DNA of 37,488 bases. It comes from Omnitrophica WOR_2 bacterium RIFCSPHIGHO2_02_FULL_67_20. GTDB taxonomy: Bacteria > Omnitrophota > Gorgyraeia > Aquiviventales > Aquiviventaceae. Below are positions 1-37,488 of this stretch, one piece after another; the stretch's first letter is position 1; every line of letters begins with the position of its first letter. The position numbers were made by a program, and so were the translations under genes. The stretch spans positions 1-37,488 of the forward strand of contig MHGT01000032.1 of NCBI GenBank assembly GCA_001805695.1, in the 5' to 3' direction. Below the pieces are notes generated by a model that had not been told where the DNA came from, made no database searches, and saw nothing but the letters and a program-made list of their open reading frames with translations.

Positions 1-1
1 C

Positions 2-1252
2 CGGCGACAGGCCGAGGCGCGCCTGCTGAAAGAGCAGCGCCGCTACCAGCGCACACTGCAGCTTGCCTCGCGCGGCATGACCCAGGTGCGCAACGTCGAC
101 CGGCTCTCCAACCTCATCACGCGCCTCGTCAGCCGCACCGTGGGCATGACTCATGCCTCGCTCTTCCTCTGGGACGAGACGCATCAGAGCTATGTCCTGC
201 GCGCCAGCCACGGCCCCAAGCGGCTCTCGCTCCAGTCGCGCTACGCGCTGGAGGCCTCGCATCCGCTCATCCGGTGGCTCGTTGAGCACCGCCGGCCGCT
301 GACGGCGGACGACGCCGTCCAGCATCCGGACCGCACGCTGCGCAGCGAGCTGGAGGCGCTGGAGTCGATGCTGGTCATCCCCGGCCTGATGGAGCATCGG
401 CTCACCGGCTTCCTAGCACTTGGCCCGAAGCGCTCGGGTGCGTGGTACTCCTCCGACGACCTCCATGCCTTCTCCACCCTGGCCAACGAGGCCTCGGTCG
501 CCATCGAGAACGCCACCTCCTACGAGGAGCTGCTGAAGGTCAACGAGCAGCTCAAGGCCGCCTCCGAGCGGCTCCTGCGGCAGGAGCGGCTCGCCGCGGC
601 CGGCCAGTTCGCCGCCGGCATGGCGCACGAGATCAAGAACCCGCTCTCCGCCATCAAGACCTTCGCCCAGTACCTGCCGGAGAAGTACATGGATCCGGCC
701 TTCCGGGAGAAGTTCTTCCGCATCGTCCAGGAGGAAATCGACCGCATCAACACCATCATCCAGGAGCTCTCCGACTTCGCCAGGCCCGCCCCGCTGCAGC
801 TGAAGTCCGTCCGGCTCTCCGAGCTGCTGGACGACACCCTTTCGCTGCTCTCCAACCAGTGCCTGAAGCAGGGCATCGAGATTCGTAACTCCTCGAACGA
901 CAATGGGTTGGTGATTCACGCCGACCCCCAGCAGCTCAAGCAAGTCCTCCTTAACCTTCTCCTCAACGGCATGGAGGCCATGGAAGGGGGAGGGCGGCTG
1001 GAGGTCGCCACCCAACTCAAAGGAGATCAAGCGGTTCTGCGGGTCAGCGACACCGGAGCCGGCATCGCCCCGGAATACCTCAGCCAGGTATGGGACCCCT
1101 TCTTCACCACCAAGGAGCGGGGCATGGGGCTCGGGATGGCCATCGTCAAGGGGGTTGTGGAGCGGCATGGCGGCTCCATCCACCTCTCCAGTACCCTCGG
1201 CAAGGGCACTACGGTCGAAGTCTCCTTCCCCGTTCGGCCGCCTGCTTCGTGA
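2..1252 (+). CDS. Sensor histidine kinase (GAF + HisKA + HATPase_c), 5' end outside the window
   Basis: The frame is open from nt 2 (RRQAEARLLKEQRRYQRTLQLASRG precedes the ATG at 77). This stretch aligns with the juxtamembrane region of the paralogue at 9064. H-box AAGMAHEIKNPLSAI, N-box LLNLLLNGMEAM, G-boxes DTGAGI and GMGLGMAIV. Confidence 0.9.
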   Translation, partial: RRQAEARLLKEQRRYQRTLQLASRGMTQVRNVDRLSNLITRLVSRTVGMTHASLFLWDETHQSYVLRASHGPKRLSLQSRYALEASHPLIRWLVEHRRPLTADDAVQHPDRTLRSELEALESMLVIPGLMEHRLTGFLALGPKRSGAWYSSDDLHAFSTLANEASVAIENATSYEELLKVNEQLKAASERLLRQERLAAAGQFAAGMAHEIKNPLSAIKTFAQYLPEKYMDPAFREKFFRIVQEEIDRINTIIQELSDFARPAPLQLKSVRLSELLDDTLSLLSNQCLKQGIEIRNSSNDNGLVIHADPQQLKQVLLNLLLNGMEAMEGGGRLEVATQLKGDQAVLRVSDTGAGIAPEYLSQVWDPFFTTKERGMGLGMAIVKGVVERHGGSIHLSSTLGKGTTVEVSFPVRPPAS

Positions 1253-1266
1253 GGTAAAAATAGCTG

Positions 1267-1296
1267 TTGACCAGCCGGGGGGTAGTTTTGTATAAT
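1267..1296 (+). promoter_or_regulatory. Sigma70-like promoter, TTGACC-18 nt-TATAAT (TG immediately upstream of the -10)
   Basis: Read directly in the AT-rich gap 1253-1398, about 100 nt upstream of the HTH/KAS genes. Confidence 0.45.
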
Positions 1297-1398
1297 AACT
1301 AGTAATAACCAGTACCATTTGTTAGTTTTTGTATGGTTCCCCTGTAGCTTTCAAGCCTGCGGGGCAGGAAAACTACGGGGGTTCTGTATCAGGACCAA

Positions 1399-1638
1399 AT
1401 GGAATTGACCCCACAAGAGGCTGAAATCTTGACCGTTGAGGAGCTTCACGGCTACCTCAAGATCCCCAAGCCGACGCTCTACGCCCTGGCGCAGAACGGC
1501 CGCATCCCGGCCGCCAAGGTCGGCAAGCACTGGCGCTTCCGCCGCAGCGACATCGACGAGTGGCTCAAGGCCCAGCAGTGGAACCGCCCCCTCCAGCGCA
1601 GACAGCGAAAGCCGGCCATCCATGCCGCCAACCAGTAA
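1399..1638 (+). CDS. Small helix-turn-helix DNA-binding protein (excisionase-family / HTH_17-like)
   Basis: 79 aa. LTVEELHGYLKIPKPTLYALAQNGRIPAAKVGKHWRFRRSDIDEWL matches the excisionase-type HTH pattern. Its stop overlaps the start of the next gene. Confidence 0.7.
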   Translation: MELTPQEAEILTVEELHGYLKIPKPTLYALAQNGRIPAAKVGKHWRFRRSDIDEWLKAQQWNRPLQRRQRKPAIHAANQ

Positions 1639-2872
1639 CCGCGTCGCCATCACCGGCCTGGGCGTCATCTCCGCCATCGGAGCGGGGAAAGAGGCGTTCT
1701 GGGACTCGCTCAAGGCCGGCCGGTCCGGCATCAAACGGGTCAGCAAGTTCGACCCCACCCCGTACCCCACCCAGTTCGCCGCCCAGCTCAACGGCTTCGA
1801 CTTCAGCCCGTTCATCGACCCGAAATGGTCGCGCCGCATGGACCTCACCTCCCAGATGGCGGTGGCGGCCGCGAAGATGGCGGTCAAGGACGCCGCACTC
1901 GACCTCGACCAGGAGGACCGGGAGCGCATCGGGGTGGTGGTGGGGACCGCCATGGCGGGCCATGCCTTCATTCTCGAGCAGCACGACGTCTACAAGGAGA
2001 AGGGGCCGATGCGCATCAACCCCTTCACGGCGCTCACCGTGTTTCCCGATGCGCCGGCCAGCTTCATCTCCATCGAGCTGAGGCTTCACGGGCCGAGCTT
2101 CTCGCTGGCGACCGCCTGCTCCTCGGCGCTCGACGCGGTCGGCTACGCCTTCAACGCCATCCGCAAGAAGGAGCTGGACGTCATCCTCATGGGGGGTGCG
2201 GAGGCGACGGTGTTCCCCCAGGCCTTCTCCGCCTTCTGCATGCTGCGGGCGATGTCCCAGCGCAACGACGACCCGGAGCGCGCCTCGCGCCCCTTCGACA
2301 AGGAGCGCGACGGCTTCGTCCTGGGCGAGGGGGCGGGGATGCTCGTCCTCGAGGACCTCGAGCACGCCAGGAAGCGCGGCGCCCACATCTACGCCGAGAT
2401 CGTGGGCTTCGGCATGACCTGCGACGCCTACCACATGACCGCCCCCGAGCCCTCCGGCCGCCAGGCCGCGCGCGCGATCAATATTGCGCTCAAGGATGCC
2501 GGGATCAAGCCCGCCGACATCGACTACATCAACGCCCACGGCACCTCGACCCCGCTCAACGACAAGACCGAAACATTCATCATCAAGCAGGTCTTCGGCC
2601 GGCATGCGTACCACGTGCCGGTGTCGGCCACCAAGTCCATGATCGGCCACCTCATCGGGGCGGCAGGCGCCGTCGAGCTCATCGCCACCACCCTCGCTTT
2701 GGAGCACCAGGTCATTCCGCCCACCATCAACTACGAGATCCCCGACCCTGAGTGCGACCTCGACTACGTCCCCAACGTCGCGCGCAAGGCCACCATCGAT
2801 TTCGCGCTGAAGAACTCGTTCGGCTTCGGCGGCAAGAACTCGGCGTTGGTCGTGAAGAAATATGAAGCATAA
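1622..2872 (+). CDS. Beta-ketoacyl-ACP synthase II paralogue (FabF-like KAS)
   Basis: The ATG at 1622 gives MPPTSNRVAITGLGVISAIG. Cys-His-His triad contexts are present: ATACSSALDAV, NAHGTSTPLND, KSMIGHLIGAAG. 416 aa. The ORF-track start at 1436 is an upstream extension overlapping the HTH gene. Confidence 0.9.
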   Translation: MPPTSNRVAITGLGVISAIGAGKEAFWDSLKAGRSGIKRVSKFDPTPYPTQFAAQLNGFDFSPFIDPKWSRRMDLTSQMAVAAAKMAVKDAALDLDQEDRERIGVVVGTAMAGHAFILEQHDVYKEKGPMRINPFTALTVFPDAPASFISIELRLHGPSFSLATACSSALDAVGYAFNAIRKKELDVILMGGAEATVFPQAFSAFCMLRAMSQRNDDPERASRPFDKERDGFVLGEGAGMLVLEDLEHARKRGAHIYAEIVGFGMTCDAYHMTAPEPSGRQAARAINIALKDAGIKPADIDYINAHGTSTPLNDKTETFIIKQVFGRHAYHVPVSATKSMIGHLIGAAGAVELIATTLALEHQVIPPTINYEIPDPECDLDYVPNVARKATIDFALKNSFGFGGKNSALVVKKYEA

Positions 2873-2875
2873 GGA

Positions 2876-2950
2876 GATTCCGCAGATTTCGAGGTGATTT
2901 CGCCGATTATGAGGTCTATCTGCGAAATCAATCCACAATCTGCGAAATCC
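2876..2950. repeat. Tandem ~9-mer (GATTTCGCA-like) imperfect palindromic element
   Basis: Sequence: gattccgca gatttcgag gtgatttcgcc gatt ... atctgcgaaatc aatccaca atctgcgaaatcc. TGATTTCGCCGAT pairs with ATCTGCGAAATCA with one mismatch. The element starts 4 nt after the KAS stop. Confidence 0.6.
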
Positions 2951-2986
2951 ATTTACATGCAGTTCTTGAATCAGTAGGAGGATACC

Positions 2987-3997
2987 GTGCCGGCCAAGTG
3001 CCCGCTTTTCCATAACCCGAAGATCCTCTGCCGCATCAAGCCGGAGAGCCAGCACCGGTGGGTGGGGACGGAGCGCACGTGGTACATCCGCAACTACTGC
3101 GAGGCGGACTACTACGTGGACTGCGAGGACTTCGAGGCCTACCTCGAGCAGCAGGCCATCGTGAAGGGCAAGATCCTCGTGGTGGACGACGAGACGGTCA
3201 TGCTCGAAACGCTCAGCAGCTTCTTCGGCAGCCGCGGCTACCAGCTCATGACGGCCGCCTCGGCCGAGGCGGCGCTGAAGCTCCTCTCCCAGGAGCAGCC
3301 GGCGTTGGCGCTCATCGACATCAAGCTGCCCGGCATGAACGGGCTGGAGCTGCTCAAGGTCATCAAGCGCGACTACCCGGCGGTGAAGCGATTTATCATC
3401 ACCGCCTACGACGAGGAGAACAAAAAAGCCGCCGAGGCGATCGGCATCGACGCCTTCTTCGCCAAGCCCATCGGCCTCGACGCGCTCAAGAAGAAGGTGA
3501 TCGAGGTCCTCGCCGACTTCGAGCGCCGGCTCGAGCAGCTCGCCAAGCGCGCTCCGGTCGAGGGCGTCCCGTCCGCGAAGCTGCTCTTCATCTCCGAGGT
3601 GCTCGCGCACGAGGAGGACCGGCTCACGCCGTACCTGCGCGCCTGCTTCACCGATGAGAGCCGCTGCGGCGGGCGCTACGAAGTCGAGTTCGCCCACGCC
3701 ATCAACGACGCCCAGCAGAAACTGATGTCGTTCAAGCCCGACATCGTCCTCATCAACTTCGACTCGCTCTACCAGATCCCCTGCGGCCAGATCGCCTCGC
3801 GCATCGTCGAGTCGCCCTATCGCCCCAAGGAGGTCATCGTCTACGGCCTCAACCTCGAGGCGGCGGACAAAGAAACCATCGAGCGCCTCGGCATCCAGTA
3901 CGTCGACCAACGCCGCTCGTTTGCAAAGTTGGTGACCACCGTAAGACAAACAGCCATGAGCTTAGATAGGTCAGCTTCGGGGTCTTCAAGGAGTTGA
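2987..3997 (+). CDS. Response regulator: Cys-rich N-terminal segment + REC + C-terminal pseudo-receiver-like domain, no DNA-binding output
   Basis: AGGAGG at 2976-2981, then GTG at 2987. REC: KILVVDDE...ALIDIKLPGMNG...FIITAY...FFAKP. The C-terminal half is REC-like, but DIVLINFDS has Asn where the phospho-Asp is expected. Confidence 0.8.
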   Translation: MPAKCPLFHNPKILCRIKPESQHRWVGTERTWYIRNYCEADYYVDCEDFEAYLEQQAIVKGKILVVDDETVMLETLSSFFGSRGYQLMTAASAEAALKLLSQEQPALALIDIKLPGMNGLELLKVIKRDYPAVKRFIITAYDEENKKAAEAIGIDAFFAKPIGLDALKKKVIEVLADFERRLEQLAKRAPVEGVPSAKLLFISEVLAHEEDRLTPYLRACFTDESRCGGRYEVEFAHAINDAQQKLMSFKPDIVLINFDSLYQIPCGQIASRIVESPYRPKEVIVYGLNLEAADKETIERLGIQYVDQRRSFAKLVTTVRQTAMSLDRSASGSSRS

Positions 3998-3999
3998 TA

Positions 4000-5289
4000 A
4001 TGGAGAGACGACGATTTCCTAGAGTTACAGCATGTCTGCCCGCTCGTTACTGGTTGTCGAGTCAATCTCCATCCGAAAGCCGCCCAGTCTTAATGGAGGA
4101 TATATCTGAGGGTGGTGCGCGACTCTCTACCACTGAACCTTTAATGATTGGACAGAAAATTCGGTTCGTGTTTGATGGAAATCAGTCCCGACAGAGCCTA
4201 TCAGAACTAAGCGGTATGGTCGCGTGGCAGGAAAACATCGTTGACTACTCAAATGGCGATTCAAGGGACACGGGAATAACTTTCGTCCCGAATGACCCAA
4301 TTACTAAGAACAGAATTAAGCAATGGTTGCTAAAAAGAGAAGTGGTCCCACGACCTCAACTCGATGAGGCTGAACCATCAACCCGCATCGAATCGGCGTA
4401 TGACAGTTCGACAGTTACCTTCAAAGTCTTAAGGGCTTTTGGGTGGGGTCCCTTGATTAATCTTGGTTATTTTCGGTTTCCCTCACCTCTTAGCGCGCTG
4501 AACCTGCTATACAATTTCGCCTTTTTGAAGACGGCCAACATGCTGCCAAGAGCACAAGTTCGATTGGCGAGAAAATCCTTCGAGTTCTTAGACATTCAAG
4601 CAGAAGACGACGTCTTAGACATAGCATGCGGAAGAGGGTACGGCTCCTTCATGATGGCCTGTTCATATCCCAAATCAAGGGTAACAGGGATTGATTTGTT
4701 AACTAACCACATCAGAGTCGCTTCCGCTCTCTATGGGAACGTTGGCAATCTAAGATTCAAATACGGTGATGCGCTAAGCCTGCCATTTGAGAGCGTCAGC
4801 TTTGACAAGGTGTTATGTCTAGAGGCGGCCTTTCACTTTGCAGATCGAGGGAGATTTCTCAAGGAAGCTTATAGAGTCTTGAAAGAAGATGGACGGTTAG
4901 TTGTGGTCGACTTTGCGTGGAAGACTGAGGAAGATCGACGGATCCTTGAAGATGAACCCACACGCTTCGTCCGACGTGAGTGGCAATGGGATGATTTTTT
5001 CTCTGTCGGCGAATACCTAAGGTCAGCGACGTCCGTTGGATTTGAAGTTGAAGGATGTCACAAGTGGGGCAGAAAAGTCACAGGTCCGATCCAGTGCATC
5101 TTTAATACCATTGGGGAAGCTGGGCGGTGGAGTTGGAGTCGTACTGTTATCCACCGCTCCAATCCACTGTTGTATAGCTTAACGGACAACGACTGGGCAA
5201 ACCTCCGTTACTCTGCCAGGGCACATAACTATGTTCGACGCCACGTTGAGTACCTAGTGCTTGTTCTAAAAAAGACGAGCGGTAAGTGA
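4000..5289 (+). CDS. PilZ domain fused to a class I SAM-dependent methyltransferase
   Basis: AAGGAG-6 nt-ATG at 4000. PilZ motifs: RRFPR (RxxxR) and DISEGG (DxSxxG). Methyltransferase motifs: VLDIACGRGYG, VTGIDL, DKVLCLEAAFHF, LKEDGRLVVVDF. Low-GC codon usage. Confidence 0.85.
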   Translation: MERRRFPRVTACLPARYWLSSQSPSESRPVLMEDISEGGARLSTTEPLMIGQKIRFVFDGNQSRQSLSELSGMVAWQENIVDYSNGDSRDTGITFVPNDPITKNRIKQWLLKREVVPRPQLDEAEPSTRIESAYDSSTVTFKVLRAFGWGPLINLGYFRFPSPLSALNLLYNFAFLKTANMLPRAQVRLARKSFEFLDIQAEDDVLDIACGRGYGSFMMACSYPKSRVTGIDLLTNHIRVASALYGNVGNLRFKYGDALSLPFESVSFDKVLCLEAAFHFADRGRFLKEAYRVLKEDGRLVVVDFAWKTEEDRRILEDEPTRFVRREWQWDDFFSVGEYLRSATSVGFEVEGCHKWGRKVTGPIQCIFNTIGEAGRWSWSRTVIHRSNPLLYSLTDNDWANLRYSARAHNYVRRHVEYLVLVLKKTSGK

Positions 5290-6452
5290 AAACTTCAGTG
5301 CCAAGACCCATAGAACGGACAGCACTCGTTACGGGAGGAACCGGCTTGCTGGGTCCCTGGCTAGTGCACGCTTTACTAAACCAAGGGTATCGAAAAATTT
5401 TTGTTTTGGCTAGGGCAAAGGGAAAAACTTCTGCGGAGAATCGGGTATCCGAGGCACTAAAATTTTGCAGAAACGGGAGAGAAATTAGAGGGGCAGACAA
5501 GACAGTTCAAGTGGTGTGCGGTGATATTTGTGAACCCAACCTAGGTTTGTCGCTCCAATTACGTAACGATCTCTTACGACAAATCACAGATATTTTTCAT
5601 ACCGCAGCACGAACCGACCTAAACGCTCCTCTCAACGCTCTTCGCCTCCCCAACGTCGTAGGAGCAGAGAATGTATTTAGACTAGCTTTGCATGGTAGTC
5701 AGCTAAACGGCCACACAATTCGCGTCCATCATGTTAGTAGTGTCACCGTTGCTGGCAATTTGCAGGGATGGTTTTCAGAAAGTCAATTTAGTTGCAGCCA
5801 GCGCTTTCACAATGCATATGAGCAGACCAAGTTCGAGGCGGAACAACTCGCCCTGGAATACAGAAACAAAGGTCTGAACGTTGCAATTTACAGACCAGGA
5901 ATTATCACGGGTGATTCTGTTCGCGGTACCACAAGTGGTTTCAAGGTGATTTACCAGCCTTTACGGTTCCTGGCGCATAATTTGTTTAATGAGTGGCCTG
6001 CGCGTGAGGATGCGCCGCTCTCCTTGGTGCCAGTTGATAAAGTTGCTGAGGCGCTTTGCCTTCTTTCTTGGGTTGAGTATCCATTGCGAGGGGCATGGCA
6101 TCTGGTCAATCCCGAAGATACTACTTTGGGAAAATTAATTGATGTAGGAATACAAGTGTTTGGGTGTCACAGGCCTGCCCTGATCCCGGCGGAGCATTTC
6201 AACAAATCACGATTCTCTCTTACTCAGTGGCGGCTAATTGGACCGTTTGTTCCGTACTTGAACTACCGCGTAAGATTTAGTTCAAGCTATACGAAAGAAG
6301 TATTAAACAAAGCAGGATTTAAATGGCCGAAGATGGATAGTGGCATGCTGGGAAAGTTGTATCGGTACTGCGGCAATTCAGGCTTCATTCGGCCACGCTC
6401 TATAGTTCCCGCTCGGAAGACGTTTTCCTCAATATTTGGAAGAACCAGATGA
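5286..6452 (+). CDS. Stand-alone thioester-reductase / fatty-acyl reductase-type extended SDR (NAD_binding_4-like)
   Basis: GTGA start/stop overlap with the upstream gene. ALVTGGTGLLG Rossmann motif, IFHTAA, VHHVSSVTV, YEQTKFEAE (YxxxK), AIYRPGIITGDS, SLVPVD. Low GC. Confidence 0.75.
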   Translation: MKTSVPRPIERTALVTGGTGLLGPWLVHALLNQGYRKIFVLARAKGKTSAENRVSEALKFCRNGREIRGADKTVQVVCGDICEPNLGLSLQLRNDLLRQITDIFHTAARTDLNAPLNALRLPNVVGAENVFRLALHGSQLNGHTIRVHHVSSVTVAGNLQGWFSESQFSCSQRFHNAYEQTKFEAEQLALEYRNKGLNVAIYRPGIITGDSVRGTTSGFKVIYQPLRFLAHNLFNEWPAREDAPLSLVPVDKVAEALCLLSWVEYPLRGAWHLVNPEDTTLGKLIDVGIQVFGCHRPALIPAEHFNKSRFSLTQWRLIGPFVPYLNYRVRFSSSYTKEVLNKAGFKWPKMDSGMLGKLYRYCGNSGFIRPRSIVPARKTFSSIFGRTR

Positions 6453-8584
6453 ACACCTTTGCTTTTTCCGGGCTCTTAACCAGTTTAGCGAGTCTCGGTA
6501 TTGGCGCGTGGGTCTATTTCAGCAACCGAACCAATTGGCTTAATCAGCTATGGAGCATGTTCTGCATCACGGTCGCTATCTGGGGACTTGGAGGGTTGCA
6601 AATTGGCCTAGCTTCAAATTCAGAAACGGCGTTGCTTTGGTGGCGCATAACCTATGTTGCCGTGATCCTCATACCCTCAATTTTTTATCACTTTGTCATC
6701 GTGTTTCTTGGAATTCGGCGTCCCATTACAGTCATCCTCGGATACTTACTAAGTTCCGGATTTTTAATCACAGATGCGACCCCCTTACTTATTGCGAACG
6801 TAGACAAAATTTTTAAGAATCTCTACTACGTCACTAAGCCAGTAGGGGTCGCCTATCCTGCGTTTGTCTTATTTTTTATCGGCATGGTTGTCCTAAGCCA
6901 TGTCGAGCTATGGCGGTACATGGGGAGGACAGCTGGTAATAAGCGTCGGCTCCAAGTTAGATGGTTTTTTTTAGCAGGTATTGTTGGATACATTGGGGGT
7001 ATTTCTTGTTTCCTTCCCGTCTTCGGGTTCAAGCTATATCCATATGGCAACTTCACAGTTCCTTTATTTCCTATTTTCCTGAGCTATGCCATCTTTCGTT
7101 ATCAACTTATGGACATCGAAGTTATTATCAAGCGGACCCTGGTGTTTGCGGGGCTTGTGGGATCCGTGGTGGCGGTGGTGGCGTCGATGGCGTTCGTCAC
7201 GCAGGATCTGCTGGCGCGATTCGTGGCGACGCCCCGGTGGCTCTCGAACGTGCTGGCGGCGATGGTCATCGCCGGGGTGTATGGCCCGCTGCGCAACTGG
7301 CTGGTGAACGTGACGGACCGGTTCCTCTTCCAGAAGAAGTACGACTACAAGGAGCTGCTCAAGAAGTTCACCGACGACGTGATGGTCATCGTGGACTTGA
7401 AGCAGCTGCTCCAGACGACGGTGACGACGCTCTCCGATACGGTGAAGCTGGAGAGCTGCAGCCTGCTGCTGCTGAACAAGGACACGCAGACGTATGAGCT
7501 GGCCGCCTCGCGCGGGACGAACGGCCGCCGGCTGGCGCTGGACGAGCAGGAGCCGTTCATCCGGTTCTTCCGCGAGACCCATGAGCCCATTGGCCTGGAT
7601 GGCTCGCTGGGGCAGGTGCGTTTCCCGGAGGCGGTGACGGGGCGCCTCAAGGAGCTCAACGCGCGGCTGTGCCTGCCGCTCCATCTCCATGAGGACCTCA
7701 TCGGCGTCCTGTGCCTGGGCAAGAAGAAGTCGGACGAGGAGTTCACGAAGGACGACTTCGACATCCTCCTCCCCCTGGCCCGCACGCTGGCGATCGCGGT
7801 GAGCAACGCCCAGCTCTTCGACGAGCTGGCCAAGACGCAGGCCGAGGCGGCGCAGAGGGAGAAGCTGGCCGTCATCGGCACGCTCTCCGCCGGCATCAAC
7901 CACGAGATCTGCAATCCCCTCGGCATCATCAAGGCGCAGTGCGAGGCGTTCCTGATGGACCTGGAAGACGGCATCCTCATCGGCAAGTCGCCGAGCGACC
8001 TGCTCAACCGGACCTCCTCCATCCTGCAGGTGGCGCTCAAGCAGATCGACCGCGCGACCGCCATCACCCAGAAGCTCTCCAACTTCGCCAAGCCCATCAA
8101 GGACCCCTCGATCCAGCCGGTGTCGGTCGAACAGGAGGTGGGGGAGGTGCTCCTGCTGGTCGGCCACGACCTCACGCTGGAAAAGATCGCCTTCGAGCAG
8201 GAGATCCCGCCGGATCTGCCGTCCATCACCGTGGACCGCCGCCAGTTCCAGGAGGTGCTCTTCAACCTCATCCGCAACGCGGCGCAGGCCATCACGCCGC
8301 CGGGGACGATCCGGGTGAGCGCGCGCGCGCACGAGGACGGCCGGGTCCGCATCGAGATTGAGGACAGCGGCAGCGGCATTCCCCCCGACAAGCTGGGCAA
8401 GATCTACGACCCCTTCTTCACGACGAAGGAGCCAGGCAAGGGCACCGGCCTTGGGCTCTTCATCGTCCGCCAAATTGTGGAACGCAATCGAGGGCGGATC
8501 GCGGTGGAGAGCGCGGTGGGGAAGGGGACGGTATTTTTTCTCGACTTTCCGGTGGCACGAGAGGTTCCCGCCAAGGCGGGGTGA
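6449..8584 (+). CDS. Multi-pass membrane sensor histidine kinase (7TM-type N-terminus + GAF + HisKA + HATPase_c)
   Basis: ATGA overlap with the upstream gene. About 9 hydrophobic helices, with a FRYQLMDIEV motif after helix 7. GAF-like KLESCSLLLLNKDTQTYELAASRG...LCLGKKKSDEEF. H-box LSAGINHEICNPLGI. NLIRNAAQAI, DSGSGIPPD, GTGLGLFIV. Confidence 0.9.
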   Translation: MNTFAFSGLLTSLASLGIGAWVYFSNRTNWLNQLWSMFCITVAIWGLGGLQIGLASNSETALLWWRITYVAVILIPSIFYHFVIVFLGIRRPITVILGYLLSSGFLITDATPLLIANVDKIFKNLYYVTKPVGVAYPAFVLFFIGMVVLSHVELWRYMGRTAGNKRRLQVRWFFLAGIVGYIGGISCFLPVFGFKLYPYGNFTVPLFPIFLSYAIFRYQLMDIEVIIKRTLVFAGLVGSVVAVVASMAFVTQDLLARFVATPRWLSNVLAAMVIAGVYGPLRNWLVNVTDRFLFQKKYDYKELLKKFTDDVMVIVDLKQLLQTTVTTLSDTVKLESCSLLLLNKDTQTYELAASRGTNGRRLALDEQEPFIRFFRETHEPIGLDGSLGQVRFPEAVTGRLKELNARLCLPLHLHEDLIGVLCLGKKKSDEEFTKDDFDILLPLARTLAIAVSNAQLFDELAKTQAEAAQREKLAVIGTLSAGINHEICNPLGIIKAQCEAFLMDLEDGILIGKSPSDLLNRTSSILQVALKQIDRATAITQKLSNFAKPIKDPSIQPVSVEQEVGEVLLLVGHDLTLEKIAFEQEIPPDLPSITVDRRQFQEVLFNLIRNAAQAITPPGTIRVSARAHEDGRVRIEIEDSGSGIPPDKLGKIYDPFFTTKEPGKGTGLGLFIVRQIVERNRGRIAVESAVGKGTVFFLDFPVAREVPAKAG

Positions 8585-8607
8585 GAGGAGCCCCATGAGT
8601 GTTTTGT

Positions 8608-8673
8608 CGGTTCGGAGTTCGGAGTTCGGAGTTCGGAGTATTTACCCCGAACCCTGATCCCCCAACCCCGAAC
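8608..8673. repeat. Heptamer-array palindromic element (GTTCGGA x4 / CCCGAAC-type arm)
   Basis: GTTCGGA occurs at 8610, 8617, 8624 and 8631. After a short spacer comes ccccgaaccctgatcccccaaccccgaac, an imperfect reverse complement. The element fills the HK-RR intergenic gap. Confidence 0.75.
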
Positions 8674-8680
8674 GCACTCC

Positions 8681-9067
8681 ATGGATGCAGCAAGGCCAGT
8701 CTTGGTGGCGATTGACGACGAAGTCGAGTTCACCAAGGCGATCGAGTCGTTCTTCGGCGCGCGCGGCTACGACGTGCGCGTGGCGCTCACCGGTCCCTCG
8801 GGTCTCGCCCTGGTGGATGCGCACAAACCGCGGGTCGTGCTCGTGGACCTGAAGCTGCCCGGCATGGACGGGGACGAAGTCCTCCAGCGCATCCGGCGCG
8901 CGCATCCCCAGACGCGCGTCATCATCATCACCGCCTACAACGACGGCGGTGTGACGCGCGAGCGGCTGCTGCGCGCGGGCGCCTTCGCCCACTTCGACAA
9001 GCCGCTTTCCTCGCTGCGGGACCTGGCCGCGGCGGTCCAGCGCGCACTCGCAGCACCGGAGCCATGA
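8681..9067 (+). CDS. Single-domain response regulator (REC only)
   Basis: VLVAIDDE...VVLVDLKLPGMDG...VIIITAY...HFDKP. 128 aa. Confidence 0.9.
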   Translation: MDAARPVLVAIDDEVEFTKAIESFFGARGYDVRVALTGPSGLALVDAHKPRVVLVDLKLPGMDGDEVLQRIRRAHPQTRVIIITAYNDGGVTRERLLRAGAFAHFDKPLSSLRDLAAAVQRALAAPEP

Positions 9068-10626
9068 GCGCCATGTCCGCCACCCTCCTCGAGCGGATCG
9101 TCTTCAAGCGGCTGGACCCTGCCAAGGTCGCCCTCTTCGTCGCGCTCTACGGCGTCGTCCTCGCCGTCCCGACGCTCCTCTTCACCCTCGGCTCGGCCTG
9201 GCTGCGCGGCCATTTCCCGAGTGTCTGGTGGATGATCCCGCTCGCCTTCTTCGGCCTGCTCGCCCTGCTGGCCCCGCTGGCCTACTTCGCCCTCCTGCGC
9301 CGGATGGAGTGGGCGCTCATCCGGGACCAGCGACGCTACCACCACACGCTGATCGGCGCCTCGAGCGGGATGATCCGCATCAAGGAGATCCAGCGGCTCT
9401 GCCGGCTCATCACCCACACCGTCAACCGCACCGTCGGGCTGACCAACACGGCGCTCTTCCTCTACGAGCCGAAGGAGCAGCGCTACGTCCTGCAGGCGGT
9501 GCGGTACCAGTCGCACCTGCCGCCGGAGCTCTCGGTGGACCAGGCCGACCCGCTGGTGCGGCGGCTCGAGGCCAAGAAGGATTTGCTGGTGGTGGACGAG
9601 CTGCGCGAGGCATCGGAGGCGGAGCTGCGGCGCGGGGAGGGCCGGGACCGGACCGCCGAGCAGGTGTACGGCTGGATGCGCCGCGTCGAGGCGCGGCTCA
9701 TCGTGCCGAGCTTCTCGAACGAGCGGCTGCTGGGCTTCCTCGCGCTGGGCGAGAAGCGCAGCCGCGAACCCTTCACGACGGACGATTTGGCCATCTTCTC
9801 CGGACTCGCCAACCAGGCGGCCCTGGCGCTTGAGAACGCCATGTTCTTCGAGGAGCTGCGCGCGAACGAGGTGTTGATCATCCAGTCGGAGAAGCTTGCC
9901 AGCCTCGGCCAGCTGGCCTCCGGCATGGCGCACGAGATCCACAACCCGCTGACCATCATCTCCGGCGAGTCGCAGCTCTACCTGGAGCGCTTCCGGGGCC
10001 AGGACGCGCAGGTGGACAAGCTGCTCCTGAGCATCATCGAGGAGTGCAAGCGGGCGGCCGACATCACCCGCCGCATCCTGCGCTTCGCCAAGCCCGCGCC
10101 CCCGGACGTCAACGCGGTGGACCTGAAGGCGACGGTGGAGGAGAGCCTGACGCTGGCCGGCTACCAGGTGCGGCTGGAGCGGGTGCAGTGCGTGGTCAAC
10201 ATGCCGGACCAGCTCCCCAAGGTGCGCAGCAACCAGAACCAGCTCCAGGAGGTCCTGCTGAACCTCATCCTCAACGCCTGCCAGGCGATGGGGGAGAAGG
10301 GCGGGCGGCTCGCGCTCTCGGCCCACCCGAACGGCTCTTCCGTCGTCCTCAAGGTGGAGGACAACGGCCCCGGCATTCCGGCCACCGCCCTCCGGAAGGT
10401 GTTCGACCCCTTCTACACGACGAAGGAGACGGGGACCGGGCTGGGCCTTTTCGTGACCCAGCGCATCATCCAGTCGCACGGCGGCACGATCGAGCTGGAG
10501 TCCGTCGAGGGCAAAGGGACTTGCTTCACGGTCCGTCTGCCGGTCTGGGAGGAGGGTGCGGCCACCGTGGCCCAGCCGGCGGCGGGCTCGGCCGAGGCGC
10601 CGGAGCCAGGAGGGGGCCCCGGATGA
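9064..10626 (+). CDS. Membrane sensor histidine kinase (2-3 TM + GAF + HisKA + HATPase_c)
   Basis: ATGA overlap with the RR gene. H-box LASGMAHEIHNPLTI. NLILNACQAM, DNGPGIP, GTGLGLFVT. Its juxtamembrane and GAF region is paralogous to the kinase at 2-1252. Confidence 0.9.
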   Translation: MSAMSATLLERIVFKRLDPAKVALFVALYGVVLAVPTLLFTLGSAWLRGHFPSVWWMIPLAFFGLLALLAPLAYFALLRRMEWALIRDQRRYHHTLIGASSGMIRIKEIQRLCRLITHTVNRTVGLTNTALFLYEPKEQRYVLQAVRYQSHLPPELSVDQADPLVRRLEAKKDLLVVDELREASEAELRRGEGRDRTAEQVYGWMRRVEARLIVPSFSNERLLGFLALGEKRSREPFTTDDLAIFSGLANQAALALENAMFFEELRANEVLIIQSEKLASLGQLASGMAHEIHNPLTIISGESQLYLERFRGQDAQVDKLLLSIIEECKRAADITRRILRFAKPAPPDVNAVDLKATVEESLTLAGYQVRLERVQCVVNMPDQLPKVRSNQNQLQEVLLNLILNACQAMGEKGGRLALSAHPNGSSVVLKVEDNGPGIPATALRKVFDPFYTTKETGTGLGLFVTQRIIQSHGGTIELESVEGKGTCFTVRLPVWEEGAATVAQPAAGSAEAPEPGGGPG

Positions 10627-10727
10627 TAATGAGGTATAATACACGCTGCAGCAAGCTGTTATGGCTTGCCAAGCAGGGGCTGGCTCAGGTATGGTTGTAG
10701 TGTGAGGCCCGGATATTCCCAGCACGC

Positions 10728-11822
10728 ATGGTAAAACTCCTCGTTGCTGACGACGAGCAGAAAATCTGCCGGCTGTTGGAGTCGTTTTTTGCCGAGCGGG
10801 GCTACCGCGTCCTGCTTGCGCATGACGGCCCCTCGGCCCTCTCCTGCATCCGTCAGGAGCGCCCCCACCTGGTGTTCCTCGACCTCCACATGCCCGGCCT
10901 CGACGGCCTGGACATCCTCAAGGAGACCCGGGCGTTCGACGAGACCATCAAGATCATCGTCATCACGGCGGTCGAAGATGCCGAGGTCATCGAGCAGGTC
11001 AAGCTGCTCGGGGCGGCCGACTACGTGATCAAGCCGTTTAGCCTGGAGTATCTGCAGGAGGAGGTGCTGGCGAAGGTCAGCACCTCGCTCTATGAGGACC
11101 TGCGCTCGGCCAACCAGGAGTTGAAGCGGTCGCTCGAGGAAATGCGCCAGGTGACGCGCGGCATCGTCGGGGCGTTTTCGCTCGTCATCTCGAAGATCGA
11201 CCCGCATTACACCCACGAGCACGTTTCCCGCAGCGTAGAGTACGCGAGCAAGATCATCGCCCGGCTGCGGCAGGAGGGGATGAGCTTCGACGGCATACCG
11301 GATGAGCTGCTCCTCGCGGGCATCCTCCTCCACGATGTCGGCAAGATCTTCACGCCCAAGGAGATCCTCTTCAAGCCCGGGCCGCTGTCCGACGAGGAGT
11401 GGCGGATCATGCGCCGCCATCCGGTCGACGGGGCCGAGATCCTGGAGCAGATCACCGGCCTGCAGGAGATGTCCAAGATCGTCCGCTACCACCAGGAGGC
11501 CTACAACGGCTCCGGCTATCCGGAGGGGCTTAAGGGCGAGGAGATCCCCATCGGGGCGCGCATCGCCACCGCGGTGGACGCCTTCGACGCGATGATCACC
11601 GACCGGCCCTACCGGAAGGGCATGCCCATCGAGAAGGCGATCGAGGAGCTCAGGCGCAACCGGGGCATCCAGTTCGACCCGCAGGTGGTGGACGTCATCG
11701 TCAGCCTCTCCGAGGAGGGCACCCTCAAGCCGGCTCACCTGCCCGACTCCAGCCACAGCATCGGCAGCAACGGGGCGGCGTCCGCCCGGCCGGACGGCAC
11801 GAACCACCACCCGCGCGCCTGA
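10728..11822 (+). CDS. Response regulator with HD-GYP output domain (RpfG-like c-di-GMP phosphodiesterase)
   Basis: REC: KLLVADDE...LVFLDLHMPGLDG...IVITA. HD-GYP: LLHDVGKI, RRHPVDG, YHQEAYNGSGYPEGL, DAFDAMITDRPYR. Confidence 0.9.
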   Translation: MVKLLVADDEQKICRLLESFFAERGYRVLLAHDGPSALSCIRQERPHLVFLDLHMPGLDGLDILKETRAFDETIKIIVITAVEDAEVIEQVKLLGAADYVIKPFSLEYLQEEVLAKVSTSLYEDLRSANQELKRSLEEMRQVTRGIVGAFSLVISKIDPHYTHEHVSRSVEYASKIIARLRQEGMSFDGIPDELLLAGILLHDVGKIFTPKEILFKPGPLSDEEWRIMRRHPVDGAEILEQITGLQEMSKIVRYHQEAYNGSGYPEGLKGEEIPIGARIATAVDAFDAMITDRPYRKGMPIEKAIEELRRNRGIQFDPQVVDVIVSLSEEGTLKPAHLPDSSHSIGSNGAASARPDGTNHHPRA

Positions 11823-11888
11823 GCCGTTCACCGCGGCGGCTTCGCCATACCGCTTTCTCTCCTGTTTCTCCTGGTCTGGTCGCCCCCA

Positions 11889-11925
11889 ACCCGCTTCCCC
11901 GGTAAACGTTACCCGGGGAGCGGGT
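11889..11925 (+). terminator. Strong GC-rich hairpin after the HD-GYP regulator gene (terminator candidate)
   Basis: acccgcttccccggtaaac / gttacccggggagcgggt form near-perfect arms. The downstream tail (agtgcgtttcc) is only weakly T-rich. Confidence 0.5.
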
Positions 11926-11939
11926 AGTGCGTTTCCTGC

Positions 11940-11968
11940 TTGTGCTGTCGGGGCCGGCCGCCTATAAT
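11940..11968 (+). promoter_or_regulatory. Sigma70-like promoter TTGTGC-17-TATAAT, ending 7 nt before the fabG ATG
   Basis: Read directly. The geometry places the transcription start at or next to the ATG at 11976. Confidence 0.5.
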
Positions 11969-11975
11969 TGCGCGC

Positions 11976-12722
11976 ATGGCATCATCGCTGACAGGCCAGG
12001 TCGCCATCGTGACCGGGGGGGCTAGGGGCATCGGCCGCGAGATCGCGCTCGTCCTGGCCCGGGACGGCGTGGACGTCGCCCTCTTCGACGTGAACCCCCA
12101 GCAGCTCGAGCAGACCGTCGCGGAACTGCGCGCGATGGGCCGCCGCGCCGAGGGGCTGACCGTGGACGTCACCGACGGAAAACAGGTCGACGAGGGCATG
12201 GCAAAAGTGCTTGACAAGCTAGGGAGAATCGATATACTCATCAACAACGCGGGCATCACCAAGGACGGGTTGCTCGTCCGCATGGATGATGCCCAGTGGG
12301 ATCGGGTGCTCACCGTCAACCTGACGGGCACCTTTCTGTGCACCCGCGCAGCGGCCAAGCACATGCTGAAGCAGCGGCGCGGGCGGATCGTCAGCATCGC
12401 GTCGATCGTTGGGATCATTGGAAATCCAGGGCAGGCGAACTACGCCGCATCGAAGGCGGGCATCATCGGGCTGACCAAGGCGGTCGCCAAGGAGCTCGCC
12501 AGCCGCGGGATCACCTGCAACGCCGTGGCACCCGGCTTCATCAAGACCGAGATGACCGAAGCGCTGCCTGAGCCGGCGAAGCAGCGGCTCATGGAGGCGA
12601 TCCCGATGGGCACGCTCGGCGAGCCGAGCGATGTGGCGCAGGCCGTGCGATTTCTCGTCAGCGACGCCGCGCGGTACGTCACCGGCCACGTGCTGGTGGT
12701 GGACGGCGGCCTCGCGATGTAA
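11976..12722 (+). CDS. fabG: 3-oxoacyl-ACP reductase
   Basis: VAIVTGGARGIG, NNAGIT, SIASIVG, YAASKAG (YxxxK). Positioned directly upstream of acpP-fabF. Confidence 0.92.
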   Translation: MASSLTGQVAIVTGGARGIGREIALVLARDGVDVALFDVNPQQLEQTVAELRAMGRRAEGLTVDVTDGKQVDEGMAKVLDKLGRIDILINNAGITKDGLLVRMDDAQWDRVLTVNLTGTFLCTRAAAKHMLKQRRGRIVSIASIVGIIGNPGQANYAASKAGIIGLTKAVAKELASRGITCNAVAPGFIKTEMTEALPEPAKQRLMEAIPMGTLGEPSDVAQAVRFLVSDAARYVTGHVLVVDGGLAM

Positions 12723-12746
12723 GGGCGGAAACCAGGGGAGGGATGG

Positions 12747-12995
12747 ATGGCGGAGGCTGTGGCGGATCGGGTTCGGGCGATCATTGCTGAGCAGCTTGGC
12801 GTCAAGCTGGAAGAAGTGACCGATGCGGCCTCGTTCATCGAAGACCTGGGTGCGGACTCGCTCGACACCGTCGAGCTGGTCATGGCGCTCGAGGAGGAGT
12901 TCGGGATCGAGATTCCCGATGAGGATGCCGAGAAGATGAGCTCGGTCGGCGACGCCATCAAATACATCGAGTCGAAGACTGCCGGCGCGAAATAG
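12747..12995 (+). CDS. acpP: Acyl carrier protein
   Basis: 82 aa. [21 protein letters not shown] carries the phosphopantetheine Ser motif. Confidence 0.95.
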
Positions 12996-13023
12996 CCTTC
13001 CGCACAAGTTGAGTGTGGCAACA

Positions 13024-13058
13024 GGACGTCCCGCTTTGGCGGGACGTTCGTGTTTGTG
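13024..13058 (+). terminator. Hairpin plus T-rich tail after acpP (terminator/attenuator candidate)
   Basis: acgtcccgc-tttg-gcgggacgt gives a 9-bp stem, followed by tcgtgtttgtg. Confidence 0.55.
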
Positions 13059-13108
13059 AAGATGATAAAGCAGATTGAAGAGCTGATTACACAGATAGGA
13101 CGTCATAG

Positions 13109-14347
13109 ATGAGGCGGGTTGTGGTGACAGGATTGGGTGCCGTGACGCCGGTGGGGAACGACGTCCCCGCCATGTGGGCGGCGCTCCTGGCCGGCAAAAG
13201 CGGTGTCGGCCCGATTCAGAGCTTCGACGCCTCCGCCTTCGAGTCCCGCATCGCCGCTGAGGTCAAGGGCTTCGACCCCGCGTCGTACATCAGCCCGAAG
13301 GAGATCAGGCGCACCGAGCGGTTCACGCAGCTGGCCATCGCGGCGGCAACGCAGGCGGTCCGGCAATCCGGCGTCAGCATCGAGCGCGAGGACCCGTTCC
13401 GCTGCGGCGTCATCATCGGCTCCGGGATGGGGAGCATGCACCTCATCGAGGAGCAGCACAGCGTCTACCTGGCCAAGGGGCCGAAGAAGCTCACCCCCTT
13501 CATGATCCCGATGCTCATCTGCAACATGGCGCCGGGCCACGTCGCCATGAACCTCGGTTTCAAGGGCCCCAACTTCTGCACGACGACCGCCTGCGCCTCC
13601 GGCGCCCACGGAGTGGGCGAGGCGTTCCGCATCATCCAGCGGGGGGCGGCCGACGTGATGCTCGGCGGCGGCACGGAGAGCTGTGTGAGCCCGATGGCGG
13701 TGGGCGGCTTCTGCGCGCTCATGGCGCTCTCCCGCCGCAACGGCGAGCCCGCCACAGCCAGCCGTCCCTTCGATCGGGAGCGCGACGGCTTCGTCATCGG
13801 CGAGGGCGCCGGCGTCCTGGTCCTGGAAGAGCTGGAGCACGCGAAGAAGCGCGGGGCCGCGATCCTCGCCGAGATGGCGGGCTACGGGCTCACCGCGGAC
13901 GCCTACCATATGACCGCACCCGACCCGGAGGGAACCGGGGCCGCCAAGGCGATGGCGCTGGCGCTGGAAGATGCCCGGATGCGGCCCGAGGACGTCACCT
14001 ACCTCAACGCCCACGGCACCTCGACCGAGCTCAACGACAAGATTGAAACGCTGGCGATCAAGAAGACCTTCGGCCCGGCCGCCAAGACGGTGGCGGTTTC
14101 TTCCACGAAATCCATGACCGGCCACCTGATCGGCGCCGCGGGCGGTGTGGAGGCGGTCATCTCGGTCCTCGCCATCACCGACGGCGTCATGCCCCCCACC
14201 ATCAACTACGAGCACCCGGACCCCGAGTGCGACCTCGACTACGTCCCCAATCACGCCCGGCGCGCCGCGGTCAAGGCGGTGCTCTCGAACTCGCTGGGGT
14301 TTGGGGGACATAACGCGACGGTGATTTTTAGGAAGTTTCACGGCTGA
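13109..14347 (+). CDS. fabF: Beta-ketoacyl-ACP synthase II
   Basis: RRVVVTGLGAVTPVG, TTTACASGAHGV, NAHGTSTELND, KSMTGHLIGAAG. Canonical fabG-acpP-fabF order. Confidence 0.95.
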   Translation: MRRVVVTGLGAVTPVGNDVPAMWAALLAGKSGVGPIQSFDASAFESRIAAEVKGFDPASYISPKEIRRTERFTQLAIAAATQAVRQSGVSIEREDPFRCGVIIGSGMGSMHLIEEQHSVYLAKGPKKLTPFMIPMLICNMAPGHVAMNLGFKGPNFCTTTACASGAHGVGEAFRIIQRGAADVMLGGGTESCVSPMAVGGFCALMALSRRNGEPATASRPFDRERDGFVIGEGAGVLVLEELEHAKKRGAAILAEMAGYGLTADAYHMTAPDPEGTGAAKAMALALEDARMRPEDVTYLNAHGTSTELNDKIETLAIKKTFGPAAKTVAVSSTKSMTGHLIGAAGGVEAVISVLAITDGVMPPTINYEHPDPECDLDYVPNHARRAAVKAVLSNSLGFGGHNATVIFRKFHG

Positions 14348-14357
14348 TCGGCGGCCA

Positions 14358-14435
14358 TCCCACCACCTATCGGTTCGCCAACGGCGAGCCGCAACGCGGC
14401 TGGTCGCTATTCAGCGACTCCGATAGGTGGTGGGA
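14358..14435. repeat. 78-bp palindromic element with perfect 16-bp terminal inverted repeats (TCCCACCACCTATCGG / CCGATAGGTGGTGGGA)
   Basis: Arms at 14358-14373 and 14420-14435. The outer 11 nt are shared with the element at 22017-22126. Confidence 0.8.
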
Positions 14436-14436
14436 C

Positions 14437-22126: not shown

Positions 22127-22668
22127 TGACCCCGCCCGTCTCGCTGCGGCCCAGCGAACGCCGGCTCGCGATGGGAGCGGGCGTCGTCATCGGCTGCTGG
22201 GCGCTCGTCTCGTGGGTTCTGCAGCCGCTGTGGGACCGCACTACCGACGCGCGGCGCCGCGTCGGCACCCAGACCGAGCGGCTCGAAGCGGTCGGCCATC
22301 TCCTCGTCCAGTCGCCGGCGGTGGAGCGCGAGTACGCCGCCGTCGCCGGCTACCTGCAGAGCGGGGATGACGCGCAGCTGCAGAGCACGCTCCTCAACGA
22401 GCTGGAGATGCTCGCCCGAGCCTCGAACATCCAGCTCGGCCTCAAGCCCCGGCCGGTCAAGCGGCAGGAGCGCGTGAGCCGCTTCGACGTCGAGCTCGAT
22501 GCGGAGGGGACGCAGCAGCACCTCCTTGCGTTTCTCGATGCGCTCCTGCGCATGCCGCGCCTCGTCGGCATCGAGCGGCTCAGGATGACCGGCGTGCCGC
22601 TGAAGCCGGACCTGGTGCGCGCGACCATTGTCCTTCAGCACCTGGCGTTCCAGCCGGATCCTACTTGA
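22126..22668 (+). CDS. GspM / PilO-like bitopic assembly protein
   Basis: MTPPVSLRPSERRL, a TM (AMGAGVVIGCWALVSWVL), then a coiled segment and a ferredoxin-like C-terminus (RFDVELDAEGTQQHLLAFLDALL). Confidence 0.6.
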   Translation: MTPPVSLRPSERRLAMGAGVVIGCWALVSWVLQPLWDRTTDARRRVGTQTERLEAVGHLLVQSPAVEREYAAVAGYLQSGDDAQLQSTLLNELEMLARASNIQLGLKPRPVKRQERVSRFDVELDAEGTQQHLLAFLDALLRMPRLVGIERLRMTGVPLKPDLVRATIVLQHLAFQPDPT

Positions 22669-22716
22669 CAGGGAAGGGTTGCGTGTTATAATTCAACCAC
22701 TCTCTACCAAGAGAGT
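22665..22716 (+). promoter_or_regulatory. Near-consensus sigma70 promoter TTGACA-16-(TGt)TATAAT, followed by the perfect palindrome ACTCTCT-acca-AGAGAGT
   Basis: -35 at 22665-22670 (overlapping the gspM-like stop), -10 at 22687-22692, palindrome at 22699-22716. Confidence 0.6.
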
Positions 22717-22721
22717 AGTTG

Positions 22722-23063
22722 ATGCCTCTACTTGCTAATGTCTATTTGCTCAAAGATTTAGCGCGGTTGAGCGGCCATTCCATTCACACCGTGAAGTTTT
22801 ATCTCAGGCGCGGGCTCATTCAAGAAGCGGGCCGAAGCCCGGAGACGCGCTTCCGCTATTTCGACGACGCCACCCTCGCGACCCTCTCCACGATCCGCAC
22901 GTTGCGCAAGCAGCGCAAGAGCCTCTTCGAAATTCAGCACTTCATCAACCATAACGGTTCGGAGTTCGCCCGCCCCGGCACGCCGGGTCGGGCCGGGGGA
23001 GTTCGCAGTTCCGAGCAGTTACCCCCAGCCCCGAGCCCCGAGCCTCCAGCTGCACCCCGATGA
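22722..23063 (+). CDS. MerR-family HTH transcriptional regulator (short)
   Basis: YLLKDLARLSGHSIHTVKFYLRRGLI...RYFDDATLATLSTIRTLRKQ is a MerR N-terminal HTH pattern. The start is ATG 22722 or TTG 22719. The last ~34 aa are encoded by a repeat element. Confidence 0.7.
   Translation: MPLLANVYLLKDLARLSGHSIHTVKFYLRRGLIQEAGRSPETRFRYFDDATLATLSTIRTLRKQRKSLFEIQHFINHNGSEFARPGTPGRAGGVRSSEQLPPAPSPEPPAAPR
22955..23044. repeat. Degenerate member of the GTTCGGA / CCCCGAG heptamer-palindrome family
   Basis: cggttcggagttcg ... gggagttcgcagttccgagcagtt acccccagccccgagccccgagcc, lying in the 3' end of the MerR-like ORF. Confidence 0.5.
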
Positions 23064-23896
23064 GTTACTACACGGTGCTCGGCCTGACGAGAGAGCCGTT
23101 CTCGACGAGCCCGGACCCCGCCTTCTTCTTCCGCTCCAGCTCCCACGTGCAGGCGCTGGCGCGCCTCGAGATCGCCATTCGGCTGCGGCGCGGGCTCTCG
23201 CTCATCCTCGGCGACGTGGGGACCGGCAAGACGACGCTGGCCCGCACGGTGCTCTCCGCCTTCCCGCAGGAGGACGGCTTCGCCTTCCACATGGTCCTCG
23301 ACCCCTCCTTTGAGTCGGAGTACCAGTTCCTCTACCAGCTGACGCGGATGTTCGGCATCCAGTCCCAGTGCAAGTCCACCCTTGACTGCCGGGAGGCGAT
23401 CGAGCACCACCTCTTCCAGAGCGGCGTCCTCGAGGGGAAAACGACGGTCCTCATCATCGACGAGGGCCAGAAGCTCTCCTTCGACATGCTGGAAAATCTC
23501 CGGATGCTGCTCAACTACGAGACGAATGAGTTCAAGCTGCTCCAGGTGGTGATCTTCGCGCAGATGGAGCTCCTGGGACGCCTCGCGCGCGTGACGAACT
23601 TCATCGACCGCGTGGCGCTGAAGTACATCATCAACCCGCTCAGCGAGGAGGAGACGGCGGAGATGATCCAGTTCCGCCTCCGCTCCGCCGGCCTGCCCTA
23701 CGGCCGCGGCCTCTTCTCGAGCGAGGCCGTGTCGGTCATCCACCGCTTCACGCAGGGCTATCCCAGGCAGATCGCCCTGCTGTGCCACAACGCGCTGGAA
23801 TCGATGGTGATCCACGACAAGTCGGTCGCGGACGCCGCGCTCGTCGAGGAGCTGATCCGCCATGAGTCCCGATGGCTTCGCGAAGCCGCCGCCTGA
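23060..23896 (+). CDS. ExeA/GspA-like AAA ATPase
   Basis: ATGA overlap with the upstream gene. YYTVLGLTREPFSTSPDPAFFF, Walker A GDVGTGKTT, Walker B VLIIDEGQ, GYPRQIALLCHNAL. Confidence 0.85.
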   Translation: MSYYTVLGLTREPFSTSPDPAFFFRSSSHVQALARLEIAIRLRRGLSLILGDVGTGKTTLARTVLSAFPQEDGFAFHMVLDPSFESEYQFLYQLTRMFGIQSQCKSTLDCREAIEHHLFQSGVLEGKTTVLIIDEGQKLSFDMLENLRMLLNYETNEFKLLQVVIFAQMELLGRLARVTNFIDRVALKYIINPLSEEETAEMIQFRLRSAGLPYGRGLFSSEAVSVIHRFTQGYPRQIALLCHNALESMVIHDKSVADAALVEELIRHESRWLREAAA

Positions 23897-24491
23897 AGAA
23901 AAGCTGCTGAAGCTCATCCGGGGCAAACCCGCCCGGTCCGCCACCGAGGCCGCGGCGTTCCCGCGCCCCGGCCAGCTCATGACCGCCTCCAGCCAGGCGG
24001 CGAAGGCCCGGGTCTTCCGCTCACCCGCGCGCGCGCCGGGATGGCCGACGATCGCCATGTGCGTGTTGGGGGCGTTCCTGGTCGTCGAAGTCATCGTGCT
24101 TATCGTCCAGGTGCTCCGCCCGCTGCCACCGGTGCTGCTGCCGGTCGAAGCGGCGGCTTCGCTGCCGGTAGCACTCCCGTCCCCTCACGAGCTGCCGTCG
24201 CTCAGCGCCAGCGTGCCCAGGACCGTCTTCGCGCCGAGCGCCGCGGCACCGGCGACAGGCGCCGCAGCCGCCCCGCTCAGCACATCGACCAAGCTCCTCG
24301 CCGCCCGCCTGACGCTCATGGGGATCGTCGCAGGCGACCCGCCGCAGGCGATCATCGAGGACTCCGAGACGAAGAAGACGTTTTTCGTGACCGCCGGCCA
24401 GATGGTGATCGAGGACGCCGTTGTCGAGCAGGTGCTGGACAGCCGCGTCATCCTCACGGTGGCGGGCGAAAAAATCGAGCTCTCGTTGTAA
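23862..24491 (+). CDS. GspC-like / PilP-like bitopic secretin-interacting protein
   Basis: One TM (IAMCVLGAFLVVEVIVLIVQVL), a Pro/Ala-rich linker, and a C-terminal HR-type beta domain (LTLMGIVAGDPPQAIIEDSETKKTFFVTAGQMV...VILTVAGEKIELSL). Confidence 0.6.
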   Translation: MSPDGFAKPPPEEKLLKLIRGKPARSATEAAAFPRPGQLMTASSQAAKARVFRSPARAPGWPTIAMCVLGAFLVVEVIVLIVQVLRPLPPVLLPVEAAASLPVALPSPHELPSLSASVPRTVFAPSAAAPATGAAAAPLSTSTKLLAARLTLMGIVAGDPPQAIIEDSETKKTFFVTAGQMVIEDAVVEQVLDSRVILTVAGEKIELSL

Positions 24492-24493
24492 GC

Positions 24494-26398
24494 ATGCCTC
24501 CAAAGCCGCCGCTCGGTTCAGGGTTCAGGGTTCAGGGTTCAGGGCAGACCGGTTCGCCCCGAACCCCGAACCCCCAACCCCCAACCCTTGCGAGTCTCGG
24601 CCTCGTGCTGCTCTTGCTCGGTGGAGCGGCAGGGCGGCTGATGGCGCAGCCGCCCGCGCCCCCGGTTCAAGAGGGACCGATCCGCGCCGGAGGGCGCATC
24701 TCGCTGGATCTTAAAGGCGTGGACATCCTCGATGTGCTCAAGCTGCTCTCCCAGAAGAGCGGGCTGAACTTCATCGCCGGGCGCAACGTCACGGGCCGCG
24801 TGACGATCTTCGTCGACGACGTGGACGTGTGGGACGCCTTCGAGCTCATCATCGGCGCCAACGATTTCGCGTATGAGCGGCGCGGCGACATCGTGACGGT
24901 GATGATGGCGCGCGACTACGAGCTCCTCTACGGGGAAAAGTTCCAGGTGCGCACCCAGACGCTCATCCAGCCGCTGAAGTACGCGAAGGGCTCGCCCGCC
25001 GCCGCCGTCCTCAACCAGATCAAGTCCTCCATCGGCCGCGTGGTGGTCGATGAGGCGACCGCCACGCTTATCCTCACCGATGTGCCGGCGAAGCTCGTCG
25101 AGATGCAGGGCGTCCTCAAGGAGCTCGACCGGCCGACCAAGACCCGCGTCTACAACCTCAACTACGCCGACGCGGAGAAGCTCAAAGAGAAAGTCCAGGA
25201 GCTGCTCTCGCCCGCCGGCACCTTCACGTTCGACACCCGGACCAACAAAGCGGTGGTCTCGGATCTCGAAGAGGTGCTCACGAAGGTGGACCGGATCGTG
25301 CGGGCGTTCGACGCCCCGGACGGCCAGGTGCTGATCGAAGCCAAGATCGTCAAGGTCGACCTCACCGACCAGATGGACCTCGGCATTGACTGGCAGCAGG
25401 TGTTCGCCGGCATCGACATGCAGACGCGCGGCAACTTCCGCGTGCTGAGCGACATCGTCGGCGGCGCCGCGACCGGCGGGGCGCTCAAGCTGCTGACGGC
25501 GCCGAAGGGAAACACGCAGGTCATCATCGAGGCGCTGAAAAAAATCACGAGCACCGACACGCTCTCCAGCCCCCGCATCATGGTCTCGAACAACCAGGAG
25601 GCGAAAATCCTTGTCGGGACCAAGGAGGCGGTCGTCACCGTGACGACGACCGTGCCGGCGACCGGCTCCACCGTCTCGGCGCCGGAGATCCAGTACGTGG
25701 ATGTCGGCACCAAGCTCTTCGTCACGCCGAGCATCAAGCGGGACGGCCACATCCAGCTCAAGGTCCGCCCCGAGGTGAGCACCTCCAAGGTCGAGACGTT
25801 CCAGACCAACCGCATCCCTATTGTGACTTCGACGGAGGCCGAGACAAACGTGCTCGTGAAGAGCGGGGTCACGCTCATCATCGGCGGCCTCATCGAGCAC
25901 AAGGACGAGCGGACGGAAAACCGCGTGCCCGTGTTGGGTGACATGCCCATCATCGGGGCGGCGTTCCGGGGCTCGACCGACTCGAACCGAAAGACCGAGC
26001 TGGTCGTCTTCCTGACCCCCCAGATCATCATGCCCGACGGCTCCGCCTATGCCGACAGCCCCCAGCCGTCGCCGGTCATCGAAGAACTGGAATCGAACGG
26101 CGGCCGCGCCTCGTCGCTGCCGCCCGCGTACCGTCAGGCGGTCCGCCGGCATCTGCAGGAGCGGTTGACCGACCGGCTGCGGCAGGCGTCGCTGCCGTCC
26201 GGCTCAGTGATCGTATCGTTCACGCTGGGGCGGGAAGGGCGGCTCATCGGCGCTCAGCAGATTATCAGCTCCGGGGGCGATGCCTTCATCCGGGCGGCCG
26301 CGGAGGCGCTCCAGCAGGCCGAGCCGTTCCCGCCGTTCCCGCAGGATTCGCCGGCGCATGAGGTCACGTTCCGGCTCGCCGTCGACTACACCCCGTAA
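24494..26398 (+). CDS. gspD: Secretin (GspD/PilQ family) with a C-terminal TonB/TolA-like domain
   Basis: N0-like: ISLDLKGVDILDVLKLLSQKSGLNFI. Secretin_N repeats: VYNLNYADAEKLKEKV. Secretin core: LSSPRIMVSNNQEAKILVG...RVPVLGDMPIIGAAFRG...ELVVFLTPQII. A C-terminal extension follows (see findings). Confidence 0.9.
   Translation: MPPKPPLGSGFRVQGSGQTGSPRTPNPQPPTLASLGLVLLLLGGAAGRLMAQPPAPPVQEGPIRAGGRISLDLKGVDILDVLKLLSQKSGLNFIAGRNVTGRVTIFVDDVDVWDAFELIIGANDFAYERRGDIVTVMMARDYELLYGEKFQVRTQTLIQPLKYAKGSPAAAVLNQIKSSIGRVVVDEATATLILTDVPAKLVEMQGVLKELDRPTKTRVYNLNYADAEKLKEKVQELLSPAGTFTFDTRTNKAVVSDLEEVLTKVDRIVRAFDAPDGQVLIEAKIVKVDLTDQMDLGIDWQQVFAGIDMQTRGNFRVLSDIVGGAATGGALKLLTAPKGNTQVIIEALKKITSTDTLSSPRIMVSNNQEAKILVGTKEAVVTVTTTVPATGSTVSAPEIQYVDVGTKLFVTPSIKRDGHIQLKVRPEVSTSKVETFQTNRIPIVTSTEAETNVLVKSGVTLIIGGLIEHKDERTENRVPVLGDMPIIGAAFRGSTDSNRKTELVVFLTPQIIMPDGSAYADSPQPSPVIEELESNGGRASSLPPAYRQAVRRHLQERLTDRLRQASLPSGSVIVSFTLGREGRLIGAQQIISSGGDAFIRAAAEALQQAEPFPPFPQDSPAHEVTFRLAVDYTP
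24515..24587. repeat. Heptamer-array palindromic element (GGTTCAG x4 / CCCCGAAC-CCCCAAC arm)
   Basis: Four perfect GGTTCAG units at 24515-24542. The right arm is ccccgaaccccgaacccccaacccccaaccc at 24557-24587. The element lies inside the secretin 5' coding region. Confidence 0.8.
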
Positions 26399-26486
26399 GC
26401 GTTTCGGTGGTGTTCGGCGTTTCTGTGGTGTAAGCTGTACGCTTGTCTGAGCGCGCCGCGCAGCATCGAATCGCAGGGAGGAGGAC

Positions 26487-27284
26487 ATGACGACGAACGG
26501 CCTGAACGGGAAGTGGGCGCTCATCCTCGGCGCCTCCAGCGGATTTGGCGCCGCGACGGCCCGGGAGTTGGCCCGGCACGGCATGCACATCATCGGCGTG
26601 CACCTCGACCGGCGCTCGGCGCTGGCCGGCGTCGAGGAACTGGTCAAGGCGCTCCAGGATCAGGGCGTGCACACGCACTTCTTCAACGTCAACGCCGCCG
26701 ACCCGCTCAAGCGCCAGGAAGTGCTGGACCGGGTTCAGCCTGAGCTCGCCGGAGCACCCATCAGCGTCCTGCTCCACTCGCTCGCGTTCGGCACCCTCAA
26801 GCCGTACCTCGCTTCCGACCCCAAGGAACAGCTCACGAAGGATCAAATGGAGATGACGCTCGACGTGATGGCGAACAGCCTCGTCTACTGGGTCCAGGAC
26901 CTGGTGGGGCGCAAGCTGCTGGGCAAGGGCTCGCGCGTCTTCGCGATGACGAGTGCGGGCGGCACCCGGGTCTGGCCGACCTACGGGGCGGTGTCCGCGG
27001 CAAAGGCGGCGCTGGAGTCGCACATCCGGCAGCTGGCGATGGAGCTGGCCCCCTACGGGGCGACGGCGAATGCCGTCCGCGCCGGCGTGACCGACACGCC
27101 CGCCCTGCGCAAGATCCCGGGGAACGAGCAGATGATGGAGTTCTCGAAGGTGCGCAACCCCCACCGCCGGCTCACCGCGCCGGAGGACGTGGCCCAGGCC
27201 ATCGCCGTGCTGGCCAATGCCGGGGCGGACTGGGTGACGGGCAACACCATTGGCGTGGACGGCGGCGAGGATATTGTTGGCTGA
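26487..27284 (+). CDS. SDR-family oxidoreductase, FabL-like (possible enoyl-ACP reductase)
   Basis: GGAGGAGGA RBS. ALILGASSGFGAA, YGAVSAAKAALE (YxxxK), NAVRAGVTDTPALRKIP, VTGNTIGVDGG. The resemblance to B. subtilis FabL is from memory only. Confidence 0.6.
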   Translation: MTTNGLNGKWALILGASSGFGAATARELARHGMHIIGVHLDRRSALAGVEELVKALQDQGVHTHFFNVNAADPLKRQEVLDRVQPELAGAPISVLLHSLAFGTLKPYLASDPKEQLTKDQMEMTLDVMANSLVYWVQDLVGRKLLGKGSRVFAMTSAGGTRVWPTYGAVSAAKAALESHIRQLAMELAPYGATANAVRAGVTDTPALRKIPGNEQMMEFSKVRNPHRRLTAPEDVAQAIAVLANAGADWVTGNTIGVDGGEDIVG

Positions 27285-27296
27285 GCAGTTGCGTGG

Positions 27297-30200
27297 ATGC
27301 GCGTTAAAAAGTTAGAAATTTTCGGGTTCAAGTCGTTCGCCCACAAGACGGTCATCCACTTCGAGCCCGGGGTGACCGCCATCGTCGGGCCGAACGGGTC
27401 CGGCAAGTGCGTGCATGGGGACTCCCGCGTGGTGCTGGCGGACGGGCGGGTTGTTCCAATCAAGGAGCTTGTGGAAGAAGCGCTCCGGGATGCCGGCCGC
27501 ATCGAGGATTGGGATGATGGGCAGGCGACGCACGACAATCCTTATGGCCTGCGCGTCTTGTCCCTCAACCCGGCTTCCCTCAAGGTTGAGCCGCGTCCGA
27601 TCACCGCGTTCATCAAGCGCACCGCTCCCGCCATACTCTACCGCATCGTGACCCGGACGGGCCGTGAGCTCGTCGCGACCGGCTACCACCCGCTCTTTAC
27701 ACTGGACGGCGGCGCGCTGAAGAGCCTGCCGGCCGACCAACTGCGGCTCGGGATGCGGATCGCCATTCCCCGCACGCTGCCCGTGTCGGGCGCGAGCGAT
27801 GCGCTGGACCGTGCGGCGATCTTCAGTCGGTTTAGTCGTGGCGATTCCGTCTACGTCCCGCACTCGCCAGCGCTGGAACAGTGGGTGAATCACATCAGCG
27901 AACGAGGTGGCGGGTTGGCCGCCGTCGCGCGACGCGCCGGAATCGAGCGGGGCCATGTGAGCATGGTGCGACAGGGACAAGCTGTCAATGCGGCGACCGT
28001 CAGCCGGCTCCAGACATGGTCGCAGGACGGGGGCGATGCGTCGGTCGGCACGGTCCTGCAAGCGAGCCGGGGCGCCAAGGCCGCCATGACCATCCCTTCG
28101 CGGATGACTCCAGCGCTGGCCAGGTTCCTGGGCTACTGCATTTCCGAAGGACAGAACACCTCGGCGAACCAGGTGTGGTTTGTGAATAGCGACCCAGCGC
28201 TAGTGGAGGATTTTTGCCGTTGCGCCGCCGAGACCTTCGGGGTGCGGCCGCGAGTGCTGTCATATAAGCCCAACGCGAAGGACGTACTGGTGTTCTCCCA
28301 CGCGCTCTGCCTGTACCTCGAGAAGGCTTTTGGATTCGCCGTGGGTCAACTGTCCGCTGAGAAGCAAGCGCCGGACGTCGTGCTGGGCGCGTCGGAGGAA
28401 TGCGTGCGCGCGTTCCTGTCGGCCCTGTTCGAGGGGGATGGGCACGTAGCGATGAAGATGCGCGCCGGCAGGACGATCGCGTACGTCGAGTATGCGACGG
28501 CGAGCCACCGGCTGGCCGATGACGTCTGTCTGCTCCTGCTCCGATTCGGCATTGTGGGTCGGATCGCCACCAAGCGAAAAGCGGCCACCAATACCCGGCA
28601 TCGTGTGGTTCGGACGTATTACAGCGTGATGATCTACGGGGTGGAACAGCTCACACGACTGGCGGAGGTCCTTGAGTTTCGAGGAGAGAAGCGGCGCGCG
28701 TTGGAGTGTCTCCGGTTGCTCAACCAATCGCCCAACCCGAACGACGATGTGGTGCCGGGCGTGACCCCGTTGGTGAACGCCCTGGTGCGTCAGGCCGGAC
28801 TCTCGGTCAAGCGGCTCCGGAAGGAGCATCCGACCTTAGCCGCCTACTACGAAGGACGGTGTGAAGCGACTCGCCCGGGTATTAGACGAGTACTGGACGC
28901 CGTTCAGCGGTTGGGTCGCGGCGGCCCCGAGGTCAGCACACTCTGCGAGCGGCTCCGGCTTCTAGCGGAGTCTGACGTGTATTGGGACGCCATTGCCAGC
29001 ATCGAACCGGTTCGCGGAACAGAGTGGGTGTATGACCTGACGGTGGACGGCTACCACAACTTCATTGCCAACGGCATGGTGGTGCATAACAGCAACATCG
29101 TCGACTCGATCCGCTGGGTGCTCGGCGAGCACAACCCGCGCGACGTCCGCGCCCCCCGCCTCGAAGACGTCATCTTCAACGGCACCGACAAGAAGGCCCC
29201 GCTCTCCATGGCGGAGGTGCACCTCACCATCGCCAACGAGCAGGGGCTCCTGCCGATCGCCTTCACCGAAGTGACGATCACCCGCCGCGTCTACCGCTCC
29301 GGCGAGAGCGAGTGCTTCATCAACCAGAGCCCCTGCCGGCTGAAGGACATCCAGGAGCTCTTCCTCGGCACGGGCCTCGGCGGCGGCACGTACGCCATCA
29401 TCGAGCAGGGCCACATCGACCTGATCCTCTCCTCGAAGCCGGAGGAGCGCCGCATCGTCTTCGAAGAGGCCAGCGGTGTGGCCAAGTATCTCGCGAAAAA
29501 GCGTGAGACGATGCGCCGGCTCGACGAGGTCGAAGAGCACCTCGTGCGGATCGCCGACATCATCGCAGAGGTCCGCCGGCAGGTCGCCGCACTGGAGCGC
29601 GCGGCGAACAAGGCCCGCCAGTACAAAACGCAGTGGGAGCAGCTGAAACAGCTGGAGCTGCGGCTCGTCGTGGATGAGCTGGGCTCTGGCCAGACGCGCG
29701 ACCAGGAGCTCGAAACACGGGTGCGCGCGCTCCAGGCCAAGCGGGACGAGCTCGAAGCACAGAAGCAAACGCACGTCACGTCGCTCGAAGCGGCCAACGC
29801 CGCGGTCTCGGCCATCGCCGGCAGGCTCCAGGAGCTGCGCACGCAGGCGGTGACCTCCGCCAGCGAAGTCCAGCAGCACGACGGCCAGCTCGCCCTCAAG
29901 ACGCGCTGGATCGAAGAGCTCGCGCAGCAGGTCCAGCAGGCCGAGGCCGAGGCGGTCCAGCTGCGCGAGCGCACGACCCAGCTCGACGAGCAGCTCGCCC
30001 GTGTGGGCGGCGCCGAGGCCGAGGTGGCGGCACAGCTCTCCGCCGTCGAGGAACAGGCCCATCAGGGCGGCGGCGAGCTGGCCGCGCTCGAGGTCGTGCT
30101 GCAGTCGGCGCTCGAAACGCTCGAAACGGCCAAGGCCCAGCTCTTCGACGCGGCCTCCGAGGCCTCGCACCAGCGCAACCGGCTCGCCGGAGCGGCCTCG

Positions 30201-32561
30201 CGGCTCCAGGGCGTGGAGGCGCACGTCAGCCGCCTCGAGGCCCAGCGCACCCAGCGCACCGCGCACGCCGACGAGCTGCGCCGCCGCAGCCAGGCCGCCT
30301 TCGACGAGCACGCCGCACTGCAGCGCGCCTGCGACGAACTCAGGCGCCGCCTGACGACGGCGCAGGAGCTGCACGACGCCGCGTCGGCCAGGCGCCATGA
30401 GCTGACCGGACGGCTCCACGAGCTGCGCGACCGGCTCGCGGGTGAGCGCGCCCGCGCGGCGCTGCTCGAAGACCTCTGGCACCGCTATGAAGGGTTTCCC
30501 GACACGGTGAAGACGCTCATGAGCCGGCAGGTGGACGGGCTCATCGGCCCGCTTGTGGATCTCGTGCAGCCCGCTCCCGGCTACGAAGAGGTCGTCGAGG
30601 CGGCCCTCGGGCCGCTCGGCGAGGCGCTGGTCGTGCGCGACCGCCGGGCGCTGTCCCGTTGCCGGGAGCTGCTGAATGAGCAGGGGCTGGAGGGCTGCCG
30701 CTTCCTCGTCCTCTCGGACTGCCCGCTCGCGCTGGCGATGGAGCCGGCCGGTTCGCAGGAGGGGGTCGCGGGCGCGGTGAAACAGTACGTGCGCGCCGAG
30801 CCCGAGTACCAGCCGCTGGTGGACTGGCTGCTCAACGACTCCTGGGTCATCGACGACATCCAGCGGCTGCTCGGCCAGGCCCGGCCGCCGCAGGGACGGC
30901 TGGTGAGCCAGCGCGGCGAGCGGTGGGACCGCCGCTCGTGGCGCTTCGGCCGGACCACCCGCGCCTCCGCCTCCAGCCGGTTTGGGCGCAAGCAGCGCTG
31001 GGAAGCGGGCCAGGCGGTACTTCAGGCCTTGGAAGAAGAGTTCCGTCGCGTCGAAGCCGACTCCCGCGAGGCGGAGCAGGCTTGGCAGGCGCGCCTGAGC
31101 GAGCAGGAGGCGGCGAAGGGACAGGCGGCCCACACAGCACCCGCTCTGCACAAGCTGGACGCGCAGGCGATGCAGCTTGCGCGCGAGCTGGAGCGGCTTG
31201 ACGAGGAGCAGCGCGCCTGCGAGCTGGAGGCGGGGGACCTGACGGCCCAGCGCGAGGAGCTGTGCCGCGAATCGGCGCAGACCGAGCGGGCAGTGCAGGA
31301 GGCGCAGGAGCGCCAGCGAATACTCGAGCGCGCGCTCGGCGATGCGCAGGCCGCGCGCGAATCCTCGGAACAGCGCCGCCAGCAGCTGCTCATCGCCCGC
31401 GCACAGGTCGAGTCCTCTCGGCAGTCGCTGACGGAGCGCCGCGACGCGCTGCGCGCTCGCCGCGCCGAGCTTGACGCGGACAAGGCCGGGCTGTTGCAAC
31501 AGCTCGAATCCAGGGTCGCCCGGCGGCAGGACGTCCTGCGGCGCTCCGAAGAGCTCAGCGGGCAGCTCGAGGAGCATCGCCAGGCGGTCCAGCGCCTCAC
31601 CGAGGAGCGGAGCCGGCTCGACGCCGAGGCGGAGGCCGTCAGCCAGACGCTCAACACCGAAGAGGCGACGCGGGACCAGCTCCTGCCGCATCTCTTGGCC
31701 GCGGAGCAGGAGCTCTCGACGCTGATGCGCCAGCTCCAGGAACAGGCCCAGCAGCTCTCCGAGCGGACGTACCGCCGCACCCACCTGGTCGAGCGGCTGC
31801 GGGAGCTCTATCAGATCGACCAGACCGCCATTGACGCGGAGCGCCAGGCCAACCCGCCGCCGCTCACCGACGAGCAGCGCGCCCAGGCGTCCGAGCAGGT
31901 CCAGAAGCTGCGGGCCAAGCTGGAGGGGATCGGTCCGGTGAGCCTGGGATCGGTGGAAGAGTACGACGAGCTCAAGCGCCGCCTCGACTTCCTCCAGACC
32001 CAGCAGCAGGACCTCGTCCAGGCGCGGGACGATCTCAAAACCTCCATCACGCAGATCAACCGCACCGCCCGCACCCAGTTCCGCGAGACGTTCGAGCGGA
32101 TCAAGCAGGAGTTCCAGCACTACTACACCCGGCTTTTCGACGGCGGTGAAGCGAACCTCATCCTCCTCGACGAGGAGGATGTGCTGGAGTCCGGCATCGA
32201 CATCGTCGCCCGCCCGCCGGGGAAGCGTCTCCAGAGCATCAGCCTCCTCTCCGGCGGCGAGCGGGCGATCACAGCCGTGGCACTCCTCTTCGCGCTCTTC
32301 AAGGTGCGGCCCTCCCCGTTCTGCATCCTGGATGAGATCGATGCGCCGCTCGATGAGGCCAACGTGGACCGCTTCACCCGCGTGCTCGAGGAGTTCCTCA
32401 CGCTCTCCCAGTTCATCCTCGTCACGCACAACAAGAAGACGATCACCAAAGCCGACTCGCTCTACGGGGTGACGATGGAAGAACCCGGCATCTCCAAGAT
32501 CCTCTCCGCCAAGCTCACCCCCAGCCGCCCGCCCAGCTCGACCGTCCCCGTCGCGGCCTGA
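27297..32561 (+). CDS. smc: Chromosome partition protein SMC, interrupted in frame by an intein
   Basis: MRVKKLEIFGFKSF...GPNGSGK|intein|SNIVDSIRWVLGE. Hinge GLIGPLVDLV, signature LSGGERAITAVALLFAL, Walker B FCILDEIDAPLD. 1754 codons in total, 1193 without the intein. Confidence 0.95.
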   Translation: MRVKKLEIFGFKSFAHKTVIHFEPGVTAIVGPNGSGKCVHGDSRVVLADGRVVPIKELVEEALRDAGRIEDWDDGQATHDNPYGLRVLSLNPASLKVEPRPITAFIKRTAPAILYRIVTRTGRELVATGYHPLFTLDGGALKSLPADQLRLGMRIAIPRTLPVSGASDALDRAAIFSRFSRGDSVYVPHSPALEQWVNHISERGGGLAAVARRAGIERGHVSMVRQGQAVNAATVSRLQTWSQDGGDASVGTVLQASRGAKAAMTIPSRMTPALARFLGYCISEGQNTSANQVWFVNSDPALVEDFCRCAAETFGVRPRVLSYKPNAKDVLVFSHALCLYLEKAFGFAVGQLSAEKQAPDVVLGASEECVRAFLSALFEGDGHVAMKMRAGRTIAYVEYATASHRLADDVCLLLLRFGIVGRIATKRKAATNTRHRVVRTYYSVMIYGVEQLTRLAEVLEFRGEKRRALECLRLLNQSPNPNDDVVPGVTPLVNALVRQAGLSVKRLRKEHPTLAAYYEGRCEATRPGIRRVLDAVQRLGRGGPEVSTLCERLRLLAESDVYWDAIASIEPVRGTEWVYDLTVDGYHNFIANGMVVHNSNIVDSIRWVLGEHNPRDVRAPRLEDVIFNGTDKKAPLSMAEVHLTIANEQGLLPIAFTEVTITRRVYRSGESECFINQSPCRLKDIQELFLGTGLGGGTYAIIEQGHIDLILSSKPEERRIVFEEASGVAKYLAKKRETMRRLDEVEEHLVRIADIIAEVRRQVAALERAANKARQYKTQWEQLKQLELRLVVDELGSGQTRDQELETRVRALQAKRDELEAQKQTHVTSLEAANAAVSAIAGRLQELRTQAVTSASEVQQHDGQLALKTRWIEELAQQVQQAEAEAVQLRERTTQLDEQLARVGGAEAEVAAQLSAVEEQAHQGGGELAALEVVLQSALETLETAKAQLFDAASEASHQRNRLAGAASRLQGVEAHVSRLEAQRTQRTAHADELRRRSQAAFDEHAALQRACDELRRRLTTAQELHDAASARRHELTGRLHELRDRLAGERARAALLEDLWHRYEGFPDTVKTLMSRQVDGLIGPLVDLVQPAPGYEEVVEAALGPLGEALVVRDRRALSRCRELLNEQGLEGCRFLVLSDCPLALAMEPAGSQEGVAGAVKQYVRAEPEYQPLVDWLLNDSWVIDDIQRLLGQARPPQGRLVSQRGERWDRRSWRFGRTTRASASSRFGRKQRWEAGQAVLQALEEEFRRVEADSREAEQAWQARLSEQEAAKGQAAHTAPALHKLDAQAMQLARELERLDEEQRACELEAGDLTAQREELCRESAQTERAVQEAQERQRILERALGDAQAARESSEQRRQQLLIARAQVESSRQSLTERRDALRARRAELDADKAGLLQQLESRVARRQDVLRRSEELSGQLEEHRQAVQRLTEERSRLDAEAEAVSQTLNTEEATRDQLLPHLLAAEQELSTLMRQLQEQAQQLSERTYRRTHLVERLRELYQIDQTAIDAERQANPPPLTDEQRAQASEQVQKLRAKLEGIGPVSLGSVEEYDELKRRLDFLQTQQQDLVQARDDLKTSITQINRTARTQFRETFERIKQEFQHYYTRLFDGGEANLILLDEEDVLESGIDIVARPPGKRLQSISLLSGGERAITAVALLFALFKVRPSPFCILDEIDAPLDEANVDRFTRVLEEFLTLSQFILVTHNKKTITKADSLYGVTMEEPGISKILSAKLTPSRPPSSTVPVAA
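27408..29090 (+). mobile_element. Class 1 intein with a LAGLIDADG homing-endonuclease domain, inserted in the SMC Walker A motif
   Basis: Cys1 (CVHGDSRVVLADGRVVPIKEL), block B TGYHPLF, LAGLIDADG motifs LARFLGYCISEGQ and FLSALFEGDGHV, blocks F/G VYDLTVDGYHNFIANGMVVHN, then +1 Ser. 561 codons. Confidence 0.9.
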
Positions 32562-32563
32562 AT

Positions 32564-32584
32564 CGCAGATATCCGCAATCTGCG
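32564..32584 (+). terminator. Hairpin CGCAGAT-atccgca-ATCTGCG just after the smc stop
   Basis: Perfect 7-bp stem with no clear T tract. It shares the GCAGAT/ATCTGC unit with the element at 2876-2950. Confidence 0.35.
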
Positions 32585-32601
32585 GTAATCAGCGTCCTGG
32601 G

Positions 32602-32630
32602 TTGACCCCCTTTCCCCCGGAGGCTATACT
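32602..32630 (+). promoter_or_regulatory. Sigma70-like promoter TTGACC-17-TATACT, ending 8 nt before the ribBA ATG
   Basis: Read directly. No Shine-Dalgarno sequence lies between the -10 and the ATG. Confidence 0.5.
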
Positions 32631-32638
32631 GATCTGCC

Positions 32639-33850
32639 ATGCCTGAGCCCGCGTTCCACCCCATTCCAGAAATCCTGGAAGAGATCCGCCAGGGGCGCCT
32701 CGTCATCGTCGTCGACGACGATGACCGCGAGAACGAGGGCGACCTCGTCATGGCGGCCGGCTTCGCCACCCCGGGGCACATCAACTTCATGGCCACTCAC
32801 GGCCGGGGGATCGTCTGCGTTCCGATGGAGGGCCGATCGCTCGACCGGCTGGGGCTCCATCCGATGGTCAGCCCCTCCGAGGATCCGATGAAGACGGCCT
32901 GGACCATCTCGGTCGACGCCAAGCGCGGGGTCACCACCGGCATTTCCGCCCACGACCGGGCCCATACGATCCAGGTGCTCGTCAACCCCGCCTCCGGAGC
33001 CGGCGACCTGTGCCGCCCCGGCCACGTCTTCCCGCTGCGCGCCAAGGAGGGCGGCGTCCTGCGCCGGGCGGGCCACACCGAGGCGGCGGTGGATCTGGCG
33101 CGCCTGGCGGGGCTTGCCCCGGCGGGCGTCATCTGCGAGATCATGCAGGACGACGGCTCGATGGCGCGCATCCCGGATCTCCTGGCCTTTGCCGAGCGGC
33201 ACCGGCTCAAGATCTGCACGATCGCCAGCCTCATCGAGTACCGCCGGCGCTTCGAGAAGCTGGTGACGCGCGTGACGACGACCAAGCTGCCGACTGAGCT
33301 CGGCGAGTTCTCGCTCGTGCTCTACGGCACCAGCATCGACGACCGCCAGCATGTGGCACTCGTCCGGGGGGCGGTGGATGACGGCCGGCCCTCACTCGTG
33401 CGCGTCCACTCGCAGTGCCTCACCGGCGACGTGTTCGGCAGCCGCCGGTGCGACTGCGGTCCGCAGCTGCGCCGGGCCATGGAGAAGATCGCCTCGGACG
33501 GCCGCGGCGTCATCCTCTACATCAATCAGGAGGGGCGGGGCATCGGCCTGGCGAACAAGCTGAAGGCGTACGCGCTCCAGGACCAGGGGATGGACACGGT
33601 CGAGGCGAACTTGGCGCTCGGCTTCCCGCCGGATTTGCGCGACTACGGCATCGGCGCGCAGATCCTGGTGGATTTGGGGCTGAAGGATCTCCGCCTGCTC
33701 ACCAACAACCCCAGGAAGATCGTCGGCCTGGAGGGGTACGGGCTGCGCGTGGTCGAGCGCGTGCCGATTGAAATCGGCGCGCATCCCGACAACGCGAAGT
33801 ACCTTGAGGCCAAGCGCGACAAGCTCGGCCACCTCCTCGATGCCGTCTAG
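32639..33850 (+). CDS. ribBA: Bifunctional 3,4-dihydroxy-2-butanone-4-phosphate synthase / GTP cyclohydrolase II
   Basis: [17 protein letters not shown] (DHBP synthase) and [24 protein letters not shown] (GTP cyclohydrolase II zinc site). Confidence 0.95.
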
Positions 33851-33877
33851 CCTCGGCGTTCCGCGTGCGCCGGTGGC

Positions 33878-34384
33878 GTGATGCGGCGGATTGGGCCGGC
33901 CCGCCCCGCCCGCGTTGCGTCGCAACGCGAAGCCGGCGGGGCAAGGGGCAAGCGCTTCGTCATCCTCGCCTCGCAGTTCCACGAGCCGCTCAGCCGCGCC
34001 CTGATCGACGGCGCGGTCCGGACGCTGCGCCGCCACGGCGCCTCAACCGGCGCCATCCGCGTCGTGTGGGTGCCGGGGGCGTTTGAACTGCCTGTCGTCG
34101 CCGCCCGCCTCGTCCGACGCCGGCCCCACCCCCATGCGGTCATTGCGCTCGGCGCGCTCATCAAGGGCGGCACGCCGCAGTATGCGGTGCTGGCGAACGC
34201 GGTTGCCGCCGGGCTGACCGAAGTGTCGGTGCGGACAGGCGTGCCGGTGACCTTCGGGGTGATCGTCGCCAAGACGCTGGCGCAGGCGCGGGCGCGCGCC
34301 GGCGGGTCCAAGGGCAATCGGGGCGAAGAGGCGGCGCTCGCGGCCCTCGCCGTCCTGAAGCTGCTGAACGATTCACGCCTGTGA
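33878..34384 (+). CDS. ribH: 6,7-dimethyl-8-ribityllumazine synthase
   Basis: FVILASQFHEPLSRALIDGA...VWVPGAFELP...IALGALIKGGTPQY...VTFGVI. The start is GTG 33878 or ATG 33881, which gives a longer than usual N-terminus. Confidence 0.85.
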   Translation: MMRRIGPARPARVASQREAGGARGKRFVILASQFHEPLSRALIDGAVRTLRRHGASTGAIRVVWVPGAFELPVVAARLVRRRPHPHAVIALGALIKGGTPQYAVLANAVAAGLTEVSVRTGVPVTFGVIVAKTLAQARARAGGSKGNRGEEAALAALAVLKLLNDSRL

Positions 34385-34388
34385 AATC

Positions 34389-34814
34389 ATGCGAAACCGG
34401 ACGAAGTCGAGAGAGTGCGCGCTGCAGATGCTCTACCAGGTGGACATCCGGCACGCCGACCCGAAACAGGTCATCGAGGAGTTCTGGCAGGCCGAGGCGC
34501 AGGTCGCCGACGACGTCAAGAGCTACGCAAACCAGCTCGTCGAGGGGACGCGCCAGCGCCTCACCGACATCGACGGAGTGATCAGCGCCCACGCCGACAA
34601 CTGGAACCTGAAGCGGATGGCGGTCATCGACCGGAACATTCTCCGGCTGGGGGCATTCGAGCTGCTCTACCTCGACGACGTGCCCGCCAAGGTGTGCATC
34701 AACGAGGCGATTGAGCTGGCCAAGCGATTCGGCGACACCGAGTCGGGCAAGTTCATCAACGGCATCCTTGATGCCATCTATAAGAAGCGACATGCCCCCA
34801 GCCAAGACCGCTGA
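34389..34814 (+). CDS. nusB: Transcription antitermination factor NusB
   Basis: SRECALQMLYQVDI...RMAVIDRNILRLGAFELLY...PAKVCINEAIELAKRFG...KFINGILD. Confidence 0.92.
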   Translation: MRNRTKSRECALQMLYQVDIRHADPKQVIEEFWQAEAQVADDVKSYANQLVEGTRQRLTDIDGVISAHADNWNLKRMAVIDRNILRLGAFELLYLDDVPAKVCINEAIELAKRFGDTESGKFINGILDAIYKKRHAPSQDR

Positions 34815-35625
34815 CCTCCACCTCCACACGTTCTATTCCGACGGCACGGACGCCCCGGAGCGGGTCGTCGAGCTCGCCAAGGCCGCAGGCCTCTCGGCCA
34901 TCGCCATCACCGACCACGACAACACCGAGGCCTGCGCCGTGGCCGAGCCGGCGGCGCGCCGGGCCGGCATCGAGCTCATCCCCGGCATCGAGATGTCGGC
35001 CAGCGTCGAGGCCCAGGACGTGCACGTCCTGGGCCTCTTCCTGGACTTCGGCCACCCGCCGCTGGTGGCACACCTCACGGAGCAGCAGGCACGGCGGGTG
35101 CGCCGCGTGCATGAGATGGTCCGCCGCCTCTCGGAGGTCGGCGTCCGGATCAGCGCGGCGGAGGTCCTGGAGCTGGCAGCGCTCGGCACCGTCGGCCGCC
35201 CCCATGTGGCGCGCATCCTGCTCAAGCACGGCTACATCAGCTCGCTGCCCGAGGCGTTTTCCAAGTATCTCGGTCCCGACAACCCCGGCTTCGTGCCCGG
35301 CTCCCCAATGCCGCCGTCCCGGATCATCCGCCTCATCCTCGAGGCGGGCGGCGTGCCGGTGCTCGCCCATCCGGTGTACCTGAAAGGCGACGCGTTCATC
35401 GACGCCTTCACGCGGGACGGCTTGGCCGGGCTCGAGGTCTACCACTCCTCCCATACGCCCGAGCAGGTGCGCCACTACGAGGGGGTCGCCGACCGCCTGA
35501 AGCTGCTCAAGACCGGCGGCAGCGACTACCACGGCGAGTCGAAGGAAGGGCTGCCGGTCGGGGCCGTCACGATCCCCTACGAGCTGGTGGAGTCGCTCCG
35601 CCAATGGACGTCGAGAAACCGTTAA
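34792..35625 (+). CDS. PHP-domain metal-dependent phosphoesterase (TrpH/YciV-like)
   Basis: ADLHLHTFYSDGTD, AIAITDHDN, GIEMS, VLAHP, GGSDYHG. The ATG at 34792 overlaps the nusB end by 23 nt. Confidence 0.8.
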   Translation: MPPAKTADLHLHTFYSDGTDAPERVVELAKAAGLSAIAITDHDNTEACAVAEPAARRAGIELIPGIEMSASVEAQDVHVLGLFLDFGHPPLVAHLTEQQARRVRRVHEMVRRLSEVGVRISAAEVLELAALGTVGRPHVARILLKHGYISSLPEAFSKYLGPDNPGFVPGSPMPPSRIIRLILEAGGVPVLAHPVYLKGDAFIDAFTRDGLAGLEVYHSSHTPEQVRHYEGVADRLKLLKTGGSDYHGESKEGLPVGAVTIPYELVESLRQWTSRNR

Positions 35626-35727
35626 GCCCGTTACGCCCGTTAAGCCCGTTGGCCCGTTACGCCCGTTGGCCTGTTGCAACGGGCTCAACCGGCATAACGG
35701 GCTTAACGGGCGCAACGGGGGCAACGG
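35618..35727. repeat. Tandem ~9-mer array (CCCGTTAAG/CCCGTTACG/CCCGTTGG) with an inverted AACGGGC-type array
   Basis: About seven left-arm units and about six right-arm units. The first unit contains the TAA stop of the PHP gene. Confidence 0.8.
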
Positions 35728-35744
35728 ACGTTGGCGAGCGTTGG

Positions 35745-36857
35745 ATGGACCTCGCCCTGCGCCTGGCGCGTCGCTCCGAGGGTGAGACGTCGCCCAACCC
35801 GCCGGTCGGCGCCGTCATCGTCAAGGGCGGCCGCCTCGTCGGCTGGGGCTGGCACCGGCGCGCGGGCGCTCCCCACGCGGAGGTCGACGCGCTCCGGCGC
35901 GCGGGCGCGCGCTCGCGCGGCGCCACACTCTATGTCACGCTGGAACCGTGCAACCACACCGGACGCACCGGCCCGTGCTGCGGCGCCATCCGCGCGGCAG
36001 GCATCGCGCGCGTGGTCATCGGCGCCAAGGATCCCAACCCCATGACGGACGGGCGCGGTATCGCGCGGCTGCGTCGGATGGGCGTGCGGGTGGCGACCGG
36101 CGTGCGCGCTCCCGAAGCCGAACGGCTCATCGAGCCGTTCCGCAAAGCGATGACGACCGGCCTGCCGTTCGTGGTGGCCAAGGCCGCGCAGAGCCTCGAT
36201 GGGAAGATCGCAACGTCCAGCGGCCAGTCGCGCTGGATCACGTCGGCGCCGGCCCGTCGGGCGGGCCACGCATGGCGCGCCAGGCTGGATGCGATCCTGG
36301 TCGGCATCGACACCGTGCTGACGGATAACCCGCTGTTGAGCGCCCGTTTCGGCCGCCGCCGCGCCGGTCGCCCCCTCAAGATTATCGTGGACAGCCGCCT
36401 CAGGACTCCGCCGTCGGCGCGGTGCCTGTCGTCCGCCTCGCCCGCGCCGACCCTCATCGCCACCTGCCTGCCGCGCCGCCTGGCGCAGCAGAGGCACTCG
36501 GCCGTCCGCGCCCTGGCGCGCCGAGGGGCCGAGGTCGTGGTATTGCCGGCACGCCGGGGACGGGTGCCGCTTGAGCGTCTCTTCCGGCTGCTGGTCCGGC
36601 GGGGGATTCACTCGGTGCTGATTGAGGGCGGCGGGGAGGTGTTGGCCGGGGCCCTGGCGGAGCGGCTCGTGGATCGGATCGCGTTTTTCGTAGCCCCCCT
36701 CCTCATCGGCGGCCGCGCCTCATCGAGCTCGGTCGGCGGAGCCGGCGCGCGCCGGCTCTCAGAGGCGGTCCGGCTGCAGCGCCTCGCGTGGTCCCGCGTC
36801 GGGCCGGATCTGTGCGTGGAGGCGGACGTCGTGTATCCAAAGCGTTCAGCCCGTTAG
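35745..36857 (+). CDS. ribD: Bifunctional riboflavin biosynthesis deaminase/reductase
   Basis: HAEVDALRRAG and PCNHTGRTGPCC (CMP/dCMP-type deaminase zinc site), then the reductase domain (VVAKAAQSLDGKIA...VLIEGGGEV). The ATG at 35745 is preferred over 35604, which would translate the repeat element. Confidence 0.9.
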   Translation: MDLALRLARRSEGETSPNPPVGAVIVKGGRLVGWGWHRRAGAPHAEVDALRRAGARSRGATLYVTLEPCNHTGRTGPCCGAIRAAGIARVVIGAKDPNPMTDGRGIARLRRMGVRVATGVRAPEAERLIEPFRKAMTTGLPFVVAKAAQSLDGKIATSSGQSRWITSAPARRAGHAWRARLDAILVGIDTVLTDNPLLSARFGRRRAGRPLKIIVDSRLRTPPSARCLSSASPAPTLIATCLPRRLAQQRHSAVRALARRGAEVVVLPARRGRVPLERLFRLLVRRGIHSVLIEGGGEVLAGALAERLVDRIAFFVAPLLIGGRASSSSVGGAGARRLSEAVRLQRLAWSRVGPDLCVEADVVYPKRSAR

Positions 36858-36958
36858 CCAGTTAGCCGGTTTGCCGGTTACTCAAGACATCCAACCGGCT
36901 TGACCGGCCAACGGGCTCAACGGACATAACGGGCTTAACGGGCTCAACCGGCCTAACG
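36849..36958. repeat. Second member of the CCCGTTA / TAACGGGC array family
   Basis: gcccgttagccagttagccggtttgccggttac ... caaccggcttgaccggccaacgggctcaacggacataacgggcttaacgggctcaaccggcctaacg. The first unit contains the ribD TAG stop. Confidence 0.8.
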
Positions 36959-36967
36959 AACCCAGCG

Positions 36968-37488
36968 ATGTTTACGGGGATCATCCAGGAAATCGGAACG
37001 GTCGAGCGCGTCGAGCGGAAGCGCGGCGTGACGCGCCTTTCGATCCAGGCGCCGAAGACCGCGGCCAGGGTTGCGCCGCTCGAAAGCGTGGCGGTCAACG
37101 GCACGTGCCTGACCGCGGTGCAGGTGGGGCGCGGTCTGATGGTCTTTGAGGTGATCGGAGAAACGCGCGGCCTCACGACGGTGGGAACGCTGCGGCCCGG
37201 CGCGCGGGTCAATCTGGAGCCGAGCCTGACCCTGGTCGACCGGATCAACGGCCATATCCTGCTGGGCCATGTCGACGGCCCGGGCATCATCATTCGGCGG
37301 ACGCAGCGGGCAGGGGAGCTCGTGCTCGAGATCCGCGTGCCGGCGGGCGTGCGCCGCTTCCTGGTGTCAAAAGGCCCGGTGGCGGTGGATGGGGTGAGCT
37401 TGACGGTGGGAACCCGGCTGACCGCGTCGACCTTGACCGTGCACCTGATCCCTGAAACGCTGCGGCAGACCACGCTGTGCCTCGCGCG
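36968..37488 (+). CDS. ribE: Riboflavin synthase alpha chain, 3' end outside the window
   Basis: MFTGIIQEIGTVERV...VAVNGTCLTAV...VNLEPSL...GHILLGHVDG...VAVDGVSLTV. Absent from the ORF track because no stop is reached. Confidence 0.9.
   Translation, partial: MFTGIIQEIGTVERVERKRGVTRLSIQAPKTAARVAPLESVAVNGTCLTAVQVGRGLMVFEVIGETRGLTTVGTLRPGARVNLEPSLTLVDRINGHILLGHVDGPGIIIRRTQRAGELVLEIRVPAGVRRFLVSKGPVAVDGVSLTVGTRLTASTLTVHLIPETLRQTTLCLA

Follow-up and report, generated by a model that had tools for sequence, protein, structure and literature searches.

In Rhs/CDI-type polymorphic toxins the core is conserved and richer in GC; a short conserved motif joins it in frame to exchangeable, AT-richer modules which move with a cognate partner gene. 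Alleles of the comQXP signaling locus have spread discordantly with strain phylogeny, and its polymorphic region is probably low in GC. In Bacillus subtilis and its relatives the variable parts are the enzyme that modifies the signal, the signal itself and the membrane domain of ComP, and the cytoplasmic part of ComP and ComA are conserved (PMC4008528). In staphylococci the agr hypervariable region spans agrB/D/C and ends inside genes, its alleles setting producer/receptor specificity groups (PMC10482373). Acyl-derived hydrophobic signals are made and read in Ralstonia by PhcB, a SAM methyltransferase, and the kinase PhcS (PMC8578825); and in Vibrio and Legionella the alpha-oxoamine-synthase-type enzyme CqsA converts a fatty-acyl precursor to the signal that is read by the kinase CqsS (PMC3285556). 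In both pairs the kinase is embedded in the membrane and its gene lies near that of the enzyme. Finally, extra divergence at the borders has been described for replacement flexible genomic islands (PMC10872708).

Here we analyzed 37,488 nucleotides of an Omnitrophota genome (hereafter the window), in which the segment 3920-7130 is probably one allele of a multi-allelic replacement cassette set within a conserved signaling/fatty-acid-synthesis locus. The division of parts is that of agr, where signal-production genes and a polytopic kinase sensor vary, and the cytoplasmic kinase part and response regulator are conserved. Unlike agr, the variable genes encode acyl/lipid-tailoring enzymes, without AgrB, AgrD or a peptide precursor, none of which was found at the locus; the kinase combines a HisKA_7TM head with a GAF-containing core; at least 38 head types compare with four agr types; and the composition step is far stronger (GC3 0.46 to 0.93). 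As in comQXP, an enzyme and the N-terminal multi-TM kinase domain vary together at a polymorphic locus, although ComQ, an isoprenyl transferase, has a peptide as its substrate and is no fatty-acyl enzyme, and phylum, sensor fold and scale of allele diversity all differ. The occurrence of methyltransferases, thioester reductases and an alpha-oxoamine synthase near a membrane kinase recalls PhcB-PhcS and CqsA-CqsS by enzyme class, cassette-swap architecture being no described feature of those systems. With replacement islands the Omnitrophota cassettes share non-homologous gene sets of similar function at the same position, homologous recombination in conserved flanks, border divergence and the lack of mobile-element genes; they differ in that one border falls at a domain hinge of a signaling gene, so that a protein module is included, and in carrying lipid/acyl chemistry and a two-component system in place of glycosyltransferases. 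Unlike the Rhs/CDI modules, which are secreted C-terminal tips with immunity genes, the exchanged module is an N-terminal kinase sensor, and its partners are enzymes.

Results

A first-pass annotation had described by eye an abrupt drop in G+C between about 3920 and 7135, with third codon positions switching from G/C to A/T. A two-change-point likelihood scan of composition placed the maximum-likelihood edges at 3920 and 7130, with G+C of 0.469 inside and 0.677 elsewhere in the window, and GC3 falls from about 0.93 to 0.46. Across 500-nt windows, mean G+C is 0.475 (maximum 0.498; z-score -5.2) within the block and 0.677 outside it (n=133, sd 0.039, minimum 0.570). A flat GC3 profile, named beforehand as evidence against transfer, was not seen when GC3 was computed per gene and per codon block: values are 0.91 for the response regulator (RR), 0.48 for the PilZ-methyltransferase, 0.44 for the reductase and 0.85-0.96 for neighboring genes. 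Both edges lie inside signaling genes, as the annotation had it. Along the RR, GC3 is 0.90 over the 30 codons that precede 3920 and drops to 0.46 for the final 26; along the downstream histidine kinase (HK2) it climbs from 0.43 (codons 199-228) to 0.83 (codons 229-258), the switch being immediately 3' of FRYQLMDIEVIIK. The tight coupling reported for the three ORFs was also recovered (Table 1), through GTGA and ATGA overlaps at 5286-5289 and 6449-6452. These ORFs occupy the whole block and therefore leave no space for an integrase or transposase gene, neither of which had been seen; nor is there a tRNA in the window, again in agreement with the annotation, and repeats around the block are of 14-17 nt only, which is chance level.

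Table 1. Features of the cassette and its flanks, in window coordinates.
Feature	Position	Strand	Evidence or remark
HK1 (paralogous kinase), C-terminal part	77..1252	+	window position 1 = L001 3497
Beta-ketoacyl synthase upstream of RR	1622..2872	+	Pfam ketoacyl-synt 1.8e-55; L001 5118-6368
Response regulator gene	2987..3997	+	Pfam Response_reg 4e-25; conserved left flank of cassette
Left crossover zone	3920..3997	+	change point 3920; final 26 RR codons low-GC
Shine-Dalgarno-like AAGGAG	3988..3993	+	6 nt before ATG at 4000; direct reading
Cassette gene 1, PilZ + class I SAM-dependent methyltransferase fusion	4000..5289	+	Pfam PilZ 1.3e-11, Methyltransf_11 2.3e-20
Cassette gene 2, stand-alone thioester reductase (NAD_binding_4)	5286..6452	+	Pfam NAD_binding_4 6e-53
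Variable 7TM sensor head of HK2, codons 1-228	6449..7132	+	Pfam HisKA_7TM 9.2e-11, above cut-off
Right crossover zone	7084..7180	+	encodes YAIFRYQLMDIEVIIK followed by RTLVFAGLVGSVVAVV, head-core hinge
Conserved HK2 core	7133..8584	+	Pfam GAF_3 5.8e-11, HATPase_c 2.2e-26
Downstream signaling genes	8681..11822	+	Pfam
Single-domain REC	8681-9067	+	Pfam
Kinase HK3	9064-10626	+	Pfam
REC-HD phosphohydrolase	10728-11822	+	Pfam
FabG-like ketoreductase, acyl carrier protein, second ketoacyl synthase	11976..14347	+	Pfam on L001/L002, aligned to window

The RR comprises a Cys-rich N-terminal extension, a REC domain and a C-terminal domain of ~165 aa for which there was no Pfam match. Its orthologs (family F4) sit ahead of the variable region in many loci, and protein conservation runs through ...RRSFAKLVTTVKQTALRHGLK. 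Approximately 15 of the 26 low-GC codons still specify conserved RR residues: FAKLVTTVRQTA is kept, but written in A/T-ending codons, and the tail is therefore orthologous. A recoded orthologous tail is expected from homologous recombination with a donor of the same locus architecture. DNA homology to the window ends at 3928 in L007 and at 3951 in L006. The window and L004 have different left breakpoints, the codon switch in L004 falling ~10 codons later.

On the right, five relatives (L005-L009) become homologous to the window at the DNA level from 7084/7085 onward. The hinge motif DIEVIIK, followed directly by RTLVFAG, separates the variable 7TM head of HK2 from the conserved kinase core (in general form ...DIEV(I/V)(I/V)K followed by RTLVFAGLVGSVVAVV), and in every locus inspected GC3 switches at one and the same codon, the first ~45 nt of the core being conserved at the DNA level. 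An AlphaFold model of HK2 has seven helices in residues 1-218 at pLDDT of ~90 or more, a fall to ~50 at residues 219-229, and core helices at residues 227-258 and 263-292; the junction is thus modeled as a low-confidence, flexible hinge which joins two confident helical modules. The core, with two more TM helices, GAF, DHp (H-box GINHEICNPLG) and HATPase_c catalytic domains, is 65-95% identical to that of relatives, whatever the head type. GC3 is 0.49 in the head, which forms the right-hand portion of the cassette, and 0.93 in the core. A fold search with the head gave no informative match (best E 3.9e-3, TM-scores <=0.46).

The translation of cassette gene 1 shows RxxxR (RRFPR) and DxSxxG (DISEGG) motifs; its methyltransferase domain matches generic class I enzymes only, with small-molecule methyltransferases as nearest solved relatives. 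Those of the gene 2 reductase, whose start codon is uncertain (some gene calls begin ~60 nt later, with an alternative start in L002), are MxaA and the terminal reductase domains of PKS/NRPS/CAR enzymes. Among relatives, reductase identity follows the head and not the kinase core. The upstream ketoacyl synthase is conserved, high in GC (GC3 0.90) and likely to be an acyl-chain supplier, and the FabG-like, acyl carrier protein and second ketoacyl synthase genes are also conserved and high in GC (GC3 0.87-0.92). Synteny of the downstream signaling genes (GC3 0.85-0.96) is kept in L004, L006, and L173. Just upstream of the window, the 7TM head of the paralogous kinase HK1 (gene at L001 2640-4748) forms a second low-GC patch (L001 2533-3419, GC3 ~0.45 then 0.9). 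HK1 shows the same mosaicism, its head decoupled from its core, and exchanges its head without accompanying enzyme genes.

Near-allelic relatives, in which the kinase core is 93-95% identical to that of the window, carry unrelated cassettes and unrelated 7TM heads, and their DNA homology stops at the block edges (3928/3951 and 7084). Since the block ends are breakpoints inside both signaling genes, the kinase is a mosaic and the RR tail is part of the cassette, which bears out the chimeric kinase and regulator tail proposed in the annotation. The contigs with the closest alternative alleles show ~91% flank identity. Nucleotide identity to near-allelic relatives is 0.73 at the junction itself and reaches 0.96-0.97 at 600-1100 nt into the core. 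The cassette of L007, L008, and L090 (core 95% identical at the amino acid level) reads HK-KAS-KR-ACP-DH-KAS-2xFAD oxidase-ShkDH, and that of L009 (core 93%) is a methyltransferase/SPT-like fusion; the alpha-oxoamine synthase of the alternative allele is nearer to serine palmitoyltransferase (3e-82) than to CqsA (3e-39). Among the kinases of these loci, P0004 is 25% identical to that of the window in the head and 95% in the core, and the P0006 head matches at 36% identity over 75 residues only. Enzymes across cassettes include KAS, KR, DH, ACP, FAD oxidases, an SPT-like synthase, an ICMT/PEMT membrane methyltransferase and reductases.

GC3 is lower in the head than in the core by >0.05 at 68 of the 75 orthologous Omnitrophota loci (median difference 0.20). 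The 67 non-redundant loci contain 38 head clusters, and head and core identities show no correlation (r=0.115), the median head identity being ~27% in each core-identity bin; of the 232 pairs whose cores are >=75% identical, only 20 share a head type, and one head type occurs across cores as little as 50% identical. Head type is linked to the neighboring enzyme, the adjacent gene family being shared in 32 of 58 same-head pairs (background 9.6%; permutation p<=1e-4), and in 10 of 26 such pairs with distant cores. Heads are intact, in-frame 7TM modules with a conserved terminal motif, of 225-242 codons in almost all loci. Close homologs of the cassette proteins and head are all at this very locus in other Omnitrophota; for the window's own cassette no donor came to light, and the closest match is the L004 cassette. 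The mosaic structure, its two breakpoints, the alternative alleles and the head/core discordance are, like the linkage of head type to adjacent enzyme, direct observations.

Discussion

The first-pass annotation proposed that a foreign block had replaced resident sequence by recombination within the flanking signaling genes. Replacement by that route stands; the foreign origin and a recent, one-off event do not. The cassette is not foreign in the usual sense because its close homologs all occupy the same Omnitrophota locus, and not a recent one-off because fourfold-site divergence in the L004 cassette matches that in its flanks. The block is one allele of a lineage-wide system of at least 38 head types, almost all of lower GC than the core.

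The unit of exchange would comprise the acyl/lipid-tailoring enzyme genes, in the window a PilZ-gated SAM methyltransferase and a thioester reductase, together with the opening ~228 codons of the histidine kinase gene that follows them, which encode the seven-helix sensor head. Alleles would be swapped by double crossover, the right crossover always within the short conserved hinge-coding stretch, and the left within the conserved 3' end of the RR gene or, for longer alleles, within conserved biosynthesis genes. After every swap the kinase would be a mosaic still in frame, its sensor new and the signaling downstream of it unchanged. In long cassettes GC3 ramps down toward the head and jumps at the junction, as expected with a fixed right and variable left crossover. 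Low GC may arise because the cassettes belong to a shared pool circulating among Omnitrophota, a group with many low-GC members, and may persist because turnover outpaces the drive toward the very high GC3 of the host clade; a further contribution may come from weaker GC-enriching recombination within the segment, where alleles are non-homologous. Window-like heads occur in uniformly low-GC Omnitrophota (GC 0.41-0.42), in L171 beside ACP-reductase-AMP ligase genes, and in L170 on a short contig, where only a cut ORF is visible upstream.

A possible, if doubtful, explanation for the low GC is that composition is maintained in place, the cassettes being old residents at AT-rich mutational equilibrium with import from low-GC donors unneeded, because the GC drive (GC3 ~0.95 clade-wide) is powerless where alleles are non-homologous. 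The drive in question would be GC-biased gene conversion or selection tied to homologous recombination, and GC2 of 0.38-0.46 in host proteins beside GC3 >0.9 suggests that it is strong, recent and synonymous. L004 is another species, also a high-GC host, with the same cassette type and right edge as the window and cassette proteins 63-75% identical; fourfold-site divergence between the two is near saturation in cassette and flanks alike, yet GC4 is 0.39-0.51 in the cassettes and 0.94-1.0 in the flanks. Saturation with lasting low GC4 agrees with local maintenance of composition no less well than with repeated import. Further, composition and homology edges coincide, and a smaller head-below-core offset is found even within low-GC genomes. 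Heads in high-GC hosts are bimodal in GC3 (18 at 0.38-0.57, three at 0.81-0.86 and none between), which argues against simple gradual amelioration, as this would predict intermediates. Head/core discordance and the sharing of a head type across 50%-identical cores nevertheless prove exchange, which means that the cassettes are more than just old residents; and the window's RR tail has conserved residues in low-GC codons, as if from a low-GC ortholog, and a left breakpoint different from that of L004. This account addresses the cause of low GC only, and is compatible with cassette swapping.

We consider it unlikely that the variable genes make an envelope lipid or surface molecule diversified by phage or predator pressure, like O-antigen/glycocalyx islands, with the head varying only as the sequence nearest the conserved recombination anchor, or as a general membrane monitor. 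The cassettes do hold lipid-type enzymes, the adjacent gene differs in 26 of the 58 same-head pairs, and in replacement islands flank recombination and genes for envelope modification are typical (PMC10872708). Against this, the constant length, intact frame and conserved terminal motif of the heads argue that the heads are themselves under selection, the link between head type and neighboring enzyme holds even where cores are distant, and HK1 swaps heads without enzyme genes, so head diversity is no by-product of enzyme turnover.

A single recent import from an unrelated low-GC organism, replacing the resident segment once and not yet ameliorated, would account for the sharp composition step, in frame at both ends, for the recoded RR tail, and for the lack of the window's cassette in its closest core relatives, L007 and L009. 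This reading is improbable and largely refuted, given the Omnitrophota-only homologs, the L004 cassette with its flank-like fourfold divergence, and the same step at so many orthologous loci with many cassettes, as well as in the paralog HK1. A bias of protein type or expression, whereby membrane or weakly expressed genes favor A/T-ending codons, had been named in advance as an objection, and the HK1 patch, likewise a 7TM head, would suit it; it is ruled out, or very nearly so, by membrane, soluble-enzyme and GC-rich-head controls, as GC3 is 0.91-0.96 in other membrane segments of the window, the soluble methyltransferase and reductase share the low GC3, L114 and L116 carry in GC-rich form (GC3 0.81-0.86) a head type of which L107 has a low-GC version, and the switch occurs within a single ORF at a single codon. 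That the contig is a chimera of reads from low- and high-GC organisms, as abrupt steps in metagenomic data might suggest, is scarcely credible, since the identical kinase and both junctions recur on contigs of three separate ENA assemblies (99.8-99.9% identity), reading frames and domain continuity are intact, and dozens of loci drawn from NCBI, JGI, ENA, and Logan have analogous junctions at the same codon.

Conclusion

Within the replacement-cassette reading, the head may, by analogy, be a specific receptor for a lipid-like product, or membrane state, generated by the co-transferred enzymes. For the window's allele, the flanking KAS/FabG/ACP genes would supply ACP-bound acyl chains, which would undergo reductive release and methylation under c-di-GMP control. 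If the head senses the product of its own cassette, then producer and sensor would stay matched, as in the agr and comQXP pherotypes; the sequence data fit such producer-sensor coupling and plain physical linkage alike. The Omnitrophota cassettes resemble the pheromone-type loci of Staphylococcus and Bacillus, but are built on lipid enzymes.

Results

The first-pass annotation had described a low-GC block with abrupt edges, both of them within open reading frames, and computation bears this out. The block has a GC of 0.469 vs 0.677 in the rest of the window (z = -5.2); in 500-nt windows GC is never below 0.570 outside it and never above 0.498 inside it, and a two-change-point likelihood scan places its edges at 3920 and 7130. 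Third-position GC (GC3) is 0.91 in the response regulator gene (RR), 0.48 in the PilZ-methyltransferase gene and 0.44 in the reductase gene, and 0.85-0.96 in neighboring genes. Within RR it drops from 0.90 in the 30 codons preceding 3920 to 0.46 in the final 26 codons, and within the kinase gene HK2 it climbs from 0.43 in codons 199-228 to 0.83 in codons 229-258, the step falling directly after FRYQLMDIEVIIK. The AAGGAG-6-ATG, GTGA and ATGA couplings between the reading frames of the block are indeed present in the sequence, and it likewise holds that there is no tRNA in the window and no meaningful repeat around the block. Three ORFs fill the block, with no integrase or transposase gene, no significant flanking direct repeats and no tRNA insertion site, so it is neither an integrative genomic island nor a mobile element. 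An assembly chimera is excluded, because the same kinase and both junctions recur on contigs of three separate assemblies at 99.8-99.9% identity (L001, L002, L003 and the window differ at 8-27 positions). Bias from protein type, which the annotation had allowed for as a competing cause of the low GC, is also excluded, as the soluble cassette enzymes share the low GC3, and GC3 is 0.96 in the membrane segment of the downstream kinase HK3 and 0.91 in T2SS-F.

Features of the window, with domain assignments where available.
Feature	Position	Strand	Source
Core of HK1, paralogous kinase upstream of RR	77-1252
RR, REC-domain response regulator	2987-3997	+	Pfam
PilZ domain + class I SAM methyltransferase	4000-5289	+	Pfam
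NAD_binding_4 reductase	5286-6452		Pfam
HK2, HisKA_7TM - GAF - (HisKA) - HATPase_c kinase	6449-8584		Pfam
DNA-conserved start of the HK2 core	7133-7180
HK3, downstream kinase	9064-10626
Secretin	24041-26398	+
SMC protein	27297-32561	+
Intein DNA in smc	~27430-29090

The host is a member of Candidatus Omnitrophota, and the flanks of the block are high in GC. Upstream lies a ketoacyl synthase gene; downstream follow, in order, genes for REC, HK3, REC-HD, FabG, ACP and a second ketoacyl synthase, and then type II secretion / type IV pilus genes. RR has a Cys-rich N-terminal extension of ~60 aa, and a C-terminal domain of ~165 aa without a Pfam match which, by eye, resembles a degenerate second receiver domain. 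The c-di-GMP-binding motifs of PilZ domains are RxxxR and (D/N)xSxxG. The PilZ-methyltransferase scores 45.1 bits against the PilZ profile (cut-off 22.5), its translation starts MERRRFPRV... (RxxxR as RRFPR) and it also contains ...EDISEGGARL (DISEGG), so that by profile and both motifs it carries a predicted c-di-GMP receptor domain. Its methyltransferase domain matches generic small-molecule methyltransferases among solved structures. The reductase (NAD_binding_4, 180.1 bits) contains TGGTGLLG (Rossmann TGxxGxxG) and YEQTK (catalytic YxxxK), and its nearest solved relatives are terminal thioester reductases, namely MxaA and the R-domains of PKS, NRPS and CAR; on these features it is a putative terminal thioester reductase (NAD_binding_4 / SDR). 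Elsewhere in the window, the SMC protein (1754 aa) bears an intein with a LAGLIDADG homing endonuclease just past the P-loop (Intein_splicing, aa 45-598), the DNA of which has a GC of 0.62-0.66 vs 0.72-0.75 in the remainder of smc, and in the type II secretion / type IV pilus cluster a secretin ends in TonB_C (aa 696-784), an unusual fusion.

The head of HK2 (codons 1-228) matches HisKA_7TM (PF16927) at 42.4 bits over residues 9-223 (gathering cut-off 28.6), and the AlphaFold model (mean pLDDT 83) confidently places seven helices within residues 1-218 (3-25, 30-54, 58-87, 92-109, 136-160, 164-192 and 199-218; pLDDT ~90 or more). Two further helices (227-258 and 263-292) belong to the conserved core (codon 229 on), which scores 92.9 bits for HATPase_c and 25.3 bits for HisKA, slightly under the cut-off of 26.9, and whose H-box, GINHEICNPLG, is invariant in the family alignment. 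Together, the head profile, the seven helices, and the ATPase and DHp features identify HK2 as a HisKA_7TM sensor histidine kinase. Confidence in the model falls to a pLDDT of ~50 at residues 219-229, between confident helical parts, which suggests that the crossover point is located on a hinge between modules. Searched against the PDB by fold, the head model matched generic seven-helix bundles only, none of them at E<=0.001. We know of no ligand for HisKA_7TM. In the literature it appears merely as a sensor domain in a list (PMC5847659). Gene callers often start kinases of the HK2 type past the composition switch, dropping the 7TM head (P0005, P0012, P0023, P0035, P0054): on the window's own contig the kinase is called from after the switch (P0005, 491 aa), and in L005 and L006, loci with other cassettes, the open frame continues upstream of the called start and encodes a full head.

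Comparison with related loci demonstrates that the edges in composition are edges in homology as well. L004 (NCBI MAG GCA_016180575.1) has the same gene order and low-GC block as the window, its kinase being 78% and its PilZ-methyltransferase 63% identical, and it is colinear with the window across the entire block at 73.7% (blastn). In L005 and L006 the kinase is preceded by other sets of genes; these too are low in GC, and their block stops at the same codon. By blastn, homology on the right begins at 7084 or 7085 in all cases (L005, L006, L007, L008, L009), and homology on the left stops at 3928 (L007) or 3951 (L006). The cassette of L007/L008 (the P0004 loci) reads HK-KAS-KR-ACP-DH-KAS-2xFAD oxidase-ShkDH, and that of L009 (the P0006 locus) is a single fusion protein of family F15, a methyltransferase joined to an alpha-oxoamine synthase; serine palmitoyltransferase is the nearest relative of the latter, and its candidacy as a CqsA-like signal synthase is unsupported. 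Thus the window, L007/L090 and L009 have three unrelated cassettes beside cores that are 93-95% identical. Across these nearest alternative alleles the flanks are 91% identical overall, 96-97% mid-core and 86% further downstream. When HK2 was divided at codon 228/229 and each part was compared separately with the retrieved homologues, head and core were found to have separate histories (see table).

Identity (%) to the window of the head and core of HK2 homologues, and of the reductase for loci in the window's head cluster.
Homologue or locus	Reductase	Head	Core
P0004		25	95
P0006		36, over only 75 residues	93
P0001		75	80
P0080		51	50
Most other homologues		25-33	65-80
L004	64	75	80
L093	52	54	78
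L094	48	48	79
L173	56	50	71
L171	41	44	47

At the left edge, RR proteins are conserved up to ...RRSFAKLVTTVKQTALRHGLK, and in the window the final ~15 conserved residues already use A/T-ending codons, which points to an orthologous RR tail from a lower-GC source; in L004 the codon switch comes ~10 codons further on, so the left breakpoints of the two lineages differ. At the right edge, GC3 in the window, L004, L005 and L006 switches directly after R(Y/H)QL(M/L)(D/E)IEV..K and the core starts RTLVFAGLVGSVVAVV. Every head type is conserved as protein over its final 16 residues (YAIVRHQL.DIEVVIK), and the first ~45 nt of the core (at the same position in L004-L009) are conserved as DNA between species, down to a TTT Phe codon that stands against a GC3 background of ~0.95. 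In L004 and L005 this conserved stretch contains GCTGGTGG, the Chi octamer of E. coli; it probably just reflects Gly/Val codons, but its position is precisely that of the recombination junction. Nucleotide identity to near-allelic relatives (kinase cores 93-95% identical) is 0.73 at the junction and climbs to 0.96-0.97 at 600-1100 nt into the core; replacement islands have been described as highly divergent at their borders (PMC10872708). Mid-core DNA (7700-8300) is 96-97% identical to that of L007, L090 and L009, and further downstream, at 8703-9763, identity to L009 is only 86%; recombination between lineages may have homogenized the core itself.

A metagenome scan with a single core protein yielded 80 orthologous loci (core identity 48-95%); a scan of reference genome contigs with the core alignment returned, in 72 of 80 loci, unrelated kinases sharing generic kinase motifs, with L010-L017 usable. 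Head GC3 is >0.05 below core GC3 in 68 of the 75 loci with a complete head (median difference 0.20, maximum 0.51). Among hosts with a core GC3 >=0.8, heads have a GC3 of 0.38-0.57 in 18 loci and 0.81-0.86 in three (L114, L115, L116), and in 50/60 loci GC is lower over the 2 kb that precede the head than over the 2 kb that follow the kinase. Between RR and head lie acyl/lipid enzymes in varying combinations: KAS, KR, FabA/ApeI-type dehydratase, ACP, FAD amine-oxidase-type enzymes, shikimate-DH/OCD-like enzymes and several methyltransferases; nitroreductase, thioester reductase, AMP-ligase, PilZ-thioesterase and a LuxD-like acyltransferase-methyltransferase; ICMT/PEMT-type membrane methyltransferase, GMC oxidoreductase and the SPT-like fusion. 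PilZ is fused to cassette enzymes of two kinds in different alleles, the methyltransferase of the window and a 4HBT-type thioesterase (L100 1356-2201; family F16 in L117, L121 and L163), which hints at recurrent gating of the variable chemistry by c-di-GMP.

At a threshold of >=45% identity, the 67 non-redundant loci contain 38 head clusters. Pairwise head and core identities are uncorrelated (r = 0.115), with a median head identity of ~27% in every core-identity bin; one head cluster covers cores from 50% to 95% identical to that of the window, and pairs with cores at least 75% identical share a head type in only 20/232 cases. Head type does, by contrast, predict the adjacent gene: 32 of 58 same-head pairs share the adjacent gene family, vs a background of 9.6% (permutation p <= 1e-4), as do 10/26 same-head pairs with cores <70% identical. 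Within the window's head cluster, reductase identity tracks head identity, not core identity.

L001 reaches upstream of the window, position 1 of which corresponds to L001 3497, and reveals a second low-GC patch directly upstream (L001 2533-3419), which comprises the intergenic region after secA and codons 1 to ~260 of HK1, its 7TM head. GC3 in HK1 is ~0.45 across the patch and ~0.9 thereafter. Gene conversion between the heads of HK1 and HK2 was rejected: the proteins are 29% identical and the sole DNA match is 91 nt at 69%, at a common motif, so neither head was copied from the other. Head and core are also decoupled in HK1 homologues (P0243, head 39 and core 84; P0254, head 28 and core 76).

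Discussion

The locus is a multi-allelic replacement cassette, exchanged by double crossover to leave an in-frame mosaic kinase. The left crossover falls in the 3' end of RR or in conserved biosynthesis genes, and the right at the hinge between head and core, preserving the reading frame of the kinase. In the comparison of loci with flanks ~91% identical, the features tested are those of a replacement flexible genomic island: content is non-homologous at the same position between conserved flanks (window, L007/L090, L009), breakpoints lie in those flanks, borders are diverged, and there is no integrase, att repeat or tRNA.

The proposal that the block is a fresh foreign import, yet to ameliorate, does not survive comparison with L004. 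Between the two genomes, cassette segments show an excess identity at fourfold sites of 0.05-0.26 and flanking genes one of 0.15-0.35, both near saturation, yet in both genomes GC at these sites is still 0.39-0.51 in the cassette vs 0.94-1.00 in the flanks; the low GC is therefore a maintained state. A donor search found no recent donor. The PilZ-methyltransferase shares 66% and 63% identity with its closest homologues, and in L170 and L171, low-GC lineages that have a window-like head, head identity is only 44-51%. We favor turnover from a low-GC pool as the source of this state. The uniformly low-GC Omnitrophota L170 and L171 (GC 0.41-0.42) possess the window-like head type, which in L171 adjoins ACP-reductase-AMP ligase; a head type that is low in GC in L107 occurs in a fully GC-rich version in L114 and L116; and left breakpoints differ between the window and L004. 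Further, GC3 in long cassettes declines from RR to head and then jumps at the junction, as expected with a fixed right and a variable left crossover. In L097, GC3 runs KAS.75, KR.74, DH.68, KAS.62, FAD oxidase.49, MT.48, head.52 and core.82. In the long cassettes of L005, L006, L007, L011, L097, L102 and L118, GC3 falls gradually on the left and steps up abruptly on the right. Local escape from a recombination-linked GC drive may contribute; it is compatible with turnover, and the present data cannot separate the two. Escape accords with the coincidence of composition and homology edges, with the smaller offset of head below core still seen in low-GC genomes, with bimodal head GC3 in high-GC hosts, and with a GC2 of just 0.38-0.46 in host proteins alongside a GC3 >0.9. 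Host genes outside 3920-7130 as a whole combine a GC3 of 0.85-0.96 with this low GC2, a proteome composition like that of a moderate-GC organism. High GC3 beside moderate GC2 suggests a strong, possibly recent, GC drive in the host clade.

The variable region of comQXP is probably low in GC. In agr, the hypervariable region covers agrB, agrD and agrC (PMC10482373), and in ComP the membrane domain is variable and the cytoplasmic domain conserved (PMC4008528). The present locus is alike in that a hypervariable segment spans putative signal-production genes and the membrane sensor of a kinase, with transmitter and regulator conserved, and in that alleles are discordant with the phylogeny of the conserved parts. 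However, the window cassette encodes a methyltransferase and a reductase, and other alleles encode KAS, KR, DH, ACP, oxidases and others; no homologues of AgrB/AgrD or ComQ/ComX were found among the window cassette genes or the alternative cassettes examined, so the locus belongs to neither family and resembles them in mechanism only. Elsewhere, the methyltransferase PhcB pairs with the kinase PhcS (PMC8578825), and CqsA with CqsS (PMC3285556). Firmicutes already provide the principle of a hypervariable segment that combines producer and sensor and has its breakpoints within the kinase gene; new here are the phylum, a chemistry of lipid type, the 7TM head, how many alleles there are, and a composition cliff maintained within one ORF. 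Our literature search found no paper on this locus or on head swapping in Omnitrophota kinases, HisKA_7TM appearing only as a listed sensor domain.

In the window allele, the conserved KAS/FabG/ACP/KAS genes would make ACP-bound acyl chains, which the thioester reductase would release reductively and the PilZ-methyltransferase, with both predicted c-di-GMP-binding motifs, would methylate. The 7TM head may then read the product and signal through the constant GAF-DHp-CA core to conserved regulators. We infer that a head which senses the product of its co-transferred enzymes, or the resulting membrane state, would thereby be kept matched to them. The chief competing account of function is a replacement island for envelope lipids that is under pressure from phages or predators, in which the head is merely linked; against this, heads persist as 7TM modules that are intact and constant in length, and in HK1 the head is exchanged with no enzyme genes alongside. 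Extending the signal-receptor reading to a phylum-wide combinatorial family of matched lipid-signal/receptor pairs, in which each 7TM head is specific for the acyl-derived product of its enzymes, is a tentative step, and one that we consider rather doubtful at present.

Conclusions

To our knowledge, the Omnitrophota are uncultivated and little is known of their signaling. The point between DIEVIIK and RTLVFAG is a natural in-frame splice site at which 7TM heads are exchanged on a constant kinase body; as such, it gives a rule ready for use in designing chimeric sensors, and a route to asking what HisKA_7TM heads bind. The pairing of head types with particular lipid-tailoring enzymes supplies concrete candidate ligand/receptor pairs for heterologous expression. 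Since gene callers often truncate these kinases at the composition switch, sensor heads are under-reported in public annotations. The locus is also a natural experiment in the evolution of base composition, as the same operon, and even the same ORF, holds GC3 values of ~0.45 and ~0.95 with synonymous sites saturated, a contrast which bears on whether recombination-linked processes drive high GC3. Were the tentative family of matched pairs to prove real, Omnitrophota would possess 'lipid pherotypes', a self/non-self or quorum-sensing code, gated by c-di-GMP via PilZ fusions in some alleles, and analogous to the peptide pherotypes of Firmicutes, with another chemistry and sensor fold, and far more alleles.

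Follow-up and report, generated by a model that had tools for sequence, protein, structure and literature searches.

The forward strand of a 37,488-nucleotide stretch of a Candidatus Omnitrophota genome (hereafter, the window) contains, at positions 4000–5289, a gene whose 429-residue translation, free of internal stops, had been annotated from the sequence as a PilZ domain fused to a class I SAM-dependent methyltransferase. Such a protein (hereafter, PilZ-MT) raises two questions, namely, whether the PilZ domain could place methylation under the control of c-di-GMP, and what kind of molecule is methylated.

The PilZ-methyltransferase fusion

The ATG of PilZ-MT (position 4000) lies 2 nt past the stop codon of the upstream gene and is preceded by GGAG at 3990–3993. 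The same gene in the same surroundings was found in six independent assemblies, at 99.8–100% nucleotide identity, so that PilZ-MT is not an assembly artefact. Pfam searches and AlphaFold2 modeling yield the same layout, that is, PilZ in residues 2–111, a linker in 113–125 and the methyltransferase in 126–429. The model (pLDDT 90.2) contains the six-stranded beta-barrel and the C-terminal helix (residues 100–112) that are expected of a PilZ domain, followed by a disordered linker and a Rossmann-type methyltransferase, with pLDDT above 90 over most of residues 140–429. Both domain calls of the initial annotation are borne out by Pfam, by the motifs and by the fold, and the motifs it listed, R4-R5-F6-P7-R8, D34-I35-S36-E37-G38-G39, VLDIACGRGYG, VTGIDL, DKVLCLEAAFHF and LKEDGRLVVVDF, are all found at the positions it gave. 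Judged by sequence and model, PilZ-MT is a genuine two-domain enzyme, in which a predicted flexible linker connects the PilZ domain with a class I SAM methyltransferase resembling RebM and AtmM.

The methyltransferase domain is readily recognized by Methyltransf_11 (residues 206–302, E 2e-20), with Methyltransf_25, _31 and _12 also above the Pfam cut-off, Methyltransf_11 and _25 having been named at the outset. It contains motif I (LDIACGRGYG), and G211, G213 and D232 do not vary among 68 sequences. The best matches of residues 126–429, both in sequence and, as detected by Foldseek, in structure, are the natural-product methyltransferases AtmM, RebM, MitM, TleD and GPPMT (GPP C-methyltransferase), with E values of 7e-19 to 1e-15, TM scores of about 0.75 normalized to the target and 16–24% identity. 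The RebM motif LESLHHMPDRG resembles LEAAFHFxDRG of PilZ-MT, but none of these enzymes has a PilZ domain, and their substrates (sugars, aziridine, indole terpenoid, GPP) are no reliable guide to that of PilZ-MT. By sequence and predicted fold, then, this part of the protein is a class I SAM methyltransferase nearest to the natural-product methyltransferases, and methyl transfer is the predicted activity.

The initial annotation had further likened this domain to cyclopropane-fatty-acid (CFA), tocopherol or sterol-type methyltransferases, and here the results diverge from it. The Pfam CMAS family does score 38 bits against a cut-off of 27, yet the match spans only profile positions 31–190 of 273, and the NCBIfam CFA synthase model yields 25 bits where 400 are required. 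On PilZ-MT, all NCBIfam models stay below their cut-offs, the best being mycobacterial lipid O-methyltransferases, namely, the Rv2952-type phthiotriol methyltransferase (64.3 vs 300) and Mtf2 (58.7 vs 400). Membership in the CFA synthase, UbiE, tocopherol and Rv2952 families, all below the NCBIfam cut-offs, was accordingly rejected, and the closest structures are those of the natural-product enzymes. The label of a lipid-type enzyme thus loses its footing in the methyltransferase family but gains one in the gene neighborhood, the link to lipids coming from the neighbors, that is, a thioester reductase and FabF, joined in relatives by an ACP and an AMP-ligase.

The N-terminal domain matches PilZ (PF07238) over profile positions 1–101 of 102 with E 1.3e-11, and its 45.1 bits are well above the gathering threshold of 22.5, in agreement with the original call. 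The RxxxR motif is present as R4-R-F-P-R8, with both arginines invariant in 17 homologous domains, and the [D/N]hSxxG motif, in the form of Galperin and Chou, as D34-I-S-E-G-G39. Foldseek searches with a PilZ-only AlphaFold2 model returned PilZ structures only (TM 0.6–0.73), including MotI, BcsA, Alg44, YcgR, VCA0042, MrkH and MapZ (5xly, 5y4r). Sequence-based searches with this short domain are less telling: a PilZ profile produced only marginal matches in the PDB (E 0.04–0.2), and a search of 5.8e9 sequences with PilZ alone retrieved a single 77-residue protein, the domain being too weak for a census.

The fusion itself is rare. Full-length PilZ-MT was found in 4 of the 1.84 billion (1.84e9) cluster representatives at 50% identity and forms about 17 clusters at 90% identity; none of the full-length relatives was found on a plasmid. 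In the literature searched, we found no description of a PilZ-methyltransferase fusion, in keeping with the initial annotation, which named no characterized example, so that PilZ-MT is rare and uncharacterized. The combination of domains, however, is not unique: a second, non-orthologous fusion, which we denote PilZ-MT2, occurs commonly in Candidatus Omnitrophota, where it forms more than 100 clusters at 90% identity, likewise without an assigned function. This widespread family retains RxxxR and SxxG, and its genes adjoin 7TM kinases and response regulators, in one locus (L109) also a FadL-type outer-membrane channel. The member of this family at L037 joins a homologous PilZ domain to a different methyltransferase in the position that PilZ-MT occupies in the window.

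Does the PilZ domain of PilZ-MT bind c-di-GMP, or could it, like some degenerate PilZ domains, be a c-di-GMP-independent adaptor through which the methyltransferase docks to a partner protein, leaving the enzyme outside c-di-GMP control? PilZ is the least conserved part of PilZ-MT (in three relatives, its identity is 51%, 36% and too low for tblastn to detect), some homologues have G in place of S36, and the window contains no gene for a diguanylate cyclase, all of which would fit an adaptor. Nevertheless, R4, R8, D34 and G39 are invariant across 16 full-length homologues, with identity down to 37%, although mean identity is only 40%; PilZ-MT2, a separate family, likewise keeps these motifs with little or no variation; every one of the closest structures is a PilZ domain that binds c-di-GMP; and canonical PilZ domains carrying both motifs bind c-di-GMP (Galperin and Chou). 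We therefore regard the adaptor role as unlikely and predict that the PilZ domain of PilZ-MT is competent for c-di-GMP binding. Given the profile score, the presence of both motifs, their conservation and the fold, control of PilZ-MT methylation by c-di-GMP is a reasonable prediction. A partial parallel is offered by BcsA (cellulose synthase) and Alg44, where a canonical PilZ domain (RxxxR, [D/N]hSxxG) is covalently joined to, or is part of, a biosynthetic machine, and whose PilZ structures are among the best matches to that of PilZ-MT. PilZ-MT differs from both in that its output is a soluble class I SAM methyltransferase rather than a glycosyltransferase or secretion component, its PilZ domain is N-terminal and followed by a disordered linker, and it probably makes a small, lipid-like molecule and not a polysaccharide.

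The AT-rich cassette and its conserved frame

The initial annotation missed the main context of the gene, which is part of an exchangeable, AT-rich cassette together with the sensor-domain portion of a histidine kinase. The cassette (approximately 3956–7084, forward strand, about 3.1 kb) comprises PilZ-MT, a reductase and the 5′ portion of the kinase gene that codes for the 7TM domain, with a GC content of 47% against about 65% in the flanks and the genome, and a GC3 of 0.44–0.48 against about 0.90. DNA homology with six related loci ends at 3942–3955 and returns at 7085–7106, with sharp common breakpoints, and the cassette flanks are 70–93% identical across related genomes.

The abrupt shift from 65% to 47% GC, with one junction inside a gene, might suggest an assembly chimera, or an unrelated recent insertion without a functional tie to the kinase. 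We consider this exceedingly improbable: both junctions are reproduced in the six independent assemblies at 99.8–100% identity, the reading frame of the kinase is intact, and the same gene arrangement and GC dip recur in relatives whose proteins are 39–63% identical. The concordance of the assemblies led us to reject a chimera as the cause of the GC step; insertion of a mobile element was rejected as well, there being no repeats, IS elements or integrase at the cassette ends.

Within the cassette, PilZ-MT overlaps by 4 nt with a gene for a stand-alone thioester/acyl reductase (5286–6452, forward strand; NAD_binding_4, E 6e-53), for which the NCBIfam thioester-reductase domain scores 142 bits, under the cut-off of 213; the two genes are translationally coupled. 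The third component (6449–7120, forward strand) encodes a HisKA_7TM membrane sensor domain (PF16927), the hypervariable part of the kinase. PilZ-MT, the reductase and a 7TM domain of the window's type occur together, with an ACP and an AMP-ligase as further, facultative members, in all six distinct cassettes of this type (A-type), even where the surrounding frame is different. The fuller A-type cassettes of relatives also hold the ACP and the AMP-ligase, the latter similar to fatty-acid-CoA ligases, neither of which is encoded in the cassette of the window. Because the reductase is coupled to PilZ-MT and these two proteins are present in the fuller cassettes, a fatty-acyl-derived substrate appears likely, and the molecule in question would be a small one that is reductively released and methylated. 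The association of methyltransferase and reductase is not universal: a methyltransferase-only homologue in one deltaproteobacterial MAG has an adjacent reductase, but that in the cultured planctomycete Schlesneria paludicola has no reductase neighbor.

These partners also bear on whether the substrate could instead be a signaling protein, such as the adjacent kinase or a response regulator, with methylation serving a CheR-like adaptation under c-di-GMP control and with docking as the reason why the enzyme co-varies with the 7TM domain. The model for such an arrangement, and the nearest precedent for PilZ-MT, is the PilZ protein MapZ of Pseudomonas aeruginosa, itself among the structural matches of the PilZ domain, which regulates the methyltransferase CheR1 in trans; CheR1 is the only methyltransferase for which control by a PilZ domain has been described, and both fusion families are always found among histidine kinases and response regulators. 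The fold and sequence, however, fit small-molecule natural-product methyltransferases and not CheR, and the close association of the gene with those for the thioester reductase, ACP and AMP-ligase points to partners in small-molecule biosynthesis, so that we deem protein methylation highly unlikely. The likeness to MapZ-CheR1, then, would be that of PilZ control over a methyltransferase, in one case exerted in trans on a chemotaxis protein methyltransferase and in the other, in cis, on a fused enzyme of the small-molecule type.

The frame in which the cassette is embedded is a set of conserved genes, all on the forward strand. Downstream of a promoter-like site detected by a promoter scan (1267–1296), the operon is headed by a small HTH_17 DNA-binding protein (1429–1638; supported by translation and by gene calls in L001, L004, L009 and L010), followed by a FabF paralogue (beta-ketoacyl-ACP synthase II; 1622–2872; NCBIfam fabF, 569.5 bits against a cut-off of 493.75) that is 87–94% identical across loci. 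The left anchor of the cassette is a response regulator, REC336 (2987–3997), with a Cys-rich N-terminus and a receiver domain in residues 63–171; residues from about 195 to 320 resemble a second, degenerate receiver, and a Pfam scan of residues 168–336 alone identified no family. Orthologues of REC336 are 74–91% identical in 67 loci. To the right, the GAF-HisKA-HATPase cytoplasmic part of the cassette-spanning kinase (7121–8584) is 64–84% identical in all loci, whatever the cassette, and is followed by a single-domain response regulator (8681–9067; 68–79% identical across loci), a GAF histidine kinase (9064–10626), identified by its domains and by locus comparison, and a REC-HD-GYP response regulator (10728–11822). 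The last of these, with HD_5 detected at E 8e-34 and the motifs ILLHDVGK and NGSGYPEGL intact, is probably a c-di-GMP phosphodiesterase, and it is conserved at 70–84% in L007, L017, L045 and L057. Since it belongs to the frame and also accompanies cassettes that lack PilZ (L017, L057), it is not specifically coupled to the PilZ domain. The locus adjoins the housekeeping genes fabG-acpP-fabF and a FabI-like gene.

Alternative cassettes and the mosaic kinase

Between the same flanks, other loci carry replacement cassettes, namely, KS-KR-DH-KS sets, type I PKS, ICMT with KS, or PilZ fused to a different methyltransferase, and each cassette type comes with its own 7TM domain. The kinase is mosaic: identity to the protein of the window is 13–40% over residues 1–210 and 60–96% thereafter. 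Identity matrices of the 7TM and the cytoplasmic parts show the same split, with 7TM domains being 49–74% identical within A-type cassettes and 18–33% identical to those of other cassette types.

Individual pairs of loci point to an exchange of cassettes. The window and L017 have syntenic flanks to the left and to the right, up to fabG, but L017 carries ICMT and KS; the flanks of the window (A cassette) and L034 (B cassette) are 90% identical; L037 and L039 share 1439 bp at 99.2% identity, beyond which they are unrelated and carry different cassettes; and, conversely, L039 and L017 have D cassettes that are 92% identical but flanks that are only about 80% identical. These patterns would be explained if related Candidatus Omnitrophota genomes trade the cassette as a unit through recombination in the conserved flanks. 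Several such loci can be present in one genome or bin (L014, L015 and L018 in one MAG, and tandem copies in L034 and L039), so that paralogy with gene conversion, and not allelic exchange, may account for some of the polymorphism that is apparent.

The variable block thus covers the biosynthetic genes together with the membrane sensor part of the kinase, whereas the kinase core and the regulators are conserved. In agrBDCA, too, the signal-making genes and the sensor half of the kinase are hypervariable, and the kinase core and regulator are conserved. The ComQXPA pherotypes combine hypervariable signal genes and the membrane sensor half of the kinase with a conserved core (PMC4408185). This shared layout suggests that the cassettes, each with its own membrane sensor domain, are exchangeable signal-and-receptor sets. 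The differences are also substantial, in that the agr and com signals are modified peptides and their variants are alleles of the same genes, whereas here whole non-homologous lipid or polyketide enzyme sets seem to be exchanged, and polymorphism within a species is a suggestion.

A possible signaling circuit and its implications

Taken as a whole, the locus could encode a feedback circuit, with the cassette enzymes making a hydrophobic, fatty-acyl-derived product, the cassette-borne 7TM domain detecting it and passing the signal to the conserved phosphorelay that includes the REC-HD-GYP phosphodiesterase, and the resulting c-di-GMP level, read by the PilZ domain that the methyltransferase carries, in turn adjusting synthesis. 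We lean slightly toward this scheme, in which the substrate, the product and its sensing by the 7TM domain are, like c-di-GMP binding and the direction of its effect, inferred from domain content and gene context. To our knowledge, HisKA_7TM has no known ligand, and our searches of the literature on this domain, on Methyltransf_20 and on kinases and fatty acids in Omnitrophota found nothing relevant.

Parts of the circuit have counterparts in known systems. In the Rpf/DSF system of Xanthomonas (RpfC-RpfG), a membrane kinase senses a fatty-acid-derived signal and a REC-HD-GYP regulator degrades c-di-GMP; the locus described here similarly contains a REC-HD-GYP protein with intact motifs in its conserved frame but no RpfF-type crotonase synthase, and the PilZ domain fused to the synthase would let c-di-GMP feed back on it. 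The phcBSRQ operon of Ralstonia, compared here by operon logic only, includes a SAM methyltransferase for a signal that is a fatty-acid methyl ester, a histidine kinase sensor in the membrane and response regulators: PhcB makes methyl 3-hydroxymyristate, which is sensed by the kinase PhcS, and the two proteins group by signal type (PMC8578825). Unlike PilZ-MT, PhcB has no reported PilZ domain, and no exchange of unrelated enzyme cassettes is known for phc.

An altogether different function would be the tailoring of envelope lipids, the cassettes making or modifying a structural lipid of the membrane or surface, such as a fatty alcohol or polyene with added methyl or methoxy groups, with c-di-GMP tying this activity to lifestyle switching and the 7TM domain monitoring membrane composition; the diversity of cassettes would then reflect diversifying selection on the surface of these very small bacteria by phages, hosts or prey. 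Every cassette indeed encodes lipid enzymes of FAS or PKS type, the neighboring housekeeping fab genes and the FabF paralogue of the frame are compatible with such a role, and the A cassette encodes no exporter. Still, a sensor that reads only the bulk state of the membrane could stay the same whatever the enzyme set, yet the identity of the 7TM domain tracks the cassette type, and the small modules of methyltransferase, kinase and response regulator, such as that in L109 with its FadL-type channel, resemble signaling units of the phcBSR kind. Envelope tailoring accordingly seems doubtful to us, albeit far from negligible.

Returning to the signaling circuit, a more ambitious proposal, which we advance only tentatively, is that Candidatus Omnitrophota possess a new, strain-specific locus of chemical communication, in which a conserved phosphorelay frame with several kinases and a REC-HD-GYP protein accepts interchangeable AT-rich cassettes, each pairing a different pathway for a lipid or polyketide signal with the matching 7TM receptor, and in the cassette of the window a c-di-GMP-PilZ switch on the final methylation closes the loop from signal to kinase, HD-GYP, c-di-GMP and back to the synthase.

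If c-di-GMP binds and controls PilZ-MT, SAM-dependent methylation of small molecules would join polysaccharide synthases, motors and transcription factors among the outputs gated by PilZ domains, and a second messenger would directly switch the chemistry of lipids or signals. The structure of the cassette appears to matter more than PilZ-MT itself, given that enzyme sets and the ligand-binding half of the kinase seem to travel together between conserved flanks. In the cassettes, orphan 7TM sensor domains (HisKA_7TM) would be naturally matched with candidate ligands, and specificity switching in an uncultured phylum would gain a testable model; the swappable frame may also provide a ready design for engineered sensor-biosynthesis pairs.

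A PilZ domain fused to a small-molecule-type methyltransferase

The gene for the PilZ-methyltransferase (PilZ-MT, 429 aa) is open from 4000 to 5289 on the plus strand, with GGAG at 3990-3993, 5' of its ATG; the gene upstream stops at 3997 and the gene downstream begins at 5286, a spacing indicative of translational coupling. HMM searches with PilZ and methyltransferase families confirmed the fusion reported in the initial annotation: the PilZ domain spans residues 2-111 (Pfam, E 1.3e-11; its 45.1 bits exceed the gathering score of 22.5), with R4xxxR8 and D34-I-S-E-G-G39 exactly at the places reported there, and generic class I methyltransferase profiles cover residues ~200-320 (Methyltransf_11, E 2e-20). 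Across 16 full-length homologs (37-66% identical), R4, R8, D34 and G39 do not vary, and neither do G211, G213 and D232 of the SAM site. The AlphaFold2 model (pLDDT 90.2) comprises six strands with a helix (residues 100-112), joined through a disordered linker (113-125) to a Rossmann-fold methyltransferase. A model of the PilZ part matched PilZ structures alone (MotI, BcsA, Alg44, YcgR, VCA0042, MrkH and MapZ), in most cases c-di-GMP-bound; that this canonical-looking domain functions independently of a ligand is the less likely reading.

The proposed resemblance to cyclopropane-fatty-acid, tocopherol or sterol methyltransferases did not hold. The CMAS profile matches PilZ-MT only partially, and no NCBIfam model reached its cut-off, the top scores below it being those of mycobacterial lipid O-methyltransferases (64 bits against 300 for the Rv2952-type model, 59 against 400 for Mtf2), followed by the UbiE/MenG family. 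The closest structures are AtmM, RebM, MitM, TleD, SpnF and a GPP C-methyltransferase (TM ~0.75, normalized to the target); next to these small-molecule-type matches, methylation of a protein appears less likely.

For a census, a profile built from the 16 fusions was scored on a set of 1.84 billion sequences, each representing one 50%-identity cluster. Only four full-length representatives combine PilZ with this methyltransferase, which itself belongs to a small family (57 members of the set reach E<1e-30). Clustering at 90% gives ~17 clusters of fusions, while relatives with the methyltransferase alone (~310 aa) number more than 100 and come from Planctomycetes, Deltaproteobacteria and others. 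As the initial annotation surmised, a literature search found no description of any PilZ-methyltransferase fusion; a review of PilZ names REC, GGDEF, EAL, HD-GYP, MCP, CheC, HlyD and glycosyltransferase domains as fusion partners and mentions a methyltransferase solely as the trans partner of MapZ. The PilZ-MT architecture is thus rare and uncharacterized.

Rarity applies to the window-type fusion, whereas a second, likewise uncharacterized family, in which PilZ is joined to a different methyltransferase (MT2), is recurrent in Omnitrophota. For the protein of related locus L037 (2686-4122), clustering at 90% gives over 100 relatives, for the most part from Omnitrophota (P0268-P0387), with the architectures PilZ-MT2 (~455 aa), REC-PilZ-MT2 (587 aa), a 648-aa form and MT2 alone; their sole annotation is 'PilZ domain-containing protein'. 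In this family, RxxxR and G39 never vary, nor do motif I and the acidic residue of the methyltransferase; S36 is almost invariant. PilZ-MT2 genes, like PilZ-MT, neighbor kinases and response regulators, so that a PilZ-methyltransferase with a kinase is a recurrent uncharacterized theme in Omnitrophota; PilZ-MT, with its RebM-like catalytic domain, is the rarer form. One such module (L109, 3995-9306), consisting of a FadL/Toluene_X outer-membrane channel, PilZ-MT2, a 7TM-GAF histidine kinase and a REC protein, looks like a minimal make/pass/sense unit for a hydrophobic signal.

Conserved frame and variable cassette

The window is a chromosomal stretch (GC ~66%). Upstream of PilZ-MT lie the 3' part of a 7TM-GAF kinase gene (77-1252), an HTH_17 gene (1429-1638), a FabF paralog (1622-2872) and the 336-aa response regulator REC336 (2987-3997). 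Downstream, the thioester reductase (NAD_binding_4, 5286-6452), which is co-operonic with PilZ-MT, is followed by a 7TM-GAF-HisKA-HATPase kinase (6449-8584), REC (8681-9067), a GAF kinase (9064-10626), REC-HD-GYP with both motifs intact (10728-11822) and, starting at 11940, fabG-acpP-fabF, a type II secretion/pilus-like cluster, an SMC gene, riboflavin genes and nusB.

Several of these genes have features of their own. The signaling FabF and its housekeeping counterpart (13109-14347) are ~50% identical and 10 kb apart, and a FabI-like enoyl reductase is encoded at 26487-27284. REC336 carries an unusual Cys-rich N-terminal segment (CPLFHNPKILC...YCEADYYVDCEDF) ahead of its receiver; residues 168-336 matched no Pfam family, REC336 has no known output domain, and a degenerate second receiver-like domain, judged by eye, may follow the receiver. 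The secretion cluster extends from a GspE/PilB-type ATPase (14530-16218) to a secretin (24041-26398); the ATPase, whose MshEN domain scores 80 bits and carries its c-di-GMP-binding motif twice in tandem (LGSLLVERGLLSAEELERALAEQ and VGTVLARLGLLAPERALPVLAEQ), is likely a second c-di-GMP receptor of the window. The SMC gene (27297-32561, 1,754 aa) contains an intein with a LAGLIDADG homing endonuclease near the N-terminal ATPase head (splicing domain, residues 45-598).

The gene order at homologous PilZ-MT loci, such as L007 from an Omnitrophota MAG, is REC336, PilZ-MT, (ACP), reductase, (AMP-ligase) and 7TM kinase. Across related loci, the frame proteins are much more conserved relative to those of the window (FabF, ~90% identity; REC336, 82-83%; kinase cytoplasmic part, 72-80%; REC-HD-GYP, 84%; FabG, 87%) than the cassette proteins (PilZ, 51%, 36% and undetectable; methyltransferase, 69%, 59% and 45%; reductase, 63%, 52% and 43%; 7TM domain, 74%, 54% and 49%). 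In a scan of GTDB genomes and JGI metagenomes, REC336 orthologs turned up in 67 loci (71-91% identical, leaving out the outlier L089, 56%); those with names are for the most part Candidatus Omnitrophota.

Between REC336 and the conserved core of the kinase, the ~35 loci whose downstream sequence reaches far enough show five types of segment: A, PilZ-MT, (ACP), reductase, (AMP-ligase) (window, L007, L009, L010); B, the commonest, KS-FabG-(ACP)-FabA-KS-FAD oxidoreductase with or without a 370-aa protein; C, a type I PKS of 2,596 aa (L015); D, an ICMT/PEMT-type membrane methyltransferase and KS (L017, L039); and E, a homologous PilZ domain (E 1e-9) joined to the weakly scoring MT2 in one protein of 478 aa (L037). 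The kinase is itself a mosaic: compared with kinases of other cassette types, residues 1-210 are 13-40% identical and the remainder 60-96%. Over 22 loci, 7TM domains are 49-74% identical inside type A and 18-33% between types, whereas the cytoplasmic part is 64-84% identical whatever the type. A window-type 7TM domain terminates all six distinct A cassettes, including two in a different frame (L032, L033), so that PilZ-MT and the reductase are linked physically and evolutionarily to the sensor domain. At L043 (8115-11042), a B-type cassette without PilZ-MT ends in a reductase (47% identical to that of the window) and then a 7TM domain of the window type (48%), a hint that the 7TM type follows the reductase-made head group rather than methylation.

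Composition and exchange of the cassette

Across ~3950-7100, GC drops to ~47% (cassette 3956-7084, against ~65% in the frame), with GC3 of 0.48 in PilZ-MT and 0.44 in the reductase compared to ~0.90 in neighboring genes; the right-hand edge falls within the kinase gene, at the junction of the 7TM and cytoplasmic parts. An artefactual cassette or fusion is less likely: both junctions are reproduced at 99.8-100% identity in six independent assemblies, so the mosaic is real. The dip recurs at homologous PilZ-MT loci and, at 5-19 GC points below frame genes, in 14 of 14 non-redundant loci (including L007, L009, L010, L013, L015, L017 and L037). Since it is retained in cassettes whose proteins are just 39-63% identical, simple recent transfer followed by amelioration is not the explanation; the cassettes may draw on a shared pool of external genes, escape GC-biased conversion or be under selection.

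Six loci are homologous to the window at the DNA level up to 3942-3955 and again from 7085-7106 (other cassette types) or 6943-7012 (same type). Synteny between L017 and the window extends on either side out to fabG, yet L017 carries cassette D, which is 92% identical between L039 and L017 over 2.9 kb including the 7TM segment, with flanks at ~80% (protein level). L037 and L039 are 99.2% identical for 1,439 bp, from the KS end through REC336 to 270 bp past it, and unrelated beyond. The cassette ends contain no repeats, IS elements or integrases, so we infer homologous recombination in the conserved flanks as the simplest exchange mechanism. HepT/MNT-type (HEPN and nucleotidyltransferase) toxin-antitoxin genes and a HEPN gene lie among the frame genes of L010 (2325-2953 and 15050-15451).

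The MAG CAYNXT01 has three REC336 loci with different cassettes (L014, L015, L018), and L034 and L039 contain tandem repeats of the REC336-kinase unit; either the system is multi-copy per genome or bins mix strains, and allelic cassette polymorphism within one species is accordingly just suggested.

A putative signaling circuit

Around the cassette, a kinase core, partner regulators and one REC-HD-GYP are conserved. We suspect that AMP-ligase, ACP and reductase would release a fatty aldehyde or alcohol that the methyltransferase then modifies; in the window, the reductase would act on FAS acyl-ACP in place of the AMP-ligase/ACP route. The ligand of the co-inherited 7TM domain may be the hydrophobic product of the cassette enzymes; the main rival is a structural-lipid role, with the 7TM domain sensing membrane state. 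Under the signaling reading, the phosphorelay would act through HD-GYP to change c-di-GMP, which could feed back on PilZ-MT, its binding to PilZ altering methyltransferase activity in either direction. Control of methylation by c-di-GMP, as initially proposed, survived all computational tests as a putative function.

Rpf/DSF signaling with the HD-GYP protein RpfG is a precedent, and agr is one of the pherotype kind. MapZ-CheR1 is another, although the methyltransferase of MapZ is a partner in trans, whereas PilZ is fused in cis in the window. Like PilZ-MT with the 7TM kinase, the methyltransferase PhcB is paired with the kinase PhcS, and their sequences cluster by signal type (PMC8578825); ComQXPA pherotypes exemplify synthase/sensor specificity cassettes (PMC4408185). 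The known kin of the locus are PilZ-gated enzymes and synthase/sensor specificity cassettes, and its context is more notable than the fusion itself: an exchangeable biosynthesis and sensor cassette inside a conserved c-di-GMP-linked two-component frame.

Follow-up and report, generated by a model that had tools for sequence, protein, structure and literature searches.

Systems differ in the way in which secretins are targeted, assembled and secured in the envelope, with pilotins, GspAB, or AMIN or LysM partners involved. To our knowledge, the targeting and anchoring of secretins outside Proteobacteria is largely unknown. The TonB/TolA head is regarded almost exclusively as the working end of force transducers in the inner membrane, and in its usual arrangement it hangs from that membrane via a helix that is bound by ExbB/ExbD. 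The heads of TonB and TolA recognise their partners through beta-strand addition (PMC12204202). Several periplasmic modules are reported to attach a secretin to the cell wall or the platform and to help it assemble, namely GspB/OutB and ExeAB of type II secretion systems (T2SSs), the AMIN domains of PilQ and the LysM proteins TsaP/FimV (10.1101/2021.08.06.455404; PMC4098917; PMC5285504). For proteobacterial secretins, GspB/OutB and ExeAB are reported to provide the anchorage to peptidoglycan (10.1101/2021.08.06.455404; PMC4098917). Two further systems connect a TonB-type head functionally with a machine built on a secretin: PocAB-TonB3 of P. aeruginosa and TonB2 of A. baumannii are reported to be required for type IV pili and competence (PMC5285504; PMC8811193), and a contact between N0 and TonB3 has been proposed (PMC5285504). 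In both, the head is part of a separate, motor-coupled inner-membrane protein, whereas the Omnitrophota head described here is covalently fused to the secretin.

We analysed a window of 37,488 nucleotides, the whole stretch of DNA under study, from an uncultivated Candidatus Omnitrophota bacterium. Omnitrophota are a phylum of ultra-small, host-dependent bacteria. The window holds an operon with a complete type II secretion-like gene set and a GspD-type secretin; upstream of the secretin lie the following features:

14530..22668, + strand: rest of the T2SS-like operon (Pfam; NCBIfam GspM and PilM matches)
14530-16218, + strand: GspE (Pfam)
16296-17564, + strand: GspF (Pfam)
about 17600-20601, + strand: pseudopilins GspG/H/J/K (Pfam)
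20574-22016, + strand: PilM-PilN/GspL-like (Pfam, NCBIfam PilM)
ORF listed from 21961, to 22668, + strand: GspM (NCBIfam GspM)
22719..23063, + strand: MerR-family regulator inside the operon (Pfam MerR_1; syntenic in about 25 loci)
23060..23896, + strand: ExeA/GspA-like AAA ATPase, soluble, 278 aa (Pfam AAA_22, 77 bits)
23862..24491, + strand: GspC/GspB-like inner-membrane protein (Pfam T2SSC, 28.7 bits)

The T2SS ATPase, platform and pseudopilin genes precede the secretin gene on the same strand, with synteny in about 25 loci, and the order gspK-L-M-merR-exeA-gspC-gspD is conserved in related loci. As in known T2SSs, the secretin gene closes a gspE-F-G-H-J-K-L-M-C operon. The ExeA/GspA-like ATPase is 65-80% identical across loci and resembles TIGR03015, at 177 bits, under the cut-off. 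The GspC/GspB-like protein consists of a conserved cytoplasmic N-terminus, a transmembrane (TM) helix (24048-24116), a variable linker and an HR domain; in an alignment of 23 orthologues, the linker holds a short conserved motif, ELPSLSASVPRTVF, at 24189-24230, the conservation of which is only moderate. Related loci were compared using this window's operon proteins and the TonB_C profile. A six-frame scan with the domain profile, covering the window and all 37 loci, found no TonB_C ORF besides the secretin.

The secretin itself is laid out as follows:

24497-26398, + strand: secretin ORF of T2SS GspD type, most likely extent, 633 aa
24497..24646, + strand: probable secretin start and signal peptide, MPPKPP...LLLLGGAAGRLMA, then QPP (reading of the sequence, homologue starts)
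24695..24931, + strand: N0 (STN-like) domain (AF2 elements E19-H97 of the 585-aa form)
24956..25309, + strand: two secretin N domains that build the ring, N1-like and N3-like (two stretches matched by Pfam Secretin_N, 71.4 bits)
25325..26029, + strand: secretin core, outer-membrane barrel and gate, ending in ...ELVVFLTPQII (Pfam Secretin PF00263)
26030..26119, + strand: flexible tether MPDGSAYADSPQPSPVIEELESNGGRASSL (pLDDT 34-52 in both AF2 models; at the S-domain position)
26120..26395, + strand: TonB/TolA-type C-terminal domain (HMM, PDB profile match, AF2, Foldseek)

The longest ORF starts at 24041, and over its first 152 codons it shares DNA with the upstream gspC-like gene, which is read in a different frame. 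Among the possible starts, only ATG 24497 gives a signal peptide; with GTG 24605, TTG 24614 or ATG 24641 it is, on reading the sequence, minimal or absent. Homologues begin with MRR, followed by the signal peptide and an A/Q junction. Public gene calls place the start at ATG 24641, yielding a protein of 585 aa (P0003) that lacks the signal peptide. Correcting the start changes the secretin ORF and leaves the finding on its tail intact. The n-region of the signal peptide (24515-24587) is the translation of a simple repeat, in which (GGTTCAG)x4 precedes C-rich CCCGAAC/CCCCAAC units. No inverted repeats were found in the 5' leader at seed 7, and by eye the complementarity between the GGTTCAG and CCCGAAC runs is imperfect.

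The body of the protein shares N0, ring-building N domains and barrel with GspD/PulD/ExeD/EpsD, the structures of which are also its best matches: for the secretin core, Foldseek returned PulD 6hcg, ExeD 6i1x and GspD 5wq7/5zdh with E = 1e-20 to 1e-23, and Secretin PF00263 matched at 153.6 bits (E = 5e-45, cut-off 27.5). N0 is the best-conserved part, with a mean top-residue frequency of 0.90 in 117 sequences. Its Pfam STN and GspD_N0 scores of 20.8 and 19.8 bits are under the cut-off; its modelled fold has a pLDDT of 84-90, and it matches N-terminal structures of GspD/XcpQ. The N1-like and N3-like domains appear in the AF2 model as beta-alpha-beta-beta-alpha units at residues 106-162 and 167-223, one N domain fewer than in classical GspD. 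The full-length model has a pTM of 0.44, from which domain order and tether disorder can be read. The protein reaches neither the GspD equivalog TIGR02517 (244.5 bits, cut-off 351.35) nor the PilQ family TIGR02515 (242.8, cut-off 284.35); it is a secretin in a T2SS context, and not a curated GspD equivalog.

Classical GspD continues into a pilotin-binding S-domain. The Omnitrophota secretin carries a tether and a TonB/TolA-type head instead. An earlier note on this DNA had described about 120 aa beyond ...ELVVFLTPQII, a Pro/Ser linker and a pattern of TonB_C/TolA domain III, and each of these observations was borne out. The Pfam secretin domain ends at that point and the same ORF extends for 122 aa, a 30-aa tether and a 92-aa domain; translation of 26030-26398 gives the quoted peptide, MPDGSAYADSPQPSPVIEELESNGGRASS, then LPPAYRQAVRRHLQERL...VTFRLAVDYTP, then a stop. 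The tether is rich in Pro, Ala, Glu and Ser and is predicted to be disordered: AF2 leaves residues 464-493 without order and places no helices between barrel and head, so that neither model contains S-domain helices after the core. In the head, a long helix is followed by beta1, beta2, a helix, the PFPPFP loop and beta3 (VTFRLAVDY). The profile searches suggested in advance gave significant matches, all above the curated cut-offs, for TonB_C PF03544 (34.8 bits with the whole protein, 38.2 with the tail alone; cut-off 24.6), TonB_2 PF13103 (29.5 and 32.6; cut-off 22) and NCBIfam TIGR01352 tonB_Cterm (37.8 and 40.6; cut-off 27.1). The match to the TonB_C families far exceeds chance. A profile of the tail compared with the PDB retrieved the Helicobacter pylori TonB C-terminal domain (CTD) with E = 1.6e-5.

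Structure prediction, likewise proposed at the outset, returned the alpha-beta fold of TonB/TolA CTDs, a three-stranded sheet packed on helices (H-E-E-H-E, pLDDT 86-95). The top Foldseek matches were the HasB CTD 2m2k and the H. pylori TonB CTD 6sly/5lw8, followed by the TolA CTD 4g7x/2x9a/3qdp/1tol and the BtuB:TonB complex 2gsk, with probabilities of 0.84-1.0 for 2m2k, 6sly, 5lw8, 2x9a, 1tol and 2gsk. The head thus shares fold and sequence family with the TonB, HasB and TolA CTDs (PF03544, PF13103, PF06519): its long N-terminal helix resembles that of HasB, H. pylori TonB and TolA III, and its SSG...PFPPFP pattern aligns with TonB_2 from one end to the other (profile positions 3-84 of 85). 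Unlike in those proteins, the head hangs from an outer-membrane beta-barrel protein that has no N-terminal TM helix or motor-binding motif, and in this clade no long periplasm-spanning rod. The protein is therefore a secretin carrying a TonB-type head, not a TonB. The topology had been called unusual, which is true of the membrane, as the attachment is inverted to the outer one via the secretin barrel; it does not extend to the compartment, since the head still lies in the periplasm, as is usual for TonB/TolA.

The survey of relatives that the note had called for shows how widely the tail has spread. The head is kept to the last residue in 117/117 close relatives, which represent independent protein clusters at 57-92% identity. 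Conservation is 0.68 in its core versus 0.42 in the tether, the length of which (spacing P460-Y497) varies from 24 to 52 aa with a median of 36. The tail is present in conserved synteny in 29/37 species-representative loci, nearly all from Candidatus Omnitrophota, and is the rule for this secretin family in the phylum. The domain has been lost in one species representative (L019) and is absent from another locus (L031), indicating that the head is not indispensable. In more distant Omnitrophota secretins, the TonB_C-like end is weaker and follows a linker of about 200 aa. Heads also occur elsewhere: P0136 is a secretin with three, the relatives of P0165 form a second secretin family with heads, proteins with 2-5 tandem TonB_C heads exist (one named as Omnitrophica), and the same domain type is found on non-secretin proteins. 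A frameshift or assembly error that fused a secretin gene with a separate tonB-like gene, for which the unusual architecture alone would speak, is ruled out by the continuous ORF, which recurs in 117 independent clusters and, across many studies, in 29 species-representative assemblies, with no stop, start or TM segment between secretin and tail.

As to the function and ligand of the tail, we infer with moderate confidence that it is a passive envelope docking or anchoring module in place of the S-domain. T2SS secretins are 15-mers, and the end of the core would lie on the periplasmic side, at the outer face of the barrel; this would place up to 15 TonB-type heads in a ring below the outer membrane. 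These heads may secure the pore or hold it in position within the envelope, or aid its assembly without a pilotin, probably by binding an exposed beta-strand of a partner or by touching the cell wall. The last strand of the head (EVRFRLAVEY) is strongly conserved in the 117 sequences, which is compatible with target binding by beta-strand addition and not diagnostic of it. The retention of the head in every close relative, set against the drift of the tether, suggests selection on the head. The modular use in the same lineage of a three-head secretin, a second secretin family and tandem-head proteins likewise seems to favour anchoring. By analogy, a Bacillota secretin that carries two peptidoglycan-binding LysM domains at the corresponding C-terminal position lends support, as do GspB/OutB and ExeAB. 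The position of the tail and its tethering would suit a role like that of these envelope anchors; in contrast to them, the Omnitrophota tail would be an anchor with a TonB-type fold, whereas GspB/OutB, ExeAB, AMIN and LysM modules have peptidoglycan-binding folds (PG_binding_1, AMIN, LysM) or are separate proteins. With the S-domain swapped for a TonB/TolA head across the phylum, Omnitrophota would provide a natural case of a motor-less head.

Alternatively, the head may act as a built-in substitute for a pilotin, working in biogenesis and having no role in the finished machine. It would then bind an outer-membrane lipoprotein, a Bam/Lol component or a neighbouring subunit for targeting and multimerisation, like an S-domain-pilotin pair. 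The tail sits exactly at the S-domain position, nothing resembling a pilotin gene can be recognised between gspC and the SDR gene downstream, and the conserved ExeA-like assembly ATPase adjoins; pilotin-independent secretins that require ExeAB have been reported (PMC6532946). However, small lipoprotein pilotins easily escape detection and the gene search covered the locus only, and the same domain type occurs in tandem arrays and on non-secretins, which points to a general ligand rather than a secretin-specific chaperone. We regard this role as rather unlikely.

Somewhat less likely still is that the head couples specifically to cargo or to the platform in the inner membrane: it would capture a short beta-strand motif and thereby connect the pore with the platform, or bring in substrates from the side of the outer membrane. 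Candidates for such a strand are ELPSLSASVPRTVF of the GspC-like linker, the N0/STN domain of the secretin itself and a strand at the N-terminus of secreted proteins. For this fold, binding by beta-strand addition is canonical (PMC12204202), the linker motif is conserved within an otherwise variable periplasmic stretch of the neighbouring protein, and N0 resembles the signalling domain of TonB-dependent transducers, with a contact between TonB3 and the N0 of PilQ suggested (PMC5285504). Yet the motif is conserved just moderately, the mature N-terminus ahead of N0 is not conserved, and a tether of 24-52 aa here versus about 200 aa in other clades does not suggest a fixed geometry. A 'TonB box' within the secretin itself was also considered and rejected: the segment before N0 is unconserved, and a DIVTVMMA-like segment is, in the AF2 model, a strand within the N0 fold and not free.

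A broader and more speculative reading, which we consider doubtful, holds that TonB/TolA heads are natural ligands of secretin machines, binding N0/STN or a strand motif of a GspC/PilP-type connector. Omnitrophota would have made of this a lineage-wide, outer-membrane-anchored tethering system of inverted topology, with heads on at least two kinds of secretin, in one to three copies, and on free multi-head proteins. Were it true, it would explain the need for TonB3-PocAB and TonB2 in proteobacterial type IV pili and competence and define a new class of outer membrane-to-envelope tether. The fusion is a candidate for the physical connection that may underlie the unexplained need of some pilus systems for TonB paralogues.

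Energy-dependent gating, in which an ExbBD/TolQR-type motor would pull the heads directly or via an adaptor so that the proton-motive force opens or remodels the secretin, is very improbable. Elsewhere the domain family is devoted to force transduction, and TonB paralogues are reported to be required for pili or competence in some proteobacteria (PMC5285504; PMC8811193). Against it, the secretin has a signal peptide and lacks a TM anchor and an ExbB-binding helix, and no ExbB, ExbD, TolQ or TolR is present among the ORFs of the 37-kb window. With no inner-membrane helix for coupling to an ExbBD/TolQR motor, the heads would not be energy transducers, and a head tied to the outer membrane by a floppy linker cannot pull.

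We found no description of a secretin-TonB_C fusion in the literature on secretins with TonB_C or on Omnitrophota/Omnitrophica, and a paper on the evolution of TolA and TonB mentions neither secretins nor Omnitrophota (PMC12204202). The architecture is already visible, unremarked, in public automatic domain annotations. These call for caution, as NCBI labels some of these secretins 'energy transducer TonB'. The relative P0091 bears this name, a misnomer given that the protein starts with a cleavable signal peptide, after which come the secretin domains.

The secretin encoded in the window carries at its C-terminus a member of the TonB/TolA C-terminal domain superfamily. The earlier note had proposed such a domain from the peptide; the translation of 26030-26398 is identical to that peptide, and the tail of the 633-aa protein scores above the cut-offs for TonB_C, TonB_2 and NCBIfam tonB_Cterm (37.8 bits versus a cut-off of 27.1).

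Pfam matches in the 633-aa secretin (residues, domain, score)
70-126, GspD N0, 19.8 bits, below the cut-off of 27
90-135, STN, 20.8 bits, below the cut-off of 28.4
216-277, best of two Secretin_N stretches, 71.4 bits versus 28.2
346-511, Secretin, 153.6 bits versus 27.5
544-626, TonB_2, 29.5 bits versus 22
568-632, TonB_C, 34.8 bits versus 24.6

A profile of 23 tails matched the C-terminal domain of H. pylori TonB in the PDB (E = 1.6e-5). The AlphaFold2 model of the 122-aa tail alone has the anticipated alpha-beta fold: the first 30 residues are disordered, and residues 31-120 (pLDDT 86-89) run in the order helix (32-52), strand (58-67), strand (77-80), helix (84-97) and strand (111-120). Foldseek matches to this model include the C-terminal domains of HasB (2m2k), H. 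pylori TonB (6sly, 5lw8), P. aeruginosa TonB (6fip) and TolA (4g7x, 2x9a, 3qdp, 1tol), and BtuB:TonB (2gsk). Probabilities are 0.84-1.0; the E-values, only 2e-3 to 8e-2, suffer in part from the floppy linker included in the model. The TonB_2 match spans profile positions 3-84 of 85, that is, end to end; with the long N-terminal helix, this makes the domain equally TolA-III-like and TonB-like, hence the name "TonB/TolA-type head".

In the AlphaFold2 model of the full-length protein, for which 117 sequences were used, N0 is followed by two ring-building N domains, the barrel of the secretin, a tether and the head. The head is modelled at pLDDT 89-95, residues 473-490 at only 34-39, and the helices of the pilotin-binding S-domain are absent from this model. 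These data establish what the head is, that it follows the barrel on a disordered tether, and that the S-domain is missing; the barrel is the sole membrane anchor. The closest structures are PulD (6hcg), ExeD (6i1x) and GspD (5zdh, 5wq7), and the protein is a secretin by fold and context, with a score below the curated GspD equivalog cut-off of NCBIfam. The whole protein is not a TonB or a TolA, since it lacks the N-terminal motor-binding helix that defines them.

A full-length search returned 1252 matches, of which the best 120 are 57-100% identical and, except for three of 550-571 aa, 585-660 aa long; the named entries among these 120 are Omnitrophica or Omnitrophota by submitters' record titles. 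A word-indexed search with the tail only found 28 full-length secretins (455-657 aa), several named by NCBI 'TonB C-terminal domain-containing protein [Candidatus Omnitrophica bacterium]'. One 615-aa secretin among the best 120 (P0091) bears the NCBI name 'energy transducer TonB', a misannotation driven by its C-terminal domain. Conservation was measured as mean top-residue frequency in an alignment of 117 of the best 120 relatives.

Conservation by region (117-sequence alignment)
N0, 0.90
secretin core, 0.81
head core, 0.68
tether, 0.42

The tether varies from 24 to 52 aa (median 36). The head is retained to its last strand in all 117 sequences; 115 of them have Y583, and the other two have N at this position. 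Purifying selection acts on the head.

Scanning one genome per GTDB species gave 37 loci, and in 29 of them the secretin carries the head. Nearly all of the 37 are Candidatus Omnitrophota MAGs by submitters' record titles, and some were submitted as 'uncultured Planctomycetales'. Several MAGs with the Omnitrophota-type operon (L006, L008, L010, L011, L013, L022-L024, L029, L037) bear the names 'uncultured Planctomycetales' or 'Planctomycetales bacterium', which are probably convenience labels for their taxonomy. The secretin at L031 has no head. At L019 (130-1833) it ends 62 aa past the barrel, and none of the downstream frames encodes a TonB_C; here the tail has been lost naturally. Distant relatives (39-41% identity), including that of Candidatus Omnitrophus fodinae, are 700-838-aa proteins with a weaker TonB_C-like end, preceded in the three longest by a linker of about 200 aa; TonB_2 scores 24.3 bits at L030, and TonB_C 14-19 bits, below cut-off, at L032, L034 and L035.

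An exhaustive head-profile search of 1.84 billion representative proteins (E <= 1e-3) gave 1892 matches. The best 150 include further secretin fusions, among them an 851-aa secretin with three tandem TonB_C domains (P0136), as well as proteins with two to five tandem heads and a protein combining TPR repeats with TonB_2 (P0154). P0144, a 560-aa 'TonB family protein' named Candidatus Omnitrophica (cluster member, 1183 aa), and P0145 carry three to five tandem TonB_C/TonB_2 domains with no other domain recognized. These proteins make it evident that the domain was multiplied in modular fashion. In a second secretin lineage (P0165), most relatives are about 420 aa long and tailless, and a longer subset (500-723 aa) has TonB_C. 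An analogue occurs in a Bacillota MAG, presumably of a diderm Firmicute: its secretin (L036, 5641-7518) ends in two LysM peptidoglycan-binding domains, tethered at the same C-terminal position as the head by a long linker (about 140 aa) in which Thr, Ser, Pro, Ala, Gln and Val are frequent.

The secretin gene lies in a T2SS-like operon.

Genes of the operon and its downstream flank
14530-16218, + strand, GspE
16296-17564, + strand, GspF
upstream of the secretin, + strand, GspG, GspH, GspJ and GspK pseudopilins
upstream of the secretin, + strand, PilM-PilN/GspL-like fusion, and GspM
22719-23063, + strand, MerR-family regulator, between gspM and the exeA-like gene
23060-23896, + strand, soluble ExeA/GspA-like AAA ATPase (278 aa, little beyond the AAA domain)
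upstream of the secretin, + strand, GspC/GspB-like protein with HR domain
24041-26398, + strand, long secretin ORF, its first 152 codons overlapping the upstream gene in a different frame
downstream of the secretin, SDR/enoyl reductase gene
27297-32561, smc

The order gspK, pilMN, gspM, merR, exeA-like, gspC-like, gspD::TonB_C, SDR, smc is kept in about 25 loci, and the MerR-family gene keeps its place in about 25 of the species-representative loci. Among the accessory genes of the operon, that of the ATPase is the most conserved (65-80% identity between loci), and the cytoplasmic N-terminus of the GspC/GspB-like protein, MSPDGxxKPPPEEKLLKLIRGK, is strongly conserved; together, this suggests a GspA-GspB-like pair. 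Aeromonas ExeA also has a periplasmic peptidoglycan-binding domain, which the ATPase of the window would lack, leaving room for the secretin tail to provide the envelope contact.

As known from GspD structures, the C-terminal end of the secretin core lies at the barrel's outer, periplasmic face, the site of the S-domains. Given that T2SS secretins are 15-mers (10.1101/2021.08.06.455404), up to 15 heads would surround the pore as a skirt just beneath the outer membrane. We find it somewhat probable that these heads serve as a passive dock or anchor. Proteobacterial secretins require separate factors for peptidoglycan anchoring and assembly, namely GspB/OutB (10.1101/2021.08.06.455404) and ExeAB (PMC4098917); LysM and AMIN modules serve these functions in the type IV pilus system (PMC5285504). 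The C-terminal LysM pair of the Bacillota secretin shows that this end of a secretin is a workable site for an envelope anchor, and with the AAA-only ATPase it favors the passive role. That the head substitutes for a pilotin, with a role in biogenesis only, would fit the missing S-domain; we regard it as unlikely. Specific capture of a strand from the platform or cargo is more doubtful still. Beta-strand addition is how TonB and TolA heads bind partners (PMC12204202), and a short motif in the periplasmic linker of the GspC/GspB-like protein (ELPSLSASVPRTVF, 24189-24230; consensus (E)(I/L)PSLAxSAxRPLF) is kept in 23 orthologues within an otherwise variable linker; speculatively, it could be a short linear binding motif and a candidate head ligand. 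Motor-driven gating through the heads is very improbable. The scanned ORFs of the window include no ExbB/ExbD/TolQ/TolR or TonB-dependent transporter gene.

No description of a secretin-TonB_C fusion was found in the literature retrieved, and an Omnitrophota genome preprint mentions just 'TonB-domain content' beside secretion genes; automatic annotation in NCBI and JGI records already labels the architecture. The fusion would surprise a secretin or TonB specialist and ties in with the open TonB3/PocAB-pilus question.

The 633-aa protein probably starts at ATG 24497, the first start after the stop of the upstream gene (24491). Its N-terminus reads as a plausible signal peptide ending in LASLGLVLLLLGGAAGRLMA before QPP, and homologues have MRR, a hydrophobic stretch and A|Q at the equivalent position. 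Public gene calls start at ATG 24641 (P0003, 585 aa) and thereby lose the signal peptide. At 24515-24587 the leader is a simple repeat made of four GGTTCAG copies and then CCCGAAC/CCCCAAC units. With ATG 24497 as the start, this stretch would be translated as the signal-peptide n-region (GSGFRVQGSGQTGSPRTPNPQPP), where homologues have an ordinary MRR leader. In smc, the P-loop is split by an intein (about 27408-29090) with a LAGLIDADG homing endonuclease (Pfam Intein_splicing, LAGLIDADG_3). The GC content of the window is about 0.65-0.70; a block at 4000-7000 is lower (0.47 versus about 0.65) and encodes a PilZ-methyltransferase fusion, a Male-sterility-type reductase and a histidine kinase 7TM head.

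Follow-up and report, generated by a model that had tools for sequence, protein, structure and literature searches.

A probably mobile class-1 LAGLIDADG intein in the Walker A motif of a bacterial SMC from Omnitrophota

In the window analyzed here, i.e., a whole contig stretch of 37,488 nucleotides from an uncultivated Omnitrophota bacterium of groundwater, the smc reading frame continues through 561 additional codons placed in the middle of the ATP-binding loop, and the question is what this insert is and whether it can still move. A first-pass annotation, made from the letters alone, had read it as a full-length LAGLIDADG intein splitting the Walker A motif of SMC. This reading is borne out by profile searches, matches to solved inteins, a structure model and a close intein-free allele. 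Very probably, we are dealing with a class-1 intein that is intact and mobile, carries a LAGLIDADG homing endonuclease, and occupies the Walker A motif of this organism's only smc gene, which is of the bacterial type. It is a real but ordinary element, a typical mobile intein.

The host protein is a bacterial SMC: the precursor scores 915 bits with SMC_prok_B of NCBIfam (TIGR02168; cutoff, 567), SMC_N and SMC_hinge of Pfam are both matched, and the head halves, the coiled coil and the hinge are all present (Table 1). The annotation had noticed a Cys directly after GPNGSGK and, 561 codons further on, NGMVVHN followed by SNIVDS. Both junctions hold at the codon level, with TGC following AAG on one side and AGC following CAT AAC on the other. 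Excision of precursor residues 38-598 restores GPNGSGK-SN and leaves an SMC of 1193 aa, the host length that had been given for the protein without the insert. Rfam and tRNA scans of the whole window gave no match.

Table 1. Features of the intein-bearing smc gene, in window positions
Feature	Position	Strand	Basis or remark
smc precursor ORF, 1754 aa + stop	27297..32561	+	ORF list; TIGR02168, SMC_N, SMC_hinge
N-extein, 37 aa, ends in Walker A GPNGSGK (27387-27407)	27297..27407	+
Residue -1 of intein, Walker A Lys37, codon AAG	27405-27407	+
Intein, 561 aa, class 1 (Cys1 ... His-Asn), precursor residues 38-598	27408..29090	+
Cys1 (TGC), predicted nucleophile of first step (N-S acyl shift)	27408..27410	+	invariant in 79/79 homologues
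HINT N-terminal half, intein residues 1-125	27408..27782	+	model beta-strands; 33-36% identity to Pho/Pab CDC21-1 inteins
Block B TGYH (T91, H94)	27678-27689	+	T91 and H94 invariant
Helical accessory domain 1, intein residues 126-230	27783..28097	+	helices 135-205 in model
LAGLIDADG homing-endonuclease core, intein residues 231-425	28098..28682	+	LAGLIDADG_3; model helices and strands
LAGLIDADG motif 1 LGYCISEG, acidic residue E247	28128-28151	+
LAGLIDADG motif 2 LFEGDGH, acidic residue D344	28425-28445	+
Helical accessory domain 2, intein residues 426-520	28683..28967	+	helices 426-520 in model
HINT C-terminal half	28968..29090	+	TIGR01443 intein_Cterm
Block F WVYDLTVDGYHNF (D543, H550)	29025-29063	+
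Block G NGMVVHN (H560, N561)	29070-29090	+
His-Asn codons CAT AAC ending intein	29085-29090	+
+1 Ser (AGC), predicted transesterification nucleophile; Walker A Ser (GKS) once spliced	29091..29093	+
C-extein: remaining SMC head, coiled coil, hinge, stop codon	29091..32561	+
C-extein start AGC AAC ATC GTC GAC TCG (SNIVDS)	from 29091	+
SMC hinge	about 30534-30863	+
SMC signature motif LSGGE	32247-32261	+
SMC Walker B FCILDE	32319-32336	+

The splicing part of the insert is recognized by several families: Intein_splicing of Pfam (PF14890; E=1.3e-24, 87 bits against a cutoff of 35.8), intein_Nterm of NCBIfam (E=1.5e-17; TIGR01445, 64 bits against 24.5) and intein_Cterm (TIGR01443; E=2.7e-9, 37 bits against 15.6). 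The splicing blocks listed in the annotation (Cys1, TGYH, HN and +1 Ser) and both of its LAGLIDADG motifs, LGYCISEG and LFEGDGH, were all located, and the class-1 residue set is complete with C1, T91/H94, D543/H550, H560-N561 and S+1. C1, T91, H94, E247, D344, D543, H560 and N561 are invariant in 19 and again in 79 homologues, the invariance of motif 2 being partly circular because this motif formed part of the genome-scan patterns used to collect the homologues. H550 is kept in 78 of the 79, and about 50 further intein positions are invariant over these sequences, which come from several phyla. The homologues are all 546-569 aa long and free of stop codons.

The endonuclease part is matched by LAGLIDADG_3 of Pfam (PF14528; E=1e-17, 64.7 bits against a cutoff of 22.5). 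In an AlphaFold (AF2) model of the intein (pLDDT 91.9, pTM 0.91), the HINT fold superposes on mini-inteins with an rmsd of 1.8-3 Å, and the endonuclease core contains helices 235-246 and 330-344, each followed by a pair of strands. When this model is used in Foldseek, TliVMA (E=8e-27; target-normalised TM-score, TMt, 0.83) and PI-PkoII (E=7e-25; TMt 0.72) are aligned over 571-630 columns, and PI-PfuI (TMt 0.65), I-DmoI, I-OnuI and I-Tsp061I are also matched. The two-motif LAGLIDADG architecture is present in sequence and model, and cleavage activity is predicted from it. Neither of the helical accessory domains has a significant match in Pfam. Domain 1 is presumed, by analogy, to bind DNA, and domain 2 separates the endonuclease core from the C-terminal half of the HINT domain.

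From the sequence we infer splicing, DNA cleavage and homing along the following lines. In the precursor of 1754 aa, the ATP-binding loop would be interrupted after Lys37 and before Ser from translation onwards, leaving the SMC head unable to bind ATP. The Lys37-Cys1 peptide bond would be converted to a thioester via Cys1, assisted by Thr91 and His94 of block B; the thioester would be attacked by the +1 Ser to give a branched intermediate; and cyclisation of Asn561, assisted by His560 and by Asp543/His550 of block F, would release the intein. An O-N shift would then produce the normal Lys-Ser bond, and thereby GPNGSGKSN and a normal 1193-aa SMC. Once freed, the 561-aa protein would act as a monomeric LAGLIDADG endonuclease with two motifs (E247, D344) and two helical accessory domains. 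It would cleave smc alleles that lack the intein at the point of insertion, and repair from an intein-bearing copy would spread the element by homing. Probably, the intein persists because the site lies in an essential and invariant motif, where imprecise loss would be lethal.

The same allele is found far beyond this contig. Relatives of the intein occur in at least 249 GTDB species representatives, and the identical site GPNGxGK/C...HN/SN (slashes mark the junctions) is seen in 77 of the best 80 loci, with +1 Ser followed by Asn in all 77. The hosts include Omnitrophota, Acidobacteriota, Rokubacteria, Chloroflexota, Armatimonadota and one Micrarchaeota archaeon, in whose SMC the allele is identical in site, and many metagenome proteins carry it as well. 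Neither a mini-intein nor a degraded version was found among the best 80 loci. The intein in the window falls in a subgroup restricted to one Omnitrophota lineage, and its closest relatives are 58-66% identical (best, 66%); these were missed by a word-based protein search with the intein, which is incomplete, and were recovered via the extein. An exact look-up of the precursor protein found no record. On the novelty question raised in the annotation, the answer is largely no, given the species representatives and metagenome proteins above. In our literature searches, the bacterial SMC P-loop allele was described in no paper, and SMC inteins were met with only in a one-sentence mention of archaeal cases (PMC4760082).

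The annotation had also proposed that relatives be checked for intein-free smc alleles, and one is indeed found. The nearest SMC, P0030, is intein-free and exactly 1193 aa long, is 92% identical in amino acids and 91.5% in nucleotides, and aligns with the spliced product codon for codon and ungapped. The intein-free locus is syntenic on both sides, in the order secretin, SDR, smc, ribBA and ribH. The C-extein is 91.8% nucleotide-identical to the intein-free locus L001, whose empty site reads ...GTCGGCCCGAACGGCAGCGGGAAG/AGCAACATTGTCGATGCCATC..., i.e., GGGAAG/AGCAAC around the junction, and is a candidate homing target. The next intein-free relative, P0031, is at 80% identity. The intein may have been present anciently and then lost precisely in the P0030 and P0031 lineages.

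A related database contig, P0004/L066, looks chimeric at its end, as might be expected if the insert in the window were an assembly artefact joining unrelated sequences; otherwise it might be a dead, non-splicing remnant in an smc pseudogene. Both are extremely improbable and were rejected: the frame is open for 1754 codons with all catalytic splicing residues intact, 77 of 80 independent loci, drawn from different assemblies and phyla, show an identical in-frame arrangement, and the flanking gene order equals that of the intein-free locus on both sides. Furthermore, the exteins are constrained, with 92% identity to the intein-free orthologue and with the signature and Walker B motifs intact.

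Several observations point to mobility. The presence of the intein is patchy, with about 9 of the approximately 90 closest SMCs carrying it, and pairwise identities of inteins and exteins are uncorrelated (r=0.09). For example, P0107 shares 58-65% of its intein residues with the others but no more than 52-56% of its extein residues, and one intein cluster (55% identity cut) mixes Acidobacteriota, Chloroflexota and Armatimonadota. The occurrence of the same allele in an archaeal (Micrarchaeota) SMC points in this direction as well. In the groundwater sample JGI 3300027835, intein-free and intein-containing alleles from related populations are found together. A splicing intein whose endonuclease is inactive or repurposed, i.e., a fixed, vertically inherited passenger that no longer moves, would agree with intein clusters that mostly track host taxonomy, so that the intein may in large part have been inherited vertically or within lineages, and with the fact that no recent donor or transfer is documented, because the closest intein is only 66% identical. 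It is hard to reconcile with the uncorrelated divergence, the P0107 case and the multi-phylum cluster, with the nearest relatives (92 and 80%) being without the intein, and with E247, D344 and some 50 other positions being invariant in 79 sequences and none degraded in the best 80 loci. We regard such a passenger as unlikely and favor the mobile intein. Viral contigs scanned for relatives of the intein contained none, and there is accordingly no evidence for a phage vector.

Base composition was considered as a further sign of mobility. The lower GC content of the intein, judged by eye in the annotation, is confirmed and is stronger at third positions: GC is 64.3% and GC3 77.4% in the intein, against 69.8 and 91.2% in the exteins. 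GC3 lies at 0.88-0.96 in most other host genes of the window and at about 0.92 in the extein heads and neighbours. Because a lower intein GC3 is found in 11 of 12 related loci, it is no proof of recent arrival, and this interpretation was rejected; the offset may be typical of this element in general, as a passenger would also allow. The N-extein is the most divergent 111-nt stretch of smc in comparison with the 92% relative (identity 0.82 against a mean of 0.917). It has 20 differences from L001 in 111 nt where 7-9.5 are expected (Poisson p 4e-5 to 2e-3), and the 600 nt following it are 93.8% identical to L001. This tract, which lies at the 5′ end of the gene, where codon usage is often atypical, is no more than suggestive of a co-converted flank, and comparison over the N-extein with the 73% relative L085 did not single out the exchanging lineage.

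The Walker A loop is necessarily absent from the precursor, and the intein could serve as a conditional switch, or “panic button,” that holds back SMC ATPase and chromosome compaction under, e.g., oxidative stress or a change in temperature. Such roles for inteins of P-loop ATPases have been argued (Novikova et al., 2016; PMC4760082). Cys is found at position -3 in 62 of 77 homologous alleles, giving C-x-x-C across the splice junction, and in only 23 of 108 intein-free Omnitrophota SMCs (raw counts, kinship ignored). In most alleles, a disulfide between Cys(-3) and Cys1 (GPNGCGK/C) might act as a redox trap. The allele in the window has Ser at -3 and therefore has no junction CxxC, so that another trigger would be needed there, and the 92 and 80% relatives manage without the intein. 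A switch of this kind is quite unlikely, and no better a chance can be given to the wider proposal that the SMC P-loop intein family is retained as a post-translational switch that holds back SMC ATPase, and with it compaction and segregation, until conditions permit splicing. The switch is compatible with the mobile intein and does not exclude it. An endonuclease intact in 79 of 79 copies from at least five phyla, and the sharing of one groundwater sample by intein-free and intein-bearing populations, fit long-term retention; neither endonuclease integrity nor coexistence proves retention for function.

The finding leaves the understanding of inteins unchanged. With it, the P-loop NTPases that bear inteins at the Walker A bond between Lys and Ser/Thr, among which DnaB, MCM, RFC and others were already included (PMC4760082), gain a bacterial ATPase of chromosome organisation. 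The allele occurs widely among uncultivated, little-studied phyla of soil and groundwater lying outside earlier intein surveys, and such proteins are labeled “LAGLIDADG endonuclease, partial” or “hypothetical,” so that intein-bearing SMC genes are easily mis-annotated. With closely related smc alleles, intein-free and intein-bearing, present in one aquifer sample, homing could be followed through its natural cycle, and protein engineering may gain a new source in this large, intact intein.

Inteins are known from the archaeal SMC ATPase (Novikova et al., 2016; PMC4760082); the main text of that article gives no SMC insertion site and no bacterial SMC case. The SMC P-loop inteins in the databases (P0001-P0019 and P0035-P0119; loci L004-L084) have the same host, insertion point, size (546-569 aa) and domain order as the intein in the window and share its invariant residues at 39-66% identity, but they carry generic annotations only, and the copy in the window is distinct in sequence. 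Among solved structures, the best sequence match is to the CDC21-1 (MCM) inteins of Pyrococcus (PDB 6rpq and 6rpp; Pho, E=1.6e-23), followed by PI-PkoII and DnaB inteins. The CDC21-1 inteins are 33-36% identical over the HINT halves (rmsd 1.8-3.0 Å), have class-1 chemistry, and likewise reside in a replication/chromosome ATPase, whereas their hosts are archaeal MCM proteins and the matching chains of about 168 aa are without endonuclease and accessory domains. The CDC21-1 intein may be that of MCM site a. This site is placed in the P-loop by Novikova et al. (PMC4760082). TliVMA (7qss), PI-PkoII (2cw7) and PI-PfuI (1dq3) resemble the intein in the window in their split HINT domain, two-motif LAGLIDADG core and extra domains (Foldseek E 8e-27 to 1e-18, at a sequence identity of only 16-19%), but differ in host (V-ATPase, DNA polymerase and ribonucleotide reductase) and in insertion site. 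The nearest non-SMC relatives are bacterial DnaB inteins, with about 30% identity (E 1e-24 to 1e-18) and with 155 bits for PRK07773, the intein-containing DnaB of NCBIfam, over the endonuclease and C-terminal HINT region. They differ in their host protein and in an identity much below that among the SMC alleles, and DnaB site b, like the site described here, is located in the P-loop (PMC4760082).

The smc gene of the window is a single long open reading frame whose Walker A motif is interrupted, between its Lys (−1) and its Ser (+1), by an insert of 561 codons. The first-pass annotation had claimed a full-length LAGLIDADG intein in the SMC P-loop, and the claim is correct both as observation and as interpretation, with support from profiles, a structure model and an empty site in a relative. 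The Cys codon within Walker A, the NGMVVHN end after which SMC sequence resumes, the TGYH, LGYCISEG and LFEGDGH motifs and the terminal His-Asn were all located where expected, and the intein has the full set of class-1 splicing residues together with both acidic residues of the endonuclease.

Positions of the intein-bearing smc gene, its motifs, the domains of the intein model and the ORFs of a low-GC island in the window
Feature	Position	Strand	Remark
smc precursor ORF	27297-32561	+	1754 aa
Cys1 codon TGC	27408-27410	+	directly after the 37-aa N-extein
TGYH	27678-27689	+	motif located in sequence
LGYCISEG	28128-28151	+	motif located in sequence
LFEGDGH	28425-28445	+	motif located in sequence
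Terminal His-Asn (CAT AAC) of NGMVVHN, intein C-terminal end	29085-29090	+	561 codons on from the start of Cys1
SNIVDS (AGC AAC ATC GTC GAC TCG)	directly after 29090	+	C-extein start
N-terminal half of HINT domain	intein residues 1-125		model secondary structure
Helical domain	intein residues 126-230		model secondary structure
LAGLIDADG core	intein residues 231-425		motif helices 235-246 and 330-344, ending in E247 and D344
Second helical domain	intein residues 426-520		model secondary structure
C-terminal half of HINT domain	intein residues 521-561		model secondary structure
PilZ + SAM-methyltransferase ORF	3994-5289		in low-GC island
NAD_binding_4 reductase ORF	5286-6452		in low-GC island
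Histidine-kinase ORF	6449-8584		low GC in the N-terminal 7TM part alone; GAF/HATPase part of host-like GC

The 561-aa insert matches Intein_splicing (E=1.3e-24, 87 bits with a cutoff of 35.8) and LAGLIDADG_3 (E=1e-17) in Pfam, and the intein N-terminal (E=1.5e-17) and C-terminal (E=2.7e-9) models of NCBIfam. The whole ORF matches SMC_N and SMC_hinge in Pfam, and reaches 915 bits with the bacterial SMC equivalog TIGR02168 (cutoff 567). As judged from sequence, the intein resemblance of the insert is not due to chance. In a sequence search against solved structures, the top matches are all inteins: Pyrococcus CDC21-1 comes first (E=1.6e-23), followed by PI-PkoII, DnaB mini-inteins and VMA inteins. 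An AlphaFold2 model, predicted from an alignment of 19 homologous inteins, has a mean pLDDT of 91.9, with every segment at 50 or above, and a pTM of 0.91. Foldseek against the PDB (target-normalised TM-scores) retrieved the TliVMA intein with its endonuclease (E=8e-27, TM 0.83), PI-PkoII (E=7e-25, TM 0.72), PI-PfuI (E=1e-18, TM 0.65) and PI-SceI (~1e-9); furthermore, mini-inteins overlay the splicing halves of the model with an rmsd of 1.8-3 Å, and its core is overlaid by the free-standing LAGLIDADG enzymes I-DmoI, I-OnuI and I-Tsp061I. Neither helical domain matched a family in the Pfam scan; by analogy with the accessory domains of PI-PfuI, PI-PkoII and PI-SceI, they may have a DNA-binding role.

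In silico excision of the insert yields an SMC of 1193 aa, as had been expected from the sequence. When this spliced SMC of a Candidatus Omnitrophota (Omnitrophica) bacterium was used as a query, the best match, P0030, was 92% identical, exactly 1193 aa long and intein-free, and the second, P0031 (80% identical, 1193 aa), also lacks the intein. The contigs encoding P0030 (L001-L003), which originate from groundwater metagenomes, are colinear with the window across ~19 kb, including type II secretion genes, the secretin gene, a short-chain dehydrogenase gene, smc, ribBA, ribH, nusB and more. At the DNA level, spliced smc and L001 are 91.5% identical in a codon-for-codon alignment; a very close relative thus has a natural allele without the intein, presumably the homing site.

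Against L001, divergence along smc peaks in the 111-nt N-extein, where identity is 0.82 against a mean of 0.917 (lowest 0.35% of stretches of this length), with 20 differences where 7-9.5 are expected (Poisson p 4e-5 to 2e-3). A Ser codon, for example, is TCC in the window and AGC in L001, changed at all three positions. Here the window resembles L001 no more than it resembles unrelated lineages, and the 600 nt that follow are 93.8% identical to L001. The spacer between the dehydrogenase gene and smc is 12 nt long in the window (27285-27296) and ~10 nt in the intein-bearing locus L008 (about 2990-3000), while it is ~100-140 nt in the intein-free L001 (9894-10000) and P0031 locus and in the intein-bearing L004 (5860-6000). 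This pattern, confined to a short stretch at the 5' end of the gene, is suggestive of co-conversion, which may have accompanied either homing or loss of the intein in the sister lineage.

Nine SMCs of the window's clade (P0035, P0039, P0041, P0061, P0072, P0080, P0107, P0117 and P0119; exteins 56-73% identical) are split at the same point by an intein of 560-568 aa, which is 58-66% identical to that of the window. When the intein alone served as query, a word-indexed protein search overlooked these nine closest inteins, which were recovered with the spliced SMC, so that absence from such a search is weak evidence. The intein-alone search found 19 further SMC-embedded copies (39-48% identical) in Blastocatellia, other Omnitrophota, Rokubacteria and one Micrarchaeota archaeon, followed by DnaB, RecA and dCTP-deaminase inteins at ~26-33% identity. 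A look-up of the exact window protein found no database record. In a genome scan of GTDB species representatives, at least 249 loci encode a relative of the intein, and 77 of the best 80 have the architecture GPNG[C/S/A/T]GK / C ... HN / SN (slashes marking the splice junctions) with an open frame of 546-569 aa, the remaining three being interrupted by contig ends. Among the hosts are Omnitrophota, Acidobacteriota (many Pyrinomonadaceae), Rokubacteria/Methylomirabilota, Chloroflexota, Armatimonadota and bins labelled Saccharibacteria or Planctomycetes. The SMC P-loop allele is thus frequent among uncultivated bacteria, with the copy in the window as a further instance. At the 3' end of the Rokubacteria contig JACPCW010000062.1 (L066, encoding P0004), an SMC N-extein and intein are found whose last block runs into GyrB-like HNFVAGEGGMALKNTDGSHIRTLLLTFFF at the contig end; the junction may be a true recombinant or may stem from misassembly of two genes that both contain inteins.

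Among 79 aligned inteins 51 positions are invariant, including C1, T91, H94, E247, D344, D543, H560 and N561, and H550 is kept in 78. The locus scan used two peptide patterns, neither containing the splicing blocks or LAGLIDADG motif 1; one contained motif 2, which partly predetermines that E342, G343 and D344 come out as invariant. The best 80 loci and the top 120 SMC relatives include no mini-intein and no endonuclease with visible degradation.

Several observations point to mobility of the element. Its presence is patchy among close SMC relatives, and the intein-free L002 and the intein-bearing L004, from related populations, come from one sample (JGI 3300027835). Pairwise identities of inteins and exteins are uncorrelated (r=0.09, eight full-length intein-bearing proteins); P0107, for example, is 58-65% identical to the others in the intein but just 52-56% in the extein. 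When the 79 inteins were grouped by average linkage at 55% identity, the clusters mostly matched host taxonomy, and one mixed Acidobacteriota, Chloroflexota and Armatimonadota. The allele also occurs in an archaeon (Micrarchaeota).

The impression that the intein is less GC-rich than the exteins is borne out, with a GC3 of 0.77 against 0.92-0.94 in the SMC head regions; most neighbouring genes have 0.88-0.96. In 11 of 12 related loci checked, with host extein GC3 of 0.50-0.97, intein GC3 is also below that of the C-extein, and low GC3 thus speaks for a compositionally distinct element; its reading as a mark of recent arrival was rejected on the same ground. Intein GC3 follows host composition, yet lies 3-26 points below it.

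Elsewhere in the window, a low-GC island lies at 3950-7150 (GC 0.43-0.50 against 0.64-0.70 in the flanks, GC3 0.44-0.49 against ~0.9), which has the look of a cassette gained by horizontal transfer, giving rise to a chimeric kinase. Positions 1-18000 are dense in signalling genes, with three GAF-domain histidine kinases, two response regulators (one with an HD domain) and a FabF-like ketoacyl synthase, and next comes a type II secretion operon, with the T2SS-E ATPase at 14530-16218 and the secretin at 24041-26398. Scans of the window detected no tRNA genes or Rfam matches, nor an FMN riboswitch upstream of ribBA.

By established intein chemistry, splicing would start with an N-S acyl shift at Cys1, and the thioester would be attacked by the +1 Ser in a transesterification; cyclisation of Asn561 and an O-N shift would then restore GPNGSGKSN. 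Before splicing, the SMC head would be devoid of a P-loop and ATP binding would be impossible. Once excised, the intein would attack intein-less smc as a LAGLIDADG endonuclease and so be propagated through repair-mediated gene conversion. It may persist because its site is an essential, invariant motif, where precise loss alone would be tolerated, and conservation of the target across phyla would make transfer easier. Cys at −3, which forms a C-x-x-C across the N-terminal junction (GPNGCGK/C), is found in 62 of 77 intein-bearing SMC alleles and in just 23 of 108 intein-free Omnitrophota SMCs, a comparison that ignores phylogeny. A redox-trap role of this CxxC is possible. The window allele has Ser at −3 (27387-27410 region) and hence no junction CxxC; that splicing serves as a conditional switch on SMC, perhaps through the CxxC of most alleles, appears improbable.

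The hoped-for novelty of the allele is largely unmet, since it is abundant in public genomes, inteins of archaeal SMC were already on record and the mechanism is a textbook one; in kind, the element is a standard full-length intein. DnaB (site b), MCM (site a), RFC-S (site a) and further ATPases are documented to carry inteins at the Lys-Ser/Thr bond of the P-loop (PMC4760082). The same survey states that archaeal SMC ATPase contains inteins, the site not being given in its main text, and its top 15 bacterial or archaeal intein hosts do not include SMC (PMC4760082). Literature searches turned up no paper on an SMC intein in bacteria. Modestly new are the documentation of a bacterial SMC P-loop allele widespread in uncultivated phyla, its apparently intact endonuclease wherever examined, and the 92%-identical intein-free counterpart. 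Among solved structures, the CDC21-1 mini-inteins are the closest relatives of the splicing domain, and TliVMA, PI-PkoII and PI-PfuI those of the whole architecture, while DnaB inteins are the closest sequence relatives outside SMC.
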